Below are positions 1 to 64,000 of a stretch of DNA of 64,000 nt, piece by piece (within the stretch, counting starts at the first letter, position 1; each line of letters opens with the position of its first letter). Made by a program: the position numbers and the translations under genes. Location: NCBI GenBank assembly GCA_002269645.1, contig NIVC01001745.1, positions 1 through 64,000 of the forward strand. The letters are read 5' to 3'. The stretch is from Macrostomum lignano (Eukaryota). The notes beneath the pieces are model-generated. The model was not told where the DNA came from. It searched no databases and was given only the letters and a program-made list of their open reading frames with translations.

Positions 1-3000
1 CTCCAGCTACCCTCCTTTAGCTACCCTCCTCAGCTACCCTCCTCCAGCTACCCTCCTTCAGCTACCTCCTTTAGCTACCCTCCTCTAGCTACCCTCCTCC
101 AGTTTATCCTCCTCCATCTACCCTCCTCCAGTTTATCCTCCTCCAGCTACCCTCCTGCAGCTACCCTCCTCCAGCTACCCTCCTCCAGCTACCCTCCTCC
201 AGCTACCCTCCTCCAGCTACCCTCCTCCAGCTACCCTCCTCCAGCTACCCTCCTCCAGTTACCCTCCTCCAGCTACCCTCTTCCAGCTACCCTCCTCCAG
301 CTATACTCCTTCAGCTACCCTCCTTTAGCTACCCTCCTTTAGCTACCCTCCTCCAGCTACCCTCCTCCAGCTACCCTCCTCTAGCTACCCTCCTTCAGCT
401 ACCCTCCTCCAGCTACCCTCCTCCAGCTACCCTCCTTCAGCTACCCTCCTCTAGCTACCCTCCTTTAGCTATCCTCCTCCAGCTACCCTCCTCCAGCTAC
501 CCTCCTCCAGTTTATCCTCCTCCAGCTACCCTCCTCCAGTTTTTCCTCCTCCAGCTACCCTTCTCCAGTTTATCCTCCTCCAGCTACCCTCCTCCAGTTT
601 ATCCTCCTCCAGCTACCCTCCTCCAGTTTATCCTCCTCCAGCTACCCTCCTCCAGTTTATCCTCCTCCAGCTACCCTCCTCCAGTTTATCCTCCTCCAGC
701 TACCCTCCTCCAGTTTATCCTCCTCCAGCTACCCTCCTTCAGCTACCCTCCTCCAGCTACCCTCCTCCAGCTACCCTCCTCCAGCTACCCTCCTCCAGCT
801 ACCCTCCTCCAGCTACCCTCCTCCAGTTACCCTCCTCCAGCTACCCTCCTCCAGCTACCCTCCTTCAGCTACCCTCCTCCAGCTACCCTCCTTTAGCTAT
901 CCTCCTCCAGCTACCCTCCTTTAGCTACCCTCCTTTAGCTACCCTCTTTCAGCTATCCTCCTTCAGCTATCCTCCTTCAGCTACCCTCCTCCAGCTACCC
1001 TCCTCCAGTTACCCTTCTCCAGCTACCCTCCTCCAGCTACCCTCTTCCAGCTACCCTCCTCCAGCTACCCTCCTCCAGCTACCCTCCTCCAGCTACCCTC
1101 CTCCAGCTACCCTCCTCCAGCTACCCTCCTCCAGCTACCCTCCTCCAGCTACCCTCCTCCAGCTACCCTCCTCCAGTAACCCTCCTCCAGCTACCCTCCT
1201 CCAGCTACCCTCTTCCAGCTACCCTCCTCCAGCTACCCTCCTCCAGCTACCCTCCTCCAGCTACCCTCCTTTAGCTACCCTCCTCCAGCTATACTCCTTC
1301 AGCTACCCTCCTCCAGCTACCCTCCTTTAGCTACCCTCCTCCAGCTACCCTCCTTCAGCTCCCCTCCTCTAGCTACCCTCCTTCAGCTACCCTCCTCCAG
1401 CTACCCTCCTTTAGCTATCCTCCTCCAGCTACCCTCCTCCAGCTACCCTCCTCCAGTTTATCCTCCTCCAGCTACCCTCCTCCAGTTTATCCTCCTCCAG
1501 CTACCCTCCTCCAGCTACCCTCCTCCAGTTTATCCTCCTCCAGCTACCCTCCTTCAGCTACCCTCCTCCAGCTACCCTCCTCCAGCTACCCTCCTCCAGC
1601 TACCCTCCTCCAGCTACCCTCCTCCAGCTACCCTCCTCCAGCTACCCTCCTCCAGTTACCTTCCTCCAGCTACCCTCCTCCAGCTACCCTCCTCCAGCTA
1701 CCCTCCTCCAGTTACCCTCCTCCAGCTACCCTCCTCCAGCTACCCTCCTTCAGCTACCCTCCTCCAGCTACCCTCCTTTAGCTATCCTCCTCCAGCTACC
1801 CTCCTTTAGCTACCCTCCTTTAGCTACCCTCTTTCAGCTATCCTCCTTCAGCTATCCTCCTTCAGCTACCCTCCTCCAGCTACCCTCCTCCAGTTACCCT
1901 CCTCCAGCTACCCTCCTCCAGCTACCCTCTTCCAGCTACCCTCCTCCAGCTACCCTCCTCCAGCTACCCTGCTCCAGCTACCCTCCTCCAGTTACCCTCC
2001 TCCAGCTACCCTCCTCCAGCTACCCTCTTCCAGCTACCCTCCTCCAGCTACCCTCCTCCAGCTACCCTCCTCCAGTTTATCCTCCTCCAGTTTATCCTCC
2101 TCCAGTTTATCCTCCTCCAGTTTATCCTCCTCCAGCTACCCTCCTCCAGTTTATCCTTCTCCAGCTACCCTCCTCCAGTTTATCCTTCTCCAGCTACCCT
2201 CCTCCAGTTTATCCTTCTCCAGCTACCCTCCTCCAGTTTATCCTCCTCCAGCTACCCTCCTCCAGTTTATCCTTCTCCAGCTACCCTCCTCCAGCTACCC
2301 TCCTCCAGTTTATCTTCCTCCAGCTACCCTCCTCCAGTTTATCCTCCTCCAGCTACCCTCCTCCAGTTTATCCTTCTCCAGCTACCCTCCTCCAGTTTAT
2401 CCTCCTCCATCTACCCTCCTCCAGTTTATCCTCCTCCAGCTACCCTCTTTCAGCTACCCTCCTCCAGCTTCCCTCCTCCAGCTTTACCCCTTCAGCTAAT
2501 CTCCTCCAGCTACCCTCCTCCAGCTACCCTCCTTTAGCTACCCTCCTCCAGCTACCCTCCTTCAGCTACCCTCCTCCAGCTACCCTCCTTCAGCTACCCT
2601 CCTTTAGCTATCCTCCTCCAGCTACCCTCCTTTAGCTACCCTCCTTTAGCTACCCTCTTTCAGCTATCCTCCTTCAGCTATCCTCCTCCAGCTACCCTCC
2701 TTTAGCTACCCTCCTCCAGCTACCCTCCTCCAGCTACCCTCCTTCAGCTACCCTCCTTTAGCTACCCTCCTCTAGCTACCCTCCTCCAGTTTATCCTCCT
2801 CCATCTACCCTCCTCCAGTTTATCCTCCTCCAGCTACCCTCCTGCAGCTACCCTCCTCCAGTTTATCCTCCTCCAGCTACCCTCCTCCAGTTTATCCTCC
2901 TCCAGCTACCCTCCTCCAGTTTATCCTCCTCCAGCTACCCTCCTCCAGTATCCTCCTCCAGCTACCCTCCTTTAGCTACCCTCCTTTAGCTACCCTCTTT

Positions 3001-3508
3001 CAGCTATCCTCCTTCAGCTATCCTCCTCCAGTTACCCTCCTTTAGCTACCCTCCTCCAGCTACCCTCCTCCAGCTACCCTCCTTCAGCTACACTCCTTTA
3101 GCTACCCTCCTCCAGCTACCCTCCTCCAGCTACCCTCCTCCAGTTTATCCTCCTCCAGCTACCCTCCTCCAGTTTATCCTCCTCCAGCTACCCTCCTCCA
3201 GTATCCTTCTCCAGCTACCCTCCTCTAGTTTATCCTCCTCCAGCTACCCTCCTCCAGCTACCCTCCTCCAGCTACCCTCCTCCAGTTACCCTCCTCCAGC
3301 TACCCTCTTCCAGCTACCCTTCTCCAGCTACCCTCCTTCAGCTACCCTCCTCCAGCTACCCTCCTTCAGCTACCCTCCTCCAGCTACCCTCCTCCAGCTA
3401 TCCTCCTCCAGCTACCCTCCTTTAGCTACCCTCCTTTAGCTACCCTCTTTCAGCTATCCTCCTTCAGCTATCCTCCTCCAGCTACCCTCCTCCAGCTACC
3501 CCCTTCAG
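1..3508. repeat. 14-bp minisatellite (CCTCCAGCTACCCT and variants), ~250 copies; probably intronic in the C3orf20-like gene
   Basis: Continuous 14-bp periodicity with variants such as CCTCCAGTTTATCCT and CCTTTAGCTACCCT; blocks of variants recur (e.g. ~50-150 and ~2750-2850). Confidence 0.98.
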
Positions 3509-3646
3509 ATATCAAGGTCTTGATTTGTCGTTTTCAAATCGACTGTGGCCTAACAAGACGTGATATTTTGATCACACTATCAAAAAACTAATCATTGCCC
3601 GAATGATTTTTTTCATAAAATTTTCATCAAAAATCCAACCCGGCAG

Positions 3647-6416
3647 GAGCACCGGCAATGGCAGACGCCCGCTTGTCTGGAGGAGAGCCGGCGGCGCCAG
3701 GCGGAGGACGCCGAGCGCGAATCGCGCCGCGCCGCCCAACGCGCCGAGAATGACAGCCTGCTGATGCGCGACGGTTCCCGCTCGCGGATGTCCCGGACCG
3801 CCTCAGCCTCCGGAGACGCCGCCGACCGGCGCACTGTCCGCCTGAGCCAGGCCTCAGCAGCGCCGACAGCGGCAGCGGCGGCGGCGTCCGTCAAGAAGTC
3901 GGCCCGCTCTCGCGGCGGCGCCCTCCAAGAGCAGGCCATCGCCGAGGGGCCCGAGCACTCTACCGGAAATCCGGCAAAATCGGCCGACCACCACCCGACA
4001 GACACCCTGTCTTTCTCGCTGGTGTCCAAGGAGTCGCTGAAGAACGGCTGGCTGCAGAATTTCAATCAGCGCCTGATTGAAGACAAACTGCAGAGCGCGC
4101 TGGTCAAACTGAGGCTGGCCGGACACGCGCCTGGGTCTGTCCCAACTGGCCTGTCTGTCCCAACCGGCCTGTCTGTCTGGCCTGTCTGTCCCACCTGGCC
4201 TGTCTGTCTGGCCTGTCTGTCCCAACTGGCCTGTCTGTCTGGCCTGTCTGTCCCAACTGGCCTGTCTGTCTGGCCTGTCTGTCCCAACTGGCCTGTCTGT
4301 CCCAACTGGCCTGTCTGTCCCAACCGGCCTGTCTGTCTGGCCTGTCTGTCCCAACCGGCCTGTCTGTCTGGCCTGTCTGTCCCAACCGGCCTGTCTGTCT
4401 GGCCTGTCTGTCCCAACTGGCCTGTCTGTCCCAACTGGCCTGTCTGTCCCAACTGGCCTGTCTGTCCCAACTGGCCTGTCTGTCCCAACTGGCCTGTCTA
4501 TCTTGTTAGCCGGTCTGTACTAAGCAGAAAAGGATAAACTCAATACATTTTCCATCTCATTAGGAATCGAACCACGGACCAGCACCTGCAGCAGCAGCAG
4601 CTGGAGCTGCAGTTCTACGCAGCCGGGGCCCCGTCCTACCGGCCGCCGCGACCCCGCCGGCTCCAGCCAGCCGAGCTGGTGGACCCCGACACCCTGCTGC
4701 CCAGGCCAGTCGCTCCGCCCGACGTCAGCGCCAAGCGGGCCTTCGCCGATCGTCTGGTCGAAGCCGCCGCCGCTGTCGCCTCAGCTTCATCGTCCGGGCC
4801 ATCGGGGCTCCCCCTCCTGACCGAAGACGAGGCCCGGCTGCTCAGGCGGCGCTTCAAGACCGACTGGCCGGCCATGCGCGAGGCCGTCCTGCAGGCGATG
4901 CTGGCGCCGCCGCCGATGCCGGCAAAATCTGCGGCGCATCAGGCGGCCGCCGCCGCCGCCGCCGCTGCCGCCGCGAGCACCTCGGAGGAGTCGGCGCTGA
5001 ACAACCTGCTGACCGTCGAGTTGCCATCTCGCTACAGCAGCCTCGGCGGTGGACGCCTCATCCAGTGCCGCCTGCCAGACGGTGGCACCGTCGTGCTGTA
5101 CCCGTCGGGCAGGCCGGCGCTGCTCGCCTGCGGCTGGTCGGGTGCCGTTGTGGCCCTGAACGACTCGCTGGAGCGTCAGGGCAGCCACCTGCTTGCGAGC
5201 GTCACCGCGTCCGCCTGCGGCTTTGTGCGCTCGATGGATCCGACAGAGCCGACGTTCACTTGCACCCAGGCTGTGGCCCAGCTGCAGGTGCGCCGGGATG
5301 TCAGATTTTAAGTTTTGGAATATTTTTAGATCGAGGTTGAAGTCAGTAGCTTCAAATTGCTCATCTGAGACCCAAACCCCCTGTTTGGATCAGGGAGGGT
5401 GGCTCAGCAACTGAGGATTTGGGAGGCTGGCCCAGCAACTGAGGATCTGGGAGGCTGGTGGTCCAGCAACTGAGGATCTGGGAGGCTGGTGGTCTAGCAA
5501 CTGAGGATCTGGGAGGCTGGGGTGGGTGGCCGAGTCTACGCTTGGCAATTTTTCTGTATGCAGGCCAAGCAAAGCTGCTGAAGTCCAAGTACCCCTCCCC
5601 TAACCGCAGGACCCCCTGACCGGCCGGGTGCTGAAGCGGCTGGCCTGGCCCTCGGATCCGCGAGCCAAGCTGCCAATCAATCTGCAGGTGCGCCTGAACT
5701 CCTGCCTGACATTCGTGTGCTCGGGCCGAGCTGACATGACCTTCGCGTTCCAGGCAGAGGGTCGCTCTGCCCAGCTGGCTGTCGGCTTCTGCGCCGAGCG
5801 GGAGGCGGCCGTCAGGCAGCGGTGCATCGATCGCCATGGCAACCCGTTGGTGAGACGTCCGAAAGTTTACGGGGTTGACTTTCCGAGGTGTTTGAAGTCC
5901 CATTTTACAACATAGAAGTTCCACTTTGATTTGACAGTTTGTGGGTCACTGATTTATGTCTGCCTCATGTACATGATGTATCCCTAATATATGTCAGCCT
6001 TTATGTATTTTTAATCAAGGTTCTTCATCTCTGGCTCTGCATTTAAAGCGTTCGTAAAGAAAAACCTAGTAAGGCTTTGATTCTGATGAATTTTCACTGT
6101 CTAAAAATTGGTTTCACTGTCAGTTTTTATCTGTTTGTGTATTCACAGCGTCTAACGAGCAACTACCTGTGTTCACACTGCTGTCGCCAGCTGTCATATT
6201 GTTAACTTTATAGTATGTACATGCAAAAGTACATTTCATTGGAAGAGCATAGTGCTGTTAGTGCATGGTTAACACAAAAGTACATGACGCACTTCTCCCC
6301 CATATATAAACAGATTGGACTCAGCGAATCGCTGAAAATCGACGGAGATAAAGAAACGGTGCTATGGAAGTCTGAGACAGCAAAGCGGCTGGTTGCAAAA
6401 GCGAAGCAGATGCGAA

Positions 6417-6455
<39 letters not shown>

Positions 6456-9074
6456 TGCAATATCAGCTGGCCAGAAGACCGGCGGTAAGACCAATTTAGT
6501 GCAGAAGTCGCTCTGTGATATGAAACTTTAAAAACGAATGCGATTAAAGGATTTGTTAAATGATATCAAAGAAATAAACTTGCATTTTTATATAGGTGAG
6601 GGAAAATGTCGGATTGGCTAATGTACATTGTCAGGGGAAGCAAAGTATCGGAGTAACCAATGTACATTGCTTGGGGGGAAGAAAAATACGGAGTGGCCAA
6701 TGTACATCGCTAGGGGGGGAGAAAAAATATCGGAGTGGTCAATGTACCTTGCTTGGGGGAAGGAAAATATAGGAGTGGCTAATGCACATCGCTAGCGGAA
6801 AGAAAAAGAAGAGTATTTGAGTCAAGAACTTGTGTTTTAGGAAGAGAAAGAGAACAAACCAAGTAAATAGCTAAGTGGAAAAGTAAAATTTGAATGAGTA
6901 CGGGAAATTAGTCAACACTTTTCCCGAATCCGTCATCACTAAGGACTCCGCCAAGTCCGGCGCCACAGAGTTCTCAGCCGCGTCTTCCGGGGGAACTGGC
7001 AGCGGTGGCAGCGGCAGCGACTTGACCGTGAGAGACTCGGACCTCGAGGAGACTCGAGCTCGAATTCGCGGCATCTGTGATTCCTGGCTAGAGGCATACA
7101 GGCAGCGCCTGGGTGTCGCTCCTCCAGCACCGCCGCCACCGTCGCAGCCCCAGCAGCTGCCGCTGTCATCGAGGACGCCGAGGCCGGTTCAGTCGGCCGC
7201 CCCGGCGACGGCTCAGCGCAGCTCCACCGCGGGACGGCGCTCCGTCCAGGCGCCGCCGCGGTTGCCCTCGGCGCCACCGACTGCCGCGGCTGGCGTCGGC
7301 GTCGGCGCGCTTCGACAGTCGGCGCCAGCGGCGCCATCGACTGCGACGAGCGCCACAGCGGCGGCGTCGGCCAACTCCCTGGCCGAAGCCCTGGAGTGTG
7401 CGGCGTGTCCGACCACAGCCAGGCAGCTGCTGATCGCGGCGGGGGCTGCTGGCGGAACTTCCGGCTTTGTTGGCTTGAATCGATGCGGATGCGGCCTTCA
7501 GGTGAGCCTAGCAAGCGTTTCTGTGCGCTTCCCTCTGCTATCCAATGTGTGGAACTGCTTCCCTCCGCTATCCAATGTGTGAAACCGCTTCCCTCCGCTA
7601 TCCAATGAGTGGAACTGCTTCCCTCCGCTATCCAATGTGTGGAACTGCTTCCCTCCGCTAGCCAATGTGTGGAACTGCTTCCCTCCGCTATCCAATGTGT
7701 GGAACTGCTTCCCTCTGCTATCCAATGAGTGGAACTGTTTCCTTCCCCTTTCCAATGTGTGGAACTGCTTCCCTCCGCTATCCAATGTGTGGAACTGCTT
7801 CCCTCCGCTATCCAATGTGTGGAACTGCTTCCCTCCGCTATCCAATGTGTGGAACTGCTTCCCTCCGCTATCCAATGTGTGGAACTGCTTCCCTCCGCTA
7901 TCCAATGTGTGGAACTGCTTCCCTCCGCTATCCAATGTGTGGAACTGCTTCCCTCCGCTATCCAATGTGTGGAACTGCTTCCCTTCGATAAATAATGTGT
8001 TAAAATTTTTCCCTCCGCTCTCCACTGTCTCACCGTCTTCACCCTAAAGGTCCCCAGCCTGACGGACCTCGAGCTCGACGCGTTCATCGAGGCGCAGGGC
8101 CGGCGAAATCCCGATCAACTCTTGGTTGTCATGGTAACGCACTCCAATTCCGACTCGTCAGAGGCGGCGCGCCGCGCCGATTCCCTGCTGCGCCAGTACG
8201 CCTCAGCTAATAGAAATCGGCGCCGCGGCGCCACGGCGCCCTGTCTGGTCGCGGCGCGCGACAATTTTCGAATGCTGGCCTACGACCTGGGCGCCGCTGC
8301 GGCCACCACGGCGTGCACCTATCCGGAGCTGTTGGTGCGGCACAACCTGCGGGTTGGGGACGCTCTGGTGTACCGGCAGGGCCGCATCATGTTCGCTGGC
8401 GCGCTCGCCGGGCCCGAGCAGCTGCGGCGCCAGCTGGCCGAGTGCCGGCGCCTCGGGCAGCGCGGCTGTCCGGGCCTGCCGCGCGACTTCCGGCTGTCCA
8501 CTTCTGCCTGGGATTGCCGCCGGGAGGATCCGGCGAGTGAGACGGCCGCTTTGATTGGCGGCGTTGCCATGGAGACGGGAACAAATAGGTTAGTTAATAG
8601 TGCAGTAAACGCGATTCACAGCCATGAGGCCCAACCCCAGGGCACAGAGAGTGTACATGCCTGACGGTTAGAAAGTCAGGACCGCTGTACACTCTGTGTG
8701 AGCGCGTGTATGACTGCGTGCCTGCGTACAGCATTCGAGCGCTTGTGTGTGCTCAGGAGTCTCAAGAGAATTGGGCAGAATTGTGCCAGGGGGGGGGGCA
8801 TAACCCTCTTGCGAACATTTATTTCTTTGTATACTACATTTAGCTCGTAAGTTAGGTGACTGTTGTCAATTCTTGGCCACCTTTTGTCGAAAGCTTTCAG
8901 TAAATGAGAAGTATTTGTACTCTATGAACTTGAAATAGATAGACTGAAATGTAGAAAGGGAGTGAAACGTTTTGTAATTCGCATTGCAGAGCGGTCACAC
9001 TGGATGCTCTGACTGTGCTGTCAGCCAGCGACAATCACCCGATGCTGTCTTGCGGTCTGCCGAAAATTCGATGA
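3647..9074 (+). CDS. C3orf20: C3orf20-like FAM194-domain protein, multi-exon, 5' partial
   Basis: Phase-consistent exons 3647-4134, 4564-5287, 5610-5849, 6314-6484, 6841-6862 (tentative), 6912-7501, 8050-8588, 8990-9074 (tentative). Motifs VLYPSGRPALLA, KRLAWPSD..LQVRLNSCLTFVC, VPSLTDLELDAFI and FRMLAYDL..LLVRHNLRVGDALVYRQGRIMFAG recall FAM194/C3orf20 proteins. Family recognised from memory, no search run. Confidence 0.7.
4135..4499. repeat. Intronic 18-bp minisatellite (CTGGCCTGTCTGTCCCAA) starting at the splice donor
   Basis: Direct periodicity; the first unit overlaps the GT donor at 4135. Confidence 0.95.
5395..5522. repeat. Intronic ~29-bp minisatellite (CAGCAACTGAGGATCTGGGAGGCTGG..), same family as 19322-19585
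   Basis: About four near-identical units with the same core at both loci. Confidence 0.9.
6612..6800. repeat. Degenerate ~40-bp intronic tandem repeat (GGAGTGGCCAATGTACATYGCT..GGGGG..AAAA)
   Basis: About five diverged copies containing AATGTACA. Confidence 0.8.
7535..8020. repeat. Intronic 30-bp minisatellite (TCCAATGTGTGGAACTGCTTCCCTCCGCTA)
   Basis: About 16 copies; explains the repetitive ORFs at 7498-8087. Confidence 0.97.
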
Positions 9075-9254
9075 CATGCCGAATACAAAATCTGTCTACA
9101 AGTCTTCTTTCTACTTTGGAAAATATCAATGTGCAGCTTAGCCTAACCAATCTAATTTATCATTTTTAGTTGTGCTTCCTATGTTGTCACGTCTGCGTGT
9201 TCCAACGAAGCGTGTTCACTTATATGAAACAAGCGGCCCTACGACCACTGCCCC

Positions 9255-9680
9255 AGTCAAGCACGGATCCCCAACCCCCAACCCATCTGCCCCAATCAGC
9301 CACAGACCCCAACCCCCAACCCCTCTGCCCCAATCAGCCACAGACCCCAACCCCCAACCCATCTGCCCCAATCAGCCACAGACCCCAACCCCCAACCCTC
9401 TGCCCCAATCAGCCACAGACCCCAACCCCCAACCCATCTGCCCCAATCAGCCACAGACCCCAACCCCCAACCCCTCTGCCCCAATCAGCCACAGACCCCA
9501 ACCCCCAACCCCTCTGCCCCAATCAGCCACAGAACCCTCAACCCCCAACCCCTCTGCCCCAATCAGCCACAGAACCCTCAACCCCCAACCCCTCTGCCCC
9601 AATCAGCCACAGACCCCAACCCCCAAACCCTCTGCCCCAGTCAGGCATGGACCCAACAAACCCCGCGCTAGACCCCAACC
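9255..9680. repeat. ~38-bp C-rich minisatellite (CCTCTGCCCCAATCAGCCACAGACCCCAACCCCCAAC)
   Basis: Direct periodicity; shares a core with the 11770-12365 array. Confidence 0.95.
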
Positions 9681-10708
9681 CAGCACCTCTACCTACAGCT
9701 TTCGTTGGCAGTTTTATATCAATCAATTTTTTTCTGATGCATACCACTTCTAGTTTATTGTTGTTGTGATTTTATCATAATAATAAACAATTATCAATTT
9801 TTAAACTTCCATTTTTAATGATACAAAGCAAATTTTTGCGTTCTATTTGCTGCTGACATAGAAACGAGTTCCTATATTTTTCCCCGAATCAATTGTAACG
9901 AGTAAAAACTGCCTGGATAAATTGCCCTTTGCATTGAAATTACATTTCCTCTGATACAAATATCTTCCAGAAAATGAACAACTGTTATATTTTTAATGTT
10001 ACTTTATTGCTGCTCAGTCGTTATCTATGAATCACATGGATGATATTTTATGTTTTATCAGATTCTTTTAACTCACGAACTCTTGGATTCCTGCCCAACA
10101 CTTTACTGTCAGTCCACTTTAATTGAGTTTCATGTTGTTTAAATTAAATAAACTGCAAAATTAACTAATAAGAAATTTGCACAGATATGGTCAGGCTTTA
10201 TGACGTCAGTTTCTTTTTTGAGAAATACAAGAAATAAAAAAATAATAATATCGCGGAGTTTAGCAAAAAGTTCTCTAGAAAAGAAGCTATTATACATGGA
10301 CAGACAGAAAACTTTCTAACGCTCGCGTGGAAATAATAAAGACTCAAAGTGTCTGAAAATCTCTCCATGACAGTCAGTATTTTTGTTAATATGAAGCTGG
10401 ACTCTACAGATTTTCATCTTCATCGCATCACCAGCCAGTTGTTGTACTCCATTCCCCGCTTCGCAGTTGGTCGCCTATTGGTGTCTGAAAGTCGTGTGGG
10501 TTAATTTTACGATGTCAGAATGCCAGACAGAAGGCTGCTAAGTTTAAAACTGTGGTTGAAATTTTTTCTTTGTTTTAATGCGTGACTAAAATATATTATG
10601 CCAGTTATTACATCATTAGATGAATGATAAAATAGCCAAGTAAATTGCAAAATAATGTTTTCATAAAATTGGGGCTATAAATACTTCTTCCTGCGATATA
10701 CGGACGTC

Positions 10709-10938
10709 GACTAAGAAAGACAGGGGAGCTGAGGTGACTCAGACCTCGTGGACTAAGAAAGACAGGGGAGCTGAGGTGACTCAGACCTCGTGGACTAAAA
10801 AAGACAGGGGAGCTGAGGTGACTCAGACCTCGTGGACTAAGAAAGACAGGGGAGCTGAGGTGACTCAGACCTCGTGGACTAAGAAAGACAGGGGAGCTGA
10901 GGTGACTCAGACCTCGTGGACTAAGAAAGACAGGGGAG
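10709..10938. repeat. 42-bp tandem repeat, ~5.5 near-identical copies
   Basis: GACTAAGAAAGACAGGGGAGCTGAGGTGACTCAGACCTCGTG repeated head to tail with no spacers. Confidence 0.97.
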
Positions 10939-11769
10939 TACATATATTCGATGTACACTCAACAGCCGGCAGGAGACGAGATTGGCCCACCCCCAGGGCA
11001 CCGAATATGTACACTCTCTGACAAAGCGAAAGTCGGGACAGATGTACATACACCCATGGGCGTGTTTGTGCTCTGGGGTTAGTGGAATATGCCTGCTTTT
11101 TAATTGCCTCTCATCGCTTGAGCCAGCACCCAAAGGCACAGCCTCCCTTAAAATTACAAAAGTAATAACTAATGGCGTATAGAGAGCGTATATAAAATAT
11201 GATTTACAATGTACACTCAATGTACACTGAATGTACATTCACCAGCTGGCGTGCAGTGACCAGAAAAGGCCATGTATAGTTAATAAATTTATAAATATTG
11301 GCGTAAGCCTCCTTTAACCAATCAGATCCTAAGTAGTATATGCCAAAATTGTTAATAAGTTATATATGCTATTCATAATTGTATGTTAAAAGCTGTTCTG
11401 AATAGTCCAGTACAACTTGTACCCGAGAGGAATCCAGTCGAGTTTTTAGTTAGAATATCAAATACGAAGTGTCGTATTTCCTGGCTCGACTCGCGGTCTC
11501 TGCTGCTTCGTTGGCTGATTGAGCAAATGACGTGGAGTGTTTGAATCTTTAAAATAACGCTTGATAATTGAGGTTGAACCAATGCTTCTACCAATGACCA
11601 CCATCTGAAAGACAATACTTACTGTGCCCATCTACCCCGCCAACTATGACCACAGCATCTCGGCTCAGTTAGGACACAAGGACAACTTAAGTAGAATATA
11701 TATGTTACTTGAGTAGTCCTTGTTAGGACGGATACCCGACTCCCAACCCTTCTGCACCAGTCAGGCACG

Positions 11770-12365
11770 GACCAACCAAAACACCCTTCTGCCCCAGGCC
11801 CTCAGTCAGGCACGGACCAACCAAAACACCCCTCTGCCCCAGTCAGGCAAGGACCAATCAAAACACCCCTCTGCCCCAGTCAGGCAAGGACCAATCAAAA
11901 CACCCCTCTGCCCCAGTCAGGCACGGACCAACCAAAACACTCCTCTGCCCCAGTCAGGCACGGACCAATCAAAACACCCCTCTGCCCCAGTCAGGCACGG
12001 ACCAATCAAAACACCCCTCTGCCCCAGTCAGGCACGGACCAATCAAAACACCCCTCTGCCCCAGTCAGGCACGGACCAATCAAAACACCCCTCTGCCCCA
12101 GTCAGGCACGGACCAATCAAAACACCCCTCTGCCCCAGTCAGGCACGGACCAATCAAAACACCCCTCTGCCCTAGTCAGACACGGACCAATCAAAACACC
12201 CCTCTGCCCCAGTCAGGCACGGACCAACCAAAACACTCCTCTGCCCCAGTCAGGCACGGACCAACCAAAACACTCCTCTGCCCCGCCAGGCATGGACCTC
12301 CAACCCCCAACACCTTTGCCCCAGTCTGTCATGGACCTCCATCCCCAACACCTCTGCACCAGTCT
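11770..12365. repeat. 37-bp minisatellite (CAGTCAGGCACGGACCAATCAAAACACCCCTCTGCCC)
   Basis: About 15 copies, degenerate at the ends. Confidence 0.95.
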
Positions 12366-12412
12366 CCCAGTCTTTTGCCAACCCCTTCTCAACCACTACC
12401 CCCGCCAATCAC

Positions 12413-15400
12413 CATAGGCCTGCTGGCGGATCCGTTCAGTGGCGGCGTTGGCAACCCGCTGCTGTTGCTGGCGGTGCTGGTCCAGAAATCCGGGCTGCAG
12501 AGCCAGTTGTCGCCTGTAGGCATCGGCCATTGACACTTGACCTGCGCAATCGGATGGGGGTTGGTTGGCTTTGTAGAAACTTGGGAAGTTACGGCAGCAG
12601 CTCAGAGCAACCCAGGGATTTCACAGTCTCACCATCCAAAAACTGCGTCCTCTGTCCGTCTGGCTGCATGGCGAATTTCAGGTGTCGCCAAGTGGATCCG
12701 CCCTTGCCGTTGCGCAGTCGCGGCTGCTGCCTGCGGGAGGCGGATTTGCAGTGGCGGGCGGGTGCAAGGACGCGAAATCGGAAACTGGCGGAGATAGCGC
12801 TCACGCATAGAGTGAGGCTTCAAAGTGCGAGGGGATTGGCGAATAACAAGCGACTAGCAAAGTTAACAAGACGAGGCGCCCCGAGCAGACCAGTGGCCCA
12901 CAGAGTTCAGCCTGTGAGCTCGAGTTCAGCTCTCCCGAGCCGCTTTGTGCTGGGCCGGTCCGGCCGGATCCCGCTAGCGCAGCCCGACACCGGAGCCCGC
13001 GGCCTGCCGCCGAAGGATGGAACTGGACGCCGACAGTGCGCGCGACAGCCGCCGGGTGCCAGAGAGAGCGGCTGGCCAGTGGGCAGCTTCGCCAGCCGTG
13101 GACGGCATCCGTGATGAGCGCCGGCGGTAGGACTGCAGACTCCGCGGACTCCGGCCAGCCGCGGTCGGCGGTGCTGCAGCGCGGAACAGCCGGAGGCCGG
13201 AGCGGCTCGGAGGTCCGGCTTCGGTGCCGCGGACTTGGCCGGTGCTCCGTCGGCTCCCAGCGACTGCCGCGGGTCAGGCCGGGCCCAGCCGGGCCGCTCG
13301 GCCGCCCGCCGCCCAAACGGCCGACTCGGAATGAGCGGCTGCGGCTGCGGCTGACAGAAATGTCGGCGCGGCAGGCAGGCAGGCAGGCAGGCGGTCGGGT
13401 GGCCGCAAGAGGCTCAAGGCTGGAGAGCGCGACAGCCCGCCCGGGCCGGGGCCCGAACGGCCGCCCCCGACGGCCGTCCGACACGGCAGCGCAGGCCCGG
13501 GCGGACGGCCGGCGGAGTACGGCCGCTGGGAACCGGCCGCGGACGGGAGCCTCGCAATCCGGCCAGGTCCGAACGGCCGGCCGAACGCCGGGCAGCCAGC
13601 GACCCGGCCAGTAGCCGGCCCGTCCCGCCGCAGCCGCCGAGCAGCCTCTGGAGCTCCTGCCTGGACCGCCGCTCCGATGGCGGACCTCCGCGCCGCTCCG
13701 ACCCCCAGCTGTACTGCGCCGCAGCTCCGCCGGCTGTGGCTAGTCGAAGTCGCGGCGTCCAGAATCCAGCCGCCGGATGCTGTCCCGGACGCCGGCCTGG
13801 GCCAGCGAAGTGGTCCACCGGCCAGTCGCGCTCTCAAGCGACCAGAGGCGCCGCGGCGCAACGTCGGAGCGCGGCACCTCCCAGACGGCTGCAGACCGCG
13901 GGACCGGCGCGGGCTGCACTGCGGCCGCAAGCGGGACCGGCGCGGTCGGTCCGCACAGCGGCGCTGGGAGACGAACCCGGCTATGGCTGCGCTCTGAGCC
14001 AAGGTGTCAGCGGTAAATCCTGCCTTGCACTTGGCAAGCTAGTCGCCCACTGAGCCAACCTGCAAACCACCTTGACAGCCCTACAAAGTTGGCGCTTTGC
14101 CGCCCCTGTTTCAGTCCCGCGTCCTTGCACCCGCAACAAACAGAATAGAGGTGGATGTTGGCTTATACAGTGAGGAACGAATCGCAAACTCTAAATAGGG
14201 TTTGTTTCGCGACTCGCCTACTGTAAGTATGAGTGGCAGCGTTTTAGCAATAGAGAAGGTGGCTGTGAACGCCGCCGCTCACCGTTCGGTTTGAGGCGGC
14301 CGGCTCTGCTTCAGGTAGGCCTTGTGGGCGTCGTCGTAGCCGTGGGCTCGGGGCCGAACTGCAGGTGCAGCGGCGGATTCTAGAAAAATAGAATGATGAA
14401 GCATTAGCTACTCGTAAATGATACATGGAGACTTACTTAAACTGGGTATAGCGGATATTTTTGTTGTTTTATCCACTACCTTCTGTCTGTCTCTCCGAAA
14501 AGCAAAGGATTGAACGCAAAGACTGGTTTTAATGCCTGGGCTACATTTTCCCGTAGCAACTAGCCTACTGCCGAGCTCGGGCCAGAAGTGAAATGGTCGG
14601 TGATCTCTCTCGGACCGATGCGCGAGTGTATTTGACTTTGTGGGGAGAGAGAATGAAAGATCTTAGCTCTCCTCCATTTTACTGTACGCCTTGTCACGGG
14701 CTGGGGGTGGCAGTGGTCACGCTACCACACAGCCACGCAGCAGGCGCGTGTCGCACTTTTATCGCGCGACCTACACAGTCATTCGTGCAGGGGTGGCATA
14801 TCAGCATTTGAACGCTGAACTAGATTTATAATGATGTATTTGTCACAAATAAGACAGAGAGAGAGAGACAGATAAGCAAGCGACAGAAATAAGTCACGTG
14901 ACAAGGCCAGAGAGAAAAATAAGTCACGTGACAAGGCCGAAGAGAAAAATAGGTCACATGACAAGGCCGAAGAGAGAAATAAGTCATATGACAAGGCCGA
15001 AGAGAGAAATAAGTCATATGACAAGGCCGAAGAGAGAAATAAGTCATATGACAAGGCCGAAGAGAGAAATAAGTCACGTGACAAGGCCGAAGAGAGAAAT
15101 AAGTCACATGACAAGGCCGAAGAGAGAAATAAGTCACGTGACAAGGCCGAAGAGAGAAATAAGTCATATGACAAGGCCGAAGAGAGAAATAAGTCATATG
15201 ACAAGGCCGAAGAGAGAAATAAGTCACGTGACAAGGCCAAAGAGAGAAATAAGTCACGTGACAAGGCCGGAGAGAAATAAGTCACGTGACAAGGCCGAAG
15301 AGAGAAATTAGTCACATGAAAAGGCCGGAGAGAGAAATATGTCACGTGACAAGGCCGGGAAAGGTAAATCATGTCACACGGCGCTGATTCATACCTGATC

Positions 15401-16167
15401 GTGCGGCCTCGGCGACGGCAGGATCGGCAGTTTGGGCACCGCCGCGGTCCTCTGCTCGGCCGGCTGGGCCAAGTCCTCCGCCCGGTAGTTGACGCCGTGC
15501 CGGTTGCGGTCCCGCTCAGTCATGCACTGCCGCAGCTCCCTGTACTGCGGGTAGTCGGGCATCACGGCGCACGGACTGACCAGCCGTTGCAGCCCGTCGC
15601 CAGCTTCGTGCAGCTGCTCCTCCTCGGGCACAGTCTGGCAGCCGCGCTGCGAAGCCTTCAGAAATTTGGCTCCGGGACCGGGCGGCTGGCGGTCCGTTGT
15701 CACGGCAACTAGGTGACTCTCGGTGTCCTGATAGCCGGACAGATTGTGACCGGACAGCTCCGAGTGCAGCCAGTGGTGCATGGAGCCATAGCTAGTGCTG
15801 TGGGTCAGAGTTGGAAGAATTTGCTTGTGGCTGAATCCTGCTGCACTTTTATTAGTCTCGCATTTCTCAGAAAGGGTGCAGCACTGAGGCAATGTCCAAC
15901 TCTTTCCAACTCTTTCCCAGGTATACGTACAAGTCACCCCCCTGAAAGAGTCCTGTTCTTCCCTGCTCTGTACTCAAATTCATAGCTCGTACCTGTTGTC
16001 ATGGAAACCAGTTCCTCTGTACTCTCGGACAGACATATTGTCTAGCCCCCGCAAGCACAAGCGCTTAATGAATATACAGAACGTCATATCGTTTTATACT
16101 ATTTTAAGCATAAAATATAGGACCAGTTAACTAACATGTTAAGCTATTCGTTCAAATCATACGAGCC

Positions 16168-16244
<77 letters not shown>

Positions 16245-16320
16245 GCAATACTCACCGATTCCTAGTGTGCCGTCTGCCCAGCGGGTAGCGCGGCTTTCCC
16301 AGAGCGTCCAGCGCGGCCAT
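12413..16320 (-). CDS. Uncharacterised multi-exon protein (>=290 aa), 3' end unresolved
   Basis: Phase-consistent exons (minus): 16320-16256, ~16012-15988, 15797-15395, 14482-14437, 14379-14283, 12730-12633, 12541-12413. They give an open frame MAALDALGKPRYPLGRRHTRNRGTGFHDNSTSYGSMHHWLHSELSGHNLSGY...HGYDDAHKAYLKQSRPP...STWRHLKFAMQPDGQRTQFLDGQVSMADAYRRQL. No family recognised. Confidence 0.7.
12758..14134. other. GC-rich long imperfect inverted repeat (fold-back); arms ~12758-13335 and ~13555-14134
   Basis: Perfect 17-bp terminal IR (GCGGGTGCAAGGACGCG / CGCGTCCTTGCACCCGC); the arms align colinearly by eye at roughly 65-70% identity. Confidence 0.85.
14885..15360. repeat. Intronic 30-bp minisatellite (AAGTCACGTGACAAGGCCGAAGAGAGAAAT)
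   Basis: About 16 copies. Confidence 0.97.
16169..16243. repeat. (GATA)n microsatellite, intronic
   Basis: Direct reading. Confidence 0.98.
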
Positions 16321-17074
16321 AGCAGAAATGCAGGTCCACAAAATCCAATTCCAATGTCAGTAGCGCCCTTTTCTACTTCGCTCTTCTTAAGCTTCAAGCT
16401 TGGCTTTTACTGTCTGGTTGTCAGGCGCAGCTAGCAGGGTGAGGGGAGGGGGGGGGGGGGGTTAGCGGTGAGCCCAGAGCGGAGTGAGCAAGTGCAAGGG
16501 CCTTACTCAGTGCAAAGTGCTCACCCCATACCGAGGCGAGCCGAGAACTCGAATTTATGGCGAATTATGCCGCCTCCAATGAGAGGGGTTTTGCGTCAAA
16601 TAAGGCAGATTCTGTAGGAATCTTTTGTCAGTCTGTGTGAAACAATCTGAGTCTGAGAGGGACAGAGACAGCCAGATAGAGATGGAGGTTAATATACTCA
16701 ACGTGCGGCGCAGATGCACCTCTGCAAGGTGAGCTATTCGTACCGTAACGCTGGGTAAGCGAGGTGCAAATTAGCTTTGCCTTATGCCTTATGCAAGCCG
16801 TAATATCGTCTGAAGGGTCTCTCAATTATACGAGTTGAACAGAAATTTCCGGTTGCAACTGGATTTGCTTGATGAAATTATTGCTAAGCTTGGTTCAATG
16901 TCGTAGTCGAACACTATTAAGCTGCCGAGGTGTTAAAAGGCGAATTAAGACAGGGTTTTCTGAACTGATAAGAATCACAACAACGAGCGAGGTTTCTGTG
17001 TGTTTTCTCAAGTGTATTTCTTTAATCCCTTACAAAGTAGCGAAAGGCCTTCGTTTCTCTGTCAAGTATATTTT

Positions 17075-17955
17075 ACGTTAATTCACAAGTTTCTCTAGTC
17101 AATTCACAAGTTTCCCTAGTCGATTCACAAGTTTCTTTAGTTGATTCACAAGTTTCTCTAGTCAATTCACAATTTTCCCTAGTCGATTCACAAGTTTCCC
17201 TAGTTGGTTGACATATTTCTCTAGTCGATTCACAAGTTTGCCAAGCTGATTCACAAGTTTTCCTAGTTGATTCACAAGTCTCCCTAGTTGATTCACAAGT
17301 TTCCCTAGTTGATTCACAAGTCTCCCTAGTTGATTCACAAGTCTCCCTAGTTGATTCACAAGTTTCCCTAGTTGATTCACAAGTTTCCCTAGTTCGTTGA
17401 CATATTTCTCTAGTCGATTCACAAGTTTGCCAAGCTGATTTACAAGTTTTCCTAGTTGATTCACAAGTCTCCCTAGTTGATTCACAAGTTTCCCTAGTTG
17501 ATTCACAAGTCTCCCTAGTTGATTCACAAGTTTGCCAAATTGTTTGACACATTTCTCTAATCGATTCACAAGTTTCCCTAGTTGATTCACAAGTTTCCCT
17601 AGTTGGTTGACACATTTCTCTAGTCGATTCACAAGTTTGCCAAGCTGATTCACAAGTTTCCCTAGTTCATTTACAAGTTTCCCTAGTTGATTCACAAGTC
17701 TCTCTAGTTGATTCACAAGTTTCCCTAGTTGATTCACAAGTCTACCTAGTTGATTCACAAGTTTCCCTAGTTGATTCACAAGTTTTCCTAGTTGGTTGAC
17801 ACATTTCTCTAGTCGATCCACAAGTTTCCCTAGTTGATTCACAAGTTTCCCTAGCTGATTCACAAGTTTCCCTAGTTGATTCACAAGTCTACCTAGTTAA
17901 TTCACAAGTTTCCCTAGTTGATTCACAAGTCTCCCTAGTTAATTCACAAGTTTCC
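17075..17955. repeat. 21-bp minisatellite (TTGATTCACAAGTTTCCCTAG), intergenic
   Basis: About 42 copies; source of the pseudo-heptad ORFs 17073-17884. Confidence 0.97.
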
Positions 17956-18097
17956 CGTTCATTGGTCTTGTACACTTTGGTGTTGAATTGATTGATAATA
18001 ACATTAGAAAAGCATATTAAATCAAAATTGCAATGCATTGGTTATGATTCAGTCAGATAGGCAAAGCCTAGAAGGCATTGGTTTGAAGCCAATTTGA

Positions 18098-21000
18098 TCA
18101 AGCCCAAACAAGCGACAGAGCCAACACTAACAAAGAGGGCAATGTGACGCATTCCTGTGCTGCAGTTGCACTTCGGCCAGCTGCACTGGTGGTGGTCATC
18201 GGCATGCTGGTGCTGGCGGTGCTGCTGCTGCTGCTGTCGCTGCTCAGCATTGCGCTGAAGTGCTCGCTGCTGCCGTTGTTCGGCTGAGGCCGAATGCCGA
18301 GCAGGTGGCACATCAGCCCGTAGATGTCCACCTGTTTGGTAGCAGAGAGCAGGGTGGAACGGACTGCCGCTGGGATATTGGCTGGGACATTGGTTGGGAT
18401 ATTGGCTGGGACATTGTCTATGACATTGGCTGGGACATTGTCTATGACATTGGCTGGGACATTGGCTGGGACAGTGGCTGGGATATTGGCTGGGACATTG
18501 GCTGGGAAATTGGCTGGGAAATTGGCTGGGATATTGGCTGGGACATTGTCTATGACATTGGTTGGGATATTGTCTATGACATTGGCTGGGATATTGGCTG
18601 GGACATTGTCTGTGACATTGGTTGGGATATTGGCTGGGATATTGGCTGGGACATTGACTGGGACATTGGCTGGGACATTGGCTGGGATATTTGCTGGGAC
18701 ATTAGCTGGGACATTGTCTGTGACATTGGTTGGGATATTGGCTGGGATATTGGCTGGGACATTGGCTGGGATATTGGCTGGGACATTGGCTGGGACATTG
18801 AGTGAGATATTGACTGGGATATTGGCTGGGACATTGGCTGGGATATTGGCTGGGACATTGGCTGACTGTGACGCTAACGTATATTTTAACCACGAACATA
18901 CAGTAAGCTACTGCACCCATACCGGTGAAATTTTAGCAAAGAATTCAATTAGCTACGTGCATTATGAATGCACTATGAAAAGAAACGCACCCAGTGCACC
19001 AAAGGGACCAGATGGCAGACATTTGTATTACCCCCAAATGCCATTTCGAACTTTGCGTTTGGAAACGAAAATAACAAATCGTTCAGGGCTTAGCTTGATG
19101 TCATATGAAAGGGCACTAGGAGCTTTCCCCTATCATTTGCAGACATTCAAGACATTAATATATATATTCATGCCCGTTTAAAATGAAAAGCTTTTCAGCA
19201 GTACAAAAAATTTAGCAGTAGAAAGACGTAACCTATCAAAATAAAAATATTTGTATTCGCTAAAAGTTTAATATTTTCTAAGAAAATGAATTCCCACGTC
19301 CTTCTTGAGCTGTCCATGCTGACGATCTGGGAGGCTGGCCTAGCAACTGAGGATCTGGAAGGCTGGCCCCAGCAACTGAGGATCTGGGAGGCTGGTCTAG
19401 CAACTGAGGATCTGGGAGGCTGGCCCAGCAACTAAGGATCTGAGAGGCTGGACCCCAGCAACTGAGGATCTAGGAGGCTTGCCCAGCAACTGAGGATCTG
19501 AGAGGCTGGGCCAGCAACTGAGGATCTGGGAGACGGGCCCGGCAACTGAGGATCTGGGAAGCTGGCCCAGCAACTGGGGATCTGGATGGAGAGCGGCGGT
19601 GGCCCAGCAGCTGAGTCATCCTTGGCAGGACCCAGCAACAAACCTGTCGGAAACCTTCCACCTCAACACCGCGACGGAAGCTGGGTCCGACCGCTATTAG
19701 CGGCACCTTCATCTCGTCGTAGGTATTGTCGAATCCGTGATTCCCTTTGATCAAGTTGGTAGATCGGCGGAACACCACGTAACCGGGATCCGGCAGCACC
19801 AGGACGTCCGGGATGCGACGGTGCTGCGAGTACCTGTAGGCTGGCGGCATGGACTCGCGGGTGAAGACGCGGACAGGCAGACTCCTGGCTTTGGTCTGGT
19901 TCTGCAGGAACTCCACCAGCCGGTCGCGCTGGCCCGGCTTGGCGAACATGCTGAGCAGCGGCCCGCTGTCCATGTAGCGGTCCACGAAGGGGTCCAACTC
20001 GTTGTTGAAGTGGATGGCTTTGCTGTCGTTCAGTTCCGTCATGCCTGCGGGCCGGACCCGATGCCAGAGAGATGAAAATAGTGATTGGTGACCCATAACG
20101 CCCCAGACTTTGGGAAGCCATAGCAACCCACTTGACGCTTAATCCTGACCAATACGCTCGGAAAAGAGAATAACTCTGGAGAATAAATAAAAGAGAATAA
20201 ATGGCACACCTGAGAACGAACTGACGTTTTTAACAGCCTTGAGTTCGGCGCCTAACAGACATACAGACAGACAGACAGACAGACAGACAGACCGACAGCC
20301 AGACAGACTCACCATGATCAGAGGTGATAATAATGTCAACGCGATCCCGCACTCCCCGCCTCTCCAGTCGGTACACCAGCAGCTCAAGCAGGTGATCCAG
20401 CCTGATGATAGCATCGGACACCCGCACCGATTCCGGGCCGCTGCTATGCCCGGCAGAGTCCGGCTCGTTAAAGTACAGGGTGCACAGGTCGATCTGCTCG
20501 TCGGCCAGCCAGGAGGTGATGGTGTCGATCCGGTACTCGTAGCTGATTCTGCCATCGTACGGGAAGTAGTGATCAGGCCGGGTGCCGCCGAACTCGACTT
20601 CGCTGCCCGGCCAGAAGAACGTCGCCGTTTTGAGTCCCTGACGCTTGGCCGTCACCCAGATTGGCAGAGAATCGTTCCACCAGCGCTCCTCCCTGGTGCT
20701 CATGCCAAAGGTGGCGTTGAACACCGGGTCGTACATTCCGTTGCTGACGATCCCGTTGCTCTCCTGTGGATGCGCGAATTCAATTAGAGTTATTGTGCTC
20801 ACCTGACAACAGGTGAGCATAGTACCATACACAACAGGTGAGCATAGTACCATACACAACAGGTGAGCATAGTACCATACACAACAGGTGAGCATAGTAC
20901 CATACACAACAGGTGAGCATAGTACCATACACAACAGGTGAGCATAGTACCATACACAACAGGTGAACATAGTACCATACACAACAGGTGAACATAGTAC

Positions 21001-22255
21001 CATACACAACAGGTGAACATAGTACCATACACAACAGGTGAACATAGTACCATACACAACAGGTGAACATAGTACCATACACAACAGGTGAGCATAGTAC
21101 CATACACAACAGGTGAGCATAGTACCATACACAACAGGTGAGCATAGTACCATACACAACAGGTGAGCATAGTACCATACACAACAGGTGAGCATAGTAC
21201 CATACACAACAGGTGAACATAGTACCATACACAACAGGTGAACATAGTACCATACACAACAGGTGAGCATAGTACCATACACAACAGGTGAGCATAGTAC
21301 CATACACAACAGGTGAACATAGTACCATACACAACAGGTGAACATAGTACCATACACAACAGGTGAACATAGTACCATACACAACAGGTGAACATAGTAC
21401 CATACACAACAGGTGAACATAGTACCATACACAACAGGTGAGCATAGTACCATACACAACAGGTGAGCATAGTACCATACACAACAGGTGAGCATAGTAC
21501 CATACACAACAGGTGAGCATAGTACCATACACAACAGGTGAGCATAGTACCATACACAACAGGTGAGCATAGTACCATACACAACAGGTGAACATAGTAC
21601 CATACACAACAGGTGAGCAAAGTGTCATACACAACAGGTGAGCATAGTACCATACACAACAGGTGAGCATAGTACCATACACAACAGGTGAGCATAGTAC
21701 CATACACAACAGGTGAGCATAGTACCATACACAACAGGTGAGCATAGTACCATACACAACAGGTGAACATAGTACCATACACAACAGGTGAACATAGTGC
21801 CATACACAACAGGTGAGCATAGTACCATACACAACAGGTGAGCATAGTACCATACACAACAGGTGAGCATAGTGCCATACACAACAGGTGAGCATAGTAC
21901 CATACACAACAGGTGAGCATAGTACCATACACAACAGGTGAGCATAGTGCCACCAACAAATGACGTCTCTCACCTGATGCAGGCCAGTGGCAATCACCCA
22001 GTGATTCGGGAAGGTCTTTGTCACAAACTCAGTCTGCATAGAGCGAACAAAGACTCCTTCGCTGGCCATCTGGCGCAGGAACCGGGACTGATTGGCGTAG
22101 ATAGTCAAATAGTCGTGACGGAATCCGTCCAGGGACACCAGAAGCAGCTGACGACGACTCGCTCGGCTGATTCTTGGCGAGGCTTGCGCAACCAGAGCCA
22201 GAGTCGATAGCAGCAACAGTGGAAGCAGAGTCTGCAACAATAAGTTCGGCTGCAT
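18098..22255 (-). CDS. Ectonucleotide pyrophosphatase/phosphodiesterase, ENPP4/ENPP5-like, with signal peptide and probable GPI anchor
   Basis: Exons 22255-21974, 20763-20313, 20044-19644, 18331-18098 join in phase. Motifs LLVSLDGFRHDY, TKTFPNH (catalytic Thr), TFFWPGS, LYFNEPDSAGH, IITSDHGM and GNHGFDN are present, with a hydrophobic N-terminus and C-terminal LLVLALSLVWA. Confidence 0.95.
18370..18864. repeat. Intronic 12-bp minisatellite (TGGGAYATTGGC)
   Basis: About 41 copies. Confidence 0.97.
19322..19585. repeat. Intronic ~29-bp minisatellite (CAGCAACTGAGGATCTGGGAGGCTGG..)
   Basis: About nine copies; same family as 5395-5522. Confidence 0.93.
20807..21950. repeat. Intronic 25-bp minisatellite (AGGTGAGCATAGTACCATACACAAC)
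   Basis: About 45 copies filling ENPP intron 1. Confidence 0.98.
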
Positions 22256-22629
22256 CTCAGTCAGTCTTTCGGTGAATAAAAGAGTCTAGCAAGATTTGAA
22301 CAAAACTGGCTCTGTGGGAATTGCCCCAGCCCTGCTTTGGGCCATTTTATATCCATAGCACCCTGTGCAGCTGGCGGCATTGGGCCTTGAATTGGTCCGG
22401 CAGCAACCACCCCAACATAAGCCGGCCCAGCATTTCAAGCTGCGGTACCATGGCAACAGTAAGCATAACATAGCTCTGTTTCGTAAATAGAAGCATTTAG
22501 CATTAAGTTGTAACAGTTTTCGCTATAAATACAATACAAAATACTTGAGGTCTTAACTTAAACAGTGTGGCAATGAAGTATTGAATTATGGCCCCAGTGA
22601 TAAGAGAGCGCGGGGTCTATGTATCCGAC

Positions 22630-23145
22630 CGTGGCGCCCCGCAAAAAACCGTGACCGTGACCCTGCATCTAAAACCATGGTGCCCCTATGACGCCCCACT
22701 TAAAACGGCAGCGTCCCCATGGTGTCTTACCTAAAACTATGGCGCCCCCATGGTGCTCCCATCTAAAACCGTGGCGCCCCCCCCATTTAAACCCGTAGTA
22801 CCCCATGGCGCCCCATCTAAAACCGTGGCGCCCCCGTGGAGTCCCCATTTAAAACCGTGGCGCCCCCGTGGAGTCCCCATTTAAAACCGTGGCGCCCCCG
22901 TGGAGTCCCCATTTAATTCCGTGGCGCCCCTATGGCGTCCCCATCTAAAACGGTGGCGCCCCCACGGCGTCCCCATCTAAAACCGTGGCGCCCCCACGGC
23001 GTCCCCATCTAAAACCGTGGCGCCCCCACGGCGTCCCCATCTAAAACCGTGGCGCCCCCACGGCGTCCCCATCTAAAACCGTGGCACCCCCACGGCGTCC
23101 CCATCTAAAACCGTGGCACCCCAACGGCGTCCCCATCTAAAACCA
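22630..23145. repeat. ~31-bp minisatellite (AAAACCGTGGCGCCCCCACGGCGTCCCCATCT) between divergent genes
   Basis: Direct periodicity, degenerate on the left. Confidence 0.93.
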
Positions 23146-23599
23146 TGTTTAAGCATCGGCCCAAGTCTAAAAAAGCCTTGCACAAGTGAACGTCTAAAGA
23201 ATTCAACGGAAAACTTCAAAATTTAAAAGTGCAACCTAGCGACAGTTTTCAAACAATGACCACAGCTGGGGGATGCTGGCACGGTTTGCCTTATCAGTAC
23301 TTACAAGGCGTTGAAATTATTTAAGATAAGATTACACTGCCCGAGGCCCCTGTGCTCGAGTGGCCGCGCTCCTATCTGAAAAGAAACATTGAATTTTAGC
23401 AAGTGTTGCCGACAGTGAACAATTTGTCATTGTGTTCCAGCTGATAAGGGAGGCCGCTTTGAGCAGTAATAATTTAGTTTCAACGTTTTCAACGTTTCTT
23501 TGACATCCGCTACCATAGACCGGAGCGCAGGTTTGCGCAATGAAGAAGATTCGTTTAGGTGTTACCGGTATAATCTCAGTAGCATTCGTGTTTCACTTC

Positions 23600-24105
23600 G
23601 ATTCACAGAGATTCGCCCTCGAGATTTTAGCATGAGATTCCTCTCTAAGATTCGCTCCTGGAATTCACTACCAAAATATTCACTCCTCAAGAGATTTGCC
23701 CCAGAGATTCGTTCCTGAGATTCGCCCTTGAGATTCGCTCCTGAGATTCGCCCCTGAAATCACTCCTAAGATTCGCCCTTGAGATTCGCTCCTCAAGAGA
23801 TTCGTCCTTGAGATTCGCCCCTGAGATTCTCCCTGAAGATTCGCCCAGAAGATTCGCCCTGAAGATTCACCCAGAAGATTCGCCCAGAAGATTCGCCCTG
23901 AAGATTCGCCCCTGAAGATTCGCCCAGAAGATTCGCCCTGTAGATTCGCCCTGAAGATTCGCCCTGAAGATTCGCCCAGAAGATTCGCCCAGAAGATTCG
24001 CCCAGAAGATTCGCCCTGTAGATTCGCCCTGAAGATTCGCCCTGAAGATTAGCCCTGGAGATTAGCCTTACTAAGAAGTTTGCCTATCCAGAGACTCGCC
24101 CCTGA
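23600..24105. repeat. 13-bp minisatellite (GATTCGCCCTGAA / GATTCGCCCAGAA)
   Basis: Direct periodicity. Confidence 0.93.
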
Positions 24106-24400
24106 GATGCTACTCGGCTTCCTACGCGCGCAGTAGAGTGTAGCAGATATTTTGTGCAATTCAAAGTTCGTAGCATTTCTTAGAAGAGGGGTTTAGCGAG
24201 GACGCCACTGATTGGCCAGGCCTTGGAGCTGCTATGATGGAATTCGCCCCCACACCGGCCAATCCTCGCTAACAAATGCACTGATCCCAAAGCTTTTTTC
24301 TTGCCAGTTCATCTCTCTTTCTGGGACGCTGCCGTAAAAAGCTTTTTAGTCCTCTAGAAGACAATAGTTGCGAGCCAGCTCTGAAACTCCAAGATTTGCA

Positions 24401-42882
<18,482 letters not shown>

Positions 42883-43419
42883 CCAAAACAGATCTGCTGG
42901 AGCTTCAACTGCAGCCGAGAGCGCCTCGTGAAGAATTGAATTGCGTTTTTTTCATATTTCATATTTTGGTTATGCTTATGCAATTTTATACATTAATTAA
43001 TATTCCTACTGATGAAGACTGCTTCTGCTAGTTTATGAATTTAAGAACCCTCTGTTCAGTAGCAATTCATGTTTAGTCCATATGTTAGTCTTGAATATTA
43101 AGCTTAACGTATGTCCATGTTCCATATTTATGAATTTATGAATTTCAACATTTGTTGCATGTACTGCTCTCAATAACTCTTCACGCATAGTACACCTTTT
43201 CAAGTTCAATTTCGATCGGGGTCCAGTTCTGAAACAACTAGCGGAAATTCAATTCAGACTGAGGATAATTTTGTCTATGGCTAAACCTTACTTCGGTCAG
43301 AATGTTTTGAGCTGGGGTTAGACTGGGCCCAGTCTAAATTGTCTGAATTGAATTTCCGCTGGTTTTTTTGGAACTGGACTTTGATCGGGATTGAACGTGA
43401 AAAGGTGTAGAAAATTATT

Positions 43420-44075
43420 AATCTCTCGACACACCGGAAATGCCGCTAATCCATCTCCCAACAAACGGAAATGCCACTTATCCATCTCCCAAAACACCGG
43501 AAATGACGCTAATCCATCCCAAAACACACCGGAAATGCCGCTAATCCATCTTCAAACACACCGGAAATGCGGCTAATCCATCCCAAAACACACCGGAAAT
43601 GCCGCTTATCCATCTCCAAAAACACCGTAAGTGCCGCTAATCCATCTTCCAAAACACTGGAAGTGCCGCTAATCCATCTTCAAACACACCGGAAATGCGG
43701 CTAATCCATCCCAAAACACTCCGGAAATGCCGCTTATCCATCTCCCAAAACACCGGAAGTGCCGCTAATCCATCTCCCAAAACACCGGAAGTGCCGCTAA
43801 TCCATCTCCCAAAACATCGGAAGTGCCGCTAATCCATCTCCCAAAACACCGGAAGTGCCGCTAATCCATCTCCCAAAACACCGGAAGTGCCGCTAATCCA
43901 TCCCAAAACACATCGGAAATGCCGCTAATCCATCTTCAAACACCGGAAATGCGGCTAATCCATCCCAAAACACACCGGAAATGCCGCTAATCCATCTTCA
44001 AACACCGGAAATGCGGCTAATCCATCCCAAAACACACCGGAAATGCCGCTAATCCATCTCCCAAAACACCGGAAA
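43420..44075. repeat. ~33-bp minisatellite (ACACCGGAAATGCCGCTAATCCATCTCCCAAA) between convergent genes
   Basis: Direct periodicity. Confidence 0.95.
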
Positions 44076-44794
44076 CGCAGCGGCATATGATTTGCATATT
44101 AATAAAAAATTGCATACGAATACAGCGCCAAGTCACTAAATTAACATTTGTCTTTCATTTTTGCCGCAAAAAGCAGTTGTTTGCCGCTGCATCACTAATA
44201 ATACGCGTACTCTGTTAAGCATAATTATGATTAATCTCGTATAAACCACTACTTGTGCTGCTATTTGCATGTGGAAAGGGTCAAAAACTTATTATTTCAC
44301 AGGTACAGTATGATGAGCATTGTGCATGCATGAGTACAATTATAAATTAATAAACGCATAGGAATTAAGCGCCGAAGTTAAAATATTGAAGGATATGGGC
44401 AATAACAAATTGCCACGTTTCTCCATTTTTATTTGACAGCAATTTATGACAGTATATATATATTTACTCAAGTTACATATATACTGATATATCTGCATTA
44501 GTTTACGCCAATATTTATTAGTGCATGTGCACTTTTGAGACAAATAAATTATAGGAAGCCGCGACCACCTGCCCGCCTCCAATAAATACACAATCGAGGG
44601 CAAATCAGAGTTAATGACAACTGGAAAAAAAGTTAATAGAAAACCAAAATAACTAATTTGTTTGAATAAGCGATGTCGCTGGACATTTGTTATAACCAGC
44701 AGGGGTAAATAAGTTGAAAATTATAAAAGAAAACAAATCCTTTGTTACTGAAACTGCATAAATTTATTGTCATAAATATATATACGAGTACCAT

Positions 44795-45235
44795 ATCTTT
44801 GACACCTGTCCCCTTATCTTTGACACCTGTCCCCTTATCTTTGACACCTGTCCCCTTATCTTTGACACCTGTCCCCTTATCTTTGACACTTGTCCCCTTA
44901 TCTTTGACACCTGTCCCCTTATCTTTGACACCTGTCCCCTTATCTTTCACACCTGTCCCCTTATCTTTGACACCTGTCCCCTTATCTTTGACACCTGTCC
45001 CCTTATCTTTGACACTTGTCCCCTTATCTTTGACACCTGTCCCCTTATCTTTGACACCTGTCCCCTTATCTTTGACACCTGTCCCCTTATCTTTCACACC
45101 TGTTCCCTTATCTTTGACATCTGTCCCCTTATCTTTGACACTTGTCCCCTTATCTTTCACACCTGTTCCCTTATCTTTGACACCTGTCCCCTTATCTTTG
45201 ACACTTGTCCCCTTATCTTTCACACCTGTCCCTAT
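44795..45235. repeat. 21-bp minisatellite (TTTGACACCTGTCCCCTTATC)
   Basis: About 21 copies. Confidence 0.97.
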
Positions 45236-45424
45236 CTTTCCCTATTTTTCAATGACGGACTAATCGTTTACAGTAGATAGGAAGCTAACCTATAATATAG
45301 TATTTAGAAAGCATTACTAATAGTAATTAAGAATTGACTGAATAAAAACATAGCCAATAACAAGGCGGAGAGCTGAAGTATTACACTGTTGATTTAATTA
45401 ATCGGTATGATTAATATTATTGAA

Positions 45425-45910
45425 TCAACCAGAAGTGGCGGCCGCGGTCCCGCTAGCACTAGCCGCCGACGGCTTAGCCTCCAGCCGGATGTGCAAAGCA
45501 GATTTCAGTCGCTGCCGCTGCTGCTGCCCCTGGGCGTCCTCATTCAGCTCGTGCAGCAGTCGGTCTGTACAAGCTACGGTGGAGGTGTACACAGCCGGCT
45601 GGCTGGTCAGCTCATCGGCCAGCTGCAGGGCCAGATTGGCCGCTCTGGGCACAGCGGCGCCGAGCCCGTGCACCCAGCACAGGTGAGGCGGCCGGCGGAG
45701 CAGCCTGCGGCAGCGCAGCAGCTGGGCTGGGAAGTTGGTTCGCTTAGTCACGTAGACATCGAATCCGCGCTGCGGCAGGCGGGGAGGCAGGCAGGAGATC
45801 AGGCGGGACTCCTCGGCGTCCATTAGGTTGGCTAGGGGATTCTCTTTGGCCGCGGCGGCTGCGGCGTCGGGAGTCGGCGAGGTGGCGACGGGCTTGGCTG
45901 ATGAACTCAT
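45425..45910 (-). CDS. POP7: RNase P/MRP protein subunit p20 (Rpp20/POP7, Alba-like fold), intronless
   Basis: FDVYVTKRTNFPAQLLRCRRLL, VHGLGAAVPRAANLALQL, TSTV and SALHIRL match Rpp20 hallmarks; ATG taken at 45910. Confidence 0.9.
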   Translation of the reverse strand: MSSSAKPVATSPTPDAAAAAAKENPLANLMDAEESRLISCLPPRLPQRGFDVYVTKRTNFPAQLLRCRRLLRRPPHLCWVHGLGAAVPRAANLALQLADELTSQPAVYTSTVACTDRLLHELNEDAQGQQQRQRLKSALHIRLEAKPSAASASGTAAATSG

Positions 45911-46017
45911 GCCGAGTGCAACGATTCTAAGAGTTGATGGATTGATTATCACTGGGGATCAATGGAGATTATTTGGAACTGTTTATGATTTTCGGCAGAC
46001 ACTCGGGACACCAGAAT

Positions 46018-46982
46018 TCACAGGGTGCCTCTTGGAAGGCTGAACGATAGGCGATCGCCAAGCTCGCCCCAGGTGGGCCGGTACACCTGCGGGGGTTGCG
46101 ACGGAGAGTGCGGGTGGTTTAAGAAATTCTGCAATAGATCAGAGAGCAAGAGATTAGATTAGGGGGAGAGATCAGAGAGCAAGAGATTAGATTAAGGCGA
46201 GAGATCAGAGAGCAAGAGATTATATTAAGGCGAGAGATCAGAGAGCAAGAGATTATATTAAGGCGAGAGATCAGAGAGCAAGAGATTATATTAAGGCGAG
46301 AGATCAGAGAGCAAGAGATTAGATTAAGGCGAGAGATCAGAGAGCAAGAGATTAGATTAAGGCGAGAGATCAGAGAGCAAGAGATTATATTAAGGCGAGA
46401 GATCAGAGAGCAAGAGATTATATTAAGGCGAGAGATCAGAGAGCAAGAGATTAGATTAAGGCGAGAGATCAGAGAGCAAGAGATTAGATTAGCGAGAGAG
46501 ATCAGAGATCAGAGAGCACGAGATTAGATTAGCGAGAGAGATCAGAGATAACGAGATTAGATTAGCGAGAGAGATCAGAGATCAGAGAGCACGAGATTAG
46601 ATTAGCGAGAGAGATTAAACCAAGGGAGAGATCAGACATCAAGCTATAGACTGGGCAGTGGTTACTAAAGGAAAGATCAAATAGAATAAGAGACCAATGG
46701 TATATATAAAGTTATCAAATATACTTAAAAAAGCATTGCACACACCTGATACACGCAGAACCAGGTAAGCAGTGCCACAGTCCAGATGGCGCTGCCAATG
46801 CCGCTAATAATAACCAGACGCCGGATCTGCGCCTGTTCCGGATAGGCCGGCGCTAGGAAGGCCTCGCGAAAAAACCAAGCAAAGTTGGTTAGCCAAAGGA
46901 ATGGCAATAGGAATGCGCCGCCGATAGTGTATTTGCGACAGATGTTGAGCTTGTCAGCACCGCTAGCCTTAGATAGATCCAT
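46018..46982 (-). CDS. PSENEN: Gamma-secretase subunit PEN-2
   Basis: Exons 46982-46746 and 46086-46018 give 101 aa: KLNICRKY..GGAFLLPFLWLTNFAWFFREAF..Q..IR....YRPTWGELGDRLSFSLPRG. Confidence 0.96.
46135..46620. repeat. ~33-bp minisatellite in the PEN-2 intron (GAGAGATCAGAGAGCAAGAGATTAGATTAAGGC)
   Basis: Direct periodicity. Confidence 0.96.
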
Positions 46983-47009
46983 GCGCCTGCGGGAGTGGCG
47001 GCGCCGGCG

Positions 47010-47825
47010 GCTTAGGGGCGATGCTCATGGATGTTTCGGGGCGATGCTCATGGATGCTTAGGGGCGATGCTCATGGATGCTTAGGGGCGATGCTCATGGA
47101 TGCTTAGGGGCGATGCTCATGGGTGTTTAGGTGGACGATTCTCATGGATGCTTAGGGGCGATGCTCATGGATGTTTAGGAGGACGATTCTCATGGATGCT
47201 TAGGGGCGATGCTCATGGATGCTTAGGGGCGATGCTCATGGATGTTTAGGAGGACGATTCTCATGGATGCTTAGGGGCGATGCTCATGGATGCTTAGGGG
47301 CGATGCTCATGGATGTTTAGGTGGACGATTCTCATGGATGCTTAGGGGCGATGCTCATGGATGTTTAGGTGGACGATTCTCATGGATGCTTAGGGGCGCT
47401 GCTCATGGGTGTTTAGGTGGACGATTCTCATGGATGCTTAGGGGCGATGCTCATGGATGTTTTGGGGCGATGCTCATGGATGCTTAGGGGCGATGCTCAT
47501 GGATGCTTAGGGGCGATGCTCATGGATGCTTAGGGGCGATGCTCATGGGTGTTTAGGTGGACGATTCTCATGGATGCTTAGGGGCGCTGCTCATGGGTGT
47601 TTAGGTGGACGATTCTCATGGATGCTTAGGGGCGATGCTCATGGGTGTTTAGGTGGACGATTCTCATGGATGCTTAGGGGCGCTGCTCATGGGTGTTTAG
47701 GTGGACGATTCTCATGGATGCTTAGGGGCGATGCTCATGGGTGTTTAGGTGGACGATTCTCATGGATGCTTAGGGTGATTCTCATGGATGTTTAGGGTGA
47801 TTTTCATGGATGTTTAGGGGCGATC
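47010..47825. repeat. 23-bp minisatellite (GGGGCGATGCTCATGGATGCTTA / GGTGGACGATTCTCATGGATGCTTA) between RPL13A and PEN-2
   Basis: Two alternating variants forming a higher-order unit. Confidence 0.96.
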
Positions 47826-48039
47826 CTACTAAGCCTAAATACTAAAAAGGAAACAAAAAAGAAGAAACACAAAAGACGACAAACTGTTCAGCGTATTTTG
47901 TAATTTTTTTACTCCAACACGAGCGGCACAGACACTTGTCTCTATCGACACACAGAAGTTTCAGTCTGCGAGCCTGTCAGCAATCATGACGCACTGTCAC
48001 AATTCGAATCTCTAAGAATCCATTCACAAATCCAGCCGT

Positions 48040-49453
48040 TCACTTGTGCCCGTAGGACTCGATAATCTTCTGATACTTGGCCACCCGATCCTTGACCTTC
48101 TCGACGGCCTTGGAGCGAAGCTGGCGGTCGCGCAGCTGGCGCTTGTGAAAGTGAGCCGATTTCACCTTGCGCCTGCGCTCCAGGGTGCCAATTACGCCCT
48201 GGTATTTCCAGCCGACCTCGTGCGACAGGCGGCCGAGGACGCAGAACTTGCGGCGGGTCTTCAGCCGGAGGCACTTGAGCGCCGACGGCACCACCTGACG
48301 CTTGGCCTTGTCGTAAGGGCTGGGGATGCCCTCGAACACCTGGATGTGTGTGACGGCGGGTGTTGCGAAGCGATGGTGATACAATTTCGGAGGAATCCGG
48401 GAGGGGATGCTAAGGATGGAGAATCGGGGAATTAAGAGATGCTGAAGATGGAGAACAGGGGAGGGGAATCTGAGGATGGAGAATCGGAGAGGGGATGTAG
48501 GTGTTGGAGAGCCGGGGAGGGGAATCTGACGATGGAGAATAAGAGAGGGGATGCAGGTGATGGAGAGCCGGGGAGGGGAATCTGAGGATGGAGAATCGGA
48601 GAGAGGATGCAGCTGATGGAGAACAGAAGAGGGGAATATAACGATGGAGAATAAGAGAGGGGATGCAGGTGATGGAGAGCCGGGGAGGGGAATCTGATGA
48701 TGGAGAATCGGAGAGGGGATGCAGGTGATGGAGAGCCGGGGAGGGGAATCTGACGATGGAGAATCGGAGAGGGGATGCAGGTGATGGAGAGCCGGGGAGG
48801 GGAATCTGATGATGAATCTGACGATGGAGAATAAGAGAGGGGATGCAGGTGATGGAGAGCCGGGGAGGGGAATCTGAGGATGAGAATAAGAGAGGGGATG
48901 CAGGTGATGGAGAGCCGGGGAGGGGAATCTGAAGATGGATAATCGGAGAGAGAAGGCAGCTTATGCAGCTGATGGAGAACCGGGGAGGGGAATCTGAGGA
49001 TGGAGAATCCATGAGGATGGAGGATGGGGATGGAGGGGATCATGGATGGAGGGATGAGGATGGAGGGGATGATGCGGATGCAGAATCGGAGAGGGGATGC
49101 AGCGGATAGAGAATGGGGCCAGACATGGAACAGCTGCTCACCTTCAAACGGTCAAGAGCCTCGGCGCCCCTGGCGAGCTTGTGCGGCAGCATGCCCCGCA
49201 CGGTGCGCCAGAAGATCTTAGACGGGGCGCGGAAGTGGTACGGTCCCCGACTGGGTTTAGTGTTAAGCCGCTTGCGCAGAAACTCGTGGTAGCGAGTCTT
49301 GTTGCGAAAGAAGGAGCCGGATATGTTGATGCCCTCGCAGCGGACAACTACAACCCGCTGGCCGAGGAGCAGCGTCTTGGCGACCACGGCAGCCAGACGG
49401 CCGAGAAGGTGGCCGCGAGCGTCGATAATCAACGGGCTGGATTTGAATCCCAT
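48040..49453 (-). CDS. RPL13A: 60S ribosomal protein L13a (uL13)
   Basis: Exons 49453-49142 and 48339-48040 give 203 aa: [62 protein letters not shown] and [12 protein letters not shown]. Confidence 0.98.
48390..49100. repeat. Purine-rich ~56-bp bipartite minisatellite in the RPL13A intron
   Basis: GATGGAGAGCCGGGGAGGGGAATCTGA.. and GATGGAGAATAAGAGAGGGGATGCAGGT subunits alternate. Confidence 0.94.
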
Positions 49454-49614
49454 TGCGGCATGCAGTTGGGAGTTTTTTTAGGTTGGATTTGTATAGGAAT
49501 CAAAGTTAGTGAGCTGTGCGGCAGTGGCTGCCTTTAGCAGATAAGCTCTATTTCTACTAACTATAAAAAAGCACATCAGATAAACCAAAGGCTGAGTAGA
49601 CAAAACTAAAAGAC

Positions 49615-51800
49615 CAGAGGATAAGCCACAGGACCAATAGAAGGCGGGTAAGCCACAGGGCCAATAGGAGAAGGCGGGTAAGCCACAGGACTAATAGAAG
49701 GCGGGTAAGCCACAGGACCAATAGGAGAAGGCGGGTAAGCCATAGGACCAATAGGAGAAGGCGGGTAAGCCACAGGAACAATAGGAGAAGGCGGGTAAGC
49801 CACAGGACCAATAGAAGGCGGGTAAGCCACAGGACCAATAGGAGAAGGCGGGTATGCCACAGGACCAATAGAAGAAGGCGGGTAAGCCACAGGACCAATA
49901 GGAGAAGGCGGGTAAGCCACAGGACCAATAGGAGAAGGCGGGTATGCCACAGGACCAATAGGAGAAGGCGGGTAAGCCACAGGACCAATAGAAGGCGGGT
50001 AAGCCACAGGACCAATAGAAGAAGGCGGGTAAGCCACAGGACCAATAGGAGAAGGCGGGTGGGTAAGCCACAGGACCAATAGGAGAAGGCGGGTATGCCA
50101 CAGGACCAATAGGAGAAGGCGGGTAAGCCACAGGACTAATAGGAGAAGGCGGGTAAGCCACAGGACCAATAGGAGAAGGCGGGTATGCCACAGGACCAAT
50201 AGGAGAAGGCGGGTAAGCCACAGGACCAATAGAAGGCGGGTAAGCCACAGGACCAATAGAAGAAGGCGGGTAAGCCACAGGACCAATAGAAGAAGGCGGG
50301 TAAGCCACAGGACCAATAGGAGAAGGCGGGTAAGCCACAGGACCAATATGAGAAGGCGGGTAAGCCACAGGACCAATAGGAGAAGGCGGGTAAGCCACAG
50401 GACTAATAGGAGAAGGCGGGTAAGCCACAGGACCAATAGGAGAAGGCGGGTATGCCACAGGACCAATAGGAGAAGGCGGGTAAGCCACAGGACCAATAGA
50501 AGGCGGGTAAGCCACAGGACCAATAGAAGAAGGCGGGTAAGCCACAGGACCAATAGGAGAAGGCGGGTAAGCCACAGGACCAATAGGAGAAGGCGGGTAA
50601 GCCACAGGACCAATAGGAGAAGGCGGGTAAGCCACAGGACCAATAGAAGGCGGGTAAGCCACAGGACCAATAGAAGAAGGCGGGTAAGCCACAGGACCAA
50701 TAGGAGAAGGCGGGTAAGCCACAGGACCAATAGAAGGCGGGTAAGCCACAGGACCAATAGAAGGCGGGTAAGCCACAGGACCAATAGGAGAAGGCGGGTA
50801 AGCCACAGGACCAATAGGAGAAGGCGGGTGGGTAAGCCACATGGCCAATAGGTGAAGGTGGGTAAGCCACAGGACCAATAGAAGGCGGGTAAGCCACAGG
50901 ACCAATAGGAGAAGGCGGATAAGCCACAGGACCAATAGGAGAAGGCGGGTAAGCCACAGGACCAATAGGAGAAGGCGGGTAAGCCACAGGACCAATAGAA
51001 GGCGGGTAAGCCACAGGACCAATAGGAGAAGGCGGGTAAGCCACAGGACCAATAGGAGAAGGCGGGTAAGCCACAGGACCAATAGGAGAAGGCGGGTAAG
51101 CCACAGGACCAATAGAAGGCGGGTAAGCCACAGGACTAATAGGAGAAGGCGGATAAGCCACAGGACCAATAGGAGAAGGCGGGTAAGCCACAGGACCAAT
51201 AGAAGGCGGGTAAGCCACAGGACCAATAGGAGAAGGCGGGTAAGCCACAGGACCAATAGGAGAAGGCGGGTGGGTAAGCCACAGGGCCAATAGGAGAAGG
51301 TGGGTAAGCCACAGGACCAATAGAAGGCGGGTAAGCCACAGGACCAATAGGAGAAGGTGGATAAGCCACAGGACCAATAGGAGAAGGCGGGTGGGTAAGC
51401 CACAGGGCCAATAGGAGAAGGTGGGTAAGCCACAGGACCAATAGAAGGCGGGTAAGCCACAGGACCAATAGAAGGCGGGTAAGCCACAGGACCAATAGGA
51501 GAAGGCGGGTGGGTAAGCCACAAGACTAATAGGAGAAGGCGGATAAGCCACAGGACCAATAGGAGAAGGGGGGTGGGTAAGCCGCAGGACCAATAGGAGA
51601 AGGCGGGTAAGCCACAGGACCAATAGGAGAAGGGGGGTAAGCCACAGGACCAATAGGAGAAGGCGGATAAGCCACAGGACCAATAGGAGAAGGCGGGTGG
51701 GTAAGCCACAGGACCAATAGGAGAAGGCGGGTGGGTAAGCCACAGGACCAATAGGAGAAGGCGGGTAAGCCACAGGACCAATAGGAGAAGGCGCATATGC
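49615..51800. repeat. 27-30-bp minisatellite (AGGACCAATAGGAGAAGGCGGGTAAGCCAC), ~75 copies, upstream of RPL13A
   Basis: Direct periodicity; source of the 400-729 aa artefact ORFs. Confidence 0.98.
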
Positions 51801-52794
51801 CAAATGATTGTAACACCTATCTGTAAACTTTCTTTGCCAGCTCTAGTAGTTAAATTAATGAAAATGCAGTTAAAATCCATAGAAATAACAGTAAGTCAAA
51901 GTCAACAATGGTTTCCTACGCCAGACAACAGGTCAGAGAGTCCGTTGCATTGCTTTCATACTTGGACAACTCAGTCAGCAACAATCAAACCTGACAAGTG
52001 ATTTTTTTCATCCAATCAAATAGGAGCACACGCACAAAAATGGCCATAGATTCTGGCCCAGAAGAGAAAAACAATAGGCATTAATATATTATAATTATGA
52101 ATATCGAATTGCAGGAGAAGTGTGTGTAAATTCATGGCGGCTCGAATATATGATAGATTAATAAACTCACTCAATTAATTATGTTAAAGTGAACGCAAAC
52201 AAACCGGTGATAATTAAGGGAAGTAAAATAAAGAGGGTTTAGGTGGTTAAAATTAGATTCTATATATGGAGAAAGAGCAGGCAACAAAGGAAGCTAACAC
52301 ACAAGCACACATTCTAGACAATAAATTTAATAGTGTAAGCAATTCAGCTAAGGGGAAGAAGTGCGCAACTTCTCAAATTTTGATTTCTTATGTCTAGAAA
52401 TAACAGTTTAATTTTTTCCATTGCATTCCTAGTGCGCAGAGAGAAACTTTGAATGTGTGAACCAAAAAGATAAACAAAATAAACAATAAGCAAGAAAAAT
52501 AGCCAGACGAAAATCACAGAGTATTCACCCCAGAAACACGAGAAAACGCGGCTCAGGTAGGACGGGATGCTTTTGTTTCTTAGAAAATGTTTACTCATCC
52601 TAGTTGGACACACATTGTGATTAAAAGTTTTTTATCTTGGAGACAAAACAGCCTTCAAAAGTATTTGGTTCTAAGAAACAAAGAATTCCGCCTGTCTACA
52701 CCAGCCGTCTTTCATAGAACAAATAAAAGCGGTTAACGTGTTCAATTCAGCTACTGACAGTAGTTTCATTGCAAACAAATACGATAGTAGTTGT

Positions 52795-55700
52795 TCAACT
52801 TTCGTGATTAGCACTAGCGGCCGCCGCGGCCGAACCGGAGCTCTCAGTGTTGGCCTCCGGTTTCATCGCCGGGAAGAACAGCACCTCCTTGATGTTGTTG
52901 GTGTCGGTCAGGAACATAGCAAGCCGGTCCAGTCCTAGACCCCAGCCGGCAGTTGGCGGCAGGCCCATCTCTAATGCGCCGAGAAAAGTCTCGTCAACAA
53001 ACATGGCCTCTTCGTCGCCTTGCGCTTTAGCAGCAGCCTGGGCTTCGAATAGCTGGCGTTGCACTATGGGGTCGTTCAATTCCGTATAGGCGTTGCAAAT
53101 CTCGCGTCGGCAGGCGAACAGTTCGAAGCGTTCCGTCAGGCCTGGGATGGACCGGTGCCACTTAGCCAGGGGAGACATGATCTGGCAATGGGGATGCGCG
53201 CGATTCTGTGCCGCAAGACTCAATTCACAGTACGTAAGACAGCATCTGAATTGCACGGTTCAAGCTAGCGCCTTCTTAACCATAAGTACCTTGGGATGCC
53301 CGCTACCCCTCCCTCATCAGTACCTCTGATGCTTGAGAATGCCCGCTACCCCTCATCAGTCCCTCTGATGCTTGAGAATGCCCGCTACCCCTCATCAGTC
53401 CCTCTGATGTTTGAGATGCCTGCTAACCCCCTCATCAGTCCCTCTGATGTTTGAGATGCCTGCTAACCCCCTCATCAGTCCCTCTGATGTTTGAGATGCC
53501 TGCTAACCCCCTCATCAGTCCCTCTGATGTTTGAGATGCCTGCTAACCCCCTCATCAGTCCCTCTGATGTTTGAGATGCCTGCTAACCCCCTCATCAGTC
53601 CCTCTGATGTTTGAGCTGCCTTCTAACCCCCTCATCAGTCCCTCTGATGTTTGAGCTGCCTTCTAACCCCCTCATCAGTCCCTCTGATGCTTGAGAATGC
53701 CCGCTACCCCTCATCAGTCTCTCTGATGTTTGAGATGCCTGCTAACCCCCTCATCAGTCTCTCTGATGTTTGAGCTGCCTTCTAACCCCCTCATCAGTCC
53801 CTCTGATGCTTGAGAATGCCTGCTAACCCCCTCATCAGTCCCTCTGATGCTTGAGAATGCCCGCTACCCCTCATCAGTCCCTCTGATGTTTGAGATGCCT
53901 GCTAACCCCCTCATCAGTCCCTCTGATGTTTGAGATGCCTGCTAACCCCCTCATCAGTCCCTCTGATGTTTGAGATGCCTGCTAACCCCCTCATCAGTCC
54001 CTCTGATGTCTGAGATGCCCGCTAACCCTCAGGTATCGATCGCTAATAAAATGAACTCACCTGCGGATGGTTAATCAGGAAAGTGGGATTAATACACTCA
54101 GTCTCTAAGAAGTCGCCAGCCAGTTTGTCCAACAGGCGGGGCACTGTCCTGGGCGGCTGGCATTCTACGTTGCGCTCAACACAAAGCCGGTCGAATAGAG
54201 CCCTGTTAATCGGGTCAGGGAGACTGGCATACAGGTATGATTAAGATTAAGAGATTGGGGGATAAAAGGTGATCAGTAAAATGTAATAGAGACAATAAAG
54301 CATTGCTAATGAAGCAGTGTTAAAGGAAGGGTTAAGAGCTAGAGTGAATAATGGAAAAGTGAAGGGTCATGATGAGTGAGTGAAAGATCTGGATGAAGGG
54401 TGAGGGTGAAGGGTCTGGATGAAGGGTGAAGGTGAGGGTGAAGGGTCTGGATGAAGGGTGAGAGTGCAAGGTCTAGATAAAGGGTGAGGGTGAAGGGTGA
54501 AGGGTCTGGATGAAGGGTGAGAGTGCAAGGTCTAGATAAAGGGTGAGGGTGAAGGGTGAAGGGTCTGGATGAAGGGTGAGGGTGAAAGGTCTGGATGAAG
54601 GGTGAGGGTGAATGGTCTGGATGAAGGGTGAGGGTGAAGGGTCTGGATGAAGAATGAGAGTGCAAGGTCTGGATAAAGGGTGAGGGTGAAGGGTCTGGAT
54701 GAAGGGTGAGAGTGCAAGGTCTGGATAAAGGGTGAGGGTGAAGGGTCTGGATGAAGGGTGAGAGTGCAAGGTCTAGATAAAGGGTGAGGGTGAAGGGTGA
54801 AGGGTCTGGATGAAGGGTGAGGGTGAATGGTCTGGATGAAGGGTGAGAGTGCAAGGTCTAGATAAAGGGTGAGGGTGAAGGGTGAAGGGTCTGGATGAAG
54901 GGTGAGGGTCTGAATGAAGGGTGAGAGTGGCGGACAGAATATATGGTCAAAACCGCATGCCTCAACCTGTCAAATAATTAATACCTGGCTTCCTCCGTGC
55001 CCAGCGTATCCGGGGGAGGCAGCGCCACCCCAAGCCGTTTGCCCAGCTCGGCGTACAGATCCAACCGACGGAACGGCGGCGTGAAGTCCACCTCCCATTC
55101 CACACCTTCCTCCGCATGATAGACGATCTTGTGAGATCCGGTGAGCTCCTTGACTAAGCCGGACAGAAGCTGCTCAGTGATGGCCATGAGATCATTGTAA
55201 TCAGCGTAGGCCATGTAGAACTCGCACATGGTGAACTCGGGATTATGAGTCATGTCGATGCCTTCATTGCGAAATTGTCGGCCAATTTCGTACACCCGAT
55301 CGAAGCCGCCAACGATCAGCTGTTTGAGGAACAGCTCGGGAGCGACTCGAAGGTACAGATCTCGGTCAAGCTCGTTGTGATGCGTCACAAATGGCTTAGC
55401 AGTGGCGCCGCCAGGGATCACGTTCATGATGGGTGTCTCAACCTCCAGGAAGCCCATCTGGTCTAGGAACCTGCGCCAGATGAATGAGAGTTAGCATTGT
55501 CTTGAAACTGGGTAGCTTTGAGTGATAATAATTCAAAATTCTACCCTAGAAGATAACATCGCAGGATTAAAGAGAGGCCTGCATCCTCAGGACTCTGAGT
55601 GAAGAATATTGAGCCCTTGAGAGTCACGGGACGAAGAATCTCGCCCTTAGAGAGCAGCAGGATGAAGAATCTCACCCTTAGAGAGCAGCAGGATGAAGAA

Positions 55701-56898
55701 TCTCACCCTTAGAGAGCAGCAGGATGAAGAATCTCACCCTTAGAGAGCAGCAGGATGAAGAATCTCACCCTTAGAGAGCAGCAGGATGAAGAATCTCACC
55801 CTTAGAGAGCAGCAGGATGAAGAATCTTACCCTTAGAGAGCAGCAGGATGAAGAATCTCACCCTTAGAGAGCAGCAGGATGAAGAATCTCACCCTTAAGG
55901 CCGCAGGATTAAGAATCTCACCCTTAGAGAGCAGCAGGATGAAGAATCTCACCCTTAGAGAGCAGCAGGATGAAGAATCTCACCCTTAGAGAGCAGCAGA
56001 ATGAAGAATCTCACCCTTAAGGCCGCAGGATTAAGAATCTCACCCTTTAGAGAGCCGCAGGATTAAGAATCTCACCCTTTAGAGAGCCGCAGGATTAAGA
56101 ATCTCACCCTTTAGAGAGCCGCAGGATTAAGAATCTCACCCTTAGAGCCGCAGGATTAAGAATCTCACCCTTAGAGAGCAGCAGGATGAAGAATCTCACC
56201 CTTAGTGCCGCAGGATAAGAATCTCACCATTAGAGAGCCGCAGGATTAAGAATCTCACCCTTTGAGAGGAACAGGATTAAGAATCTCATTCTTAGAGAAC
56301 CGCATGATTAAGAATCTCACCCTTAGAGAGCCACAATATTAAAGAATCTCACCCTTTGAGAGGCACAGGATTAAGAATCTCATCCTTAGAGAACCGCATG
56401 ATTAAGAATCTCATCCTTAGAGAGCCGCAGGATTAAGAATCTCACCCTTAGAGCATATTCGATTCTGGGGGTCAAAGTTTTAGCTATAGGATTGGCTATT
56501 TAAAAATTTACGAACCTGCGAACATAGGTAATAATTCGAGCCCTCATGATGAACCGCTGTCGCACCTCAGAGTTAATGATTAGATCCAAATGTCGCTGTC
56601 TGAATCGAGTCTCCTTATCCTTGAGGCCATAGTGCAGATGCGGCAGCTGGCGAAGGCACGGTGCCAGCAGGCGCATCTCAGTAGGCAGGATACTCAGCTC
56701 GCCCTTAGCCGACCGAGTCGGCTTGCCAATCACGCCGACAATGTCGCCTCGCTTGAGCTCCTCGTTGGTCTTGTGAAAGTCCGGCCCAGTGTAATTGCCA
56801 GCGTTGGCTAGAATTTGCAGCTTAGTGCCCTCGCCGCGGATATCGTAGAAAATCAGCTTTGAGCCCTGGCGGTGTAAATTTGGTAGTAGTATTAATAT

Positions 56899-56933
<35 letters not shown>

Positions 56934-57557
56934 GCAGCAGTAGTAATAGTAGTAGTAACAGTAGTAGTAAAAACTCAAGTTACTCATAAAGAACAAATAG
57001 CGGTTATTAATAACCGCTGACTACTATTCTACTGCTTATGTGCATGCACATTAAGTAGTATAATCTTCAGCAAGTATAACAGTTAAGCACACAACACTAC
57101 ATGTAACTACGTAACTGCTATTTGGGCTACAGATCGATAGATTATACTATTCAATGCGTGCCCCTTAGTAGTAGTAGTAGTAGTCGCCCTTGATATTCAA
57201 TACTAAAAAGAAGGCACAAATCAACATACCTGCAATCGCTTAGAGTGTATCCGGCCAGCAATACTGACTGTCACGTCCTCAGTTTGGCCAGCCTGCAGAT
57301 GCCCATATTTGGCGATAAAATCGGTCAACGATATTGACACGTGAAATTTGTGCGGATAAGGCGTGGCGCCGCTCTCCTTCATGGCGCCAATTGCGGCGCT
57401 GCGCAACTCGAAGTACTTAGTGGGATCAATGTCGTCCATATCTATTGCTGCGGCTTTGGCGCCAGTCTTGTTGGCTGGGGCTGCCGCAGCTGCAGCGGCC
57501 TCCTTGGCGGCCTTCTCCTGCGCCTTCTGCTCGGCTTTGAGACGCCTCTTTTGCTCA
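52795..57557 (-). CDS. KARS1: Lysyl-tRNA synthetase (class II), 5' exon not located
   Basis: Exons 57557-57230, 56865-56516, 55470-54985, 54202-54061, 53181-52795 join in phase. Motifs [86 protein letters not shown] and [13 protein letters not shown]. Confidence 0.97.
53300..54030. repeat. ~40-bp intronic minisatellite (CCCCTCATCAGTCCCTCTGATGTTTGAGATGCCTGCTAAC)
   Basis: About 18 copies. Confidence 0.96.
54375..54925. repeat. Intronic GGGTGA-rich composite minisatellite
   Basis: TCTGGATGAAGGGTGAGGGTGAAGGG and GAGTGCAAGGTCTAGATAAA variants. Confidence 0.94.
55620..56450. repeat. ~33-bp intronic minisatellite (GAATCTCACCCTTAGAGAGCAGCAGGATGAA)
   Basis: Direct periodicity. Confidence 0.96.
56882..56970. 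repeat. (TAG)n trinucleotide microsatellite, intronic
   Basis: Direct reading. Confidence 0.9.
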
Positions 57558-59094
57558 CTAAATGTTCAGTTAACAGATTGGAGTTTGTTAATTTACAGCT
57601 AATATTGTGAACTTCTGAGATGCCAATGCTTATGAGGGAATTTCTCAGTTTCCAATGCTCACCACAGATACTAAAAGGCCACTTGGGCATATATACCTGG
57701 TAAAACAGCTGTCTACTTTCAGTTCAGTAACAAATAAGACTACATAAGCTATTTTATAAAAAGAAAAATTGGGTTGGGGGGGGGAAGTGTGGACAGGCGC
57801 AGTTGGAGGGTTTAGGCTGGGGGGGGGTAAGAGCCAATAAATGTGCCTTGGCTTCATAAATACATTAAAATCCTTGTTTAACTTACTACTGAACTGAAAG
57901 TAGCTTACACGCAAATGTGCTGAGTGGGTATCTGGTTATTCTAGTATCTGTGATGACAGTTTTTAATCAGTCTTAAGCTCATGCAAGAATGTATATTCCT
58001 TAGTTATTCAATAAATTTCATATTTTTAGGTTCATTTTACAAATTTAGGACAAAATGCATAAACTTTGATCTCTATTGCACAATTTCAGCCAATGGCCAT
58101 AATTGTGGATAGCATCTAGTGTAGATTGTCCCCTGGCAATGTAAGTGTAGTCTGGTATACTGGCAAAGGGAAATACAGTGCAGTTCAGACCTTGGCTGCA
58201 ATATTCCGTCAACTTTTCTGGCCATGTACTGAATGGATTGAAGGTGATATTTTTTCTGAGTATCCTTTGCAACTTTTCATGCATGCTTGGATTGAGGATA
58301 AATAAAAAAGACACCTGCAGAAATTTCCAACATGAAATATGCTAGAGAATTTAAATGATATTTCTGCTTACTACTTATGTATATACTGTATACTTGTTCA
58401 TTTGTATTGGCAATTGTACATGTACCATTTGTTTATTTGCATATATATGTTAAGTTGAGTAGAAATCACAAAATTGAAAATGGATAAAATGATAAACATG
58501 TACATGTATGTGCATATATGGTTTACATGTATATACTTGTACAAAAATAAAATAGCAGCAAAAATGAAAATATGATGTTAAGGATGCAAAATATGTAGCT
58601 CGTATTATTGCTATATATATATATATATATATATTTATATGCATGTCTTATAATTACATGAGCATATTTAATGAAAATATTGCATGTTGTCTATTCATAT
58701 ACAGTACAGTGTAGTCAATCTGTACATATATGTATATGAAATGCATAAAGATGATACATAAACACATGTACCAGTGGCATCTACCATGCATGGATTTAAA
58801 TGTATATGGTAGGGAGGGACAAAGCCAAGAATTCTACATATGCAGTGTATATTATTTTCAGAATTAGTATTGTCAATGCTCATTATGGTGCCATAGGCAC
58901 TATGTTTTGTCGCCTTAAAGCAAAATTATTGCAGATTACCATAACAGTTCAAAAGTTGAAGTTGGAAAGACAATTAAAGTGCATTGTTGGCACATGGCAC
59001 AGTTTTTCCTTGCCCCCCTCCCTAATGATGATGCCCCTGTGAATATATTTAAAAGCAAAAAAATCTGAGATATAACTATATATTAAAGCAAAAA

Positions 59095-59985
59095 TTAAGT
59101 CCCAATTGGGGGAACTAAGTCACAATTGAGAGGAACTAAATCACAATTGGGAGGAACTAAGTCGCAATTAGGAGAAACTAAGTCACAATTGGGAGGAACT
59201 AATTCACAATTGGGAGGAACTAAGTCATAATTGAGAGGAACTAAGTCACAATTGGGAGGAACTAAGTCATAATTGAGAGGAACTAAGTCATAATTGAGAG
59301 GAACTAAGTCACAATTGGGAGGAACTAAGTCATAATTGAGAGGAACTAAGTCACAATTGGGAGGAACTAAGTCATAATTGAGAGGAACTAAGTCACAATT
59401 GGGAGGAACTAAGTCATAATTGAGAGGAACTAAGTCACAATTGGGAGGAACTAAGTCACAATTGGGAGAAACTAAGTCACAATTGGGAGGAACTAAGTCA
59501 CAATTGGGAGGAAATAAGTCACAATTGAGAGGAACTAAGTCACAATTGGGAGGAACTAAGTCGCAATTGGGAGAAACTAAGTCACAATTGGGAGGAACTA
59601 AGTCATAATTGAGAGGAACTAAGTCACAATTGGGAGGAACTAAGTCACAATTGGGAGGAAATAAGTCACAATTGAGAGGAAATAAGTCACAATTGAGAGG
59701 AACTAAGTCACAATTGGGAGGAACTAAGTCACAATTGGGAGGAACTAAGTCACAATTGGGAGGAAATAAGTCACAATTGAGAGGAAATAAGTCACAATTG
59801 AGAGGAACTAAGTCACAATTGGGAGGAACTAAGTCACAATTGGGAGGAACTAAGTCACAATTGGGAGGAACTAAGTTGCAATTGGGAGGAACTAAGTTGC
59901 AATTGGGAGGAACTAAGTCACAATTAGGAGGAACTAAATCACAATAAGGAGAAACTAAGTTGCAATTGGGAAGAACTAAGTTGCA
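59095..59985. repeat. 21-bp minisatellite (AATTGGGAGGAACTAAGTCAC)
   Basis: About 42 copies. Confidence 0.97.
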
Positions 59986-60739
59986 AATCTAGACAAAACT
60001 AAGTTGTACCAGATGGGTGAAATTTTGAGGTTGGGCATATATGCATATGAATATGCACTTAGAGTAAAGGTAATATTGCTAGCTTTGATTTGCAATGATT
60101 TTAGCAGAGTGCATATGTAGTGATTGTAAACTGAAGGTGAGAGGGGGAAGGGTGCAAAGGTAAAGGGGATTTTTGATGCTTTCAAACTGGAATGAGCAGT
60201 GGTTTTCTGCGTGTGACTATTTGTCATATTTGACACGCTTTCCTATAGCCAACTTTGGTTCACAAACATTTTAATGGGAAACAAATTTAGGTGATTGTAA
60301 ACCAAAGGTGATATATAAGCTACTAGCTCAAACTTGCTACTTTACTTGACACATGGGACTATTTGATACCCTTTCCTATAGCCAGCTTTGGTTCACAATA
60401 ATTTTAATGGGAAACATATATTTGGATAATTGTAAACTGAAGATATACTTGTAAGCTACAATAATCTTAACCATCCTTTGAAATAGAGTTAGTTTGCCAA
60501 CTTTTTATTGGTTATTGGTTTTTATGTTTTACAACTATTTTAAGTGGTGATCGTCATTGTTTGAAATGATTGTAAACTAAAAGAATGCTAAAAAACCTAT
60601 AGTGCGAAAGGATAGGTATATGATGGAAAGTTCTGTTGTATACTAGGATCACCTGTCATACATATTGTACATTTCTCTTTTTTGGGGGGGGGTGCAAAGT
60701 ACTATTTTTGGTCTTCTTGAACTTTAGGTATGTAAAATA

Positions 60740-61733
60740 CGAGGGGTGTCCAAAAAGTAGTGATACTTTTAACCGTAGCTCTCGTTCTATAGCTTCCTGT
60801 GATTTAAAATTTTATGAACTGATAGCGGAAAAAATCTTTTACAGACTGCTTTTTGAATTTTTAAAATTGATACCAGAGAACAAAAGTTATACCCACGAAA
60901 GTAACAGTACCTGTACCATAGAGTTACACAAATTATATCGAAATTTATAATAGTTGACTTCTGCACTCATTCATTAAGAAGGCATCGATAAATGTCTTGT
61001 TTAAGCAATACCAAAGCCCAATTGCAATATGATGCTCACTGTGACTGACTGAAATTTGTCTATTGACGGGATCAGGCGCAGAAAAATAAAGCATTAAATT
61101 CATTACTTTACTTGCAAACAGAGGATCGCTTGCATTTTGCGATTCGTTCATGATTTCATTGCTCATACTCGACAACACACATGCATGTGCACTCAGTTGT
61201 TGCTCAGCAAAGTACCATCTTCACTCTTTGGGGCGCTGGCCATGGTGCCTCAGAAATTCACGCAAAACTTTGCTCTGCGCACGGATCCTCTGCGGTCAGC
61301 AAAATGACAGTTTATCGATGGATGGAGCAGTTCAGCGAGGGAAGGATTGACTTGGCAGATCAGCATTGGACGGGGCGGCCATACGTTCATCGACCTGATG
61401 TACTGGCGGACTCCATTCTGGATCTTCTTGACGAGGACTCCCGAATGACCATTAGAGAGATCGCTGACAGGTTGGACAAGCCGAAATCAACAATTCATCG
61501 AAGCTTACTCGGCATGGATCTCGTGAAGCTCAGCCTATAATTTGTGTAACTCTATGGTACGGGTGCTGTTACTTTTGTGGGTATAACTTTTGTTCTCTGG
61601 TATCAATTTTAAAACTTCAAAAAGCAGTCTGTAGAAGAGATTTTCCGCTATCAGTTCATAAAATTTTAAATCACAGGAAGCTACAGAACGAGAGCTACAG
61701 TTAAAAGTATCACTACTTTTTGGACACCCCTCG
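60740..61733 (+). mobile_element. Internally deleted Tc1/mariner (mariner-like) element with ~200-bp TIRs and TA target duplication
   Basis: TA|CGAGGGGTGTCCAAAAAGTAGTGATAC ... GTATCACTACTTTTTGGACACCCCTCG|TA; inverted identity extends over 60740-60937 vs 61537-61733; internal transposase N-terminal fragment. Confidence 0.92.
61181..61540 (+). pseudogene. Truncated mariner transposase (bipartite HTH DNA-binding region only)
   Basis: ASEIHAKL...SAVSKMTVYRWMEQF..G...L.D....GRP and EDSRMTIREIADRL..PKSTIHR match mariner N-termini; the frame stops in the right TIR before the WVP linker and DDD domain. Confidence 0.85.
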
Positions 61734-64000
61734 TACTTCAATTTTCTGATTATTCTGAAACTTTCACCAGAGTCTTAGATAGAGGCTGTCCAAAATGATA
61801 ATAAAGCAAAAAACTGCAAAAATTATCCTCAGAGGTAACAGGAGCTCGATTTGTTAAACTCCTATATAACTACTAGTAATTTGATACAAGCAGTTTTGGA
61901 GAATTGTGTTTGAAAGTTGAACTTTTTTTAGAATCATAACTTTCTAATGTAATATTTTCCAAAACTTTATGAAATCATTCTTAAAAAACATTTAGAGGAT
62001 TTGAATTTTATCTCTGAAAAAATAGTGTCTATTTTTATTTTTTTCACTCAATTTGTTATAGTGTAGTGAGAGTGCCACATCAGTTTACTTTTTTTAAAAA
62101 ATGCTGACTAATGGTGCCACCTACCCCTCACCACCCACTTTTTGATTCACTGTTGTTCCCTCATTGTTGATTACTACTAGCTGTATATTCTTTACTTGTT
62201 TACCTATACTAATTTCTACTAATCTGTGTTGTCTCAATTCTGAAGGTAACTACAGCTGCTAATATCAATTAGTTTTGATAGGATTATAATTTTTTCCATG
62301 GTTATATTTTTGATAAATTGTTGAATTTTTAATTTAAGCTTCATTTCAATTTTCTCCTTATTACCCCCCTCAGTCTCCAAATTTATCTACCTAATCTTCC
62401 ATAGACCCCCATGCCTTTATTCAAGTTTAGGTATGTAAAATCAATCCCCATGAAAATTTTCCCCACCCTAAAATCCCACATTCCCCATGCCCCAGTTGTT
62501 GACAATTGTTAGCCCCTCCCGAGACCTTCCCTCAGTCCATGAGTTTATCTACCTAATCTTCAATAGACTTCTATGCCTCTATTGAAGTTTAGGTACATAA
62601 AATAAATCCCCATGAAGATTCTTCCTGCTCTAACATCCCCATTCCCTATGCCTTGGTTGTTGGTAATTGTTAGCCCCCCCTTTGAGACTTGCCTCCCACC
62701 CCCTCAGTCTCTGAATTTATCTACCTAATCTTCAATAGACCCTTATACCTCTATTGAAGTTTAGGTACATAAAATCAATCCCCATAAAGAATCTCCCCAC
62801 CCTAAAACTCCCCATTCCCTATACCCTCGTAGTTGGCTTTAAGCTACAAAAAAATGAAGCTCAAATTTTGAAATCAGCATTATCAAAAACCCATAAACAC
62901 AAATATAATGATCCTATTAAAACTGCAACTATTTTATCTACCTAAAGTTCAAGAAGGCCATTTTTCAATCCCTGTCATACTATTATACAATAAGCCAAAA
63001 TTTAAATTCACATCGTTGTACATAGACATCTTTCTGCACTATGGCAAAAAACTATAGAAAAAATTATGATCCTATCAAATCTGCAACTACTTTTATTATC
63101 TACCTAAAGTTCAAAAAGTCCATAATGTTTAGCATATGCCACACTCCAGATCATGTAATATATGTCCAAAAATTTGGGCATGCATTGGCCTTGCATGCCA
63201 AAATTAGGCGTGCACAATTGGCATGCATCACTCTGAGAAAATAGTATGCATGCATACCTAGTGCGCACTTTATAGAATCACACGTAAAAGTTATTGTGAA
63301 ATAGAAAAAAGATGAAAAAAGTTCATTTTAAAGTGCAAATTTCAGCTTTCCAGTTTTTTCAAGGTCGTAAAGATCATTTAAACAAATCTTTACGTGTATA
63401 AATTTTCCACTATAAATTGTATAGCCAAAAAAGCATAAAAAACAACTAAATCATTTGGCAATAAGGGTTTATTACGCAATTTAAAAAAGGTATTTTATTG
63501 TCACAATATAAAAAAAGGTCATTTATTGTTGCAACAGTAGCGTATTTTTGAGAATGGGTGTGCACTATATTTTTTTCGGCATGCATTTATAAATATTCAA
63601 TTTTTGTTTGGGTATGCACCCAGCATGATCGAGACTATGGAGCATATAGCAATTGTCAAGTTTGGTTTATTAAATTATTTTGACTCCAAAAAAGTAAGGT
63701 ACAAACTATTTTAAGTACAAATAGCTATTTTATATATGGTACACTGGAAAAAGTGATATCCTCGCCATAAATTCAAGTTTATACCAGAAAAACAAATGTA
63801 CTTATGATATATATGTTATGTGCTAGCAATTGTTAAATTTTGTTCAATAAATAATTTTGACTTAGAAAAGTAAACTATGAACTAGGCCTATTTCAAATAC
63901 AAACAAATATTTTTAAGAGACTTAAGTCCAATTAAGCACTAATTCAATGCTTCAAAACTTGTTATAATGTATCTAACCCTAGAAAGCTACAATAGTCTAT

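What the first reader, a model, noticed from the sequence alone, without database searches (positions are those of the whole stretch)
12758..14134. 1.4-kb GC-rich intronic fold-back: candidate hairpin-RNA (endo-siRNA) locus or splicing-bridging structure
Two ~580-bp arms are inverted copies at roughly 65-70% identity by eye, around a ~220-bp loop, with a perfect 17-bp closing stem. The element fills most of an intron (12731-14282) of the minus-strand gene, ending 27 nt from the acceptor and ~150 nt from the donor, so pairing would shrink the effective intron to under 200 nt. No conserved reading frame between the arms and no TSD were found. A rough hand tally suggests about twice as many transition mismatches are G-U compatible on the minus (host-transcribed) strand as on the plus strand. 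That bias is expected if an RNA duplex is under selection, as in Drosophila hpRNAs. Its sequence is far more complex than the simple repeats in neighbouring introns.
Basis: partly seen in the sequence, partly recalled or inferred. Interest (0 to 1): 0.75.

Follow-up and report, generated by a model that had tools for sequence, protein, structure and literature searches.

The report
Decayed GC-rich fold-back in flatworm intron
A 1.4-kb GC-rich inverted repeat really does fill most of one intron of a Macrostomum lignano gene and would fold into a long imperfect hairpin in the pre-mRNA, but it looks more like an old passenger insertion than a small-RNA gene, and two oddities (perfect 17-bp ends, G-U-friendly mismatches on the transcribed strand) remain unexplained.

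Summary
Arms 12758-13331 and 13567-14134 are inverted copies, about 72% identical. Their alignment score is 202, against at most 49 in shuffles. The ends are a perfect 17-bp inverted repeat.

The element lies in intron 4 (12731-14282, GT..AG) of a minus-strand gene. The exons match Macrostomum lignano proteins A0A1I8IHH3 and A0A1I8GU20 at 100%, and the protein reads straight across this junction.

The strand bias is real. There are 54-58 mismatches that are G-U compatible on the minus strand, against 20-22 on the plus strand (p about 1e-4), and this holds across alignment settings.

The duplex is poor: 85 helices with a mean length of 5 bp, and only two of 20 bp or more. No gene, protein family or RNA family matches the arms. 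No second copy and no target-site duplication were found.

General transcription-linked mutation bias does not explain the asymmetry, because minisatellite variants and unique introns nearby are symmetric. The central region is also T-rich on the sense strand.

Best reading (about 0.55): an old fold-back insertion carried passively in the intron. A selected intron-bridging hairpin (about 0.2) and an siRNA hairpin (about 0.07) are not excluded. Genome-wide copy number and small-RNA data could not be reached with these tools.

The parts
12758..14134 (-). Whole fold-back element: 1377 bp and 72% G+C overall, rising to 69-78% in 300-bp windows across 12901-14100. It is transcribed as part of the host pre-mRNA (sense strand = minus).
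12758..12774 (.). Left terminal inverted repeat, GCGGGTGCAAGGACGCG, perfectly complementary to 14118-14134.
   Evidence: It occurs only at these two places in the window (0.1 expected by chance). It is the longest perfect run in the arm alignment (17 bp; the next is 10).
14118..14134 (.). Right terminal inverted repeat. On the minus-strand RNA the closing helix extends to 20 bp through two G-U pairs and one A-U pair.
12775..12900 (.). Left subterminal segment. It pairs poorly with 13997-14117 (~54% identity) and has about 56% G+C.
   Evidence: (global score reached by 10 of 1000 shuffles)
12901..13331 (.). Left core arm, 73.5% identical to the reverse complement of 13567-13996, 75% G+C.
13332..13566 (.). 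Central region ('loop'), 78% G+C. It holds (GCGGCT)3 at 13335-13353 and (GGCA)5.8 at 13370-13392. It also holds a nested local hairpin covering about 13417-13566 (RNA fold z = -3.4). The sense strand has T=37 and A=15.
   Evidence: (I2, I5)
13567..13996 (.). Right core arm.
13997..14117 (.). Right subterminal segment.
12731..14282 (-). Intron 4 of the host gene (1552 nt, GT..AG). There are 148 nt of unique sequence between the donor and the element, and 27 nt between the element and the acceptor.
14283..14379 (-). Host exon 4 (residues ~179-211, KSAAAPAVRPRAHGYDDAHKAYLKQSRPPQTE-).
12633..12730 (-). Host exon 5 (-RQQPRLRNGKGGSTWRHLKFAMQPDGQRTQFLD-).
10423..16320 (-). Host gene, encoding Macrostomum lignano uncharacterized protein A0A1I8IHH3 / A0A1I8GU20. 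Exons: 16320-16255, 15796-15397, 14637-14569, 14379-14283, 12730-12633, 12541-12414, and an alternative last exon 10485-10423. No Pfam domain.

Best explanation
The element is an old, decaying GC-rich fold-back insertion. It is either a non-autonomous TIR-type mobile element of an undescribed family or a one-off inverted duplication of foreign GC-rich DNA. It now rides passively in intron 4 of an uncharacterized Macrostomum lignano gene.

Shown: the inverted repeat, its position, the splice junction and the strand bias.

Inferred:
- When the host gene is transcribed, the element is copied into the pre-mRNA on the minus strand.
- There it collapses into a long but heavily interrupted hairpin. 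As a side effect, this brings the two intron ends to within about 175 nt of each other.
- The hairpin is removed and degraded with the intron.
- The 2.5-fold excess of G-U-compatible mismatches on the sense strand is best read as an excess of C-to-T changes on the non-template DNA strand of this GC-rich, structure-prone segment, not as proof of selection on the RNA duplex.
For: - The repeat is real but degraded: 72% identity, about 0.35 substitutions per site between the arms (my Kimura two-parameter estimate from the counts), and many indels.
- The predicted sense RNA has 85 arm-to-arm helices with a mean of 5.3 bp.
- Its G+C (71-78%) is foreign to the surrounding introns (39-54%). That points to an insertion, not a local duplication.
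- It has TIR-like perfect 17-bp ends.
- It has no coding content and matches no known RNA: Pfam found nothing for 13 ORFs, Rfam found nothing, and one ORF had no relatives among 1.84 billion representative proteins.
- It shows no similarity to the host CDS.
- More than half of the M. lignano genome is repetitive, and a 1.55-kb intron is of average size there (PMC5730564).
- The sense-strand T-over-A excess is also present in the central region (37:15) and in the poorly paired subterminal parts (67:42). It is therefore not restricted to arm-arm pairs.
- Part of the sense strand's folding advantage comes from base composition alone: shuffled sequences already favour the minus strand by 27.5 +/- 10.6 kcal/mol, against 53 observed.
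Against: - There is no target-site duplication at the termini.
- There is no second copy in the 64-kb window or in 21 kb of another M. lignano locus. Mobility is therefore not shown.
- Perfect 17-bp ends next to ~54%-identical subterminal sequence are unexpected under uniform neutral decay (0.72^17 is about 0.004).
- The transition asymmetry is not a general property of the region. Polarised minisatellite variants in minus-transcribed arrays are symmetric (G>A 25 against C>T 25 unique events), and unique introns of the host gene have almost no T/A skew (+0.038, not significant). An element-specific cause has to be assumed.
- In well-aligned columns the transversions are symmetric (7 against 7) while the transitions are not. 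Selection for G-U pairs also predicts this.
- About two thirds of the 'loop' is itself locally paired, so it is an imperfect unpaired control.
Confidence: 0.55

Rival explanations
1. A selected pre-mRNA structure. The hairpin, and above all its 17-20-bp closing stem, is kept because it sequesters 1.4 kb of GC-rich intron. This brings the 5' splice site (148 nt outside the stem) next to the branch-point and acceptor region (27 nt outside), so the intron splices like a ~175-nt one.
For: - The closing stem is perfect over 17 bp and reaches 20 bp on the sense strand only. It is the longest perfect run by far, and it persists when the whole intron is folded.
- Mismatches favour the sense strand 54-58 to 20-22, robustly, while well-aligned transversions are symmetric.
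- Nearby controls show no general mutational asymmetry.
- The sense RNA folds 53 kcal/mol better than the antisense, about 2.4 sd more than composition alone gives.
- An A-rich stretch lies ~15-17 nt upstream of the acceptor, outside the stem.
Against: - Introns of this length are the norm in M. lignano, so no bridging is needed.
- The 28% mismatches and numerous indels show that most of the duplex is not under effective constraint.
- The T-over-A excess extends to the central region.
- No comparative data could be obtained.
- The strength of the bias is the same in well-paired and poorly paired columns, although power is low.
Confidence: 0.2
2. A young copy of an active or recently active TIR transposon. 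Its consensus would have perfect 17-bp ends and intrinsically imperfect internal arms, so the arm divergence and its strand asymmetry would predate the insertion.
For: Perfect termini contrast with 54-73% internal identity. The G+C is foreign to the intron. CpG observed/expected is 1.03, so there is no CpG decay, and transitions are not enriched at CpG (34% against a 36% background).
Against: A young insertion should have an intact TSD, and none is present. There is no second copy or second TIR match in 85 kb of M. lignano sequence. There are no tandem subrepeats in the arms. There is no transposase remnant.
Confidence: 0.12
3. A hairpin-RNA locus. The excised intron, or an independent transcript, is diced into endo-siRNAs that silence a gene or repeat elsewhere in the genome.
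For: The long fold-back is transcribed in a defined orientation. The sense strand is favoured by G-U-compatible changes. M. lignano has Dicer, an expanded Argonaute set and RdRPs (PMC4604429 and PMC5594548).
Against: - Only two helices of 20-21 bp exist, and the mean helix is 5.3 bp.
- At 72% arm identity with many bulges, the duplex is far below the near-perfect duplexes of known hpRNAs (own knowledge of Drosophila hpRNAs).
- No target-like third copy is present in the window. There is no similarity to the host CDS or to any protein.
- The M. lignano small-RNA study searched (PMC4604429) mentions endo-siRNAs only as background and hairpins only for miRNA precursors (term search).
Confidence: 0.07

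Closest known systems
Drosophila hairpin-RNA (hpRNA) endo-siRNA loci, such as hp-CG18854 and hp-CG4068 (own knowledge)
   Same: A long inverted repeat transcribed from one strand, predicted to fold back on itself. G-U-tolerant divergence on the transcribed strand is the expected signature.
   Different: Known hpRNAs have highly complementary arms and recognisable homology to a target gene. Here the arms are ~72% identical, broken into 5-bp helices, and match no gene. Small RNAs were not testable.
Foldback (FB) transposons and long-TIR non-autonomous DNA transposons / MITEs
   Same: Two long inverted arms around a non-repeated centre, TIR-like perfect ends, no coding capacity, intronic location, and composition foreign to the flanks.
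   Different: There is no target-site duplication. The arms have no tandem subrepeats, whereas FB arms are built of them. No further copies were found in the sequence available. At 1.4 kb the element is larger than typical MITEs.
Intron-bridging ('zipper') stems, such as the yeast RP51B intron and the complementary AC/GT-repeat ends of zebrafish introns (own knowledge)
   Same: Complementary segments placed just inside the donor and just upstream of the branch-point/acceptor region would shorten the effective intron from 1552 to about 175 nt.
   Different: In those systems the pairing has been shown to matter for splicing, or recurs in many introns. Here it is a single case in a genome where 1-1.5-kb introns are normal, and no functional or comparative evidence is available.
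Introner-like elements (intron-generating transposons)
   Same: A TIR-bearing insert makes up most (89%) of a spliceosomal intron.
   Different: Both splice sites lie in unique flanking sequence, 27 and 148 nt outside the element. No TSD-derived splice site is present and no family of copies is seen.

Membership tests
hpRNA / endo-siRNA hairpin locus | Long, nearly perfect intramolecular dsRNA (arms highly complementary over hundreds of bp) | tested here: not met
   72.5% arm identity with many indels. The sense-strand MFE structure has 85 arm-arm helices with a mean of 5.3 bp; the longest are 21, 20, 14 and 12 bp.
hpRNA / endo-siRNA hairpin locus | Arms homologous to a target gene elsewhere (a third copy) | tested here: inconclusive
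   No third copy in the window. No similarity to the host CDS. No Pfam hit. No relatives of the 242-aa ORF among 1.84 billion proteins. The whole genome could not be searched.
hpRNA / endo-siRNA hairpin locus | 21-22-nt Dicer-dependent small RNAs from both arms | not testable with these tools
   No read data are accessible. A term search of PMC4604429 found endo-siRNAs only in its introduction and hairpins only for miRNA precursors.
hpRNA / endo-siRNA hairpin locus | Transcription of the fold-back on one defined strand | tested here: met
   The element lies inside intron 4 of a gene whose annotated protein maps at 100% to the minus strand across the junction.
Foldback (FB) transposon | Long terminal inverted arms built of tandem subrepeats | tested here: not met
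   TRF at minimum score 30 finds only three short arrays (19-23 bp), all in or beside the central region (13335-13591), and no subrepeat structure along the arms.
Foldback (FB) transposon | Target-site duplication flanking the element | tested here: not met
   The left flank reads ...GCAGTGGCGG and the right flank AACAAACAGA..., with 1 of 10 matches. Only a trivial 'GC' inside the palindrome could be read as 2 bp.
Foldback (FB) transposon | Multiple dispersed copies in the genome | not testable with these tools
   None in the 64-kb window or in the 21-kb locus L001. The M. lignano assembly is not searchable here.
MITE / non-autonomous TIR DNA transposon | Terminal inverted repeats | tested here: met
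   Perfect 17-bp TIRs.
MITE / non-autonomous TIR DNA transposon | Superfamily-specific TSD | tested here: not met
   No direct repeat at the ends.
Intron-bridging structure | Stable pairing between a site just downstream of the 5' splice site and a site just upstream of the branch point/acceptor | tested here: met
   A 17-bp perfect stem (20 bp on the sense RNA) lies 148 nt from the donor and 27 nt from the acceptor. 15 of its 17 pairs are kept in a fold of the whole intron plus exon flanks.
Intron-bridging structure | Pairing required for, or improving, splicing; conserved by compensatory change | not testable with these tools
   No orthologous or homeologous locus could be fetched. No expression data are available.
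Introner-like element | The element supplies or abuts the splice sites and fills essentially the whole intron | tested here: not met
   The splice sites lie 27 and 148 nt outside the element, in unique sequence.

The most novel reading that the evidence does not exclude
The fold-back is under RNA-level selection in the host pre-mRNA. Its perfect 17-20-bp closing stem and its sense-strand-specific G-U tolerance would be maintained for one of two reasons: the hairpin bridges the splice sites of a GC-rich intron, or it feeds a flatworm endo-siRNA/dsRNA pathway. In the second case it would be the first hairpin-RNA-type locus described in a platyhelminth.
Probability: 0.2. Interest if true: 0.55.

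Novelty: new member of a known kind. Interest (0 to 1): 0.3.

Why it matters
If the element is only a decaying insertion, it matters little. Intronic inverted repeats are common, and more than half of the M. lignano genome is repetitive.

Its value is as a clean, testable case. It combines a single-copy-looking fold-back, a defined transcription direction, a statistically solid strand asymmetry of mismatches, and an unexpectedly perfect closing stem. It sits in an organism that has transgenesis, RNAi, Dicer, many Argonautes and RdRPs.

With existing small-RNA and RNA-seq data plus the duplicated genome copy, one could decide quickly between RNA-level selection and strand-specific deamination of structure-prone DNA. 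The same question applies to G-U-bias arguments for hairpin loci in general.

Tried and rejected
1. Transcription-associated mutation bias as a full explanation of the G-U asymmetry. Polarised minisatellite variants in minus-transcribed arrays are symmetric, and unique host introns have no T/A skew. A general bias is therefore rejected, and only an element-specific one remains possible.

2. My first 'control' was an apparent transversion asymmetry (38 against 17, from the counts). It came from the poorly aligned central part. In the arms it is 26 against 14, and in columns flanked by matches 7 against 7. I dropped it.

3. Arms derived from the host mRNA. A weak tblastn match of the host protein to the translated right arm (33% over 76 aa, E=0.003, no composition correction) is not supported at the nucleotide level: 34 of 200 shuffles score as well. 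It is compositional.

4. Fetching the homeologous or paralogous locus. P0002 is not on record with a contig. The cluster has only two UniRef entries, both mapping to this window. The neighbouring plus-strand gene has no relatives in the database at all. The ENPP neighbour finds only a 53% paralogue at a non-syntenic locus.

5. RNAduplex between the intron ends of the other host introns, to ask whether end-pairing is general. The 250-nt forced duplexes were uninformative.

6. Bacterial or plasmid origin of the 76% G+C block. There was only a 61-bp chance match.

7. Known RNA families. Nothing reached the gathering score, and there were two chance-level hits at E of about 0.8-0.9.

8. Assembly artefact (a missed-adapter palindrome). 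Rejected because the element is flanked on both sides by correctly oriented exons of one gene, and its differences are mostly substitutions.

9. circRNA-promoting inverted repeats. Rejected because both arms lie in the same intron.

10. Methyl-CpG decay. Transitions are not enriched at CpG, and CpG observed/expected is 1.03.
Full report
**What is there.** The region 12758-14134 is a genuine fold-back.

- A Smith-Waterman alignment of the left half against the reverse complement of the right half scores 202. Direct, reverse-only and complement-only comparisons score 28-31. Two hundred dinucleotide shuffles give a mean of 27 and a maximum of 39, and 100-bp block shuffles a maximum of 49.
- blastn of the element against the whole window finds only itself and the arm-arm pair (E=4e-37, 71.6% over 363 bp), apart from a 35-bp simple-repeat match.
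- A global alignment gives arms 12758-13331 and 13567-14134, 72.5% identical over 549 aligned columns.
- The structure has four zones:
  - perfect 17-bp termini;
  - ~125-bp subterminal segments that are only ~54% identical and barely significant (10 of 1000 shuffles);
  - ~430-bp core arms at 73.5% identity and 75% G+C;
  - a 235-bp central region.
- All zones share one symmetry axis to within 5 nt, so they belong to one structure.
- The central region is not a simple loop. It carries two microsatellites and a nested ~150-nt hairpin (z = -3.4).
- The arms contain no tandem subrepeats.

**Where it is.** The window comes from the flatworm Macrostomum lignano.

- A composite of the open frames flanking the element hit UniProt A0A1I8IHH3 at E=1.6e-148.
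- That 290-aa protein, and its 307-aa cluster-mate A0A1I8GU20, map exon by exon at 100% identity to the minus strand. The exons are 16320-16255, 15796-15397, 14637-14569, 14379-14283, 12730-12633 and 12541-12414, with an alternative last exon at 10485-10423.
- The protein reads ...PPQTE-R-QQPRL... across 14283|12730, with GTGAGC and CCCGCAG at the intron ends.
- The host protein has no Pfam domain and no relatives outside M. lignano.
- The neighbours are an ENPP-type phosphodiesterase, Rpp20, PEN-2, RPL13A, lysyl-tRNA synthetase and an EGF/laminin-G gene.

**The strand bias.** I classified each transition mismatch between the arms by the strand on which it would still form a G-U pair.

- The minus (sense) strand wins 58 to 22 over the whole alignment and 54 to 20 in the arms (p=1e-4).
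- The result survives five scoring schemes (39-57 against 17-28) and restriction to columns flanked by matches (20-24 against 9-11).
- Both arms contribute: 31 and 23 derived bases.
- The sense RNA folds to -931 kcal/mol and the antisense to -878. Both are far below shuffles (-742 and -715; z = -18 and -13).
- Shuffled sequences already favour the minus strand by 27.5 +/- 10.6 kcal/mol from composition alone.

**What the bias means.** In a GC-rich palindrome, every 'minus-strand G-U' mismatch is equally a C-to-T change on the minus DNA strand. The bias therefore cannot by itself separate RNA-level selection from strand-specific mutation. I tried several controls.

- Against a general transcription-linked bias:
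  - Polarised variants in eleven minisatellites of minus-transcribed units are symmetric. There are 25 G>A against 25 C>T unique events, at per-site rates of 0.27 and 0.32.
  - The 2.3 kb of unique intron sequence in the host gene has a sense T-A skew of only +0.038.
- Against pure pairing selection:
  - The sense-strand T excess is strongest in the central region (37 T against 15 A, p=0.003) and in the poorly paired subterminal segments (67 against 42).
  - The ratio is the same in well-paired and badly paired columns.
  - The duplex has accumulated about 77 transversions and dozens of indel columns.
- An apparent transversion asymmetry that I first took as a control disappeared in well-aligned columns (7 against 7). 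That is neutral between the two readings or slightly favours selection.
- Transitions are not concentrated at CpG (34% against a 36% background), and CpG is not depleted (observed/expected 1.03). Methyl-CpG decay is therefore not the cause.

On balance the asymmetry is real and specific to this element, and its cause is unresolved.

**Is it a small-RNA hairpin?** The anatomy argues against it.

- The sense-strand MFE structure has 85 arm-to-arm helices with a mean of 5.3 bp. Only two reach 20-21 bp.
- Nothing suggests a target:
  - there is no third copy in the window;
  - there is no significant similarity to the host CDS;
  - there is no Pfam family in 13 ORFs;
  - there is no Rfam family;
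  - the 242-aa sense ORF has no relatives among 1.84 billion representative proteins.
- M. lignano does have the machinery: Dicer, many Argonautes and RdRPs (PMC4604429 and PMC5594548).
- The passages retrieved from the M. lignano small-RNA study concern miRNAs and piRNAs only. Endo-siRNAs appear there only as background.

**Is it a splicing bridge?** The geometry fits.

- The closing stem is perfect over 17 bp and extends to 20 bp on the sense RNA only.
- It keeps 15 of 17 pairs when the whole intron is folded.
- It would leave about 175 nt between donor and acceptor.
- A 17-bp perfect run beside ~54%-identical sequence is unexpected under uniform decay (about 0.004 even at 72% identity). The next longest run is 10 bp.
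- Against this, the mean intron in this genome is 1.1-1.4 kb (PMC5730564), so no special device is needed. I could obtain no comparative or expression evidence.

**Is it a transposon?**

- For: TIR-like ends, no coding capacity, and G+C of 71-78% inside introns of 39-54%.
- Against: no TSD, no subrepeats, and no other copy or TIR match in 85 kb of M. lignano DNA.
- Genome-wide copy number is the key missing datum. It could not be reached, because the protein look-ups that might have led to the duplicated locus all failed.

- The most likely account (about 0.55) is an old fold-back insertion carried passively in the intron. Its hairpin forms by default in the pre-mRNA, and its mismatch asymmetry reflects extra C-to-T change on the non-template strand of a structure-prone GC-rich segment.
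- A selected intron-bridging or self-sequestering hairpin (about 0.2), a young TIR element with intrinsically imperfect arms (about 0.12) and an siRNA hairpin (about 0.07) remain open.
- It is a new example of a known kind of feature. It is of modest interest, mainly because the competing explanations can be separated cheaply with existing M. lignano data.

Noticed in passing
window 60735-61738: A second inverted-repeat element: 203-nt arms (60735-60937 and 61536-61738), 95% complementary, 598 nt apart. An ORF across the interior and right arm (61154-61537) matches the Mos1-type transposase HTH domains (HTH_48, HTH_32). It looks like an internally deleted mariner-like transposon, young compared with the intron-4 fold-back.
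   Followed up: partly
window 43191-43409: A compact hairpin-type inverted repeat: 69-nt arms, 86% complementary, 81 nt apart, directly upstream of a 32-bp minisatellite (43431-44075). Not examined further.
   Followed up: no
whole window, e.g. 1-3501, 20806-21952, 49622-51793: Minisatellite density is extraordinary. About 40 distinct arrays give 55 TRF rows at score >=200. Examples are a 14-mer repeated 248 times at 1-3501 and a 30-mer repeated 73 times at 49622-51793. Several host-gene introns carry one of their own. This agrees with the 15% simple/tandem repeat content reported for M. lignano (PMC5730564).
   Followed up: partly
window 3900-8700, plus strand: Segments with strong coding potential (3905-4129, 4796-5308, 5607-5831, 7999-8142, 8242-8574) look like one plus-strand multi-exon gene. 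A 443-aa composite found no relative at E<=1e-5 among 5.8 billion clustered proteins, and one segment had no Pfam domain. It appears to be an unannotated orphan gene.
   Followed up: partly
window 12399-12541 and 10423-10485: The host gene has alternative 3' ends. A0A1I8GU20 splices from 12414 to an exon at 10485-10423. A0A1I8IHH3 ends in 'VHEV', from an exon I did not locate. Read-through of the 12414 donor would end the protein at a TAG at 12399-12401 (...QQAYGDWRG*).
   Followed up: partly
window 12758-14134 versus 15797-16254 and 10939-11745: CpG observed/expected is 1.03 inside the fold-back and 0.94 in exon 2, but 0.60-0.74 in AT-rich intron sequence of the same gene. This is a compositional contrast of unknown cause.
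   Followed up: no
window 18098-22200 (minus) and L001: The ENPP-type phosphodiesterase gene next to the host gene is only 53% identical to its closest database relative, a M. lignano paralogue at a different, non-syntenic locus (with a MatE gene downstream). The window's own ENPP copy, like the host gene, is absent from the NCBI protein set.
   Followed up: partly
window 13574-13798, plus strand: The translated right arm shows 33% identity over 76 aa to host-protein residues 133-206, which span three exons (tblastn E=0.003, without composition correction). It is not supported at the nucleotide level and is probably Pro/Arg/Ala-rich composition. A real match would have implied derivation from the host's spliced mRNA.
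   Followed up: yes

Follow-up and report, generated by a model that had tools for sequence, protein, structure and literature searches.

Macrostomum lignano has a single 35-nt spliced leader (SL), and its published operons comprise about 10,000 genes; about 30% of its genes are trans-spliced and 15% lie in operons (PMC8629364). The intergenic distances within these operons have a mode of about 100 bp after repeat subtraction, with a threshold set at 1 kb (PMC8629364), and multi-gene precursors make up about 7% of the assembled transcripts (Wudarski et al. 2017, PMC5730564). The median intercistronic length in Schistosoma mansoni operons is 99 bp (PMC12582326). A search of the supplementary tables of three published papers for the four genes considered here, or for their identifiers, gave no match, and terms for PEN-2, Rpp20, L13a and tRNA ligase are absent from the supplementary tables of PMC12582326.

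The window analyzed here comprises 64,000 nt of contig NIVC01001745.1 (positions 1 to 64,000) from the M. lignano assembly Mlig_3_7 (GCA_002269645.1), and carries KARS, RPL13A, PEN-2 and POP7, all on the minus strand. The exact POP7 protein maps to this contig. A first-pass annotation had proposed that these four housekeeping genes form a polycistronic operon resolved by SL trans-splicing, a mode of expression that is established, together with operons, in this flatworm (PMC8629364). Its coordinates all led to the features it described, and the co-orientation of the four genes on the minus strand is confirmed by the gene models, as follows:

57557-57230, 56865-56516, 55470-54985, 54202-54061 and 53181-52795, minus strand: five downstream coding exons of KARS (lysyl-tRNA synthetase)
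49453-49142 and 48339-48040, minus strand: exons of RPL13A, 203 aa (PF00572, 1e-23), separated by an intron that contains a minisatellite
46982-46746 and 46086-46018, minus strand: exons of PEN-2 (gamma-secretase subunit), 101 aa (PF10251, 8e-33)
45910-45425, minus strand: single exon of POP7/Rpp20 (RNase P/MRP subunit), 161 aa (PF12328, 2e-11)
45393-45424, minus strand: POP7 3' UTR with ATTAAA at 45398-45393, where the co-oriented cluster ends

The PEN-2 intron, of 659 nt, contains a minisatellite as well. Between the four genes there are only repeats and no gene on the opposite strand, which is the adjacency criterion of Ustyantsev & Berezikov 2021, and the order KARS-RPL13A-PEN-2-POP7 is the same in each of the three genomic copies. 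POP7 is followed by a convergent laminin-G-like gene on the plus strand, whose end lies near 42882. Rfam and tRNA scans of the whole window gave no match.

On balance, the locus is probably an ordinary M. lignano operon, with PEN-2/POP7 as its secure core and resolution by SL addition. Of the four-gene operon first proposed, the PEN-2/POP7 part stands on its geometry and conservation; RPL13A fits the distance rule but is annotated in a separate cluster, and KARS is borderline. No support was found for the functional coupling proposed among the four genes. In metazoan operons, the housekeeping genes brought together are generally unrelated.

The locus resembles the published M. lignano operons (PMC5730564, PMC8629364) in coming from the same species, in its co-oriented, conserved housekeeping genes, in matching the mode of about 100 bp (at PEN-2/POP7, and at RPL13A/PEN-2 after subtraction of a minisatellite) and in the repeats that inflate its intergenic distances, as the authors of PMC8629364 describe; it differs from them in that PEN-2 has no public CDS and the acceptors are each one base off the motif [T/C]TNCAG. 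With the SL2-type operons of C. elegans it shares a gap of about 100 nt from the upstream 3' end to the trans-splice site, a content of mostly housekeeping genes and a U-rich tract past the upstream poly(A) signal (here behind RPL13A). Unlike those operons, it belongs to a species with one SL only and without an SL2 specialised for operons (PMC8629364), tolerates kilobases of minisatellite and lacks the canonical AAUAAA between PEN-2 and POP7. The trematode operon of cytochrome b-c1 subunit 7 and enolase (PMC12582326) is similar in its two genes, short intercistronic region and SL ending in AUG, but consists of another gene pair; in parasitic-flatworm operons generally, acceptors are common to cis- and trans-splicing and chimeric gene models are the tell-tale (PMC12582326).

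A shared transcription unit is very probable for PEN-2 and POP7, and the sequence that separates them is short:

45911-46017, minus strand: PEN-2/POP7 spacer, 107 nt, with no ATG inside

The distance from the PEN-2 stop to the POP7 ATG, given as about 107 bp in the first-pass annotation, is exactly 107 nt, within the repeat-adjusted limit of <1 kb for M. lignano operons, and the spacer also measures 107 nt in both other genomic copies, with one base different. Synteny in other flatworms had been suggested as a check, and the PEN-2/POP7 pair with a short spacer is indeed kept in two Macrostomum congeners, where the spacer measures 120 nt and 101 nt and POP7 is only 74% and 60% identical; the spacer shows no sequence conservation across the congeners, despite its similar length. 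It is the 107-nt spacing, not the acceptors, that is beyond chance at PEN-2/POP7. The spacer is also the only non-coding segment of the cluster that is free of minisatellites (TRF). It holds weak variants of the poly(A) signal (CATAAA at 45987-45982 and AATAAT at 45973-45968), and canonical AATAAA is absent from it in all three Macrostomum species, which was counted against an SL-resolved operon.

Three of four public-read contigs from the two congeners carry an intron-less PEN-2, the spacer and POP7 in one molecule. The dicistronic contigs all begin within the first 100 nt of PEN-2, and these starts favour RNA. A search of papers for the accession numbers of the read sets gave no match. The position of the PEN-2 intron (codon 79/80) has no counterpart in Nematostella, whose introns sit elsewhere, and is not ancestral; intron conservation therefore fails as proof that the contigs are cDNA, and they could be genomic DNA of intron-less genes. 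UniProt entry A0A1I8IIK8 joins the two genes in one chimeric model (PEN-2::POP7), with the TTAG at -16 as its acceptor, and chimeric gene models in flatworms are considered to point to polycistronic precursors (PMC12582326). Linkage to PEN-2 was found neither at five POP7 loci of other animals nor on a contig with a distant RPL13A.

The transcription-unit cluster of POP7 has a low number (1489), as do short TRANSSPLICED-flagged genes split off from long multi-gene units (PPIA, Mlig001299.g5, and fibrillarin, Mlig001519.g1); RPL4 and RPP30 carry the TRANSSPLICED flag as well. The low number is a weak hint in favour of the derivation of POP7 from a multi-gene unit. As a readout of transcription-unit length the cluster number was rejected: most calibration points fit a long-to-short numbering, but Mlig025993.g1 (2,165 nt) does not.

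Both start codons of the pair are preceded by candidate acceptors:

47018-47011, minus strand: candidate PEN-2 acceptor CCCCTAAG, exon start 47010, 28 nt before the ATG
46992-46987, minus strand: candidate PEN-2 acceptor CCGCAG, exon start 46986, 4 nt before the ATG
45957-45952, minus strand: candidate POP7 acceptor CCCCAG
45932-45927, minus strand: candidate POP7 acceptor TCTTAG

The two acceptors singled out earlier are present, namely CAACTCTTAG, which ends at 45927, 16 nt before the POP7 ATG, with a candidate exon start at 45926, and CTCCCGCAG, which is followed by GCGC and the PEN-2 ATG, with a candidate exon start at 46986. By chance alone, about 70% of ATGs, and so most genes, are expected to have an AG within 20 nt. 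Compared with [T/C]TNCAG, CCGCAG matches at 5/6 positions and the alternative PEN-2 acceptor reads CCTAAG, while TCTTAG and CCCCAG match at 5/6 each, neither being a full match; the motif itself is present at 9,551 of 21,754 published M. lignano sites, i.e. under half (PMC8629364). The PEN-2 site at -4 is lost in the third genomic copy, L015, where it reads CTG, not CAG, and where the PEN-2 and POP7 frames are intact; the acceptor at -28 is present in all three copies.

By the outron rule (Conrad et al. 1993, cited in PMC8629364), a trans-splice acceptor lies near the 5' end with no cis donor upstream, and this is the arrangement of PEN-2 in the copy studied here. Neither GTRAG nor an AG-GT donor occurs in the 1,053 nt from the RPL13A stop to the PEN-2 acceptor, and GT[AG] is absent from the sense strand of the 815-nt array between the two genes. 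Since this copy has no cis donor upstream, the PEN-2 acceptor is an orphan, which is a condition for trans-splicing; the alternative that it belongs to a cis-spliced 5' UTR intron was checked, and no matching donor was found in this copy. Copy L015 has nine GTGAG variants within its expanded RPL13A/PEN-2 array.

The 3' end of the SL reads …CAATTTATTGCATG, and the leader finishes in AUG. Joined at 45926, it would put this AUG in a 61-codon out-of-frame ORF across the POP7 start, a point counted against SL addition; joined at the PEN-2 acceptor, it would open an ORF of 6 or 14 codons that stops 14 nt beyond the PEN-2 AUG. SL 12-mers occur neither in the window nor in any locus compared, exact-protein look-ups of POP7 and its paralogue returned genome contigs only, and local alignments for SL remnants upstream of an intron-less RPL13A paralogue and three genes were no better than shuffles. 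Conservation between the copies was discarded as a guide to signals, their unique sequence being 98-99% identical and thus too close to inform.

From this arrangement we infer co-transcription, SL addition and the choice of AG. PEN-2 and POP7 would be transcribed as one precursor from a promoter upstream of the minisatellite that abuts PEN-2, and the PEN-2 intron would then be removed. The precursor would be cleaved and polyadenylated behind PEN-2, inside the 107-nt spacer, most probably as in other M. lignano operons, and the single 35-nt SL would most probably be joined at the AG just before the POP7 ATG (45926 or 45951). PEN-2 most probably receives the SL at the orphan acceptor before its own ATG (46986 or 47010), with the minisatellite as a discarded outron.

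It is possible, though unlikely, that PEN-2 and POP7 are instead left on an uncut, mature dicistronic mRNA, with POP7 reached by leaky scanning or by reinitiation after the ORF opened by the SL AUG. Drosophila-type unprocessed dicistronic mRNAs have the same short AUG-free upstream ORF, weak start context and lack of a clear intervening poly(A) signal: here no ATG occurs in any frame over the 410 nt from the PEN-2 AUG to the POP7 AUG (396 and 398 nt in the congeners), the PEN-2 AUG has a weak context with C at -3, and the spacer, without the canonical signal in the three species, is purine-rich in species B, with a poor acceptor. The dicistronic congener contigs are also as expected of such an mRNA, as are the end of the SL AUG ORF just past the PEN-2 AUG and the restriction of the GenBank annotation at these loci to the longer ORF, POP7. 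The absence of ATGs departs only weakly from expectation, however: none of the animals compared has an internal Met in PEN-2, and these GC-rich genes contain few out-of-frame ATGs (0 in 612 nt of RPL13A). In codon-aware controls, the depletion gave P = 0.008-0.32 depending on null and species, and was rejected as proof of leaky scanning for want of significance. In addition, multi-gene precursors are commonly assembled in M. lignano even for resolved operons, the three Macrostomum species are non-independent samples, and, unlike in the Drosophila-type case, the species has known machinery for resolving precursors.

A more elaborate form of the uncut mRNA, in which the pair is a conserved unprocessed dicistronic message of Macrostomum and the SL AUG ORF (6 or 14 codons) overlaps the PEN-2 start, appears very unlikely. 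Ribosomes that initiate on the SL AUG would skip PEN-2, terminate and reinitiate 400 nt downstream at POP7, and those scanning past it would make PEN-2. If this were true, the relative output of the gamma-secretase subunit and the RNase P/MRP subunit would be governed by the SL AUG.

Within the SL-resolved operon that we favour, the chances are about even that RPL13A is the first gene ahead of PEN-2 and POP7. The sequences that bear on this, and on the relation of RPL13A to KARS, are as follows, those before the RPL13A ATG coming from motif scans:

49622-51793, no strand: KARS/RPL13A minisatellite, 30-nt unit, about 73 copies (TRF)
49454-49621, minus strand: 168 nt of unique sequence 5' of the RPL13A ATG
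49613-49606, minus strand: candidate RPL13A acceptor TCTTTTAG
49570-49561, minus strand: candidate RPL13A acceptor TTTTTTATAG
49521-49514, minus strand: candidate RPL13A acceptor CCGCACAG
49495-49488, minus strand: TATA-like TATACAAA, 35 nt before the RPL13A ATG
47842-47913, minus strand: RPL13A 3' end signals, AGTAAA at 47913-47908, then a GU/U-rich tract ending in TTTTTAG at 47884-47842
47010-47824, no strand: RPL13A/PEN-2 minisatellite, 815 nt in 23/48-nt units (TRF), each unit ending in CCCCTAAG

The RPL13A stop lies 1,057 nt from the PEN-2 ATG, or 242 nt once the 815-nt minisatellite is subtracted, which is under the 1-kb rule. As described in the first-pass annotation, the interval is made up of a 3' UTR, a U-rich tract and the minisatellite, which reaches to 28 nt from the PEN-2 ATG. 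Judged by their sequence, AGTAAA and the GU/U-rich tract behind RPL13A appear to be a poly(A) signal and its downstream element; if RPL13A is the first gene of the operon, its poly(A) site would lie about 70-90 nt from the PEN-2 acceptor, minisatellite subtracted. The exact RPL13A protein is found as PAA64499.1/PAA80569.1 (BOX15_Mlig027547g1/g3), annotated in a short transcription-unit cluster of its own, Mlig027547, in contrast to Mlig001489 for POP7, and this was counted against its membership. In one copy RPL13A and PEN-2 are 4.5 kb apart, which counts against a shared unit because of the long polymerase run past a strong poly(A) site.

A single promoter upstream of KARS for all four genes, with SL trans-splicing resolving RPL13A, PEN-2 and POP7, is decidedly unlikely. 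The co-orientation without an intervening gene and the constant order in the three copies would fit such a unit, as would the shortness of the unique sequence before the RPL13A ATG, with its pyrimidine-rich acceptors, and the trans-splicing of another ribosomal protein gene, RPL4, in M. lignano. Nevertheless, the KARS stop is 3,341 nt from the RPL13A ATG, and subtraction of the 2,172-nt minisatellite leaves 1,169 nt (1,155 nt in the third copy), borderline in that it lies at or above the 1-kb limit. RPL13A has its own short cluster and would need much stronger expression than the gene preceding it; the TATA-like box precedes its ATG closely, and no AG occurs in the last 60 nt before that ATG. 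The membership of KARS is thus doubtful on distance, and the gene more probably forms a unit of its own upstream. Its five exons join in one open frame of 563 aa that ends in a stop, and PF01336/PF00152 are assigned to the gene call in GenBank. Position 57557, where the range of the first-pass annotation ends, is an internal acceptor and not the 5' end of KARS, and the frame needs an upstream exon; the annotated gene range begins above about 61190. With a candidate first exon at 61166-61012 the length comes to exactly the 615 aa of the annotation, but no such protein is in the collection and the exon is not claimed.

It is highly improbable that there is no operon at all and that each gene has its own promoter, that of POP7 inside the PEN-2 intron or last exon, with AGs due to chance or ordinary splicing: the chance frequency of AGs near ATGs, the loss of the -4 AG in one intact copy and the annotation of RPL13A as a stand-alone unit would agree with this, but a spacer of 101-120 nt is kept in three species in length and not in sequence, it alone among the non-coding segments of the cluster has no minisatellite, the upstream flank of PEN-2 is minisatellite almost to the ATG, and both a chimeric public model and dicistronic contigs exist.

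None of the three copies has a PEN-2 CDS of its own in GenBank. The POP7 paralogue is PAA80568.1 (BOX15_Mlig001489g2), and POP7 and RPL13A have consecutive accession numbers; together with the missing CDS, this would agree with an annotation pipeline that detected no SL cut within the PEN-2/POP7 pair, and was counted against the operon. Public annotation needs correction, with PEN-2 missing from GenBank at three copies and fused to POP7 in UniProt, and for PEN-2 or POP7 transgenes neither the 107-nt spacer nor the sequence immediately 5' of PEN-2 should be expected to supply a promoter. Beyond annotation the finding matters little, SL-resolved operons being already documented genome-wide in M. 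lignano.

The minisatellites differ in length among the copies: the one between RPL13A and PEN-2 spans 0.8 kb here and 3.8 kb in the third copy, and the one between KARS and RPL13A spans 2.2 kb here and 742 nt in the third copy. These unequal lengths provide a natural test of polymerase run-through of repeats within a flatworm operon.

Gene models were rebuilt out of the window sequence and then checked against Pfam. They bear out the co-orientation of four genes on the minus strand that the first-pass annotation had proposed as a spliced-leader operon:

Minus strand: KARS, five exons found, 563 aa
Minus strand: RPL13A, two exons, 203 aa
46018-46982, minus strand: PEN-2, two exons, 101 aa
Minus strand: POP7/Rpp20, one exon, 161 aa

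Its account of spacers and splice sites was likewise accurate. The PEN-2 stop and the POP7 ATG, said to be ~107 bp apart, are separated by 107 nt, and the acceptors CAACTCTTAG (16 nt ahead of the POP7 ATG, exon start 45926) and CTCCCGCAG (4 nt ahead of the PEN-2 ATG, exon start 46986) are exact. The RPL13A-PEN-2 gap of 1,057 nt consists, as claimed, of a 3' UTR, in which AGTAAA occurs, followed by a U-rich tract and a minisatellite (815 nt), and the KARS-RPL13A gap, put at 3.3 kb, measures 3,341 nt and includes a second minisatellite of 2,172 nt. Position 57557, the upper limit of the proposed operon, needs correcting as a KARS start: it is an internal acceptor, and the reading frame requires an upstream exon. 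The annotated KARS range in the third genomic copy of the block (L015) starts at the equivalent of a window position beyond ~61190. The downstream end of the cluster is POP7. The gene beyond it is transcribed towards POP7 from the plus strand: it is Laminin-G-like, with exons at 39629-39925 and about 42700-42882, the last one ending near 42882, and it scores 21.6 bits against PF02210, just below the cut-off. The POP7 protein has an exact match at identical coordinates on NIVC01001745.1 of the Mlig_3_7 assembly (GCA_002269645.1), and a paralogue, 99% identical, is annotated in Macrostomum lignano as PAA80568.1 (BOX15_Mlig001489g2).

PEN-2 and POP7 very probably form a single transcription unit. 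The whole block occurs in three genomic copies with identical gene order, in the window, L006 (NIVC01000575.1) and L015 (NIVC01000426.1), and each has a PEN-2/POP7 spacer of 107 nt, with one base differing between them; this spacer is also the sole non-coding segment of the cluster without a minisatellite. The linkage was also found in two congeners known from contigs assembled out of public read sets, where the arrangement is the same and the spacers are 120 and 101 nt. These spacers share no sequence with that of M. lignano, so that length is kept and sequence is not, at protein identities to M. lignano of 74% and 60% for POP7 and 96% and 91% for PEN-2. Three of the four congener contigs carry an intron-less PEN-2, the spacer and POP7 on a single molecule, and every contig begins inside the PEN-2 coding sequence, no more than 100 nt from its start. 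These starts, and run numbers belonging to multi-sample series, favour an origin of the contigs from RNA. Intron conservation fails as proof of this, because the introns of Nematostella PEN-2 are placed differently, with codon 79/80 uninterrupted. The only public PEN-2 model, UniProt A0A1I8IIK8, is a 265-aa chimera with PEN-2 in frame with POP7; its donor, CT/GTGAAT, lies at the stop codon of PEN-2, and its acceptor is exactly the TTAG flagged earlier. A comparison of flatworm trans-splicing read chimeras of this kind as a signature of polycistronic precursors, and also found that acceptors are often common to cis- and trans-splicing (PMC12582326).

None of the three genomic copies has a PEN-2 CDS in GenBank, nor was the exact 101-aa protein found in the protein collection, and the GenBank protein accessions of POP7 and RPL13A are consecutive. 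The published annotation pipeline cut precursors at spliced-leader and poly(A) peaks and called ORFs afterwards (PMC5730564). The missing CDS could reflect the lack of a cut between PEN-2 and POP7, or a 101-aa ORF that failed the coding filter.

M. lignano has one 35-nt spliced leader, CGGTCTCTTACTGCGAAGACTCAATTTATTGCATG, on ~30% of its genes, and ~15% of genes (10,458 assigned) lie in operons (PMC8629364); multi-gene precursors make up ~7% of its assembled transcripts (PMC5730564), and conservation of the leader extends to M. cliftonense and M. hystrix (PMC10468722). Spliced leaders and operons being already established in this species, its identity affects the prior for an operon reading, and nothing at the locus goes beyond what is already described for M. 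lignano.

Resolution of PEN-2/POP7 by the leader appears likely, on sequence evidence that points both ways; no M. lignano transcript contig for these genes was found in the collections searched. In favour, the PEN-2 acceptor of the window copy is an orphan, the classical condition for trans-splicing: the 1,053 nt upstream contain no GTRAG and no AG/GT, and GT[AG] is missing from the whole 815-nt array. AG/GT is found at all six real donors of the cluster, and candidate acceptors lie 4-41 nt away from start codons. Other observations, the missing PEN-2 CDS among them, speak against this reading or at least call for caution. In L015 (15600-15630, equivalent to window 46983-47010) the CAG at -4 is CTG while PEN-2 and POP7 are intact, which means that the AG at 46987 is either dispensable or recently lost. 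A second PEN-2 acceptor, CCCCTAAG (exon start 47010), is present in all three copies. L015 also differs by a single PEN-2 substitution, A6S, and by a change of CCATGAG to CCGTGAG in some array units, from which nine donor-like GTGAG sites arise.

At POP7, the leader, which ends in AUG, would open a 61-codon out-of-frame ORF spanning the POP7 start if joined at 45926, and would give AUG-UGA at an alternative acceptor, CCCCAG (exon start 45951); given these consequences, both are listed as candidate sites. TGA directly follows the acceptor both at this alternative site (ccccag/TGATAA) and at KARS exon A (aacatttag/TGAGC, 57558-57566). The leader would yield AUG-UGA at either, and the likeness may be coincidence. 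Canonical AAUAAA is absent from the spacer in all three species; that of M. lignano has CATAAA and AATAAT.

Alternatively, PEN-2/POP7 could be an uncut dicistronic mRNA on which POP7 is reached by leaky scanning, a reading we regard as unlikely. Such scanning would need just what is found between the two start codons, a stretch with no further ATG in any frame (410 nt in M. lignano, 396 and 398 nt in the congeners). However, PEN-2 lacks an internal methionine in all animals compared, and these GC-rich genes contain few out-of-frame ATGs (none in 612 nt of RPL13A). When synonymous codons were resampled and the spacer was shuffled, P was 0.008, 0.15 and 0.22; with the codons in actual use permuted, it was 0.32, 0.16 and 0.26.

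Of the four genes in the operon originally proposed, PEN-2 and POP7 very probably belong together, the chances that RPL13A joins them are about even, and KARS is improbable as a member. Published distances between trans-spliced neighbours, with repeats subtracted, peak near 100 bp, and a 1-kb repeat-adjusted threshold was used (PMC8629364). RPL13A qualifies under this rule (242 nt from stop to PEN-2 ATG minus the array), and the array-subtracted distance between the PEN-2 acceptor and the probable poly(A) site of RPL13A, near 47890, is about 70-90 nt, at the published mode. Against joining, the different cluster names of RPL13A (Mlig027547) and POP7 (Mlig001489) mean that they were assembled as separate transcription units; the paper that set the rule cautions that units are broken at spacers rich in repeats (PMC8629364). 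The 4,473-nt spacer in L015, including a 3.8-kb array, also counts against it, as does the very strong first gene that RPL13A, being ribosomal, would make. Mlig numbers appear to rise as units get shorter (16440, 2,590 nt; 19751, 1,978 nt; 32562, 768 nt), with Mlig025993.g1 (2,165 nt) as an exception; low-numbered short trans-spliced genes from multi-gene units include PPIA (Mlig001299.g5, 991 nt) and fibrillarin (Mlig001519.g1). If this rule holds, the POP7 number implies that the gene was cut out of a transcription unit with several times the combined length of PEN-2 and POP7, a hint of transcription starting well upstream. For KARS, the repeat-adjusted distance to RPL13A is 1,169 nt (1,155 nt in L015), and nothing beyond distance favours the linkage; the 168 nt before RPL13A hold possible acceptors and a TATA-like box, with no AG in the final 60 nt. 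The suggested functional coupling of the genes finds nothing in its support beyond adjacency.

In the RPL13A 5' region (49460-49466), an out-of-frame ATG 8 nt ahead of the start (ctgcATGccgcaATGg) opens a 10-codon overlapping ORF, which is unusual given how heavily ribosomal protein mRNAs are translated; it is present in the third copy too. A second, intron-less RPL13A gene, BOX15_Mlig015828g2, lies at L007 10026-10636 and in L008 (NIVC01003273.1 and NIVC01003334.1), flanked by genes for a Mat89Bb-domain protein and a protein kinase. No leader remnant was found upstream of it. Its protein is 99% identical to window RPL13A despite many synonymous differences, which marks it as an old, selected retrogene-like paralogue.

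Apart from the 107-nt PEN-2/POP7 spacer, each intron and intergenic spacer of the cluster has its own, unrelated minisatellite (units 21-56 nt):

44794-45239, minisatellite
46136-46615, minisatellite
47010-47824, minisatellite
48447-49035, minisatellite
49622-51793, minisatellite
53291-54028, minisatellite
54380-54929, minisatellite
55614-56453, minisatellite

Repeat copy number differs several-fold between genomic copies (815 vs. 3,812 nt; 2,172 vs. 742 nt). Pyrimidines predominate on the sense strand of most arrays within the putative transcribed region (0.54-0.77), and purines do so in the one behind POP7 (0.23). A MITE-like short inverted repeat ('...aaaggtgtag...' / '...ctacacctttt...'), recognized by eye at 43200-43400, adjoins a 32-nt minisatellite (43431-44075). 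Upstream of KARS exon A, inside the first KARS intron or 5' region, lies a deleted mariner-type element (60735-61738) with 203-nt terminal inverted repeats (95% complementary) around a 119-aa ORF (61181-61540, + strand) with Mos1-type HTH domains.
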